This document shows positions 1 through 64,000 of a stretch of 64,000 nucleotides of DNA, piece by piece. The notes under the pieces are model-generated. The model made no database searches. It saw only the letters and a program-made list of their open reading frames with translations, and was not told the DNA's origin. The position numbers were made by a program, and so were the translations under genes. Source of the DNA: Eledone cirrhosa (lineage: Eukaryota); contig OZ024743.1 of the NCBI GenBank assembly GCA_964016885.1, forward strand, positions 308,946,001-309,010,000, read 5' to 3'. The stretch's first letter is position 1; each line of letters starts with the position of its first letter.

Positions 1-70
1 TAAAGTGCCTTGTTCAAGGATACAGCACACCGCCATGAATCGAACTCACGTAAACCGAATACCCTAGTAA
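1..70 (-). mobile_element. tRNA-derived SINE head fragment
   Basis: Reverse strand has B-box-like GAGTTCGATTC followed by TCCTTGAACAAGGCACTTTA, matching the SINE copies at 2322 and 49175. Confidence 0.55.
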
Positions 71-107
71 TTTTCAATAATTCAAGTAAGAATTATAGAA
101 AATTTAT

Positions 108-144
108 GAGAGAGAGAGAAAGAGAGGGAGAGAGAGAGGGAGAG

Positions 145-199
<55 letters not shown>
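108..199. repeat. (GA)n microsatellite
   Basis: Seen directly; explains the ER-repeat ORF 10..222. Confidence 0.95.
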
Positions 200-203
<4 letters not shown>

Positions 204-1789
204 TTCGATCTTTATACTATAGAGATTTTAAAAATCCGGTATTGGTTATAGCTGCAATATAGAACCTCTATAGCAAATCAATCAGAAATTGAAAAACAGA
301 TTCGTATATATGGGAAGTTGTGTGATAATAGTCGTCAGGTTATACCGAACTCCTTACAATTTACGATGAACCATCAAGAATACTCAATGTAATATATCAA
401 TAGAAAATTTATAACATCAAATATCAACTTCCACATCATTAACAGGTATTTGTGACTATATGCTGCTCTAAAATTATTAGGAAGCAATAAAATAAAAGTT
501 CAAAGAAAGAAAAATTAATCTTTCTTTCTTTGTTGTATTGGAAAAGATAAAAGCCAATGAACTGAATTGGTTATAAAGTTCTTATAATAGTACAGCAGGA
601 AGCCAAATTAATGTATTACGAACACAAATGTAGAAGAATATGGAAGCTATATCTCATACTGAGAATATGCAATATGCAATGTAAATATTTTTATAGTAAT
701 CAGTAAACCTTAATTTAGAAGCCATACATATAAATTTATACACAGTTCTGTCAGATTTAGAACCCACATTTAAATATTAATACTTGATTGTCAATAACTC
801 TAGATTTGAGCTGTCAAAGCTTCTCTAGTTGAAAGCAACCTCAGTTTGTTAAGTAATTAATCCCGGCTATAAAAAATAAAATATATATATTTGATCTTAA
901 TGTTAAGTAAATAGAGAAATATTGCAGACAGTTTTGAAACTGAATCAGAAATAATATTACCGATTTGATTCAGGAGTATATTATTAGATAAACGGTAACC
1001 CTTCGTAATACTTAAATAATCATATTTATATAATATTTATAGTATTACTGTATTGAAAGAAAGCCGTAAACGACAGGGGAAATAAAGAGGAAGTTTTGTT
1101 GGGAGATATTTTTATTATCGATATGTTGCCCTCTAGGTCAAGTTTATAAACCTTTTGCGTGTCACTTGCATACTAGGACAGAAGTTGGATTCAACTCGTA
1201 TTTATGAGATATGAATATAGATGAAGAAATGAATATTTCTTCTTCCTCCTAATGTAGAGTTACAAAGGTTGAGTTGATATACTGTTGGCCTCTCATCGAT
1301 TGAAGAATCGGGAGGTTGTATTCTGGCAATGATTACTTCGGCAATGCAATAAAACGTTCACTTTAATTAGCTAACATAATAAACACACACACACATTTCT
1401 ACATAGATATGGGCACACACACACACACACACCACATTACATTTTAGCATATGCTCGCACGCACATACGCACATACACATATAGATACGGATATGCACAT
1501 ACTAACAGCATACATACATGGGGACCCATGCACACACACACACATACTCTCTCTTTCTCACGCACGCACATACGAATAATATATATATAAAGACATAAAG
1601 GGAAAGCTAAAAATAATTTCAGTGGTGAATTAACACGAAGTGAATAGTTTCGTTATCTGCAGTTGCAGGATTGATCTAACCTCGAAAATGGGAGGGAGAA
1701 GAGAAAATGAAACAAATCAACCGTCGGATCGAACCAAGAGAGCTATGTTTCCATTTGTTATCTAAAGTTTAAAGACTGTCTCGAGCCCG

Positions 1790-2000
1790 GAGGCTTACCA
1801 GGCCGATGTTTATTCCGGTTTCAGTTGCATGAAGCAACTGAGAGTACACGACTTTCCACCTGGACAGGACGCCAGTCCATCGCAGGGCTAAACTACAGTA
1901 CTCATTTTCAGCTGAGTATACTCGAGCAACATGAAATTAAGTGTTTTGCTCAATAACGTAACTCACAACCCAGCCAGGGATTGAACCATTTGTTTTACAA
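1790..2000 (-). mobile_element. tRNA-derived SINE with a conserved central domain (V/Meta-SINE-like)
   Basis: Reverse strand reads GGTTCAATCCC...GAGCAAAACACTT...CCTGCGATGGACTGGCGTCCTGTCCAGG...GCTTCATGCAACTGAAACCGG. Confidence 0.6.
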
Positions 2001-2194
2001 TTTATGATACTATCTCCTGATCGCAACTACTGACGGAAGGATATGGGATAAGTGTTTCGATTCTCGAAGGCGGGTCTGTCCACCTTTAAGGGAGATAGAA
2101 AATAAAGGACATATGCTGATTTCGTTTATCAGCACAAGACAAGGAACATCAATGTTTACCGAGGAGAGTTAAACTGGATCGAATCAACACGCAC

Positions 2195-2700
2195 GCATGG
2201 CTGTGTAGTTAAGTAGTTTGATTCGCAATCATGGTGTGTAGGATTAGATCTCACTGCGTGACATCTTGAGTAAATGACTTTACCATAAGCTCAGGTCTAC
2301 CTAAGCCATGTCAAGTGCCACAGCGAAGGTGCTGGGTTAGCGGTTAGGGAATTGGATTCGTAATCGTGAGGTTCCGAGTTCAATTCCCTGGCCGGACAAT
2401 GTATTATGTCCTTGAGCAAGACACTTTATTTCTCGTTGCTCTTTCTGCCTGGATTTGCGACCGTTAGATAACATCAGCAATTGTAAAGACTAATGGAAAC
2501 ATTGTTGTTCCTTCTGCCAGGAATTGCCACCGGTAGATAGCATTAGCAATAGAAAGACCAATGGAACTGGAAACATTGTTTCCTTGGTCCGATTTGACGA
2601 GCTCCACCCCTCTTGGTAAGTGAATGGGTCTAGGAACTTGTCGATCGATTCGATTGATCAAAGCCATGTCAGTGAAATCAAGTCGACGGAAACTGTGTAT
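2195..2700 (+). mobile_element. Older SINE (2195-2313, resumes ~2672) with a nested younger SINE (~2322-2660)
   Basis: Both have A/B-box-like heads. The direct repeat AAGCCATGTCA at 2303-2313 and 2661-2671 flanks the inner copy as a TSD. Confidence 0.7.
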
Positions 2701-2973
2701 CCGATCTATTGTAACCTTTAATTCAACGCTCCTTCTTTATCATATACCGTGTTACGCTGATTCTGCTGGAGATTGATACTAAGATTACTCGTGTCAGTGG
2801 AATATTCAACCACTTTCATGCACATTAATATAAAATGTCGAACGTTCATCGTGAAAACTGACGAAAGACCTATCATCCACATCGTGTTAAAAAAAAAAAT
2901 AACAACAATCTTTGGAGTGGTTGTTCCAGCTTTGATCAGACTAATATTTGTTCAAAGCTGATTTGGGAACTAA

Positions 2974-3170
2974 ACAACAACAACAATAACAAGAGCAGCA
3001 ACACCAACAGCAACAGCAGCACCACCAACAGCACCACCAGCACCACAACCACCATCGTCACCACAAACAACAACAGCAACTGCACCTCAAATATCCCCAC
3101 CACCACCTCGAACAACACCATCACCGCCACTACCAACAACAACAACAATACCACCACCACCAACAGAAAC

Positions 3171-3202
<32 letters not shown>

Positions 3203-3326
3203 CTACATCAGCAACAGCACCACCAACAACAGCAGCACCACTAGCATCACCATCAACACCACTACCACCACAACCACAAACAACAACACCACCAACAACA
3301 GCAGCAACACCAACACCACTACCACC

Positions 3327-3358
<32 letters not shown>

Positions 3359-3750
3359 CAATACCAACACCACCACCATCAACAGCAACACCACCACCAC
3401 CACCACCACCACCACCACCATCACCAACAACAACAACAACAATACCACCACCACCACCACCACCACCACCAACAACAACAACAACTACATCAGCAACAGC
3501 ACCACCAACAACAGCAGCACCACCAGCATCACCATCAACACCACTACCACCACAACCACAAACAACAACACCACCAACAACAGCAGCAACACCAACACCA
3601 CTACCACCACCACCACCAACAACAATACCAACACCATCACCACCACCAACACCACCACCGCCACCACCAATACCACCACCACCACTACCGGCACTACCAC
3701 CTCAACCACCCCACCCCCACTACCGCCACTTCCACCTCAACCACCACCAC
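2974..3750. repeat. (CAA/CAC)n low-complexity tract with a 282-bp internal tandem duplication
   Basis: AACTACATCAGCAACAGCACCACC recurs at ~3201 and ~3483; poly-V/L ORFs here are artefacts. Confidence 0.9.
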
Positions 3751-4038
3751 CCCTGGCACACATAAACACACACTCACACAAATACACACAAGCACGTACG
3801 CACACAAACACACACACATCCACGCACACTACCCTGGAGCGTGTGGAAGCTAGAAGTATACACAGCATGCTGCCATGACGAAGATCACCTAGTGTACTCT
3901 GTACGGTCATAGTACTGGTGCCACAGCTACAAAATCACCCAATCCACCCTGTAAGGGGATCGTGCTGGTACAACGATGGAAAATCACCCAGTCCACCCTG
4001 TAAGGGGATCGGGCTAATACCACGATGGAAACTCACCC

Positions 4039-4250
4039 AAGCGCGTCTCCCTTACCATCATCCGGGGAAACGCCTTCTCCATTCTGTCCACGGGGGATGT
4101 GGGGAGGCCAGCGCGTGGGACCCCATTTGTTCACCTTACAGAGAGATGGGGAGGGCCGGAGGGATGGCGGCTCGTCCACGTTCAGACCATATCCTAGTGG
4201 TTGTGTTCTATTATTCAGTTGTTACTTGTAAGGTGGTCGTTGCTAAGTGA
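4039..4250 (+). mobile_element. 3' end of a CRE-like RLE non-LTR retrotransposon
   Basis: Translates KRVSLTIIRGNAFSILS, resembling the CRE-clade C-terminal RLS.AIQRGNA motif; a second copy lies at 17908-18090. Confidence 0.55.
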
Positions 4251-4603
4251 ACTCTTTAACCAGACAGCCATGCCGGTCAAGCAGTTTAATGGAGACAAAG
4301 TTGTAAACAAGCAGATGCATTTATTCATTTATGTTTTCATTTAAATTCCCCCTTCCAAGTGTCAGATTTTTCTGAGACGTGTTATTTTGTATACGAAATA
4401 CACAGACATAATCGTGATCAGAGTCGGTTCATGAATATGTGTTAAAAGTTCTTGGTGGTATTCGATGTCTTCGTAAACATATTGATACTATTACAGACTT
4501 TATCACCACCATCACCACCACCACCACCAACAAGAACAACAACGACAAATTGTAATTCTTTCAGTAGACGTATGTGTTGGTATAACGGTGCTATTTATGT
4601 ATG

Positions 4604-5030
4604 TTATCTCTTTCTCTTAATTTCGAGTATATTTTTTGACCGGCCACCTTCCTGGTGGCAAGGTTGTAAAAGAAAAGAAATTGTCATCCCTTGAATCGCA
4701 AGAATGTTTTGCAAATTTTGAAGGTGCCAGCTATCGCAGCCATTTGTAGACTATGAATTAGGGAGCTGCGCTCTTTGTCTGCAAATCCAAGTTCAGTTAT
4801 ACATTGGTCCAAGCGGGTTGGTATATAACCTGTAGCTCCAATAATGATGGGTATGAAGCTAAAGGTGTATCTTGGATACTGGATTTGTAAACTCCTCATC
4901 AATGGTACGTAGATGTCCTCCTTCTCCTGTATTTTTCTGACAACGTTTACATCAAGTGGGCAGCTGATCTCCACAACAGAACACGTTTTCAATGTGTGGT
5001 CCCAAACAACAATATCAGGCCGGTTGTGCT
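4604..5030 (-). mobile_element. R4/Dong-like LINE family A, short 5'-truncated copy
   Basis: ORF 4684..4992 (VVEISCPLD RLE domain) is nearly identical to the end of 5140..6312; same 3' UTR; TATG repeats at both junctions. Confidence 0.85.
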
Positions 5031-5059
5031 ATAATTTGTATGCATTTATGTATGTATGT

Positions 5060-6406
5060 TTTCTCTTTCTCTTAATTTCGAGTATATTTTTTTGACCGGC
5101 CACCTTCCTGGTGGCAAGGTTGTAAAAGAAAAGAAATTGTCATCCCTTGAATCGCAAGAATGTTTTGCAAATTTTGAAGGTGCCAGCTATCGCAGCCATT
5201 TGTAGACTATGAATTAGGGAGCTGCGCTTTTTGTCCGCAAATCCAAGTTCAGTCATACTTTGGTCCAAGCGGGTTGGTATATAACCCGTAGCACCAATAA
5301 TGATGGGTACGAAGCTAAAGGTGTATCTTGGATACTGGATTTGTAAACTCCTCATCAATGGTCCGTAGATGTCCTCCTGCTCCTGTATTTTTCTGACAAC
5401 GTTTACATCAAGTGGGCAGCTGATCTCCACAACAGAACACGTTTTCAATGTGTGGTCCCAAACTACAATATCAGGCCGGTTGTGCTTTAATTTGGTGGCA
5501 GTTTTTATTTTCAGGTTCCACCAGTATTCCTTAGTGCCATCTGTCTCAATATATTCTTCCTCGTTTGTTGTTAATTTTGTTTTCCGAAGTGCGTTCCAGA
5601 TGGTTCTAGCTATCCCATCGTGTCTCATGGGGAGGTAGTAGCGAGATGACATTCTTTCGCAGCTGGCAACAATGTGGCTTACATCCTCGATCTTTGTTTT
5701 ACATAGCCTACATTTATTGTCAGCTGCTGGCCCTCCTCTTTTGTGCAGCAGATATTTGGTAGGGAGTTCTTGTTCCTGTATTGCATAGAGATATCCCTCA
5801 AGGTGTGATGTCATAAACTTGTCGGAACTCCATGCCAGGCTTTTTGAGTGGTTTATCCCCTCTATAATCTGTGTTTTACGCCTCAAGTATCCATGCACAA
5901 CTTTTTCTGTAAATTGGTCAATTTTTTTATCTTGTTTGAACATTGAATAGGATCTTCCGATTTCTCTGGGTGAGAGATTTATATCAGGCTTTATTCCATA
6001 TCTCTCCTCCAGATCAGTCGCTATTCTAATGATATTTCTTTTTTCATGGTCACAAACCTGGGCAAGATGGTTGCCAACCTTTTTCCTCTGTTGAAGGTGT
6101 TGCTTCAGTGTCACTATCCGGGTCTCATATGTTGTTAATATTGATTTTAGACCCCGGCCACCTTCCTTGCATGAGAAGTATAGCCTATCCACATCACCAT
6201 TGATGTTAAAGTTCCCAGTAACACTGAGAAGTTTTCGAGTTCTAACATCCATCTCACTTAGTTCTTGCAATGACCAGTTCAGTAGGCCAAATGTTGCCGT
6301 TAGAATTGGCACAGCATAAGTATTGTGGGCAATGTATTTGTTGTATGCTGACAGTTCTGATGACCATATTTTCTTTACTCTTCTGAGGTATTCAGTTCTG
6401 GTTCTC
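5060..6406 (-). mobile_element. R4/Dong-like LINE family A, 5'-truncated
   Basis: Contains ORF 5140..6312 and is flanked by (TATG)n on both sides. Confidence 0.88.
5140..6312 (-). CDS. R4-clade non-LTR protein C-terminus (RT thumb, CCHC knuckle, RHD, PD-(D/E) restriction-like endonuclease)
   Basis: Motifs DVRTRKLL, DVDRLY..KEGGRGL, CRLC...E...H...C, RHD, RPDIVV...VVEISCP. Confidence 0.9.
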   Translation of the reverse strand: MPILTATFGLLNWSLQELSEMDVRTRKLLSVTGNFNINGDVDRLYFSCKEGGRGLKSILTTYETRIVTLKQHLQQRKKVGNHLAQVCDHEKRNIIRIATDLEERYGIKPDINLSPREIGRSYSMFKQDKKIDQFTEKVVHGYLRRKTQIIEGINHSKSLAWSSDKFMTSHLEGYLYAIQEQELPTKYLLHKRGGPAADNKCRLCKTKIEDVSHIVASCERMSSRYYLPMRHDGIARTIWNALRKTKLTTNEEEYIETDGTKEYWWNLKIKTATKLKHNRPDIVVWDHTLKTCSVVEISCPLDVNVVRKIQEQEDIYGPLMRSLQIQYPRYTFSFVPIIIGATGYIPTRLDQSMTELGFADKKRSSLIHSLQMAAIAGTFKICKTFLRFKG

Positions 6407-6482
6407 TATGTATGTATGTATGTATGTATGTATGTATGTATGTATGTATGTATGTATGTATGTATGTATGTATGTATGTATG
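6407..6482. repeat. (TATG)n microsatellite between two R4-like copies
   Basis: Seen directly. Confidence 0.95.
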
Positions 6483-7525
6483 TTCTTCTGGTTTTATAAT
6501 TTCACAAATTTTTACCAATAGAGAGAGAGAGTCGGTTTCTAACATAGACACAAAACTCTCTCATTAGAATTTACACAACATCAACTAGGTAGATTATGTA
6601 GGCATGTCTGCATGTGTAGATATGGATGTTATTGTATGTGTGAATGTGTATGTTTTGAGTTGTATGTGTGCATGGGTATATGCTTTGTATCTGTACATGT
6701 GTATATGCAGTTATTAGATGCAACATTTTTTTAATGTTTTACATATTTTTACTGTTCTATTAATGGATAGTACTTGTAATTTCCTTACTAGTTGTGTTCT
6801 TTCTGTTCCTGTGAAGCCTAGCTTCTCAAGATTTGTATTGAGGCAGTCACTAACATACCCCAGTGCCCCAATAATCATAGGCATAAATCTGAAGGTGTAA
6901 TCAGGGTTGAGTATCTGCAGATTTCTCATCTGTTCTGCATAAATATTCTCCTTTTCGTTAATCTTTGATATTATATTGGCAGCTAATTTCCACTACTGTG
7001 CATGCTTTCTTCTCCCTGTCCCATATCATAATATCTGGTCTGTTATGCCTGCATTTTATTGGGGTTTTTACTGGAACATTCCACCAGTACTCTTTCATAT
7101 TATGTACATGGATGTCTTCCACATTGCTGTAGCTTTTAATGTGTTTATTATCGGGGCTATCTTTTTTACGAATTGCATTGTACAGTGTTTTGGCCACTAC
7201 ATCATGCCTCATAGGTAGATAGTACCTGGGTGTGAGTTTTTGGTTATCACACAGGGAATATCTCTCGAGGAGTTCCTTCCCAACTCTCATGATCTTATCT
7301 GTTTCATGCAGATAGACTTGCTCAAGAAACGGGCTCCTACGCTTCGAGGTTCGTAGATGTTGTCGGAGAGATATGATGCGACATTAATGTTGTCTGGACT
7401 GATGTTAGGCCTCTGCCTCCCTGCTTACGTTTCTAGTAAAGGCGGTCTATGTAACTGATGGTGTGGAAGTTTCCAGTGTTGTTTAGTATTTTTCGAGTTC
7501 CAACATCAACTGCTCGGATTTCGTC
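6483..7525 (-). mobile_element. R4/Dong-like LINE family B, degenerate, with a ~300-bp internal deletion
   Basis: ORF pieces DVGTRKIL, YYLPMRHD, RPDIMIWD and VVEISC; homologous to 9435-10575; flanked by (TATG)n. Confidence 0.85.
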
Positions 7526-7571
7526 TATGTATGTATATATGTGGCTATATATATGTATGTATGTATGTATG

Positions 7572-7605
<34 letters not shown>

Positions 7606-7724
7606 TGTATGTATGTATGTATGTGGCTATATATATATACATGTATGTATGTATGTATGTGTGTATGTATGTGGCTATGTATGTATGTGGCTAGGTATGT
7701 ATGTATACATGTATGTATGTATGA

Positions 7725-8205
7725 TCATCAAATATGGATGTGATGTCTTTGAGAAAAAGCGAGTGGAGTAAGCTGTTTTGAAGCGTTCACTTCGTATGCA
7801 GAACTCAAGTGCAGTGCCTGCAAAAATCTAACAGGAACTGAGGTGCCATGTATGTGGCCGATTTCTTCTAACAAGAGCTGGTTTTGTCACCATCAGAAAT
7901 CACACGAGCCAAGGAGAAATGAAGCCAACTGTGGGATGGTTCTACTGCCACACACTCCACCGCACATTTGCAGTGAGTGTGGATTAATTTGCAAGTCAGC
8001 GGGTGAACTGACCAGACATGGTAGAATGCATGAAACCACACCACAGCCGTTATTGGCAGGAGACAGACAGTTTAAATGTCAAATCTGTGAATGTCTCTGC
8101 AAAACAAAGCGGGCCTGAAAAGTCACCTGCGTGCACTTGATCATGCAATGTTCAATAAAGGGATGGCGCTCTTCTGACAAGAAGTAGCAATCAGCATGTA
8201 TGTAT
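7725..8205 (+). mobile_element. RTE-like LINE 3' end with three C2H2-type zinc-finger remnants
   Basis: CHVCGRF...HQKSH, CSECGLICKSAGELTRHGRMH and CQICECLCKTK.GLKSHLR; ends in an ATGT-repeat tail. Confidence 0.6.
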
Positions 8206-8788
8206 GATTGTATGCAGGACCGGCGGCTGGGTATTTAGCGCTGTAGGTTAACCTTACACTTCTTGCTCTGACTCCTCAAAGAATATTATTTAGCCTTCAT
8301 TTACTACTACACAGTCCACACTCACCCATAGATCACAACATTTCACAACTCCCTCCACCATTTTGGATATTTTCGCAACGCATTTACGTGTTATTAGTGA
8401 TTTATTCATTGATCGCAAATTGTAAACTATTGGCGCCGTGTCCATCAATAAAGACAGCAAGAGCATTGAAGATATATCACTTTTGGAGACATTGTACTTA
8501 ATGACACATGGAAGTGATTAAAGTTAAGAAATATATTTTAATAATCTATTTTTAGGCTATAGTTACAAAAATGTTCGGCATATATGTACAAATGACATAG
8601 ACTCTATCTCATTTGTACATTTCTGCTGAACATTTAATCCTCTATGCCATAGACGATTAAATGTATGAGTATCTTTGGATTAAAAATCTATTTACAGGGA
8701 CAAATGTAGAGATAGAACCCAGAACAGGATTAAGATAGGAAATACATTGTATGTTGAAGTTTGAGGGTAAATTTTAAAGAATTACACA

Positions 8789-8997
8789 TACGAGGGGTTG
8801 CAGAAAAGTTCCTGGCCTTGGGTACAAGAAAATAGAGGAGGGTCAGTTAATTATGATTTTATTCAACATATTCCCCTCTCAGATTCACACACTTATTGCA
8901 ACGGTCCTTCAGTTTTTCTAAGTCCTGTAAAAAGAACTCGGTAGGTTGGGCCTCATACTACCCTTTCGCGATACCCTTAAAGCTTTTCAGCACCCTT
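8789..8997. mobile_element. Mariner-like MITE
   Basis: TA followed by CGAGGGGTTGCAGAAAAG at the left end, and complementary CTTTTCAGCACCCT at the right end. Confidence 0.65.
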
Positions 8998-9034
8998 TCC
9001 TACACATACATACATGCATACATACATACATACA

Positions 9035-9385
9035 TGATGGCTGCCCCCTCGTTATCGAGTATGGGCATTGCGTGATATAAGATTACTAATAATTATCAAT
9101 TAATGCTATCATGCAATGCCTGTGCGTGAAGATTTTTTTAAAGTGAGGAAAGACTGTGCACTGAGCCAATCCCACTCTCTGAGCGACAGTAGCTATAACC
9201 TGAAAAGAAGAAAATATCAACATCATCGGTAACTACCGAGCCGCAGGTTTTATGTTGGAGTTATCCCAGTTTCCTGAGTTGCCTTCTCCTAGAAGAATGC
9301 CCTGACAAAAGGCTAGGGCTCGTTCACTCCAGTGGTTTAACCGCGTGATCGGGTATCCAGCCCGATTATTTCTATGTCCCCGCGC
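9035..9385 (-). mobile_element. Non-autonomous RTE-derived element in (CATA)n
   Basis: Reverse strand has an RTE-like 5' UTR motif (CTAGGAGAAGGCAACTC) and 3' end (CGAGGGGGCAGCCATC + ATGT tail); no ORF. Confidence 0.5.
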
Positions 9386-9434
9386 ATACACACACGCATA
9401 CATAATACATACATACATACATACATACATAAAT

Positions 9435-10575
9435 AACCTCAAAGCGTAGGAGCCCGTCTCTCGAGCAAGATCATGAGAGTTGGGAAGGAACTCCTCAAGA
9501 GGTATTCCCTCTGTGATAATCAAAAACTTACACCCAGGGAAGTTGCTTAGCAGTATCGCAGTGAAAAACTGCATGCTTATCAGCAAAAAATCAGACATGG
9601 ATATGTTGCCAGGAAGCTCCAGAGTGAGAGTAATATAGATCAACAACCGCTATATTGGCTCCCACTTTGAAGGATACGCTTTTACAATCCAAGAACAGGA
9701 AATCAACACGAAATACCTGATTCACAAAAGAGATAGAGATGCAGGCAAAACACCTAGATGCGATAACAAGTGCAGACTCTGCAGAATTAACATCGAAGAT
9801 GTCACCCATCTCATAAGCAGCTGTCCAAAGATGTCATCGAGGTACTATCTACCTATGAGGCATGATGTAGTGGCCAAAACACTGCACAATGCAATCCGTA
9901 GAAAAGATAGCCTCGATAATAAACACATTAAAAGCTACAGCAATGTGGAAGACATACATATACATAATATGAAAGAGTACTGGTGGAATGTTCCAGTAAA
10001 AACCCCTATAAAATGCAGGCATAACTGACCAGATATGATGACAGGGAAAAGAAGGCATGCACAGTAGTGGAAGTTAGCTGTCCAGCAGATGTCAATATAA
10101 TATCAAAGATTAGCGAAAAGGAGAATATTTATGCAGAACTGATGAGAATTCTGCAGATACTCCACCCTGATTACACCTTCAGATTTATGCCTGTGATTAT
10201 TGGGGCACTTGGGTATGTTAGTAACTGCCTCAATACAAATCTTGAGAAGCTGGGCTTCACAGGAACAGAAAGAACACAACTAGTTAAGAAATTACAAGTA
10301 CTATCCATTAATGGAACAGTAAAACATTCCAAAAATGTTGCATCTAATAACTGAATATACACATGTACAGATACTAAGCATATATACATGCACACATACA
10401 ACTCAAAACATACACATCCACACATACAATAACATCCATATCTACACATGCAGACATGCATACATATCTACCTAGTTGATGTTGTGTAAATTCCAATGAG
10501 AGAGTTTTGTGTCTATGTTAGAAACCGACTCTCTCTCTATTGGTAAACATTTGTGAAATTATAAAACCAGAAGAA
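9435..10575 (+). mobile_element. R4/Dong-like LINE family B, frameshifted
   Basis: DNKCRLC, YYLPMRHD and VEVSCPAD motifs; 3' end ATAAAACCAGAAGAA joined to CATACATAC; 5' end joined to (CATA)n. Confidence 0.87.
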
Positions 10576-11024
10576 CATACATACATACTTATATAGATAT
10601 ATATATATATGGTATGCATGGGTGACTACTGGTCTTCCACAAACAACCATGCCTGGACTTGTGCCACGGTGGGGAATTTTCTAGGTTCAAATCCCATGGT
10701 CATTCGTGATTGAAGGGAGGGGTGGGGGTCTTTATCATAACGCTTAAATACAATAAACATATATCTAGCCGCGCTGCCGAAGAAAAATATTGTTTTCCCG
10801 TAACGAAAAAAGAAATTTCATTTTTCTCTCTTGGTGAATATATCACCGTGTTGCCAGCGCGTACTGAGAATGTCAGGCAGTTGTTTCAAGATCTGTTTAT
10901 CCCTCTAGTGCCACTCATTCAAAACGTAGTGACATGAAATAGAATATAGTCTATATAGAATTTTGATGATCACTTGCTGGAGATGCTCATTTTCATATAA
11001 CAAAGCAGAAAATATCGGCTGGAG

Positions 11025-11262
11025 GTGGCCATTTGTATATAGTGTGAACTTGGCAGGTTATGTTTAATTTGTATATAGTGTGAACTTGGCTAGTTATGTA
11101 TATAGTGTGAACTTGGTTGGTTATGTATATAGTGTGAACTTGGTTGGTTATGTATATAGTGTGAACTTGGCTGGTTATGTATATAGTGTGAACTTGGTTG
11201 GTTATGTATATAGTGTGAACTTGGCTGGCCATTTGTATATAGTGTGAACTTGGCTGGTTATG
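11025..11262. repeat. 27-bp minisatellite, about 8 copies
   Basis: Unit GTATATAGTGTGAACTTGG(T/C)TGGTTAT. Confidence 0.9.
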
Positions 11263-11429
11263 CTAAGACAGAATTTAAGCATTATAGAGGCGTATATGAA
11301 AACACATATAAACATATATAATACGCTTATATACAACAAACATATGGGTAGCCTCGCTGCCGAAGAAAGAAAAAAATATTTTTCGTAACGAAACGAAATT
11401 GTATAATAACGTATTACGTATGTTTTATA

Positions 11430-12053
11430 TACACCACGAGCATGCCTTTGCGGTTTTGTCCACGGGATGCAGCCTCAACACTGTCGCACTCTAGGCCTAG
11501 ATCCCATCACCTACCCCTCCTCCTCTAATTTTTCTGTGATCCTAGAGCCCTTGTCTTTCCCTTCCTTCTCCGTTTTCATAACCACAAAAAAACGCTTGTA
11601 TTTTTTACACCACTGTTATATTTAAACGTTGTCTTAGTGTTGATTTACGTTAATTTATGTTACGGTAGATTTATGTTAATTATACAAAGTTGGATAAAAC
11701 TTAGATTGTTTAGTTTCAGAAATGCACTACTCTGATGAGGTCTGCGCCCTACGTGGTTGTCTAGTTGGCCTTAATAGTAACGTCGGTCCAGCTCTCACAG
11801 ACTAGAATATTCTTGAAAAGAGTCAGGGCGTTGTTATTCTTTTTCTGACTATTATTAATATCAAACAAATTGATCTGATGCCGATTATGTTTTTCCGCCT
11901 ATATGAAATCAATAAAATAATTACAAACCATGTTCTTCCGTTACTACAGTATATCACTGAGCTTATGTAATAAATCAATTATTCAATTTGTTTCGCTGTT
12001 CTCTTCCTGAAACTGCAGAAATGGTGGAGTTTGTGACGAAATTAAGGCTTTCA

Positions 12054-12056
<3 letters not shown>
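11430..12056 (+). mobile_element. Probable PLE pseudo-LTR remnant with a decayed HHR, abutting (TA)n
   Basis: CTGATGA at 11732 and GAAA..GTC at ~11816-11825 with a long stem II; ends in (TA)n. Confidence 0.4.
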
Positions 12057-12131
<75 letters not shown>

Positions 12132-12239
12132 ATGAATATTTATATGTATGTATATATATGTGTATGTATATATATATGTATATGTATATATATATAAGTA
12201 TATATATATGTGTGTGTATGTATATATATGTATATATAA

Positions 12240-12325
<86 letters not shown>

Positions 12326-12549
12326 GTAAAAGGAAAACAGAAATAACAACACAATCGGTACAGTATATGGAAGTATATGCATATATATATATATAATATA
12401 TATGCATATATATATATATATAATATATATGCATATATATATATATATATATGAATAATATATATATATATTTATATATATATATGAATAATATATATAT
12501 ATATATACATGCATATGTATGTATTTGTATACACACACACACACACAAA

Positions 12550-12755
12550 GGATCGATCGACTTTCGTCAAATCGGACCGAGGAAACAATGTTTCCGTCGG
12601 TCTTTCCAATTGCCAATACTGTCTATCGGTCGCAACTCCAGGTAGAAGGAGCAACGTGAAATAAAGTGTCTTGCTCAAGGACATAACGCATCGCCCGGTC
12701 CAGGAATCGAACTCACAACCTCACGATTGTGAATCCAATTCTCTAACCATGCGCC

Positions 12756-12758
<3 letters not shown>
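12550..12758 (-). mobile_element. tRNA-derived SINE, same family as 49175-49395
   Basis: Near-identical reverse complement of the 49175 copy; inserted in (CA)n. Confidence 0.85.
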
Positions 12759-12850
<92 letters not shown>

Positions 12851-12928
12851 GATATAAAAAGAAGTAGTAGTAGTAGTGATAGTAGTAGTAGCAGAAGCAG
12901 TAGCAGCAGCAGCAGTAGCAGTAGTAAT

Positions 12929-12963
<35 letters not shown>

Positions 12964-13274
12964 TAGTAGTAGTAGCAGGAGTAATGTCTCATTTAGTAGA
13001 AATTAAGAAGAATTTGATATCGAATTATTTTTTACAAATCAGAAAGTATACCATTTGGAAATATAATGTAGAAGATTTAATTTCCTCAGAGAGATAGGTG
13101 GAGAGATAATTTTCTTTTTATTTGCCACCAGGGCATCAAAAAGTGGGACAAGTACAATGGGGGGAGTTTACATGAAAAGGCGTCCTCAATAAGGAGGAGG
13201 CAATAACAAAATATAAAAATAAAATAAAATATAACAAAATTTTTTATTTTTATTTTTTATATTTTTTTTTTTAT

Positions 13275-13415
13275 ATAGATAGCTAGATATATAGATAGAT
13301 AGGTAGATATATAGATAGATAGGTAGATAGGTAGATAGATAGGTAGATAGGTAAATAGATAGGTAGATAGGTAGATAGGTAGATGTGGATAGATGGATAG
13401 ATAATAGATAGATAA

Positions 13416-13463
<48 letters not shown>

Positions 13464-13546
13464 CTCGGTAGATAGATAGACAGATAGGTAGATATTGATA
13501 GATGGATAGATAATAGATAGATAAATAGATAGATATGTAGATATAT

Positions 13547-13590
<44 letters not shown>

Positions 13591-13700
13591 TTCTTTATTC
13601 GAAAGATAGATAGATAGATATGTTTCTTTATTAGCCACAGGGGCATAGATAGATAGATAGTGATAGATTGATGGACAGATAGATTGATAGATAGATTGAT

Positions 13701-13765
<65 letters not shown>
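13275..13765. repeat. (GATA)n / (TA)n / (GA)n microsatellite block containing short LINE 3' tips
   Basis: Seen directly; the tip TTTCTTTATTAGCCACAGGGGC at ~13623 resembles the Tx1-like 3' ends at 58460 and 62200. Confidence 0.85.
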
Positions 13766-13962
13766 ACTATATTGTTTGGCTTCACTGATCTGATGCTAAT
13801 TAAGTTTGACAGTCTCGCCTTTGTCTTCTACTCTTACATTTGTTTCTATTCTCCAGAATAATAACATATCTGATAGAATTACGATTATTCAATGAATCAT
13901 ACCATTATGGAACACTGCCTAATGTATTATTATTATCATTATTATTATTAGAAAAGGCCCTA

Positions 13963-14530
13963 GGGGCGGTGAATTGGCAGTATCGGTAGAGTGACGGATA
14001 CCATGCTTTGCAGAATAGAGTTACGGTCCTTTACGGTCTGAGTTCAAATCCCGGCGAGGTTAATTTTGCCTTTCATTCTTACGGTGTCGATAAAATAAAG
14101 TACCAGTAACATACTCCAGGAGCGATGGATTGGCAGCATCGGTAGAGGGTTGGACAACATGCTTTGCGGTATATAGTTACATCCCTTTACGTTCTAAGTT
14201 CAAATCCCACCAAAGTTAGCTTTGCCGTTCATCTTTGCAGGGTTGATAAAATAAAGGCACCAGTAAGACAGTTGGGTTAATGTAATCGACCTTTCCCTTC
14301 CCTTCAAATTGTTGGCTTTGTGCCTAAATTAGAAACCATTATTAGAAGCAGTATCAGTAGAGGGTCTGACGCCATGCTTTGACGCATAGAGTTACGGCCC
14401 TTGCTATTCTGAGTTCAAAATCCCGCCGAGGTTAACTTTGCCTTTCATCCTTACGGGGTCGATAAAATAAAGTACCAGTTATGCACTGGAATAATTGCTG
14501 GCCTTGTGCCAAAAGTAGAAACAATTATTA
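13963..14530 (+). mobile_element. Three tandem copies of the abundant tRNA-derived SINE
   Basis: Each has TGGCAGTATCGGTAGAG, GAGTTCAAATCCC and TTTGCCTTTCATCC..GGGGTCGATAAAATAAAGTACCAG or close variants. Confidence 0.88.
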
Positions 14531-15477
14531 GAAAAGACTCCCTTCGGTAATGACCTTTGTTCATTGAAAGTTCCTCTCCAAAATACAAGATCAACTGTCG
14601 CCTAAACATGCCAGCCTTTCTTCTCCATGACGCCAATGATTTCTAAGGGAAATGCAAATGCCGTTATATTTTTACCAGCTGACTGGACTGGTGCAACGTA
14701 AAGCAAACTGCTTTGCACAATGACCTAACACGTCCCCCGACTGGCGCGGGAATCAAACTCAAGACTTTACAGTCCTAAAGCTAATCCTCTATCCAATAAA
14801 TTATACATCTTTACAGAAAAATTATTATTAGGTGGTAATTTGTCAGAGTCGCTAGGGCGTCGGATTGAATGATTCGCAGTATCCATTCCGGCTTTTTGCA
14901 TTCTGACATCAAATCTCAACGAGGCAAACATTGCTTTTAAACATTTTGGTATCATTAAATGAAATACTGGTGATGCGCAGAACAGGGATTAATCCTCTCC
15001 CCCTCACCCACCCTCACCATATCTCTCCCCCTCTCTCTATGTAAAGGTGTCGAGATAGGAGTGTTAACATCACGGCCAGAGCAATCTTTCAACCACTACA
15101 CAAGGGGCACGAAGGCAAGAAATGTTAAGTAGATAGCAGAATCTAAAAAAGCTGATCAAAATGTCTTGATTGATAGTAACAACCCTTTATGTATAAAGTG
15201 CAAATCAAACCAAAGTCAAATTGTCTTTTATCTTCATATGGTCGATAAAATACGTTATTTAAAAAATAAAAAGATGTCTTATCTTAATTCTCTGAAGAGA
15301 TGACTAGAATCACTGAAATGCAGTCATTAGTATAATCTCTCAAGTTTTTTTTTGTATATGGAGGAATAGTTGAAAGATTTTACATTTCACATTTCATTCT
15401 TTTCACAGATAAGGCTTTTAATTAAAAAGCAGTAATTATATCTACCTTAGGTTTACACTAAATTGTCTTATATATAT

Positions 15478-15644
15478 TCCGTTATAAGGAAATTCACCGG
15501 GTACAAAAGAAATTCGTTGTAATGAAAAACATCTTTATAACGAGATCGATCTAACACATCGAGCATGTGGCCGGGGATTGAAAAAAAGTTCCTTATACTG
15601 AAAAATTCGTTATAATGGTATTCCTTATAACGAAATTTTACCTG

Positions 15645-15646
<2 letters not shown>
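15478..15646. mobile_element. pogo/Tigger-like MITE end
   Basis: Repeated CGTTATAA motifs ending CCTTATAACGAAATTTTACCTG + TA. Confidence 0.5.
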
Positions 15647-15734
<88 letters not shown>

Positions 15735-15735
<1 letters not shown>

Positions 15736-16130
15736 GGTAGATATAGATGGAATTCAAGTCACGCACTCAACGTCATGTCACTTCATCAAAGTAAAGATGA
15801 CTGAGTATAATTCGAATGAGGAAAGTGTGAAATTGTAGATGTTAAAGAGTCCTTTAATAACGAAGCTGTGATTCATTCTGTAGAGCTGTCGGGATGTTCT
15901 GAAGATCACAAGGGGACGGACAATCCCAGCATAAACAAAATTTTTGTCCGTTCCCTTGGATAGAGGACTACCTTGGAAACATATCCATTTACTCAATTTT
16001 GCTGTCTGATGAGATCACGAGCATGGTTAAATAATACAGTGACCATGATCGTCATTGAAATATGTATCACTGCTTCGTTATTAAAGAACTCTTTTACATC
16101 TACAACTTCGCCCTTTCCTCATTCGATATA
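15735..16130. mobile_element. Fold-back PLE remnant in (TA)n
   Basis: Inverted arms 15813-15871 and 16067-16126, a left tip extension, and an HHR in the spacer. Confidence 0.75.
16001..16073 (+). ncRNA. Type I hammerhead ribozyme
   Basis: GCTGT-CTGATGA-[stem II ACGA.CATGGT/ACCATG.TCGT]-GAAA-TATGTA-TC-ACTGC. The opposite arm keeps ACAGC, giving a perfect stem I. Confidence 0.75.
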
Positions 16131-16136
16131 TATATA

Positions 16137-16509
16137 TCTAATACCGAGAATGTCTGTCTGTCTGTCTGTCTGACTCCCTAAAACTCGAGAACCACCCAAC
16201 TGATTGTTTTCAAACTTTACACATGTAATACTTATGACCGTGTGAGTGTTTTGAGGAAAATATATTTCAAATTTTCAATGCCCTAGGCGAAAAATGCATT
16301 AGGCGAAAAAGCGATCTCTCTCTATAATTCTTAATCTGTCTCTTTTTAGATAGATACATAGCTACAACGTCGCACCCAAGGCGACTTCACTTTTTATTAG
16401 GACTTCTGCATCAATTGGTGAACATACGACGAAACTGTTTCAGAAAAGAAGGATAAACATGCCAATCTATGTTTAGAATCCCGAGCAACGCCGGACCATT
16501 CTGCTTGTA
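16137..16509 (+). mobile_element. Non-autonomous Helitron
   Basis: 5' TC then (CTGT)n; 3' CCCGAGCAACGCCGG hairpin followed by CTTGT (degenerate CTAG-T). Confidence 0.7.
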
Positions 16510-16520
16510 TATATATATAT

Positions 16521-16885
16521 AAATTTCGTATTTCTAAAGAAATACGGTTTGTTTACAGGTAAACATTTAGAAAACCGTAGCTATGCAAACAACACCGGGG
16601 CTAACGCCCTCTGGTGGTGCCTAGCAGAAGCAAGGAGGACAATCGTCGATGCATTTCGGACTTAACTGGTCCACACACTGATAGACTTGAAAACAGTTGA
16701 GAATATATAGTTTTCTCGACTGGTAAATGAGGTGATTAATCTCAATAGCATATGAAGCTGCATAAGTTGGTTCAACTTATAATAGAATAGAAATAGGATT
16801 TAGCTTCAGGCATTGTTGTATATAGATATGTATAGAAATTTCGTTTTTCTAAAGAAATACGGTATGTTTACAGGTAAACATTTAG
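16521..16885. repeat. ~50-bp direct repeats (16521, 16835) in TA context; possible PLE pseudo-LTR remnant
   Basis: AAATTTCGT.TTTCTAAAGAAATACGG occurs twice; a half-HHR GGAC..GTCC-GAAA-TGCA-TC lies on the reverse strand at ~16645-16672. Confidence 0.45.
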
Positions 16886-17121
16886 CAAATATACATATAT
16901 ATATATATATATGCAGTTGGTAACTTTTTGGAGCCAGAAGTGATTCAAATTTCCGTGTCTTTCGAACTTCGGAATGATTATATATATATATGTATGTGTA
17001 TGTGTGTTTATATTTATATGCATATACATGTTTGTGTGTATGTATATATGTGTGTATGTATGTATGCATGTGTGTGTGTGTGTGTGTGTCTGTATGTTTG
17101 TATGTATGTATATATGTATGT

Positions 17122-17615
17122 CAGGTCGCTCTCGTGTGCTATTGGTAACATGAAACCCAGTCTCACCTCTCTCATGGTTGGGTCGCCGGCGACTAAACCG
17201 GCAACTCCACCAAGCTTGCTTGGTGAGGAGGCTGATATTTAGACACCCTGCGGGATGAAATACAAGACCCGGAAAAGGGTGGAGGAACTCAACAGAGTCA
17301 ACGGCCATCCAAATAGTACTTTTTTTCCACCTGGGAGTGAAAGGCCCCCAGTTATCCAGTTATTGTCACAACACCTTTCTAAGAGGAGGAATCTCTGACC
17401 CCCCCCCCCCCACCAAAAAACCCCCCGCGGTTTCGGAAGCATCCGATGATGTTGACCAGTTCTCATTTCGGGTAGTGTTTTCGATGCTCAGAGAGTGGGA
17501 TTGGTCGAGTGCAAGGCCTTTCCCCACTTACAAAAACCTTCAAAGCACAGGCATTGCTTGTTCAGGATTTGTTACAAGCGATTGCACTACTCTTAGCAGA
17601 GTCTGGAGCCTCCAT
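17122..17615 (+). mobile_element. RTE-derived non-autonomous element flanked by (ATGT)n
   Basis: RTE-like 5' UTR text; bounded by ATGT repeats; no ORF. Confidence 0.4.
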
Positions 17616-17907
17616 ATATGTATGTATGTGTATGTTTGTATTCGTGTATGTAGTGGCCAACCATAACTACGAGTTAGCTCACAATATGATGTGACACCCA
17701 AAGGATTACTAGGGAAAATAGCGCCTACGGCAAGAAATGAAACTACATCCTGTCCAAACATCTGGCACACATCTTTCAAATAACTAGCACTGTACTTTCA
17801 CATATTGGCCTAATAATCTATATAAATGGTTTAATGATCTAGTGCTTCTCGTCCATGATGCTGAGAGGCATCTGAAGAAGTTCCTTCCTTCACTCTCCAA
17901 CGATAGC

Positions 17908-18090
17908 TTAACCACTCTCCGGGGAAACGCCTTCTCCATTCTGTCCGCCGGGGCTGTGGGGGAGGCCAGCATGTGGGACCCCATTTGCTCACCATACAGA
18001 GAGATGGGGAGGGCGAGAGAGATGGAGGCGATGACAGTGGGATTTCGGCTCTTCCACGTTCGGACCATATCCTTGTGGTTGTTTATTAAG
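17908..18090 (+). mobile_element. CRE-like LINE 3' end, second copy
   Basis: LTTLRGNAFSILS; homologous to 4039-4250. Confidence 0.55.
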
Positions 18091-18464
18091 CAGTTAATAA
18101 GTCAGTGCCCAACATCTATTTACTAATGCTGAAAAAAGTGACAAGATGGCACTTTCTTGAAATCATTCGCTATCAATTGACAAACGAGATTAGTTTACTT
18201 ACTTACTTAGAAGCTTATCTGACCTTTAATAGAAAATGTTCCTAGTCTAATGTTTCTTAGAAGCTTATCTGACCTTTAATAGAAAATGTTCCTTCAAGTG
18301 ACGCCCATGGCCTGTGCAATGCTTGACATACCATAGTTACACTACACCACCCTCCATTGACCCGCTCAGCTTCTTCGAGATGCAGAACCTCGAGTGTACG
18401 CTACCTCATGGCAGTCTCTCATTTTGCTATTAAATGCTGCAGTCATTTAAAACATAGTATCTAC

Positions 18465-19300
18465 ATTGTTGTTGCTATTGTTGCGGTTGGTTTTCATATT
18501 GTTACAGCTGTTTTTGTTGCTGTTGTAGTTGTTCTTGGTGTTGTGGTTGATTTTGATGATGTTGTTGCTGTTGTTGTTCTTGTTGTTATTGATAATGCTG
18601 TTGTTGTTGTTGTTGCAGTTGTTCCTGTTGTGGTTGTCTTTGATGCTGTTGTTGCTGTTGTTGTTCTTGTTATTGATACTGCTGCTGTTGCTGTTCTTGT
18701 TATTATTGTTGTTGTCACTGGTCCTACATTGTTTAATCTGCAGTGTTATTGCTGCTGTTGCTGTTACTGCTGTTGTTGTTGTTGTTGTCGCTGTTGTCAC
18801 CTTTCCTACAATGTCTTGTCTTCAGTAATCACGTAGTTACAGCTGCAGTTCCTGCGGTTACTATTGTTGTTGCCGTTGTTGTTGCTGTTTTGTTGTCGTT
18901 GTTGTTGCCATTGCTGTTGTTGTTTTGTTGTTGTTTTTGTTGCTGTTGCTGTTTTGTTGTCGTTGTTGTTGCCATTTTTGTTGTTGTTTTGTTGTTGTTT
19001 TTGTTGCTGTTGTTGTTGTCGTCGTTGTTGCCATTGTTGTTGTTGTTTTGTTGTTGTTTTTGTTGCTGTTGCTGTTTTGTTGTCGTTGTTGTTGCCATTT
19101 TTGTTGTTGTTTTGTTGTTGTTTTTGTTGCTGTTGTTGTTGTTGTCGTTGTTGCCATTGTTGTTGTTGTTTTGTTGTTGTTTTTGTTGTTGCTGTTTTGT
19201 TGTCGTTGTTGTTGTCATTGTTGTTGTCGTTTTGTTGTTGTTTTTGTTGTTTTTGCCGTTGTTACCATTATTGTTGTTTTTGTTGTTGTTGTTGCTATCG
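18465..19300. repeat. (GTT)n low-complexity tract with higher-order repeats
   Basis: Seen directly; all overlapping ORFs are artefacts. Confidence 0.92.
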
Positions 19301-19462
19301 CTACAATTTCATTGAACACTATGCAGTGACGTCACTGAAGTAGAAGACTTTGCTGTGTTATTGGCATCAATGTTAATTGTTGTCATGGCGATTACATCCA
19401 CCTTTCGTTTCCATACTGAAGCAATCTAAACACATGAGTTGGGGCCATCATTTTTTATTCAT

Positions 19463-19510
<48 letters not shown>

Positions 19511-20338
19511 AAACTAAAAAAATAATAATAAAACACACAAGCAAAACATGAATTTTACAACATTTCAAATTTCCCTGGGAAAGACATCGTCTTCAGGGGA
19601 TATTTCTGAACCGACACAAAAAAATACAACTCGATAATCTGTATCAGCTTAGAAATATAATTAACACGGAAACAACAATGTGAACGTGAATATTTCTGAG
19701 TAATTCCATGTGATCAGGGCAAATGTCAATAATGTTGATGATGGTGATGATGATGATGATAATGATTACAATAATAGTAATAAAAGATGTAGATTGCTTG
19801 TATCTCCCTTGTAAAGATGGCAGCCGTGGGTTAATACAACTTCAACAGCATCCAACTTTCAGTTAAGACAGTCACCATACATACTCCTTCTTACGTACTA
19901 ACAACAGACAAAGCGTTGGGTGTTAAAATTGATAAAACATAAAGAGTCCGGAAAATTACACTTTATAACAAAGGAAACAAAAAAGTACCTTCGAGAAATA
20001 TAATTAGTAGGGACAGAATCCAATTACACATGTTTTCCCTACTGAAATGGCTAAGTAAATAAAGAACAAAGCAAAACAAACTAGCCTAGTGGCAAATGTA
20101 GAAACAATTATTACTGATCATACAAAGACGGTACATTGACAAAATCTTCAGAGCGTTATTTGTTCCTGCTCTTTACATTCCGTGTTTAAATTCCGCCGTG
20201 GTCAATTTTGCCTTGCATCCTCCAACGTCGATCAAATAAATATAAGTTTAATCATCTTCACCCATCATGGTAGATTATCTCCCCCTGATTGTTTAATTTT
20301 CATGTTAAACTATTTTCAGTTATATGTATATAGATAAT

Positions 20339-20527
20339 TGTTTCTACTTTGGGCACAAGGCCAGCATTTACCCAGTGCATTACTGATACTTTAATTTATC
20401 GATCCCGTAAGGATGAAAGGCAAAGTTAACCTCGGCGGGATTTGAACTCAGAATGGAAAGGGCCGTAACTCTTTGCGTCAAAGCATGGCGTCCGACCCTC
20501 TACCGATACTGCCAATCCACCGCCCTC
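20339..20527 (-). mobile_element. tRNA-derived SINE with 15-bp TSD
   Basis: TSD ATGTATATAGATAAT at 20324-20338 and 20528-20542. Confidence 0.9.
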
Positions 20528-20801
20528 ATGTATATAGATAATAATAGCTTTGGATCTATTATATAAAAAATACATAATATGACAGCTGTAGCTTGATAAC
20601 ATCTGTCTTCCAAATTAGATGTCTATTGCAGTCCGGTTGCGTAAGGCGAGTTTGGAAGGATGTGTGGTCTGCGTTTGATTTGCCAAATTTGGAGAGTGAG
20701 TGCGGTTCGTTTGGCAACAGTCATGGGTACAGGTTGACGTTTGATTTAGGGTGTTTGCCAAGGGTTAGTAGACTGATTGGAGCAATAACGGTCTTATTTA
20801 C

Positions 20802-20859
<58 letters not shown>

Positions 20860-20879
20860 ACATACATACACATATAACT

Positions 20880-21150
20880 ATCTCTACATATATATAAAAC
20901 TGAAATTGTCTGTGTGTGTCCTAATTTTTGCAAAGTCTATACAAATCCCCATTTCTACTCCGATTGACTTCAAACTTGCATTTATATATTACTTGTGGTC
21001 TAAAGATATTAACTGCAGCTTTTACTTTTCTGTTGTTAAAGGGGTGTTAGGTGCCGGTTATCGATCTCTCTCTCTTTCTTAGTCTGTCTTTTTCGATAGA
21101 TACATAGCTATAACGTCGCGCCCTTATAATATCTGTCTGTATGTCTGGCA
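20880..21150 (+). mobile_element. Helitron 5' fragment
   Basis: TC..TATATATAAAACTGAAATTGTCTGTGTGTG start; shares GATACATAGCTA.AACGTCGC with the 16137 element. Confidence 0.55.
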
Positions 21151-21639
21151 TTACGAGATAATGACAAATATTGTTCTCATTGGTGACGTATTATCTTCGC
21201 TATTTTCCGTTCATTGCCAGGGAACGTCTTCAAAACCAAAGTATCGTCTTCCTGTTTTCCTTCGGTTGCAACGTTTTTCGAAATATTCACTTCTGCGTTC
21301 ACAGATTGATTTTTTTAGTTTCAGAAGATTCCGTTAAGGGTGAAAGCAGCGATTCTTTGCTTAAACTTTAATCTGTTATTTTAATATATGCTGCACTGCC
21401 TCCACTGTCCCCGGACCTGCAAGTCAAGGATCGGCCTCCAAAGCCACCTTCGTGCCCACGGCAGACGGGAACAACTATAAAGAAGATGTCATCATCGTTT
21501 ACAATGGACAACCAAGACAGAGCAGAAAACAGCTATAGAGAAAAATTTGGTCCTTAACCACGTAACCGGAGAAAATCGTCACCACATTTCTTTTCTTTTC
21601 CTATGAAAACCTTATGTTAAGGCCCATGGCTTAATGATG

Positions 21640-21900
21640 AGGGGTGTCCGTATCATGATCGTAATGTTATGAGTTAGAGAACCAGGCATTTTATTTCATG
21701 TGGCTCTTGCCCTGTCCACTCATGTGCAAAAATGACCTATAGCAGTAATTTAAAGGGTCAGTCGTATCATACCTTATTGTATCACGCTATATCAGCGCGA
21801 GACCTACGTTAAGAGTACACGTGTTTGTGGAATGCTCAGCCACTGACTTGCACGTTAATTTCACGAACAGGGTTGTTCTGTTGTTCGAATGACTGGAACA
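21640..21900 (+). mobile_element. Decayed SINE, family of 44144-44452
   Basis: Shares TACGTTAAG.GTACAC...GTTAATTTCACG with 44144, 42100 and 58900. Confidence 0.6.
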
Positions 21901-21934
21901 TTGTATATAGGAATTGATGGAGGTACCCTCATAA

Positions 21935-22510
21935 TACCCCCCCCCCCACACACACACACACCCCCACTCATCCCCGCACCTACCCCCATCCCGACACACC
22001 CACACATCCACACACACCCACCCACATCCACACACATACACAGGAATACGCCTACATCCACACGCACACAGACACACGCAATACACACAGTTACAGACAT
22101 ACGCCTACATCCACACACACACATACCCACATCCACACACACACAGGCACACGCCTACATCCACACACACATACACACCCACATGCCCACATCCTCACAC
22201 ACAGGCATACGCCTACATCCACACACACATCCACACACAATCCACACACACACACAGGCATACGCTACATCCACACACACACACCCACACACTCACACAC
22301 ACACACAGGCATACGCCTACATCTACACACGCACATCCACACGCACTCCCGCACCCACACACATAGGCATACGCCTACATCCACCCACACGCACACAGGC
22401 ATACGCCTACATCAACACACAGACACACACCCACATACCCACACTCCCTCACACATCACCCTCCACCCATGACCCCCACACATCACCCCCCACTACATCA
22501 CCTCCAATAC
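21935..22510. repeat. CA-rich degenerate minisatellite
   Basis: Recurrent CACACAGGCATACGCCTACATCCAC unit. Confidence 0.85.
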
Positions 22511-23298
22511 ACGCAGCTACTATATTTTAATATTCAACAGAAATACAATCTCTCATAAAGTATATATTTTCCTTAATTCATATTTATATATCTACTGTCA
22601 AGTTTTGCAACGTTTTCCATATATTTCAAATTCTTTTCTTTCTTAATTCCATTTTGATAGAGAGAAATAAATACACAGATATATAATAAATAAACAAAAA
22701 TCCGACATCAATAAATTTGGCGTCCATTGAAGCGAATATAAACAATTGTTCCACGATTTTATATCAACAGACATTTTTATAATAGTTTGTGTCTCTCATC
22801 ACATCGACGACAATGCCTAATGTTCTGGTGAATTGGCAATTTCTCAATGGAATAATTTCTAAATTATTCATGAGCCGGCAACAACATAAAAGTTATCTTA
22901 TTACAACAAATCCTTAAGCTGGGTCATATATCAAGACATTTAGTAATTACTTACAAAACAGCCCCGTTCGTCTTTTCATTTTCACGTCCTTTGCAAAATA
23001 TCAGATAGTTGTTAATTCAAAGTCCCAACAGACAATGAAAAATACGTTACCCCCACCGCAATTTAATTAAAATAATTGAAATTTCATACAAATTACTGAT
23101 TTCTGATATAAAAAATCGGGCGTATTACTAATAAATAAATATTTAGAATGATATAGAAATAAAATTGATTTTAGTTGGTAATATATAGTGATACTGCTGA
23201 AAGACCGGAGGTTTTATTAACTTCATCTTTCATTGTAGAAGTCTTCCATCAGAATGTTATGTAACAACCTTTGTTAATCCCTTCGTCATCATATTAAT

Positions 23299-23488
23299 GA
23301 TTGTTTCTACTTTTGGCACAAGGCCAACAATTAATTCAGTGCATTACTGGTACTTTATTTATCAACCCCGTAAGGATGAAAGGCAAAGTTAACCTCGGCG
23401 GGATTTGAACTCAGATCATAAAGGGCCGTAACTCTATGCTGGAAAGCATGGCGTTCGACCCTCAACCGATACTGCCAATTCACCGCCC
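23299..23488 (-). mobile_element. tRNA-derived SINE with 16-bp TSD
   Basis: TSD TCGTCATCATATTAAT at 23283-23298 and 23489-23504. Confidence 0.9.
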
Positions 23489-23654
23489 TCGTCATCATAT
23501 TAATAATGAAAGGACTGTCAATGAGTCTCAGATGTTTTAAATGTTCAAGAATTTGATTGGATTCAGTAAAATAACTGACTTTCTCATTATTAAACTGTCG
23601 TTTAGACAGTTTAATAATGGGAAAGTCAGTTATTTTATAAAACTGAAAGTCAGT

Positions 23655-24590
23655 TATTATATAAAACTGAGGTTGTCTGTCTGTCTACTAAAACGGTCGG
23701 CACACATCTCCTAAACCGTACGTTCAAATTTCGGTGAAAATTGTTACACTTATAGATGTAGGTCTGGCGGAGACATCGGTCAAAAACATTTTCAAATCGA
23801 CCCACGCCAAGTGCAAAAATCGAATTTGTAATGTATTGATTTTTCAGTTCAAATGTATAAATAGAGATGAGAGACGAGTTATTTCCCTTTTATTGCGTCA
23901 TTCTGTCTATCTAGTTACGTTAAGTAAATAGATAGACAGATCTATATACGACGCGTGTAAAAGTACAAAAATACGTGAACAGTTTTCGGACCAGCAACAT
24001 TTTAACCTGCAAAATTCATGAGTTCGAAGTTTCAACATTAAGCTTCCATTTTGCTTCATTTCCATTAAAAAGTCTTTTAAAACAATGTTTTTACTTGAAA
24101 ACAAGCCTATTTGAATACACCGTAAAACAAGCACATATTTTGTAAAAAAAGCATTGATCTATATATATAATCTCGAATAAAGCCTTATAAGATTTTCATT
24201 TAGAAGCAATGATTTTAAACGACAGACAGATAACGCATTTTTTTTGTTTTTTGTTTTTATGTCCATCCAATTTCTTTGTTTCAAAATAACTGATAGTTTG
24301 GTTACGCTGATGTTTTTCCCTGGGACAAGTGTTGCAGTGTTTACATTTTCGATTTTTGTTAATAGATTACCAGTGTAGTTTTTATCCCCAGCATCCTCTT
24401 TTGTTTTAACATTCGGAAGTTTTCTTAACTTCATAAGGCATACTGTTGGTTGAGGGAATATTAATCAAAAGTATCACATGAAAGTCTACACTGTAGACTC
24501 TACAGTTTTTAAGCCAAGAAAGGAACTTAACATTGTAACTTTAACACAGCTACTGAGCAGCACCGAGCAACGCCGGGCTTTACTGCCAGT
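23655..24590 (+). mobile_element. Non-autonomous Helitron
   Basis: TATATAAAACTGAGGTTGTCTGTCTGTC start; 3' CCGAGCAACGCCGGGC...CCAGT end. Confidence 0.65.
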
Positions 24591-24639
24591 TTTAATAAAG
24601 TTTCTTATTAAAAATTATAATTGAAATCTTTATATTAAT

Positions 24640-24792
24640 AATTGTTTCTACTTTTGGCACAAGCCCAGCAATTACCCTATAAGGATGAAAGGCAAAGTTA
24701 ATCTCGGCGGGATTTGAACGTAAAGGGCCATAATTCTATGCTGCAAAGCATGGTGTCGGACGCTATACCGATACTGCCAATCCACCGCCTCC
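24640..24792 (-). mobile_element. tRNA-derived SINE with imperfect TSD
   Basis: Same family as 20339; flanked by TTATATTA(A/G). Confidence 0.85.
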
Positions 24793-25668
24793 TTATATTA
24801 GCAATATAAACAGTTTTGTATTATAGAAACAGGTCAGGTCTCAGGTAAGTGGTTAGGCCATGTTCCATACTTAATAATGAGAAATTAATTATATTACTAA
24901 ATCCCTCTAAAGTTTTTATTATTTTCAAAATTTATTAAACCATATCAGTACCATATTATATTTATGTTCGTATTTGATATGCAGGTATGAAGATGAAGAT
25001 AAAAACCGTAAAAAAATGTATCCGCAAAAAAGACAAAAACGATCTAGAAATACTTGCAAACGTAGGCGCATCCCTTACACAAACATCTATTCATTTAGGG
25101 GCTTTTAAATCATGATGGTGTCATAAGGTAACTGTTGTGTTTTGGGGTATTTTAAACCTGGTTGAGTCCATCTCGCTCCAGATCAGAGGACAGCTGATTT
25201 CTTCAAGAAAGGAAGAGAAGAGGGAGAAGTAAGAATGAGATATCGAAGAAGAATCGATCCCAGTACTGGACTCTTACTCTATTTCTCGGCTTCGAAAAGT
25301 TTTGAAGTCAGGGTGTTTTATCAACTCAGTCACTTCACGTTAAATACACAAGTATATTAAACGTCATATTTCTGTGCACTACAATTGAGAGAAGAATGTA
25401 AGGTACCATATTTGTATGAGTTCAATATTGGTGGATTAATCAGTAGAGGGAAAAAAGCCAACAAATCTATTGATTACTTCTACATAATAACATATTACGT
25501 GTTAGTTATTTTCAAACAAACACAAAAACAAACACAAAAACAATGATAATAAAAATGTTTAATATTTTAGAATTTCAAACATAGTTAAATCACATAGAAT
25601 GTAATATTTTCTTCTCATAACATATAATGCAGATGCTGCATAACTGCGAAATAAATTGACAAATTCTC

Positions 25669-25913
<245 letters not shown>

Positions 25914-25936
25914 ATATATATATATATATATATATA

Positions 25937-26297
25937 GTTAAAAGAATAGAGGTGTAACACACAAGTTATTATATATTGGTAAACGGAATAGAAAATGCTG
26001 ACAAGTTGTTCACAGTTGAACAATGGTTTAATTAGGAATAAAAGAGTATTAGTGATTGTATGGGTTAGTATTCAGTTGTGGTTTTAAGTTTTTAACTTAA
26101 TCTGATCTGAGCAAACAGCACGGACACTCTATCTCAAAATTATTTTTGAAAAGCATTTAGAAATGCGCAACCGGTAAAAACTTAAAAACTTAAAACCACA
26201 ACTGAATACTAACCCATACAATCACTAATACTCTTTTATTCCTAATTAAACCATTTTTCAACTGTGAACAACTTGTCAGCATTTTCTATTCCGTTTA

Positions 26298-26301
<4 letters not shown>
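25937..26301. mobile_element. Fold-back PLE remnant in (TA)n
   Basis: Arms ~25972-26095 and ~26182-26305, a left tip of ~35 nt, and a decayed HHR at 26143-26180. Confidence 0.8.
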
Positions 26302-26386
<85 letters not shown>

Positions 26387-26648
26387 TATCATATATATGT
26401 ATGTATATATATATATATATATATCATATATATGTATGTATATATATATATCATATATATATATATTTATATATATATATATATCATATATATATATATA
26501 TATATATATCATATATATATCATATATATATATATATATCATATATATATATATATCATATATATATATATATCATATATATATATATATCATATATATA
26601 TATATCATATATATATATATCATATATATATATATCATATATATATAT

Positions 26649-26685
<37 letters not shown>

Positions 26686-26717
26686 AGATCAAAAGATGGT
26701 TAAAGGAGTTCAATATA

Positions 26718-26784
26718 TTTTATTATGCGCATTTCAAAAACAAACATCATCAAACAATAATATTTGTGTTTTCATCAGATAAAA
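26718..26784 (-). ncRNA. Type I hammerhead ribozyme (left arm)
   Basis: Reverse complement of 32447-32513. Confidence 0.8.
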
Positions 26785-28024
26785 CAGGAGAACATGATAT
26801 GAAGGCTAAAAAAAACACTTGTTGATAGTGCAGTTTTAAATCAACATATGAAAAGTGGTTTTAGATTGATGTGTGATATTGGGAAAAATATTTTATTTAG
26901 AGAGGGGGGGAGAGAAAAGGATGAAAAGGGAAGGAGATGAGAGGGAGAGATGGGTGATAGAGAGAAAGAGATAGTTTTTATAACAGAGAGGAGATATATT
27001 TTATATAGAGGGGTTGAAAACCGTTGGAAGATACTGTATAAATTAAAAATTTTGAAAATTAACGAAGGGAGGATATGTGCGAGGAAAAAATATATTATAT
27101 TTAGGGAGGGGTGGGGGTGGAAAGGATGAAAAAAAGGGGAGGAGATGAGAGTGAAGGTGGAAAGGGAGAGATGGGTGATAGAGAGAAAGAGATAGTTTTT
27201 ATAACTGAGAAAAAGATATAATGTTTTAATATAGAGAGGTTGGGAACCGTTGGAAGATAATGTATAAATTAAAGGAATTTGAAAATTAACGAAGGGAAAT
27301 TATGTATGGAGATAGAGAGAAAAAAATAACGAAGGGAGATTATGTATGGAGATAGAGAAAAAAAAAAAAAAAAAATAATAATTGTGGGTGAATATTCAAA
27401 AGGAGAAATGTAGGAATTTTAAAATTAGCAAAGAGAAAAAGTTTATGTATAGGATTTGAGAAAAATAATGTGAAGTTAGAGTTTTTATATTGAATTCATA
27501 TGTATTAATAATGAGTTCGTTGATGGGGAGAAAAAAATAATAATAAATTAAGGATGAAATTGAGATTAAAAAGATTTATGATAGAGAGAAAAAATAATAA
27601 TGATTGCGGATGAATACTCAAAATGTCAAAAACAAATGTTATTGTTTTACGAGGAGATATAATGAGGGTGATGAGTAAACGGGTATTATAGAGTGTATAA
27701 TGCCCTTTAAAGTAAGGTAGATGGGTATATTTTAAAGAATATATGAGTATATATTAAAAAAATATATAATAATAAATTAAGGATGAAATTGAGATTAAAA
27801 AGATTTATGATAGAGGGAAAAAAAATAATAATGATTGCGGATGAATATTCAAAATGTCAAAAACAAATGTTATTGTTTTACGAGAAGATAGGATGAGGTA
27901 AATGAGTAAACGAGTACTATAGAGTGTATAATGCCCTTTAAAGTAAGGTAGATGGGTATATTTTAAAGAGGTGTATGTATATGTGCCTTTGAGAAAAGAT
28001 TCTAAATTGATAAAGAATTGAATA

Positions 28025-29773
28025 TTAACTGTATACTTTGTGAAAAGTTCTATGGAATTTATGCAGGCAGATGGAAAACAAATCCGAGCGTCTATTTATT
28101 ATGGATTCTAGGTTAGAGATAATGGTAAATTTTTCATTTAGGCAGAGATTACAGATTTTAGATAGAGAACTGTTCAAGTACGAGGATGCAGAAGAAATCT
28201 TTTTCCAAAAGATGTTATATTTAATGTTTTTGTCTTTTAAGGACCATATGAGTTCTGAGAGAGCAGTGTTAGTTCTTTTAAGTTTGTATTTGAAAGATGA
28301 ATGATGATTATAGAGACGAGCTTTAAAAGAGGTGGAAGTGGAGCCAAAATAGGTGAAGGAGTTGGTGCTAGTTATAATTTTACATTCATAAATTAAGTTT
28401 TTATCGAGGCAATGGTTGTTGAGAGGACATTTATTTTTAATGCGGCAGTTGCAATTAGAGAGATTATTAATGAGTGATCTAGTGTTATCTATAGAAGGAA
28501 TTGGATTGGAGAAGTTGTTTGCGATAGGAATAATAGGAATAATAGTTTCTTGATTTAGAGTTGGATTATGAACATTTAGCGAAGTTGTGTTTGACGTTGC
28601 ATTTGGGTTTACAGAAGTTAGCCTAGGGTTTACAATGACGTCAGGAGTACTATTATTGTTATTATGAGATTCAATATTGGAAGGAAGAGATTTAGTATTT
28701 AATATTTTGTTGTTGTGTTTAGAAATGATGTTGGAAATATTGGAGGATGTAGAATACGAAAATTTAATGGTGTGTTTGTTAAATATTTTACTATAGATAT
28801 GTGAGGGAGGGAAGCATTTATTTAAGGCACTAAAAAATAATTTAGGAATATTGTTATTAATAGAGATGGAGAAAGGAGCATTATACCAGATTATGTTTTT
28901 GTATCTAGGTCTTTTATTAAAATTATTGGAATGGTTATGATTAAATATTCTACTGTAAGTTTTCCTAGAATTTGTTTCTTTATTATATTTGATTTTATCT
29001 GGATAGCCGGCTTTAGAAAGTGCGTTATTATAGTAATTGGCGTTAGCATCAAAGATGTTTTTATTAGAAGATATGTTAGATATTCTATTTCCAATATTAT
29101 TAACTATAGCATTCTTGATATTGGTAGGATGGTTAGATTTAAAGTTAACATAATTAAGATTCTCATTGTTTTTATGGTAAGGGTAATATAGGCCAGTGTC
29201 AAGATTAAGAGATACATCCAAGAAATTAGCTAGTTTGGTACTATTATCAAATTCAATTTTTAGGTTATGTTGGTTAAAGAGATTACGTATATTGTTCTTA
29301 ATAATATTAAGTTTAACTATATTGCAATTTAGGATAGTAAAGAGTCCATCGTCACGATAAATTCCACCGCGAAGTTGAGGAATTTTCCGACTCAAAGAGT
29401 TCAAAATGAAGATACCAATTAAATCAGTCAATTGGGATGAATCGGATGCTCCCATTGTGATGTCGAAGTTGTTAGAGGTATCGGCTCTGGTCCAATATTC
29501 GTTGTTGAGCTCTAGGATGGTTTTACGTGCGGTGAGGATGATGTGAAGTTCATCTGTGGTGATGTCAGAATATTTAAGTGCGAAAGATAGAGCATTATTG
29601 AGAAGTGAAGGCGAAATGGAGGAATAGTAGCTGGCAATATCGAATTGAATAAATTTTAGTTTGTTTTTATTATCCAATTTGTTGAACCAGCCAATCACTT
29701 CAGAAGTACCAAACCATAAATTTAGGTTTAAAGAAGAGCAATTAGAACTAACCTGTGGGATAATCCTATCCAA
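28025..29773 (-). CDS. PLE reverse transcriptase + C-terminal GIY-YIG endonuclease (5'-truncated; frame continues to ~29870)
   Basis: LKDHKNNF..RLIAP upstream, FDIASYY, MGASDS, YRDDGL, FLDV, CNC...CPL...C, LIY...YFGST, CNLCLNEK, NRRS. Confidence 0.92.
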   Translation of the reverse strand: MDRIIPQVSSNCSSLNLNLWFGTSEVIGWFNKLDNKNKLKFIQFDIASYYSSISPSLLNNALSFALKYSDITTDELHIILTARKTILELNNEYWTRADTSNNFDITMGASDSSQLTDLIGIFILNSLSRKIPQLRGGIYRDDGLFTILNCNIVKLNIIKNNIRNLFNQHNLKIEFDNSTKLANFLDVSLNLDTGLYYPYHKNNENLNYVNFKSNHPTNIKNAIVNNIGNRISNISSNKNIFDANANYYNNALSKAGYPDKIKYNKETNSRKTYSRIFNHNHSNNFNKRPRYKNIIWYNAPFSISINNNIPKLFFSALNKCFPPSHIYSKIFNKHTIKFSYSTSSNISNIISKHNNKILNTKSLPSNIESHNNNNSTPDVIVNPRLTSVNPNATSNTTSLNVHNPTLNQETIIPIIPIANNFSNPIPSIDNTRSLINNLSNCNCRIKNKCPLNNHCLDKNLIYECKIITSTNSFTYFGSTSTSFKARLYNHHSSFKYKLKRTNTALSELIWSLKDKNIKYNIFWKKISSASSYLNSSLSKICNLCLNEKFTIISNLESIINRRSDLFSICLHKFHRTFHKVYS

Positions 29774-29854
29774 GATGGCTTTACTAACAACCCCCAGATC
29801 AGATTTAGAGGGGGCGATTAATCTAACAGGTAGTTCAGTGCGAAAATTGTTTTT

Positions 29855-31222
29855 GTGATCCTTGAGATTTATCCTCGCGGTGGAATTTATCGTGACGATG
29901 GACTCTTTACTATCCTAAATTGCAATATAGTTAAACTTAATATTATTAAGAACAATATACGTAATCTCTTTAACCAACATAACCTAAAAATTGAATTTGA
30001 TAATAGTACCAAACTAGCTAATTTCTTGGATGTATCTCTTAATCTTGACACTGGCCTATATTACCCTTACCATAAAAACAATGAGAATCTTAATTATGTT
30101 AACTTTAAATCTAACCATCCTACCAATATCAAGAATGCTATAGTTAATAATATTGGAAATAGAATATCTAACATATCTTCTAATAAAAACATCTTTGATG
30201 CTAACGCCAATTACTATAATAACGCACTTTCTAAAGCCGGCTATCCAGATAAAATCAAATATAATAAAGAAACAAATTCTAGGAAAACTTACAGTAGAAT
30301 ATTTAATCATAACCATTCCAATAATTTTAATAAAAGACCTAGATACAAAAACATAATCTGGTATAATGCTCCTTTCTCCATCTCTATTAATAACAATATT
30401 CCTAAATTATTTTTTAGTGCCTTAAATAAATGCTTCCCTCCCTCACATATCTATAGTAAAATATTTAACAAACACACCATTAAATTTTCGTATTCTACAT
30501 CCTCCAATATTTCCAACATCATTTCTAAACACAACAACAAAATATTAAATACTAAATCTCTTCCTTCCAATATTGAATCTCATAATAACAATAATAGTAC
30601 TCCTGACGTCATTGTAAACCCTAGGCTAACTTCTGTAAACCCAAATGCAACGTCAAACACAACTTCGCTAAATGTTCATAATCCAACTCTAAATCAAGAA
30701 ACTATTATTCCTATTATTCCTATCGCAAACAACTTCTCCAATCCAATTCCTTCTATAGATAACACTAGATCACTCATTAATAATCTCTCTAATTGCAACT
30801 GCCGCATTAAAAATAAATGTCCTCTCAACAACCATTGCCTCGATAAAAACTTAATTTATGAATGTAAAATTATAACTAGCACCAACTCCTTCACCTATTT
30901 TGGCTCCACTTCCACCTCTTTTAAAGCTCGTCTCTATAATCATCATTCATCTTTCAAATACAAACTTAAAAGAACTAACACTGCTCTCTCAGAACTCATA
31001 TGGTCCTTAAAAGACAAAAACATTAAATATAACATCTTTTGGAAAAAGATTTCTTCTGCATCCTCGTACTTGAACAGTTCTCTATCTAAAATCTGTAATC
31101 TCTGCCTAAATGAAAAATTTACCATTATCTCTAACCTAGAATCCATAATAAATAGACGCTCGGATTTGTTTTCCATCTGCCTGCATAAATTCCATAGAAC
31201 TTTTCACAAAGTATACAGTTAA
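29855..31222 (+). pseudogene. Inverted partial copy of the same PLE ORF with a chimeric start
   Basis: Identical protein from RGGIYRDD onward; the first six codons come from the opposite strand of the left arm; lacks RT motifs A and B. Confidence 0.88.
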
Positions 31223-32446
31223 TATTCAATTCTTTATCAATTTAGAATCTTTTCTCAAAGGCACATATACATACACCTCTTTAAAATATACCCATCTACC
31301 TTACTTTAAAGGGCATTATACACTCTATAGTACTCGTTTACTCATTTACCTCATCCTATCTTCTCGTAAAACAATAACATTTGTTTTTGACATTTTGAAT
31401 ATTCATCCGCAATCATTATTATTTTTTTTCCCTCTATCATAAATCTTTTTAATCTCAATTTCATCCTTAATTTATTATTATATATTTTTTTAATATATAC
31501 TCATATATTCTTTAAAATATACCCATCTACCTTACTTTAAAGGGCATTATACACTCTATAATACCCGTTTACTCATCACCCTCATTATATCTCCTCGTAA
31601 AACAATAACATTTGTTTTTGACATTTTGAGTATTCATCCGCAATCATTATTATTTTTTCTCTCTATCATAAATCTTTTTAATCTCAATTTCATCCTTAAT
31701 TTATTATTATTTTTTTCTCCCCATCAACGAACTCATTATTAATACATATGAATTCAATATAAAAACTCTAACTTCACATTATTTTTCTCAAATCCTATAC
31801 ATAAACTTTTTCTCTTTGCTAATTTTAAAATTCCTACATTTCTCCTTTTGAATTTTTTTTTTTTTTCTCTCTATCTCCATACATAATCTCCCTTCGTTAT
31901 TTTTTTCTCTCTATCTCCATACATAATTTCCCTTCGTTAATTTTCAAATTCCTTTAATTTATACATTATCTTCCAACGGTTCCCAACCTCTCTATATTAA
32001 AACATTATATCTTTTTCTCAGTTATAAAAACTATCTCTTTCTCTCTATCACCCATCTCTCCCTTTCCACCTTCACTCTCATCTCCTCCCCTTTTTTTCAT
32101 CCTTTCCACCCCCACCCCTCCCTAAATATAATATATTTTTTCCTCGCACATATCCTCCCTTCGTTAATTTTCAAAATTTTTAATTTATACAGTATCTTCC
32201 AACGGTTTTCAACCCCTCTATATAAAATATATCTCCTCTCTGTTATAAAAACTATCTCTTTCTCTCTATCACCCATCTCTCCCTCTCATCTCCTTCCCTT
32301 TTCATCCTTTTCTCTCCCCCCCTCTCTAAATAAAATATTTTTCCCAATATCACACATCAATCTAAAACCACTTTTCATATGTTGATTTAAAACTGCACTA
32401 TCAACAAGTGTTTTTTTTTTTTTAGCCTTCATATCATGTTCTCCTG

Positions 32447-32513
32447 TTTTATCTGATGAAAACACAAATATTATTGTTTGATGATGTTTGTTTTTGAAAT
32501 GCGCATAATAAAA
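32447..32513 (+). ncRNA. Type I hammerhead ribozyme (right arm)
   Basis: TTTTAT-CTGATGA-[AAACACAAATATTATT GTTT GATGATGTTTGTTTTT]-GAAA-TGCGCA-TA-ATAAAA; palindromic minimal stem III. Confidence 0.82.
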
Positions 32514-32639
32514 TATATTGAACTCCTTTAACCATCTTTTGATCTTATATTATGCATACTCCAGTCCCACAAACTGTAGAGTGCTTCTTATCCGATATCT
32601 GCATTGCTTTATTGTACTACAATAAAACTCACCTCCTAC

Positions 32640-32713
<74 letters not shown>

Positions 32714-32718
<5 letters not shown>

Positions 32719-32940
32719 CATATTTATTTCATTATACATATTTCAAGGACACCAAGTTAAATTATGGTGTGCTTTTATCAGATAAAATATAATATAGAGC
32801 AGTTTTATAAATAAATATTGACATACCCTTAAAGAATGTAACCATTACTGTTGGAAGCTCCCAGATAGTGGGGTTATAAATTTATTTATACTATTCTGTA
32901 AATTAGTATTGGATATTTTTAAATAAGCCGTTGGGTTACG

Positions 32941-33032
<92 letters not shown>

Positions 33033-34500
33033 AAGAGAGAAAAAAGAGAGATATAAAAAAGAGAAAAAAGAGCAAACCTTTAAGAAGAAAATAAGAAAAG
33101 AAAGAGAGAGAGAAAAGAGAAAGATAAAGAGAAAGAGAAGAGAAAGCGAAAACTCTAAGTGATAGGTTGTTGAGTTATCTTAACATTTGAGATGAAGTGA
33201 AAGAATAAATATTTATTTTTTTAATGGATGAATAGAGAAATGTAAATAAGCGTGAATGGAAAATACATACATAAATGGAGAATTTTAACCATTGCTTAAA
33301 TATGATTAAATATTTAGTTTATCATTTAAATTATTGAGATCTATACATTAAAAATTGAGATCTATATATTATTAAGAAATCTATATATTATTATTAAGAC
33401 TATATATATTATTAAAAAATAGGAGGGAGGAGGATTGGCAGTATCGGTAGAGGGTCGGACGCCATGCTTTCCAGCATAGTTACGTCCCTTTACGATCTGA
33501 GTTCAAATCCCGCCGAGGTTGACGTTGCCTTTCATCCTTACGGGGTCGATAAAATAAAGTACCAGTAATGCACTGGGTAATTGCTGGCCTTGTGCCTAAC
33601 GTAGAAAGAATTATTAAAAAATATATATATTGTTAAAAGAATATATTCATATATATGCACATGCACACACAGATATATATATACATATAAATATATATAC
33701 ATACAAATACATATACACATACATCTACGTACATATACATATACATACAAAGTATAAAGGATTTTTTAATTTAAGATATAGGAATTTTCATTAACTTATA
33801 GATTTTTCATAGAAAATCTTAGAAAAGACAGAGAAAATCATTTCTATGTAATATCAAAGCAGCGTGAAGGAAATTACGTTGTTTAGTTATATAAATGTTA
33901 CAAATGTTAAAATATTAAAGGACATTTTCTAAGATTTTCTAAGATTTTCTATGAAAAATCTATAAGTTTATGAAAATTCCTATATCTTAAATTAAAAAAT
34001 CCTTTATACTTTGTATGTATATGTATATGTACGTAGATGTATGTGTATATGTATTTGTATGTATATATATTTATATGTATATATATCTGTGTGTGCATGT
34101 GCATATATATGAATGTATTCTTTTAATAATATATATATTTTTTAATAATATATAGTCTTAATAATAATATACAGATTTCTTAATAATATATAGATCTCAA
34201 TTTTTAATGTATAGATCTCAATAATTTAAATGATAAACTAAACATTTAATGATATTTAAACAATGGTTAAAATTCTCCTATTATGTATGTATTTTCCATT
34301 CACGCTTATTTACATTTCTCTATTCATCGATTAAAAAAATAAATATTTATTCTTTCACTTCATCTCAAATGTTAAGATAACTCAACAACCTATCACTTAG
34401 AGTTTTCGCTTTCTCTTCTCTTTCTCTTTTCTCTCTCTCTTTTTTCTTATTTTCTTCTTAAAGGTTAGCTCTTTTTTCTCTTTTTTATATCTCTCTCTTT

Positions 34501-34540
<40 letters not shown>

Positions 34541-34712
34541 CGTAACCCAACGGCTTATTTTAAAATATCCAATGCTAATTTACATAATAGTATAAATAAA
34601 TTTATAACCCCACTATCCGGGAGCTTCCAACAGTAATGGCTGCATTCTTTAAGGGTATGTCAATATTTATTTATAAAACTGCTCTATATTATATTTTGTC
34701 TGATGAAAGCAC
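32714..34712. mobile_element. 2-kb non-coding fold-back PLE 3' UTR element
   Basis: Arms ~32769-33825 and ~33935-34712. HHR at 32727-32787 (-, CTGATAA); CTGATGA retained in the right arm at ~34700. Confidence 0.85.
33422..33610 (+). mobile_element. tRNA-derived SINE inserted in one arm of the inverted repeat
   Basis: TSD TTATTAAAAAATA at 33409-33421 and 33611-33623; absent from the opposite arm at ~34140. Confidence 0.9.
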
Positions 34713-35855
<1,143 letters not shown>

Positions 35856-35858
<3 letters not shown>

Positions 35859-36309
35859 AAGTTTTATTTAAATTGTTGGGTTACAACGAGTAAATATTTA
35901 TAACTGATATAAAAGCACTCAACAAGTATTTGGAGTATATTTACGATATTAAATAAATGGAAACTATATTTATAAAACCATATCTATTTCATCATATATA
36001 TTTCAGGGATATCATATTAAAAATATGGTATGCCTTCTTCAGACAAAATACAATATAAACAGTCCTATAAATAGATAGATTTGACATACCTTACAACTTC
36101 AACTTCCATTTAAAAGTTGATTACCAAATCAACTTTTTAAATGGAAGTTGAAGTTGTAAGGTATGTCAAATCTATCTATTTATAAGACTGTTTATATTGT
36201 ATTTTGTCTGAAGAAGGCATACCATATTTTTAATATGATATCCCTGAAATATATATGATGAAATAGATATGGTTTTATAAATATAGTTTCCATTTATTTA
36301 ATATCGTAT
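35856..36309. mobile_element. Fold-back PLE remnant in (TA)n, related to the 32714 family
   Basis: Arms ~35942-36122 and ~36127-36308 with a 4-nt loop; left tip of ~85 nt; HHR in each arm (35987-36048 -, 36202-36263 +). Confidence 0.87.
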
Positions 36310-36343
36310 ATATATATATATTGGATATATATATATATATATT

Positions 36344-36516
<173 letters not shown>

Positions 36517-36567
36517 ATATATATATATATATATATTGGAGATATATATATATATATATATATATAT

Positions 36568-36775
36568 AGGAACGAGTAGGACCCCGACGGCTGAGCTCAA
36601 GCCATTTCGACGGCTAATTCTGGACTAAGAGAGTGTTTAGTCCAGAATTAGCCGTCGAAACGGCTTGAGCTCAGCCGTCGGGGTCCTACTCGTTCCTATT
36701 ACCCACTCTACTACCCTAAGTATTGAGTACTTTGGTGCGTTATGGTCCATCTGGTTCCTTACCACATTTCCTTCG

Positions 36776-36778
<3 letters not shown>
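36568..36778. mobile_element. Fold-back PLE remnant turning inside HHR stem II
   Basis: Arms ~36566-36626 and ~36636-36698; each holds GAAA-(C/T)GGC..GCCG-TC-GGGG but no CTGA core; right tip of ~80 nt. Confidence 0.82.
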
Positions 36779-36856
<78 letters not shown>

Positions 36857-36863
36857 TATGTAT

Positions 36864-37100
36864 ATAACTTTGATAACTTTGATAACTTTGATAGGTTTCG
36901 GCCAATGGCCCACTCGAGCAGAGAGTTATTGTTTACGGAGGCTTATCCGGGTGTAGGAGGCTTATCCGGGATTTCTTGAAGGAATTTATCCAAAGACTTC
37001 TTGAACTTGATGGGGTCTGTCTCTGCTTTGATGTGTTTTGGTGTAATGTTAAAGAATGCAGGGCCAGTTGAGGGGAAATAATTGTGCCGTATTGTTGTTA
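36864..37100 (-). mobile_element. CR1/L2-group LINE 3' end with (TATCAAAGT)n tail
   Basis: RHNYFPSTGPAFFN.TP...FKKSLDKFLQEIPDKP, plus a 9-bp tail repeated three times. Confidence 0.7.
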
Positions 37101-37118
37101 TGAGATGCGAGTGAGATT

Positions 37119-37169
<51 letters not shown>

Positions 37170-37172
<3 letters not shown>

Positions 37173-37420
37173 TCATCATCGTTTAAGGTCCACCTTCCAC
37201 GGTTAGCATGGGTTTGGACGGGAATTTTCCCACTTGAGGCAAGATTGGTTGTCTTGCTCGTATAGGACTGTCTGGCGGGTTTTCTACGGCTGGATGCCCT
37301 TCCTAACACCAACCACGGTTACAGTGTAGACTGGGAGGTTTTTACCGTGTTACCTACATAGCCAGATTACAGCGTGGACTGTGTGTTTTTTTTTGTCGTG
37401 ACACCTACACGACCTCATTT
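37170..37420 (-). mobile_element. RTE-tailed SINE or RTE 3' region ending in (GAT)n
   Basis: Reverse strand has GGTTGGTGTTAGGAAGGGCATCCAGCCGTAGAAA...ACCCATGC...TAAACGATGATGATG. Confidence 0.6.
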
Positions 37421-37469
37421 ATTCAGGACTGGATGTTGTGGTACCAACAATAATTTACATTGAAAGGGG

Positions 37470-39750
37470 TGGTGTTTGGAATTTCTTCTCTAGTTCAGCC
37501 ATTGATTCAGCTATGAGCGTTAGATCATCTGCGTATAGGAGTTCCCATGGGCAGCCGGTCTTGAACTCCTCTGGTATAGCCTGAAGGGCAATAATAAATA
37601 GGAGGGGCTAAGGACGGAGCCCTGATGAACACCAACTTTTACGCTAAATTCTTCACTATATTCGTTGTTAATTCTAACCTTGCTGACTGTTTCTTTATAC
37701 ATGGCTTGTATAGCTCTCACAAGCCACTCATCAACACCTAGTTTTCTGAGAGCCCACCAGATAATGGAGCAGGGGAATCTGTCAAAGGCTTTCCTCAAGT
37801 CAACAAAAGCTAAGTATAGGGGTTTACTTTTAGCTAGGTACTTCTCCTGTAGTTGTCGTACAATGAAAAGAGCCTCTGTGGTACTTGACACAAACCCGAA
37901 CTGCATTTCATCTAGATCAATTCGCTCTCTGATTAGTTGCGCTATTACTTTTTCTGTGACCTTCATGACCTGATCAATTAATTTAATGCCTCTATAGTTT
38001 CCCCTATCTAGGGCATCTCCTTTACCCTTGTAGTAGTTAATGATGATGCTGCTACGCCTGTCCTTCGGTACGACCCCATTCTGTATGACTTGGTTTACTA
38101 TCCGGGTGACCATGGTGTGTCCCACCGTTGCAGATGCTTTCAGCATTTCTGCAAATATCTCCGAAGGCACAGCCGCCTTGCCTGTCTTCATATCTTTGAT
38201 CGCCTTACTTATTATACTACCTTCAACTTGCACTGCTCTATTGGATCGATGTGGGGGAGACTGTCTTTCTCCCATTTATTCTCCTCATTTAGTAGCCTTT
38301 CGTAATGACACTTCCAAGCTACCTTCTTATCAGCGTCAGTGATGGCAAGTACACCATCATCATTAAGGACACACTTCTCCCCGATAATATCACGGTTTTC
38401 CTTGACACATTGCCTAGCAATCCTGAACACCTCACGTTTTTGGTCCTCGCGTTGTAGAACATGCTTGAACTTTCTTTCCTCTGCTTCCCTTCTTGCGAAG
38501 TACACTTGTCTCCTAGCTTCCCTCCTGGCCACTTGATAGTCTTCTTTACTTCCCCCACCCCGCCATATTTTCCAAGCCTGCTTTTTGGCCTTGATTGACT
38601 CCTTCACCTTACTGTTCTACCACCAAGTTACTCTCCTCCTGCCTACAGGTCTGCTCCAGCCACAGATTTCATCTGTCGCCTTCAGCAGGTTAGCTTTCAG
38701 GAATTCCCATTGTTCCTCTATATTGTACGACTCTAATTGCTCTTCCTTACTGTCAAAAGCATCAAGTAATATGCTTTTAAATTTATGACTGGTTGTGGGG
38801 TCCTTTAGCTTCCATATTTTTTCTCTTGGTGATAGTCCTCCTCTGTTGTCGAGTACGTCTCGTCCTGACTATGAGGTCACTAACTATGAGTCTATGTTGG
38901 GAGGTGCATTCTTCATGGGGGGGGGGGATTTAGTGTTTACAACAGACACTCTGTCACGTCTTCTGGTAAGGATATAATCTATCTGACTGGCGTGTTCCCC
39001 TGATCTATATGTGATCAAGCGATTGTCTCGTTTTTTGAAGTTAGTGTTACAAATAGTTAGGTTATTTGCGTCACAGAATTCCAGAATTCTGGAGCCTTCC
39101 TCATTTCTAGTACCAAACCGGTAGCCTCCATGGATTCCGTCATAGCCGTCACACTGTTGTCCAACGTGACCATTCAGGTCGCCAGCGATAATTATGTAAT
39201 CACTGTCAGTTATTTGGGAGGTAGTGAGCATTAACGACTCATAGAATCTGTCTTTTATAACGCCAGGCAGTCCGGATTGGGGTGCATACGCAGATATTAT
39301 TTTTACAGTAGTTCTATTTAGGACAAGTCTTATTTTAATTATTCTGTCGTTCACTCTATTTACGTCTATTATCTTATCTGCCCATTTTTCTGCTAGCATG
39401 ATTCTTTCTCCACCCAGCCCATTGTCATTTCCCACCCAGAAAAGCTTATAGCATCGTTTTTTACCCACAATGAATCTAGCAGACCCACCCCTCCACCTGG
39501 TCTCTTGAATACAGTAAACATCGACCTCCTTACGTTGAAGCATTTCTACAACCTCGTTAGAGCGACCTTTTAAGGTGCCTACATACATGGTACCAACTCT
39601 GACGTTTTGGATTGCGTTTGGTGGGTGGGAACGCTGGGCGCAGGGAGAGGTGAGGGATATGGAGTTAGGTTAGCCATCCGCGGCCGAAATAAAGAGGAGG
39701 AGTCCATGCATTCTCGTCCGGCAGCATGAGGTGAATTTGTCTTTATCTTT
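37470..39750 (-). pseudogene. RTE-clade LINE (APE endonuclease + RT), frameshifted and truncated after YADD
   Basis: 38884..39588 has IQETRW, SAYAPQ, GDLNGHVG and QIDYIL; 37520..38275 has NYRGIKL, QFGF, AFVDL.KAFD and GVHQGSVLSP; YADD at ~37525. Confidence 0.9.
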
Positions 39751-39926
39751 GGCATTGTCACTGAGTGTTCAGATTTTTTTTTTTTCAAACTCTCCAGAAT
39801 TCTGTAGTCCATCCATAATATCGAAAAGCAACCAGATCTAAACTTAAGAAGTGATAGCATAGGCCGCTGACTTGTGATTGGTCCAAGTAATAATGGTGGT
39901 GAGTGGGGGCGGGTGGGAGGGATATA

Positions 39927-40592
39927 GGGTAGCGAGAAGGTTTAAATATAATCCTCGATTTTGGGGCATAATTGAACAAGCATATAACAGTAATAAGAGA
40001 AGAATTATGGGATTTTAAAATACAAGAAGATTATTTTGAACAATCAGACAGAGTTATCGAATAGCATTGAAAAAGCAAAGATTGGATTCTGGACGAAATG
40101 ATACAGATAGATGAATGGACCGGGAAAGACGGAGAGAAGAGAAAAGAAAATAGCATTTGTACATTACATTTCGCAGTGGAGCGAGTGAGCCGTCTAGCCA
40201 AGAATAAGGGATTGACAAATTCTGAGTTTCGTACCTCGCAACAGGTTTATTTTATATTTAGAGAGAGAGGAAGGGATTGAGAGAGAACCAGCAGGCGCGT
40301 ATACGATATGTAGGGGGGGGGGGTGAAGAATAGGAGGGAGCAGGAAGGTTATTTTATAAAATCCTAGAATTTCGGCCATAATTAAACGAATGAGAAGAGG
40401 TTATTTTAGAAATCGAGCGAGAAGGTTATAAAATAATCTATGGGGTAGCGAGAAGGTTTAAATAAAATCGTCGAATTTTAGGCATAATTGAACAAGCATA
40501 TAACAGTAATAAGAGAAGAATTATGGGATTTTAAAATACAAGAAGATTATTTGAACAGTCAGACAGAATTATCGAATAGCATTGAAAAAGCT
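39927..40592. repeat. ~150-bp direct repeats (39927-40077, 40443-40590) plus a partial third copy, abutting (TA)n
   Basis: GGGTAGCGAGAAGGTTTAAATA...GAATAGCATTGAAAAAGC occurs twice. Confidence 0.8.
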
Positions 40593-40595
40593 ATT

Positions 40596-40671
<76 letters not shown>

Positions 40672-40676
<5 letters not shown>

Positions 40677-41360
40677 CAATTAAGTTAAAAATGTACATCT
40701 ACATATGCATACTGAAATACTAGTGTGTATATGAATACACACACGTATACATATGTAGGTGTACCAAGTCTTTCACTGGTCGCTTTACAGTGAGCGGCCC
40801 AGCTATTCTGTATGTAAACACACAGACAAACCGGTTTTTAGAGTCATACTGGTTTTTGGGGGAACACCTTCCCCCTATTCTTCAGAAAGCCAGACAAGGA
40901 ATATTGAACTAGTTTCGTTGTTGTTACAACTCATCAGCAATATTTACCTATCTACCGGCCTTTCTGGAGAATTGTAAAAGCACATATCGTTATATGCTTT
41001 TTCTATGAAAATTAGTAGTGGGCAGACTAATTTGCATAGAGTGTGAGTACGCACCGGTTCAGCGGAGACGATAAAAACAAATAACGGAATAGGGGGAAGG
41101 TGTTCCCCCAAAAACCAGTATGACTCTAAAAACCGGTTTGTCTGTGTGTTTACATACAGAATAGCTGGGCCGCTCACTGTAAAGCGACCAGTGAAAGACT
41201 TGGTACACCTACATATGTATACGTGTGTGTATTCATATACACACTAGTATTTCAGTATGCATATGTAGATGTACATTTTTAACTTAATTGTTTAAGCGTC
41301 AGTCATACAAAAGTGAGTTACAAACGAAACGAAATTTAATTTCGTTTCGTTATTTGTTTT

Positions 41361-41361
<1 letters not shown>
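40672..41361. mobile_element. Fold-back PLE remnant in (TA)n
   Basis: Near-perfect arms ~40674-40880 and ~41087-41292; right tip of ~68 nt with an internal hairpin. Confidence 0.88.
40900..40944 (-). ncRNA. Minimal type I hammerhead ribozyme
   Basis: AATATTG-CTGATGA-GTTGT AACA ACAAC-GAAA-CTAG-TT-CAATATT, with perfect stems I and II. Confidence 0.85.
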
Positions 41362-41404
<43 letters not shown>

Positions 41405-41450
41405 ATGAGAGAGAACGAGAGAAATGGGCTCCTACGATTCCATCAGGAGT

Positions 41451-41502
<52 letters not shown>

Positions 41503-41534
41503 ACACACATACATACACACGTACATATGTATAG

Positions 41535-41593
<59 letters not shown>

Positions 41594-41597
41594 GATG

Positions 41598-41643
<46 letters not shown>

Positions 41644-42418
41644 CTTAGATACATACATACATATGTATAGGTGTGTGCATACATATTCACTATATATATA
41701 TATATCCACACGCACACCCACGCATATTATATATGATATATGCTAGTATATGTACTTGTGTGCGATTGAATGTGATGTCGGTATTTGTGTTTCAATGACA
41801 CTCGCATGAATACGCACGTTATTCAGAGAAAGAGATAAAAAAACAAACAATAATCACCTGAAACTGATTATTCAACTAAACAGACACACCGTAGCTCTTC
41901 CTCATATTTATTATTTACAATATGTCACCTATATTTAAAATTCTTTATTTTAATTATTTAAAAAATTCTAACTAAAGTTACTATTCCAGATAACCTTTTT
42001 AACACGTGATATTCTTGATAAAATATGTAAACACATATGAGTTTTTATGTGTGTGTGTACCTGTGTGTGTGTGTGTGTGTTGGGCCTCCATCGATTTCTA
42101 CAGTGAGTATTCCAGTTGTATCATCGACTGAACAAATTGAAATTAACGTGCAAAAGTAGTTGTTTATGCCACAGACACGTGTACACTTAAACGTAATTCT
42201 CACGGAGATTCGACATGGCACAATGTGTGCAAAAACGCTGGCCCTTTGAATTAAATGTATAACGGAAAATAATAGTCGTGATATTCAGGGGCAGTGGCCG
42301 AGCATTCTATAGACACATGCACGTCTAAAAACATAGTTCTCTTAGAGACGAAGTGCGACACAATGTGTAATGAAAGCTGGCAAGTTGAATTGACTATAAC
42401 AACATGAAATATAATAAT

Positions 42419-42840
42419 TGTTTCTACTTTTTGGCACAAGGCCAGCAATTATCCAGTACATTACTGGTACTTTATTTTATCGACCCCGTAAGGATGAAAG
42501 GCAAAGTTGACCACAGGGATTTGAACTGAGAATGGAAAGGGCCGTAACTCTATGCGTCAAAGCATGGCGTCTGACCCTCTACCGATACAGCCAATCCATG
42601 AAATATAATAATAATGATTTCTTCTATAGGCACAAGGCCAGCAATTTTGGAGACGGAAAAGTCGATTAAATCGACCTCAGTGCGTTACTGGTACTTTATT
42701 TTATCGACTCCGTCGATAAAATAATGATGAAAGGCAAAGCTAAACTCAGCGGGATTTGAACTCAGAACGTAAAGGTCCATAACTCTATGCCGCAAAGCAC
42801 AGTGTTCGACGCTCTACTGATTCTGCCAATCCACCACCCT
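42419..42840 (-). mobile_element. Two tandem tRNA-derived SINEs
   Basis: CATGAAATATAATAAT at 42403 and 42597, and a variant at ~42840. Confidence 0.87.
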
Positions 42841-43177
42841 GAAATATAGTAATAATGAAATGTTGTAACATTGTATATAATATATATTGTGGAAAGTGAT
42901 ATATGTAACAAGGCTAAACACTTCAAAATAGACAGTAAGATGAAGGTAACGATAAAGTTAGTTACCTGGTAACCTTCATTTTTTTTGTTGTTTCTTATTT
43001 TGCTTAGACGTACTACCAAGAATCGAACTCATGACTTTAGGACCGTGAGCTGAAGAGCCTAATTATTAAACCACACACTTTCACTATTTGAAATTTAGAT
43101 TAAGCGACAAAATGCCGCAAGGAATTTGAATAAAAGAACAAAACCCAAACAAAACACTACAAAAATCACACAACCCC

Positions 43178-43260
<83 letters not shown>

Positions 43261-43539
43261 ATACAGAAGAAAAAGATGTTGCGATTGTTTGAATAATAAA
43301 ACTAATGGTGGCGTGATTTTTTAAAAAAGACAACTACGAAAGATAATCTTAAATAAATATGAAGAAAATCTTAAAGTTGATGCTTCAGGAATTCATAAAT
43401 CAATTATTAAAATTCTTTAACGTTGTTTTTTGTTTTTTTTCAGGTTCTACCAGAATCTATGAAAGGTTACATGCCGTGTGATCATTATCTTCATTCTGCT
43501 TTGTTGTTTTTGTTATCACACTTTTTACAAGAAAAATTC

Positions 43540-43632
43540 CATACTGTATCGTCCTGTACCGCCATGTACTGTCATGTACTGCCATGTACCACAATGTACC
43601 GTCATGTGCCGTCCTGTACCATTGTGTGCCAT
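43540..43632. repeat. 10-bp degenerate tandem repeat (TGTACCGCCA-like)
   Basis: Seen directly; followed by (TAC)n. Confidence 0.75.
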
Positions 43633-43655
43633 TCTTGTGCCATCTTTAATGTTTT

Positions 43656-43716
<61 letters not shown>

Positions 43717-44143
43717 CACCACACTACTACTACTACTACTACTAGAAAAATGAGAGAAACCCCGAAAATATTCTCTAAATATAAAATAAAAAAACACTAC
43801 AATACTTCATATTTTGAACATTTCTTTCCAGTTCCATGTGCAAGAAAAATACAGCATAAAACCTGAATGCATGGAATTTAATTTAAAACCGCTTTGTGTC
43901 TATTCTGTGAAAATCTGAAAATGTGTTGAAACCTACTGTAGAATCGGAAGTTTTACTTTATTCATAAACGAACTCAATTAATTACAGGAAAAGCAGTCGA
44001 GGGAAAAAATGAAAGGATTGAGGAAAGCAAAAATGGTTAGGTTTCGAAAAATTTTGTTTCAAGTTAAACATAAAGTTTCGTATTGAGTCAAAGTTTTGAA
44101 AATTGATGTGAAAATTGAAATCATAATAATTAAAAGTATTGAA

Positions 44144-44452
44144 GCCGCGCGGCTTAGGGGTTAGGCTGTTCGACTCAGGGTCGTAAGGTCATAAGTTCGA
44201 TTTCTGGCGGCGCGGCGCGTCTTTGAACAAGAGACTTCGGTATATTTTACGTTGCTCTAGTCCACTCAGTTGGCGAAACTGAGTTCTACCTGTAATTCGA
44301 AAAATCAATCTTGCCACAAACTATGTCACGGTGAATCTCCCCGAGAGTTACGTTAGGAGTGTGCACCCTCTTTCATGTTAATTTCACGGGTAGGCTGTTT
44401 CATTCGACAAACAACAGCAGGAAAACTCGTCGTCGGAAACGACGGAAGTCCG
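44144..44452 (+). mobile_element. Full-length tRNA-derived SINE
   Basis: A box GGCTTAGGGGTTAG and B box AGTTCGATTTC; related fragments at 21640, 42100, 58900 and 59715. Confidence 0.7.
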
Positions 44453-44648
44453 ACACAGATAACGGTATATTAGCCACTAGCAGAAGTTGCTCGGAGTTTA
44501 ATTGCTTTAAAGTACTCTTAATGATTCAACTCAATTATGATTATTGAGGGATTGAAAGTAAATACGGATAAGTTTGAAGATATACAACAATAGCATCTAC
44601 TCACCATATGTCAGACCGGCAAGACTGTTGTGGTGCTGAATAGAGGAG

Positions 44649-44985
44649 TCACAACACCTCTTTGTAGACCACATTTTTTGTTCTGCCTTTGGGCGCAAGT
44701 ATGAATAAGTTCTGCTTGCATCCCACTCTTGAGCATTCGACGTATAATTGGCCGTGTGAGAAGCACGGCTGGGCTAAATGCAGGCCTGACGTTGATAGCG
44801 TTTGGCCTTGGGACTTGTTGATTGACATCGCGAAGCAAAGTTTAACGGGGAATTGAAGTCGGTGAAGAGTACAAGAGCATTCCGTACCTGATGGAGTTAA
44901 TGGTATTCTGGGTATGAAGACGTTTTCTCCAGCGCCGCAGCCCGTGAGAATTGTGGATTCAATTACATGCGGCAGGAGGTTGACC
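44649..44985 (-). pseudogene. Helitron RepHel PIF1 helicase C-terminus (not in the ORF track)
   Basis: Hand translation: NLLPHVIESTILTGCGAGENVFIPRIPLTPS...QFPVKLCFAMSINKSQGQTL...PCFSHGQLYVECSRVG...TKNVVYKEVL*. Confidence 0.9.
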
Positions 44986-45239
44986 GGGTAATTGCATTTC
45001 GAGTTGCATTTTGTGACAACCGAGTCAATTTATCGATTGACGACTCTGTAGCTCTTCGTTTGGCAGCAGAAGCAGCTTTAGTTTGGCGACTAAGCCGTGG
45101 CCATTTTTTTGAGGGGGGGGGGGGGGGGGGGCGCATGACCGTAGTTTCAAATTATGTGTGGTAGCGAAAATGTTCAATTGAACAGTGAATAAGAGTAAAG
45201 TGAGTACTATGTTGTAGCACGACCGAACACGTAAATATT

Positions 45240-47363
45240 TGTAGCGGTTGTCTCCCTTGTTTTCATTAGGATCTAGACGGGAAGTGGAACGCTTTCTGCA
45301 ACTTCCGGTCAGAGCCCTATAAAACTAACAACTTTAAGCTTCCTTTCTCTCTTTGCCTTTTCGGCACCAGGTCGAAGAGCCTCTCATTTGGCTCTGCCAT
45401 TAATTTGGCCAACAGGCGCCTGGCCTTAGCCAGGCGCCCTCTGCCAGCCGCGTTTGCCTGGCAATCAAAACGGTAACTACTAACTTTGTTTCATTCTAAC
45501 ATCTATCTTTGACATGTCAAGTATTCTATCTACCGTTAATTAAATATTATATACACAAACCATGTCTCGTTTTGTTACATTCATACTACTCAGTATCCTC
45601 GCTATATTGGTAACCTTAACGTGATACGAACACGCAGCCGTTCATCGCTATAAGTGGTCACCCCCAAAAAAGAAAAAAATAGCACATCTGGTTTCGTGTG
45701 AGTAACATTACGAATACACAGCAAATTTAGCGACAAACTATGAAAATACTCAAGGACACGCACACACGCACATGTGGAATTCGCACAGACATACTTTTTC
45801 TCTCACGCATCAATTAACTGTCGCATTTCACCAATATATATATATATGTTTCTCGTTTCTTACAACGAACACTTTCAAAACAAAAAAAAACATTTCACGA
45901 TATATATATATATATATATATGTTTCTCGTTTCTTACAACGAACTCTTTCAAAACACACACACAAAAAAAAAAAAAAATTTGATATTCTTTAAATAACAT
46001 TTCAACAGGAACATTTATTTTCGATGAACCATTGCCTTTTTGTTCATCGTTTTCTTCATCGTTCAAGTTTTTTTTTTTTTTTTTTTTTTCCCAAAGTTCA
46101 CACCAATAATTATGCTGATTGAAGCCTTTCTTTTTCACTTTCAAAATTGCACTATCATTTTCTCGCGCGTTAGAAATATTATTTTTTTCAACCTTGTATT
46201 GGCACGTGTAGGCAGCACAAATTCTCGATTCACAGAGATGTCTCTACTCACAGACAGCCGCACGCCAGAGATAACATTTCTCACCAGGGATTCTTCAGCC
46301 TTAAGCTATATTCTTCTATTTGCCGGTTTATAAATTTACAATGTAAATTTACCGTTGATAACCGCGCATTTATTAGGAATGCTTATTTCTCTGGTCGCTG
46401 GCCTCTTGACCCTTCCAGGTCAACGCATTCTCAACATCGACCATCAACTTCGGCTGCTATTTCTAGCACTTTGCGCAACTCATTTTTTCTAAAAAAAATT
46501 TTTTTTGCTGTGAATTTAAACACCGAATACGCTCACTCAGCGAGACAACAGCAGCAGCAACAGCAATATAACAGCAACAGCAATACATCAATACAGCTTC
46601 ACCAAAGCCAGAGAATTCATTTTTGCAGCACTCTTCCTGTGAGAAAATCCATTCGGAGGTTGGAAATTTCACGATATACCACAGAACAGAAACCACCTGC
46701 ATTCATTCTCTGGAACACACTTTCTTTCCTGCTGTCATGTGATTGCACACCTGTGAACTATATTTTGAACTTTGAGCTCTTCTATTACTTTTACTTTATT
46801 ACATTGTATCTTTGGGTGATGGATAGATGGATGTCCAGTCGTTCTCTGGCCAAGAGCGGTTGGCTACCTTGATATCTATCATTGATTTTTCCAAACATTC
46901 TTTTGTCGTAATTTTCATGCCTGTTACAACATTCTCGCCAACTTGCTACATATTTTCATTTCGATTTTTATACACTAAAATTCTGGCGGGAGGTTATGTA
47001 GCGGTTGTCTCCCTTGTTTTGATTAGGATCTAGACGGGAAGTGGAACCCTTTCTGCAACTTCCGGTCAGAGCCCTATAAAACTAACAACTTTAAGCTTCC
47101 TTTCTCTCTTTGCCTTTTCGGCACCAGGTCGAAGAGCCTCTCATTTGGCTCTGCCATTAATTTGGCCAACAGGCGCCTGGCCTTAGCCAGGCGCCCTCTG
47201 CCAGCCGCGTTTGCCTGGCAATCAAAACGGTAACTACTAACTTTGTTTCATTCTAACATCTATCTTTGACATGTCAAGTATTCTATCTACCGTTAATTAA
47301 ATATTATATACACAAACCATGTCTCGTTTTGTTACATTCATACTACTCAGTATCCTCGCTATA
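45240..47363 (+). mobile_element. Non-autonomous Gypsy-type LTR retrotransposon
   Basis: 367-bp LTRs at 45240-45606 and 46997-47363 (TGTAGCG...CGCTATA, two differences seen); PBS at 45608; PPT GGCGGGAGG; TSD TATT/CATT. Confidence 0.9.
45608..45625 (+). promoter_or_regulatory. Primer-binding site, tRNA-Trp-like
   Basis: TGGTAACCTTAACGTGAT vs TGGTGACCCCGACGTGAT (14/18 match), one base after the 5' LTR. Confidence 0.7.
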
Positions 47364-48690
47364 CATTTATGCAGGTAATGGAGCAAGAAAGAGGGGGGGG
47401 GGAGGTAGCAAAACATTTCAATTGTACAGTGAATAAGTGGAAAGTGAGTACTAAGTAAGTTGTATGAAGAATACACGTCAAATAATAGGTCAAACCTGTA
47501 ACCCAAGCCCGTCTGAGTTATAGCACAAAAGAGCGTAAACAGGAGCGATATTTTGGATCACACTGGAAATATAATCAGCAAAATCGGACGTTCCTGAAAA
47601 AAGTTTTCTTATTAAAATTTTGTCTCATATTGCTAAAAATAAAGAAAAAAAATTACAAAAAGGACAACAATAAAATATAATGTCTTTGTTGAGATTCAAG
47701 TAAATAAATACTTAAGCGTCGTTATGACTACGTTTGTTGTATAAATTCATCTGTTGCTTTTGAATATTTGTTATTTGATGTAAAATGTAATGGTGAGAGA
47801 GGAGCATGTATTTAGTTTTATCGGCTTTTTAAGTTTTGCTATTTGATGTATGAGCGTCGTTATGACTATGTTTGTTGTTGTATAAATTGATGTGTTGCTT
47901 AGTTTTCAAAGTTTATTTCGCGTTCCTGAACGAAGTTTTGTCACTGTTGTAAACTGTAATGGTGATAGGGTAGTAGAGGGAGGCATTAACCTTTTAAAGA
48001 GAGTTGCAGAGGAGATTGAGAGGGGAGTAGAGGGAGGGATGAACCTTTTAAAGAGAGTTGCAACATGTATGTACTTTCATCGATTTTTGAAGGTAGTAGA
48101 AAGAGGGATTAAGCGTGTAAGAGAGAGGGTTACCGCATGTATTTAGGTCTATCGATTTTTTCATAGAAGCAAGAAAACTTTGGCAAAGTTTATTACGTAT
48201 TGACCATCGTTGGTAAATTTGGAGCTCATTGGAAAAAAAATCATCAAAATCGGTAGAGAAATGTGGAAATGCATAAAAATCATACACACACACAGACGAA
48301 CATCTTCCGTTTTATATATATAGAGATAATGAAACTTAATGAAACGAAAAATAAAAAGCTGCTAATTATAGAATGGAATGAAAAATATCTTATAGAAATT
48401 CAATAATAATTTAATTATCAACCAATATTTTTTCATTAACTGTATCACTGAAATTATGTTAATGCGGCAACAACTTTAAGTGAGAAGCCTGAAGGGATTT
48501 ATCGAATCTTCTGAACATTTTCGGCGATCAATCAGTATTCATTCGTAAGCAGATCGATTTTGATGTCCATATGGATTATTTAAATTAGGCATTATAAAAG
48601 TATAATGATGTTAATTACTTTTGTGATCACAACTGTTTGATATTTTATACGATTTGCCGTTTCAGTCACTGCTTGTACACACACACACAC

Positions 48691-49842
<1,152 letters not shown>

Positions 49843-49843
49843 C

Positions 49844-54790
<4,947 letters not shown>

Positions 54791-54794
54791 AATG

Positions 54795-55105
54795 TAAAAT
54801 AATTAAGTCAAATATGTAAAATTTGGCTTGGTTTATTATAAATTATAGATATACTGCTATATATATTTCGGTGACAGCCATCATTGGCTGTGGCCTCTTC
54901 AGGCAGTCCGAATTGATGTGGGAAAGACAGGTACACATATTGTTGAAGTGTGTTTTACTCCGTCAATACATCGATATATCCAGCTCCTGGTTGGTTGTTA
55001 TTTCTCTAAGGAACTGGAATCGATGGATATCACCGAAATATATATATAGCAGTATATCTATAATTTATAATAAACGAAGCCAAATTTTACATATTTGACT
55101 TAATT

Positions 55106-55109
<4 letters not shown>
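54795..55109. mobile_element. Fold-back PLE remnant
   Basis: Arms ~54799-54885 and ~55022-55108; the right arm starts within HHR stem II and ends at (TA)n. Confidence 0.78.
54853..54907 (-). ncRNA. Type I hammerhead ribozyme
   Basis: ACTGC-CTGAAGA-GG CCACAGCCA ATGA TGGCTGTCA CC-GAAA-TATATA-TA-GCAGT. Confidence 0.83.
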
Positions 55110-55158
<49 letters not shown>

Positions 55159-55161
<3 letters not shown>

Positions 55162-57100
55162 TAGTAACACAACAGTTAGTTCACCATACCGAGAACAATT
55201 GTTTCACCTTATGCGGATTTTCAGCTCGGACTGATAATGGTTATACGGTACAGGAAGAACAACCGTATGAACGCGCATGCGCAGAAACGGTCACTTCACC
55301 CAAGCGATACAAAACCACGGGTGAAAGGTGTAAGGGAGATAGCTGCGAATGTCCGGAAGAAAATGTTCGAGCTAATTAGAAATTTAGAATGTTGTTATTC
55401 AATTCGGAGCTTTGTAGTTAAGCAAGAGGTCTTTCCAGACATGTGGACAACGTGACAAGATTTCTTGAATTTAGGCAATCACTATTGCGTAATCTCCTTA
55501 GAATATTTATCCTTTCTTCAATACACAGTCCATAAGACGGATTGCCCCTTGCGTATGGCTTGGACTTAGTGATAGCTTTCCTTTGAATGGAGTACTCTAT
55601 ACCTGAGTCTTTGAGGGACCATACATGGCTCGCGAGCTTCGTGGATAATCGTTTGTCCGGGTACCTAAAGGTCGACTGATGGTTCAGGAAACGTTCCTTA
55701 AATCGGTCCTCCGCCATACCCACATAGGATTTGACCTCCTGAGGTTGATTTGGTCGGTTGGAAATGACCACAGCTTCATAAACTACATGTGTTGCAGTTG
55801 AAGGGGACAAGTTTCAGGCTTTCGGCAAGAGCATCCTGGTGGGGTGCCGCTCTTAGGACTGTTGGTGATGTGGGCCTTCATATTCTTAGCGCAAGAGTAC
55901 CCTAGTTTTGCTCTGTGTCTGTTAAAGATGGAGTGGTATTTGTGACCTATGGGAAAGTGTCTATCTAAGAGGGCTAAACAATGTTTTCCTACATTAGTTT
56001 TAACGTTGAGTGAGAAGGGAGGAGAGAACCAGATAGTTTGTCTATTGTTACGATTTCTTTTCTTATTGCTGTTGTTAGTGGGGGAGTAAGTAATTGGTTG
56101 CGAGAAGCCGCTGTTGGCTAACGCCGTGTTATAGTAGGGGGCCGCTCTGTCAAAGATTGCTTTATTAGAGGAGAGGTTAGAGATTCTAGTACTGATATTA
56201 TTTACGAAGTTTCTAAAAACAGTAGGATGGTGACATGAGTCCTTGTGTATGTAATTAAGTTTTTCGTTTAGTTTATGGAAAGGTCTGATGGTATGTGTGC
56301 GAAGGTTTAAATTAATGTCTAAGAAATCTACGCTAGAGAGGTTGGTAGCTACCGTTATCCTAAGTCCTAACTCATTAAACGTAGTTAAGGTCAGACCATC
56401 GTCGCGGTATATTACCGTGTGGAAGTCCGGGAATCTAACACGTAATGTATCTAAAATAAATAAGCCAACTAAATCGCATACGTCAGCACTGTCGAACGAT
56501 CCCATGGAGACGTCGAATAGCTCTGAAATGGTTGACTTCTTTGGCCAGGCTACTCCGTTGTTGAAGAGGAGGATTTTCCGGCAGTGTGCAATGATCTCCC
56601 TGTCTAAAGCATGGACAGTAGTGTAAGTGGTAGCAAAGTCCAACGCTTTGTTTAACAGGGTCTCTGCAATCGACGGGTAAAAATGTCGAATTGCGTGAAC
56701 TTCGCTTTTTTGGAGTTGAAGGAGTTAAACCACTTAATGACTGAGTCGAGTCGCTGTTCTCCCATTGGGACAGGTTGGACTTGGTCCTAATGGTCTTAAG
56801 TATAGCCTTACTGACTAGTCCCATTTCCGTGCATGCCGGGTTTAGTAGTCTACACGTAGGATTAGAAGCAAAGTCTACCTTGAGATCCTTCAGGGTGAGA
56901 AACGCCTCACGTTTAACTAAGCATTGTAGTATCTTATCTACCTTAAGGGCGGCAGCAAGGTCTTTGGTTTCTGTATTGATGTCGTGGTAGGCCGTAGGGT
57001 TAGCCTTCTTATATTTAGAGGTTATGGCGTTACGTGCCAAGTGACTGTAAGTAGTGTTGTCGACTTCGTAAGTATTATTGGTTTTATCAGAAAGAACGAA
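55159..57100 (-). mobile_element. Second, divergent Naiad-type PLE, frameshifted and 5'-truncated, 3' end in (TA)n
   Basis: LKDLKVDF..CRLLNP, MGSFDS, YRDDGL, CSCRKPETCPL, YVGMAEDRFKERF; decayed HHR CCGAG-CTGAAAA..GAAA-CAATTG-TT-CTCGG at 55189-55229. Confidence 0.88.
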
Positions 57101-58478
57101 AGTGTTATTGGTGTTTTGGTTCCGTCTTCAGAGGCTGGATCACTGCCATGCAGAGTAACATCTAATCAGCAATCAAGGGGAATGGCTACCTATCGGTGCC
57201 ATTCCAAAACATGTTTTTCATCCGTCAAGGATGCCCTCTCTCCTCTATTCTGTATTTGCTAACTCTCGATCTACAACTGCAGAAGCTGGAGCTATTGCAG
57301 GGGCATCCTGATGGAACCAGGACTGCGAAAAGCAGCGTCAGCCTATGCCGACGACGTGACCGTAATGGTGTCGAAAACGTTGGAAATCGGGGTAATCGGC
57401 AACTTATTACAGGAATACGATACGTTGACAGGAGCAAAACTAAACCCGAACAAGTCTGTCGGTTTGCAACTCGGCACATGAGGAGGCAAACCCATGTCGT
57501 CCGACAGCGTCGTTGGACGCTAGACGGCAGGACCAGTGAAATTGCTCGGGGTCTGGTTTGGTCCAGACCTCCAGAAAACTGGAATGAGGTCACAGCGAAG
57601 GTATTTACACTAAGTGCAAACTCTCGTGAAAAGGTCGAGCGGAGGTGGCGAATACTTACATTGCGTCCGTCATCTACTACAGCTTGACAGTCGTGCCTTG
57701 TCCCCGTGATCACCTCACCAAAACGGAACGTCTACTCTTCAAGTTCCTTTTGAAGAAACAGGCTCCATTAGGAGGAGATCCATCTGCTGCCAACACCCTT
57801 CTGATGGAGAGATGGGCATGCCATGGCTGATGATGCACAAACTCGCGCTGAGGCTACGCCATCTCCAGGTATTCCTGACCGGTGAACCGGTGTGGTTGTC
57901 CTTTGTGAGACAAGCTTTTCCACAACTCGTCTCGCTAACGGAGTCCTGGGTCCAGCGAAGCCCGAAAATGGGCACCTGGCACCTCTATCCAGCGGAAACG
58001 GCTATCAGCGGAGATTCCACGTCAACATTCTATAGAAGATTAGTGGAGGATAAGTGTTACGACTTTTTCAGGGAACCCCTGGGCATCGAAGAGGACAAAC
58101 TGATCAGTCTGTTCGGGAAGTCTTTCTGTCCAGGGCCTATGGATAACTTCCAGATGTTTCTGGTCTGTTAGTGCTACCGAGGAGCTCTACCAGTTCGAGA
58201 CAAAATCTATGTGGCGAAAATGGCCCGAGTGTATATAAACCTGTAGGTTGAGGAAGACAAAAGGGGGAAGACGAGAACACCTACAAAAACGTGCTCCTGG
58301 TGTAAAACAACCCCGCGGTAACGTTCCCCCCTATTGGGGATTTCGATAGTTATTCCATCTTAATATATAGTTTATTTTAATGTATTAATATTAAAGTTTA
58401 CACAATCTTTATGTAAAACCCCCGCCGTCACGTCTTGTAATGTACCATTTCTTGTACGCCTTTGTGGAAAATAAAGAT
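57100..58478 (+). mobile_element. Tx1/L1-clade LINE fragment, decayed
   Basis: IRQGCPLS, AYADD, ANTYIASVIYY and GMPWL motifs; homologous to 62200-64000; AATAAAG 3' end followed by (TCTA)n. Confidence 0.82.
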
Positions 58479-58507
58479 AGATATCTATTTGTCTGTGTGT
58501 CTGTCTG

Positions 58508-58573
<66 letters not shown>

Positions 58574-60831
58574 CATCTATCTTTCTATCTATCTATCTAC
58601 CTGTCTGCCTATCTATCTATGTATTAATCTATCAAGCAATCAATCTTATCCCAACAAACATTCATTCAACTCTCTATCAAGTCATCCATCTATTAATCCA
58701 AATAACCGACTTAATTATAAGTCAAATACTCCAGTGATAGAAACCTCAATCAGCCACAGAGAAAACACTTCAATATAGAGTTTCTATTACAGGATTCACA
58801 AATAAAGTCTTATAGGATTTATATAAGATATTATAGCTTGATGTAGTTGCAAAAACTGTGTTTGTTGGACTTCTGTTTCGAATACTTGTGTTTTACTTGT
58901 CTGATCAACGGAATAGCTTGCTCATGAAATAAACTTGCAAGTGCCCGAGCATTCCACAGACACGTGCATGGGGACATTCAGCGTGACACAGTGCGTGAAA
59001 AAGTTGGCTCTTTGAATTGCAGGTGTAACTCATTTCTCCAAATTTCGATTATTTTATCAATATCTCTTAAATATATCGCTTTGAATTAATTCTCTGTTTA
59101 TGAATGTATTCTAGTATTGGGTTTCAATATAGTATATAATTATTTCTAGGTTCATTCAAGGGTATGCATTTATTCTGCCACTGAAACTATTTGTAAAGAT
59201 ATAGGTTTGTATTAGTCGTGAAACTATCATTCTTATTCATAACAATATGTTATTCACATAAAATATGTTTTACATTATCGTTATTTACAAAATATAAGAA
59301 AGTCAATCCGTATTAATGTTTGTTTACCTGAAAGTAATTTTCTCAATATATATGAATATTTACAAAGATTGAATTCTGTTGGTACATCATGCGAGAATAT
59401 ATGTATATCATGGCATCGAGCTATGTTGTATAACTATAAACACTATTTTCATAAATCTGCAGCAAATAAGGTGCCAGTTATATCGATATTCTGTTGTGTT
59501 AGATCCGAGCATGCAATGATGAATTCCTGTTGCAACATTCATTGTAGGTTTAGAATGTTGTAAAATAGAAAATAAAACAATTTCTTTTTATGAAGGTCTT
59601 GTAAAATATCAGGAACAACTACTGGGATTTCGGATTTCTTTGCGTGACAAGATTGTTCTTGATTTAAAAAATATTATTATTTCAATAGCGTTGTATATAG
59701 ATTTTATGAACGCAGGTATGGCTGCATGGTTAAGTTCGTTCCGCAACCATGAGGTCCCTGATTCGACCCCTCTGCTTGGCATCTTGAGGCAAATGAATTT
59801 ACCATAACCCTAGGTCAGTCCAATCTTTCCGAAGGAAATTAAGTAGATGGAAACTGTGGAAGCCCATCAGATGCATTAAACCTGTAATTAAAAGGTCCAG
59901 CTTTGTTACGTATTATGTCACGCTGGTCTTCCATAAAACACCTTGCCCAGCCCCAGGCTTGTTTTTTGGGGAGCAAATTTCTACGTATAAGCCTATGATT
60001 AATAATTACCAAAGGTGGCTTTTATATACTATGTAGTATTTGGTACTGATCAGACTCTTTAAGTGCATCTACACATTAAATGTTTAAGTATAGGAAATGT
60101 TTTATTTCTCTAGTAACATTTTACCTGAGGTATCAGATGTTTCTAGAAAGAGTGAATCAAATTAATGAGGAATAACATGCAATAACATGGCAGAAATTCT
60201 TTAGTGTCATTAGGCCATATAGAATTGCAAAGAAAGAAATAATTATATCTAGAGAATTTCAAGACAAAATCAGCAATATGTCCAAAAAAAAAAAAAAAAT
60301 GGTAATATTTTTTAATATTCTAAAAAATACGGCATCTTTGTAATCTCATAGTAGTTGCATAAGTGAAAATCAGACTTTGATATGTATATTAAAAATATTA
60401 ATAGATATGAAAATATATCCATAGATCTATTAGTATGAGTTATACAAGAAAGAAGGGGATACAAATAAATGTAAATTTTTAAGCATCTGAGACTTACATT
60501 ACACAATGAACACAACAATGGAACATGAGATTTGAAAAAAATAACATGCGACAGATAAAAATGACAAATATTAGTTTTCATATGAAAACGTAAAATGTAT
60601 AAAATATAAAATGTATATAACGTGGGCGCCCATGGCTGTGTGATGAAAATAGTTTACTTCACGATTTCAAGTGACTTGATTTAATTAATTCTACTACTAT
60701 TGCTTCGAGTTGACCAATAAGCAGTGTGTGGAATTTGGTAGATGGAAACCACAGAAGCTCGTCGTACACAAACACACACACGCACAGAAACAGATACAGA
60801 CACACGGACACACACGCTCACACACAAATCT

Positions 60832-61682
60832 CTCTCATTTCAAAAACAAATATCATCATGGGATGATATCTGCGTTCTCATCAGATAAAATAGGGATACA
60901 TGATATGAAGCTTAAAAAACACTTGTGAATAGTGAAGTTTTAAATCAACATATGGCAAATAAATTAAGATTGATGTATGAGATTGAGAAAAAGTGAGGGG
61001 GGTTGGAAAAGGTAAGGAAGAGGAAGAGATGAGAGTAAAGAATGGTGGGTAGGAGTGAAAGAAGGAAGGATGAGGGAGGAGGAGAGATGGGTGATAGAGA
61101 GAGAGAGATAGCCTTTACAACTGAGAAAAAATATATATATTGTCTCACAGAGAGAAATTAAAAAGCCGTTGGAAGATAATAGATAATTTTAAAGAATTTG
61201 AAATTAAAAGTTAGTGAGGTTTATGCATGAAGAGAAAAAGGAATTAAGAATAATATTAAATTAAGGTTTGTATATTGAAGGGTTTAATAATATGTGCGAG
61301 GAAAAGAAATTATTAATATGTATTATTAAAATAAAAATATTAATGTTATTAAGGATATAATGTGAAAAGAGTAGAAGAATGAATTAGTTATGAATTTAGA
61401 GGAATTAGTTAGGGTTTAAATTTGCTTTTATGTAATGTAATATGTGTACGTAAGTAGCTTGTTTAAAAATGAGCGCAGAAGGCAAAGAAGAAAAGAATGT
61501 TTAAGGAAGAAAATATCTAACATCAAAAAATATATTTGTTTACGAAATATTTTCTAATGGTAATAATATAATATATTAAAAGAAATTAGTTAGGGTTTAA
61601 GTTTGTTTTTATGTAAAAGTCAAATTAAGTATTAGTTTAAAACGAGCATTATTGTGCTACAATAAAACTCTCCTCCTACATT
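60832..61682 (-). mobile_element. Older relative of the 26.7-32.6 kb Naiad 3' UTR, with an inverted tip at the right end
   Basis: 60838-61210 resembles 26730-27060 and includes an HHR at 60838-60890; 61646-61682 matches the + strand tip 32608-32643, then (TA)n. Confidence 0.78.
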
Positions 61683-62032
61683 ATATATATATATATATAT
61701 ACACACATATATATACAAGCACACACATACATATATATATACATATACATATATATATATATACATATATATACACATACACATACATACATACATACAA
61801 ATACACATACATACACACATATATACACACATGCATACGTACTCATATATAAAAGGATACATATGCACACACACAAATAAGAATAAATAATCATAGTAGG
61901 CCGTCACATAGAAATAAGCAAATAAAAAATAAGGATTAAGAAAATAAAAAAATGAAAAAATAAAAAATATTATAAAGTTGACAGCGATACAAGCCGGCAA
62001 ATTTTTAAATAAAAATAAAAATAATAAAAATA

Positions 62033-62168
62033 ATTGTTTCTACATTGGGCACAAGGCCAGCAATTACTGGTACTTTATTTGATCGACCCCATAAGGATGA
62101 AAGGCAAAGTTAACCTCGGCGGGATTTGAACTCAGAATGGCAAGGGCGGTAACTCTATGCGTCAAAGC
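62033..62168 (-). mobile_element. 5'-truncated tRNA-derived SINE
   Basis: Same family as 20339. Confidence 0.85.
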
Positions 62169-62197
62169 AAAAATAATAAAAATAATAATAATAATAA

Positions 62198-64000
62198 TGC
62201 TTTCTTTATTATCCACAAGGGTTTACACAAAGTAGACATTAAGGACAGTACAGGACAATACAGGACAATACAGGACGGTACAAAAGGGCATTTCTACGTG
62301 TAAATGATAGCTGGATCCGTCCTACACGCGACAGCAGGTGTTCGACATAAACTCACAAGTCAGCAATGCTCGGACTCTGGACGAGTGCGTGCAGGACGGT
62401 TCGTCGCCCTGCGCGCATCTCTGACATGCCCGGCTGACGGCACCTCTATGCCTGTAGACTTTATCCCGAACTGGCAAAGCTCCTCGGTCGCACTGCCAGG
62501 ACAGAATTTTGGAAATTGTCCATAGGCCCCGGCCCGAAAGTTCTTCCGAAGAGATTGGCTAGTTGATTTTCGTCGACGCCTAGAGTTTCCCAAAGTACGT
62601 CGTCGCTCTTCCCCTCCACTAATCCTCTATAGAACGCCAAGGTGGAGTTTCCACCGATCACATTGCCCGATTGGTCGAGGGCTGGGAGCGCCTGAAGACA
62701 TTCCAGTCTCCAAGCGCTTCCTCTCGGTCTTCGCTTGACCCAGGACTGCAGCTCCGTCAAGGAGACGAGCTGGGGAAAGACGCGTCTAGCAAACGGCGAC
62801 CACACCTGATCACCGTCGAGGAAGAGGTGGAGATGTCGTAGCCTGAGCGCGTGTCGGCAAATCATCAGCCACGACATTCCCAGCCCTCCACGTAGCGGGT
62901 GTTGACAGCAGATGGACCGCCTGACCATCGGAGCACGTCCCTTCCACAAAAAGCGGAAGAGCAAACACTCCAGCGCAGTCAGGCGGGGCTTAGGACAAGG
63001 TACGTCGGTCAGGCGGTAGTAGATGACGGACGCGATGTACGCGTTAGCCACCTGCGCTCGACCTTTCAGGGATATCTTCCTTTCCGCCCATTTCAGGGTG
63101 AGAGAAGCCAACCTGCTCATCACCTCGTCCCAGTTTTTTTCCGTCTGGAGGTCCGGACCGAACCAGACCCCTAGCAATTTAACCGGTCCGTCCGTCCAGC
63201 GCCCGACGACGCTGTTGGACGGCATGGACCTGCCTTTCCAGGTGCCGAGCTGCAGGCCCACTGACTTTTCCTGGTTGATCATTGCTCCTGTCACCGCTTC
63301 GTATTCTCTTAGTGTAGTGCCGATCGCCTCGATGTGTTTGGCGTTCGACACCACTCCCGTTTTGTTACCAGTTGCAGTACACGTCCGCCAAGAGGCCTCC
63401 GAACACGTCTGGCATCTGTACGTAAAGTTCATAGGGTAGACCACCCAAACCAGGCGATTTACCCCTTGTGCAGCCAGTCATTGCCTCCCGTACTTCAGCT
63501 GCTGTTATCGGCTTTTCGCACCACTCCGCCTCAGTGGCCGAGAGCCGCGGCAGTCCGTCGAGGTAGACACTTAAGTCAATCCCTTGATCCGGCCTGCCGC
63601 TTCCCCCGAACAGCTGTGCGAAGTGTCGCTGAAAAGCTTCACACATTTGCCCGGGATCGAGTAGCATACGCCCGTCGTGGTCCACCAAAGACATGATCGT
63701 GGCTTTGTTACCACGACGCGCCTCCGCCACTCGGGCCTATTGAACGGCTTTCGTCCCCTCGTGTCTGAGAGCACGCACCCTAGCTCTGACAACGCAGCCT
63801 TCGTACTTTGCATTGAAGAATTGGTCAAGGGCCAATTTCGCCGCAAGTACGTCGGTCGCAATGCCTTTGCTAAGCGCCTCGTCTAATTTTCTAACTAGTT
63901 CTCCCTCTGCTCTATTTTTCTCTATTGTTAAAGCCTTACTAAACCTAATGGACTCTATTCTAATCGCTCTTTTCAGAGCAAACCACCACTTGTTGTTGAC
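62198..64000 (-). mobile_element. Tx1/L1-clade LINE with the RT core deleted; runs off the window
   Basis: GKSPG.GGLPYELY, GAMINQEKS, VKLLGVWF, ISLKGRAQVAN and GGLG motifs; the segment between CNW.QNG and VVSNAKH (RT core) is missing; (ATT)n tail. Confidence 0.85.

Follow-up and report, generated by a model that had tools for sequence, protein, structure and literature searches.

The window analysed here, a 64,000-nt stretch of Eledone cirrhosa DNA, contains head-to-head element copies in a (TA)n tract, and raises the question of how a Penelope-like element (PLE) comes to be inserted as a palindrome with a tail at one end only. The way in which PLEs generate inverted repeats and a tail on one side has been named as an open problem (PMC8557442; PMC11167929), and the value of the present family follows from this. 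The features of the locus, in window coordinates, are

26300..26677, unstranded: left target microsatellite, (TA)n with interspersed C
26678..29877, minus: left arm, unit positions 717-3910; site A, its end without a tail, passes into (TA)n
26716..26786, minus: hammerhead motif, left-arm counterpart
26849, minus: putative capped pLTR start, left-arm counterpart
28025..29881, minus: left ORF remnant covering aa 183-800 of the RT-GIY-YIG protein (800 aa), without start codon, RWT or DKT
28085..28402, minus: C-terminal GIY-YIG endonuclease domain, aa 676-781, left arm (I-TevI match 1ln0, mapped to the locus)
29373..29874, minus: unpaired 502-nt spacer, the left-arm part absent from the right arm
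29875..29877, unstranded: TCG, 3-nt microhomology at the head-to-head junction
29875..32553, plus: right arm, spanning unit positions 1222-3910 and carrying a private deletion of ~20 nt at 31852/31853
29876..31222, plus: right ORF remnant, aa 353-800, starting four residues ahead of YRDD, most of the RT absent
30845..31162, plus: GIY-YIG endonuclease domain, aa 676-781, right arm
32377, plus: putative capped pLTR transcription start, unit 3739, a family-wide truncation hot spot
32445..32515, plus: Type I hammerhead motif whose core maps to 32453 and 32496; stem III is palindromic and cleavage is predicted after 32507
32554..32641, plus: one-sided ~90-nt tail, the first unit bases, ending at site B (boundary ambiguous to 32644)
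32645..32712, unstranded: right target microsatellite, (TA)n

The palindrome of 2.7-kb arms reported in the preliminary description is real. The arms meet at 29874/29875 without filler, as claimed, and the TCG there is compatible with both of them; no TA is left in between. The left arm, said to run about 500 bp further 5', exceeds the right by 502 nt, and this stretch separates arms (27391-29372 and 29875-31856) of 1,982 nt with 100% complementarity. The joint 29373-29875, listed among the contig joints, is a different one, representing the normal continuity of the element. A further arm match of 566 nt pairs 26808-27373 with 31853-32418. In the full arm alignment, read from inside outward, 1,978 nt are free of mismatches, 21 nt (27374-27394) occur in the left arm only and arm identity resumes out to 26678/32553. 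The other differences are a T8 versus T13 run and one change (27359/31867) adjoining an A/T run; homopolymer lengths and a ~20-bp indel had been noted earlier, and the right-arm deletion is seen in one of 67 matches. With 0 substitutions between the arms in the 2,489 unmasked nt compared, the insertion is very recent, as had been proposed.

The earlier extent of 26683-32643 needs correction: the left end lies at 26678 (+/- TA phase) and 32554-32641 belongs to the element as its tail and is not flank. The flanks of the palindrome are unrelated to each other and are not mirrored. The frames, described as uninterrupted, are open and identical over the 448 aa that they have in common; nonetheless, both are 5'-truncated with respect to the 800-aa family protein, so that neither arm is autonomous, a complete ORF with an upstream pLTR being absent from both. 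As the putative pLTR starts are close to the outer ends and face outward, the hairpin RNA envisaged earlier would need a host read-through transcript. The locus itself is an ordinary dead copy, typical of the family and not exceptional, the head-to-head layout being the family norm.

The full 800-aa ORF opens with the RT region and carries the endonuclease at its C-terminus. A structure model of the telomerase-related RT (pLDDT 80) gave TERTs as its top five Foldseek matches, and the top VIA rows were also TERT (Z of 16.2, r.m.s.d. of 2.7, 253 residues aligned). Residues 676-781 match the I-TevI catalytic domain (1ln0; Z of 10.1, r.m.s.d. of 2.5, 89 of 92 residues aligned); a single-sequence model of this domain, with a pLDDT of 38, is unusable. 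Pfam gave no family for either window frame or P0001, and a GIY-YIG match in one of 26 aligned members (E of 0.012); a PDB sequence search returned 0 matches, and the nearest database proteins have 30-38% identity. The union of a TERT-like RT and GIY-YIG in one ORF supports the earlier identification as a PLE. RWT at aa 37 occupies a column with RWK or RWR in most aligned homologues, its third residue deviating; DKT lies at aa 123 (DKG modified to DKT), a CxCx5C linker at aa 659-667, and CxxC (aa 759) and CxH (aa 787) flank the conserved E and N. There is no CCHH inside the GIY-YIG core: its strands contain one Cys only, which is not conserved.

Because of the C-terminal endonuclease, the RWT, DKT, CxCx5C, CxxC and CxH motifs and the hammerhead, the element appears to belong to the Hydra clade and not, as first labelled, to Naiad; reference PLE proteins were compared by eye as supplement text. 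Naiads (PMC8557442) have the same tandem/inverted layout, one-sided tail and (TA)n preference, but their N-terminal endonuclease, DKA, CCHH and absence of a canonical hammerhead are none of them true of the Eledone element. The C-terminal EN+ PLEs of the Hydra clade (Craig et al. 2021, PMC8557442; Hydra-1_Obim, Penelope-13_HM) likewise encode an RT followed by GIY-YIG, and the clade shares an RWK-like motif, DKT, CxCx5C, CxxC/CxH, a pLTR hammerhead and (TA)n targets. A tandem/inverted layout with a one-sided tail has already been published for PLEs, and an inverted 5'-truncated copy is listed for Penelope-13_HM (PMC8557442). The Eledone family has this Penelope-type layout (partial tandems/pLTRs, an inverted 5'-truncated copy and a one-sided tail) and prefers (TA)n across the sampled loci. 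It differs from the Hydra-clade elements described in PMC8557442 in its 3.9-kb unit (mostly <3 kb in the clade), its 1.34-kb 3' UTR, a ~75-aa disordered N/T/S-rich linker insert, a tail of ~90 nt rather than 30-40 nt and RWT in place of RWK. Hydra-1_Obim is another family, its N-terminal protein and hammerhead differing on comparison by eye; three of four motif searches of the PMC8557442 supplement were blank.

Genome-wide, exact patterns found 7,942 tail+(TA) ends and 7,113 site-A ends, some subfamily tail starts being included in the latter. Matches spanning the whole 1,850-nt query number 40, with few changes each, and full 800-aa frames occur at many loci (complete copies include L034), which bears out the part of the active-family idea that concerns intact, near-identical copies. 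The majority of sampled insertions are head-to-head, the same layout recurring at other loci with different junctions, and raw reads from two other samples contain both fixed family ends and opposite-strand joints. In a sample of 60 regions, defined by the first tail ends of C1, the facing end is inverted and tail-less in 45 and tailed in three (p of 7e-11 against 50:50), with 12 unresolved. The first 39 tail-less ends, a sample that overlaps the former in 17 cases, comprise 26 that face a tail, six that make up three A-A insertions and seven unresolved. Taken together, the two samples pair a tailed with a tail-less arm in 54 of 60 resolved insertions, the other six being A-A or B-B; 19 sampled ends are unresolved, some without a visible inverted partner. 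In a hand tally of 27 inverted loci that are young, the tailed arm is the longer in 15 and the tail-less arm in 12; at the Eledone locus (26678-32641) it is the tail-less one.

The arms of one locus show 23 differences in 57,538 nt, whereas loci differ from each other by 0.224%; the 40 long loci were picked by likeness to the Eledone-locus arm. In nine of 22 non-mirrored loci both arms carry variants absent from every other sampled locus, which could also stem from gene conversion, DNA-templated copying or assembly polishing. Older copies were classed by fuzzy end motifs, reference chaining being unsuited to diverged 3' UTRs. Four loci have mirrored host flanks, and in some family palindromes kilobases of host flank are mirrored; the mirror at L046 is finite, which makes an artefact there less likely.

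At the truncation hot spot, 3,104 arms carry a non-templated base ahead of unit 3739 versus 3,399 that read through, and this base is G in 1,583 of the 3,104. Local arms stop there in 26 of 96 cases, and in 0-1 at each of 19 control positions; 24 positions were tested, with 3700 and 3775 (false 'stops' next to homopolymer runs) and 3737/3738 (members of the hot spot) set aside. Both arms of a locus often stop at this position; the fillers differ between the two, and in some cases each arm has a G. On the DNA evidence, the untemplated G is likely to be a copied cap and unit 3739 the capped pLTR start. A hammerhead cut at unit 3739 was rejected, the predicted cut lying at 3864/5, a site that appears unused (1 of 127). 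The hammerhead motif is canonical by sequence pattern, with a core near-invariant across 33 variants and 98% of stem cells paired, versus 36-62% when slid; in these variants the stems contain no double compensation and covariation is within the range of shuffles. Rfam returned no hammerhead match and three chance miRNA matches, and minimum-energy folding of the region gave a z of -1.3.

Clade motifs, layout, youth, fixed ends and tailed/tail-less pairing are the observations from which we infer a mechanism. The locus is a very recent 5'-truncated head-to-head Hydra-clade insertion in (TA)n, probably made when each of the two cut strands primed a cDNA of its own, with RNA from a single source as template. 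A source tandem would be transcribed from the capped pLTR start and its RNA used uncleaved by its hammerhead. The GIY-YIG domain would nick both (TA)n strands; one 3' end would prime at site A (unit 3910; the left arm here) and the other at site B, ~90 nt downstream, to give the right arm and its tail. Both cDNAs, templated by one RNA molecule or by two RNAs from one source, would stop early, here at units 717 and 1222, and their ends would be joined by end-joining via the 3-nt microhomology, with gaps filled by host repair. For a Poseidon PLE in vitro, PMC11167929 reports that both strands are nicked and extended from starts at two sites flanking the tail; no difference between strands in the start site was seen there, so that strict A/B pairing is not yet reproduced. 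A literature search, with subscription papers outside its scope, found no paper giving such pairing. PLE insertion at large may be an obligately asymmetric two-ended reaction, in which a single complex, probably dimeric and on a single capped RNA, would direct the two DNA ends to different fixed start sites; inverted arms and one-sided tail would then arise together in one event. We judge this wider proposal to be evenly poised.

It is unlikely that a single primed cDNA folded on itself, or self-primed on an antisense template, and copied itself into the second arm. In favour of fold-back are the near-identity of the arms with their private variants in common, the short palindromes at some junctions and the mirrored host flanks at four loci, which it would explain, and self-priming is argued for in the accessible part of PMC3846280. 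However, copying a tail-less cDNA would add no tail and copying a tailed one would give nothing longer than the template, yet the tail-less arm is the longer here and in 12 of 27 loci; the double stops at unit 3739, with their different fillers and occasional paired G, also count against it. A rather improbable variant accepts two cDNAs from both strands and attributes the A/B asymmetry to later endonuclease trimming of one end. The tail has been ascribed to EN-mediated resolution (PMC8557442) and genomic ends do not separate a start from a trim, but direct in vitro mapping places RT starts on both sides of the tail (PMC11167929).

We consider an assembly or chimeric-read artefact very improbable, even though the search for reads across 29874, proposed at the outset, found none spanning the junction and contigs of four runs contain no bridge at 29874/29875. 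Long perfect palindromes are known to hamper assembly. Assembly problems are also noted in PMC8557442. Against this, the arms differ by the rare deletion and two homopolymer changes, the centre is asymmetric by 502 nt, the tail is at one end only and the flanks are unmirrored; the layout recurs elsewhere with other junctions, and raw reads show opposite-strand family joints. The abundance of the family and its targeting of (TA)n would permit two independent insertions back to back in one TA tract, but the absence of TA between the arms, their common source variants and the family-wide pairing make this exceedingly unlikely.

The preferred reading, separate priming by both cut strands, resembles L1 twin priming, in which the second target strand primes a second cDNA and the junction shows microhomology. 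In L1 the site where the second primer anneals is internal and variable, and there is no overlap between the arms, whereas both Eledone arms begin at fixed 3' sites and are duplicates of one another. PAc, the Poseidon element of Anolis, also has two fixed ends flanking the tail, AT-rich targets and a template apparently made without hammerhead cleavage, but it belongs to another clade; its start site is reported not to differ between strands, and the available portion of PMC11167929 gives no model for inverted insertions. The accessible part of PMC3846280 describes Adineta vaga Penelope families with an inverted pLTR, a tail at one end, microhomology junctions and asparagine-rich inserts between RT and EN; these differ in their low copy number and were read as self-priming on an antisense template.

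The thousands of fresh products turn insertion into countable rules: A ends pair with B ends, the longer arm can be of either kind, each locus draws on a single source, and run-off occurs at a likely capped start. The thousands of palindromes that the family seeds could end up in annotations as MITEs, and its intact copies are usable for biochemistry. If the proposal is true, asymmetric two-ended insertion could readily be proved in this Hydra family, which is young and offers both intact 800-aa copies and products in their thousands.

The window insertion is real, very young and non-autonomous, and has an already described layout, with two arms of a Penelope-like element (PLE) lying head to head in (TA)n. 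Sequence self-comparison found 27391–29372 and 29875–31856 to be fully complementary and 502 nt apart, and the arm alignment reaches outward to 26678 (left) and 32553 (right). The preliminary description of a recent insertion with few arm differences and a join free of filler was borne out: the alignment differs by 21 left-only nt, one change beside an A/T run and a T8 versus T13 run, and junction 29874/5 has no added bases, the 3 nt at 29875–29877 matching both arms. Both reading frames are open, as it had stated, but neither encodes a complete protein (aa 183–800 and aa 353–800 of the 800-residue family protein P0001). A natural full unit (3,910 bp with an 800-aa ORF) occurs at sibling locus L034 and defines the parts.

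Features of the insertion (window positions)
26678–29877, minus strand: left arm, unit 717–3910 (comparison with the L034 unit)
29875–32553, plus strand: right arm, unit 1222–3910 (same comparison)
32554–32641: tail, first ~90 nt of the element's own unit
32445–32515 and 26716–26786: type I hammerhead motif (core and stem pairing)
27531–27969 and 26884–27305, plus mirrors: internal duplications of the 3′ UTR (self-alignment)
30560–30790 and mirror: N/T/S-rich insert, P0001 aa 581–656 (alignment and structure model)

The 3′ UTR measures 1.34 kb, with its two internal duplications spanning ~210 bp at 93% and ~200 bp at 80%. The disordered N/T/S-rich insert lies between the RT thumb and CxCx5C, is missing in most homologues and resembles the N-rich inserts reported in the available part of PMC3846280.

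The P0001 structure model (pLDDT 80) best matches telomerase RTs, and structure comparison of aa 676–781 with the I-TevI GIY-YIG domain (Z 10.1, r.m.s.d. 2.5, 89/92 aligned) places the endonuclease C-terminally. The earlier Naiad-type label must therefore be withdrawn: in the accessible text of PMC8557442, the defining traits of Naiad are an N-terminal endonuclease, DKA and absence of a canonical hammerhead, whereas P0001 has a C-terminal endonuclease and DKT123, and a type I hammerhead motif is present. Hydra elements in that text have RWK, DKT, CxCx5C, CxxC and CxH, a hammerhead and (TA)n targets; P0001 carries DKT123, CxCx5C659, CxxC759 and CxH787, differing in RWT37. Hammerhead stem cells are paired in 98% of cases over 33 variants versus 36–62% in slid controls; in a covariation analysis of these variants every stem change was one-sided and shuffles were not exceeded. 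The 36 database homologues of P0001 are 30–38% identical. Judged by eye, Hydra-1_Obim, from the accessible supplement of PMC8557442, is a different family. We regard the present one as a new Hydra-clade family, with the clade assigned by motifs and endonuclease position.

Within this family the window locus is ordinary. A search of the 3.0 Gb genome (window on contig C4) with the left frame, scoring 40 of 2,957 candidates, gave 47 matches, all at 100% rounded identity; 38 fetched stretches represent 33 sibling loci. By exact pattern, the genome has 7,942 tail ends with TA after them and 7,113 tail-less (site-A) ends; the latter figure takes in some tail starts belonging to one subfamily, and both miss diverged copies. 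Reversed-pattern controls gave 0. Palindromes of ~430 bp, in which each arm ends at unit 3738/3739, make up a large share of insertions (L069–L128); they look like MITEs yet are PLE products. Seamless tandems of two full units and one partial, with shared variants, were also seen (L044/L066, L045/L067, L059/L068), a pattern that fits template jumping via the terminal repeat (pLTR), a template in circular form or a source that is itself a tandem. Contigs matching the ORF at ~99% identity are present in sequencing runs X1 and X2 (organism A), X3 (B) and X6 (D); close relatives, mixed samples or transfer are candidate readings of these three organism labels.

By hand tally, 27 of 34 young loci, window included, are inverted and have a tail at one outer end but not the other; L046 is inverted, tail-less and has mirrored flanks, and six have no inverted partner (two beside N gaps, one at a contig end). 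As these loci were chosen by likeness to the window arm, an unbiased sample was drawn from contig C1. Its first 61 listed tail ends fall in 60 regions: in 45 the opposite end is inverted, lacks a tail and lies in (TA)n (one, L109, has a second tail further out), in 3 it is another tail, and 12 are unclassified. For the first 39 ends without a tail, the opposite end is tailed in 26 cases (17 overlapping the tail-end sample); six form three A–A insertions and seven are unclassified. Pooled, unlike ends are paired in 54/60 classified insertions (p = 5e-11 versus 50:50). Mirrored host flanks at three of the six like-ended insertions point to a secondary event or assembly fault. Such flanks were often seen at like-ended insertions (L138/L148/L149, L046/L152/L153, L118, L135), extending ~3.3 kb at 99% for L138 (L138/L148/L149, C1:35310907–35320564) and ~1.6 kb for L046; fold-back in vivo and assembly fault are alternatives.

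For the window palindrome itself an assembly artefact is very improbable. Among the contigs of four runs none crosses 29874/5, as an artefact would predict, though those runs need not carry the insertion. Against it, the right-arm deletion is seen in 1/67 matches of fetched young loci (overlapping fetches double-count some arms), the centre is asymmetric, the tail is at one end only and the flanks are unrelated. In raw reads from two other samples both fixed ends run into TA and opposite-strand joints have 9–48 reads, which shows for the family, if not for this particular locus, that the layout is no mere product of assembly.

A single fold-back event cannot yield both tailed-longer and tail-less-longer loci, and the tailed arm reaches further 5′ in 15/27 inverted young loci, the tail-less arm in 12/27, including the window. 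Arms within a locus differ at 23 of 57,538 nt (35 pairs from 23 loci, among them L046) versus 0.224% between loci (2,343 pairs), and 9/22 non-mirrored loci have variants in both arms that are absent elsewhere in the sample; the arms of a locus thus appear to share one source, to which conversion or polishing could contribute. At unit 3739, 26/96 local arms stop, versus 0–1 at 19 control positions. Genome-wide, with patterns picked from younger subfamilies, 3,104 arms have a non-templated base before it (G in 1,583) and 3,399 read through; the two patterns are four letters apart at their 3′ ends, and C-preceded stops fall in neither count. One older subfamily copy, L125, has a templated G there. 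When an RT copies a cap, it leaves a further G in front of a fixed 5′ end, so unit 3739 is likely to be the start site of the pLTR, with each arm reaching it separately. Only 1/127 arms stop at the predicted hammerhead cut, and templates therefore appear uncleaved. Of 28 junctions, ten have 1–5 nt microhomology, two are blunt, 12 contain filler, in some cases templated locally and in others lengthened artificially by neighbouring variants, and four are not anchorable; the junctions look like scars of polymerase-theta end-joining.

Regarding the hairpin and cruciform proposed earlier, read-through RNA, if made, would pair over 2.7 kb, and the plus-strand RNA would include the right hammerhead motif. 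The inferred start sites lie near the element ends and point outward; transcription from the element's own promoters would therefore not run through the palindrome. With a spacer of 502 nt between the arms, a cruciform is less likely to extrude than from a perfect palindrome.

Other features were noted in the window.

Further features (window positions)
32769–34712, 35252–35806, 35936–36314, 40674–41293, 54792–55114, 26000–26300: further lopsided palindromes (self-comparison)
55430–57106, minus strand: broken ORF, 35–38% identical to P0001
60836–61207: older copy (70%) of the family's 3′ end
25737–25936 and 36545–36822: short (TA)n-flanked element, two copies in opposite orientation, one each side of the palindrome
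5140–6405, 37520–39669, 57166–58171, 62461–63477: frame remnants (translations), which we take to be of non-LTR retrotransposons
11043–11258: 27-bp tandem repeat

The lopsided palindromes lie near (TA)n, are unrelated in sequence and are probably other PLE families; hammerhead-like cores occur in two of them (40937, 54902). The broken ORF is, by its similarity, a putative second Hydra-type element.

An inverted copy with a one-sided tail is common in PLEs, its mechanism an open question in the part of PMC8557442 available; the tail there is 30–40 bp versus ~90 nt here. In the accessible text of PMC11167929, Poseidon protein, a predicted dimer, nicks and extends both strands, starting at two sites flanking the tail, the choice of start not differing between strands, and self-priming on an antisense template is proposed in that of PMC3846280. 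This family is not treated in the available text of PMC13282606 or in the accessible main text of bioRxiv 10.64898/2026.07.22.740005. The family-wide pairing of ends, with the likely cap signature, is a useful and testable addition to the open PLE mechanism.
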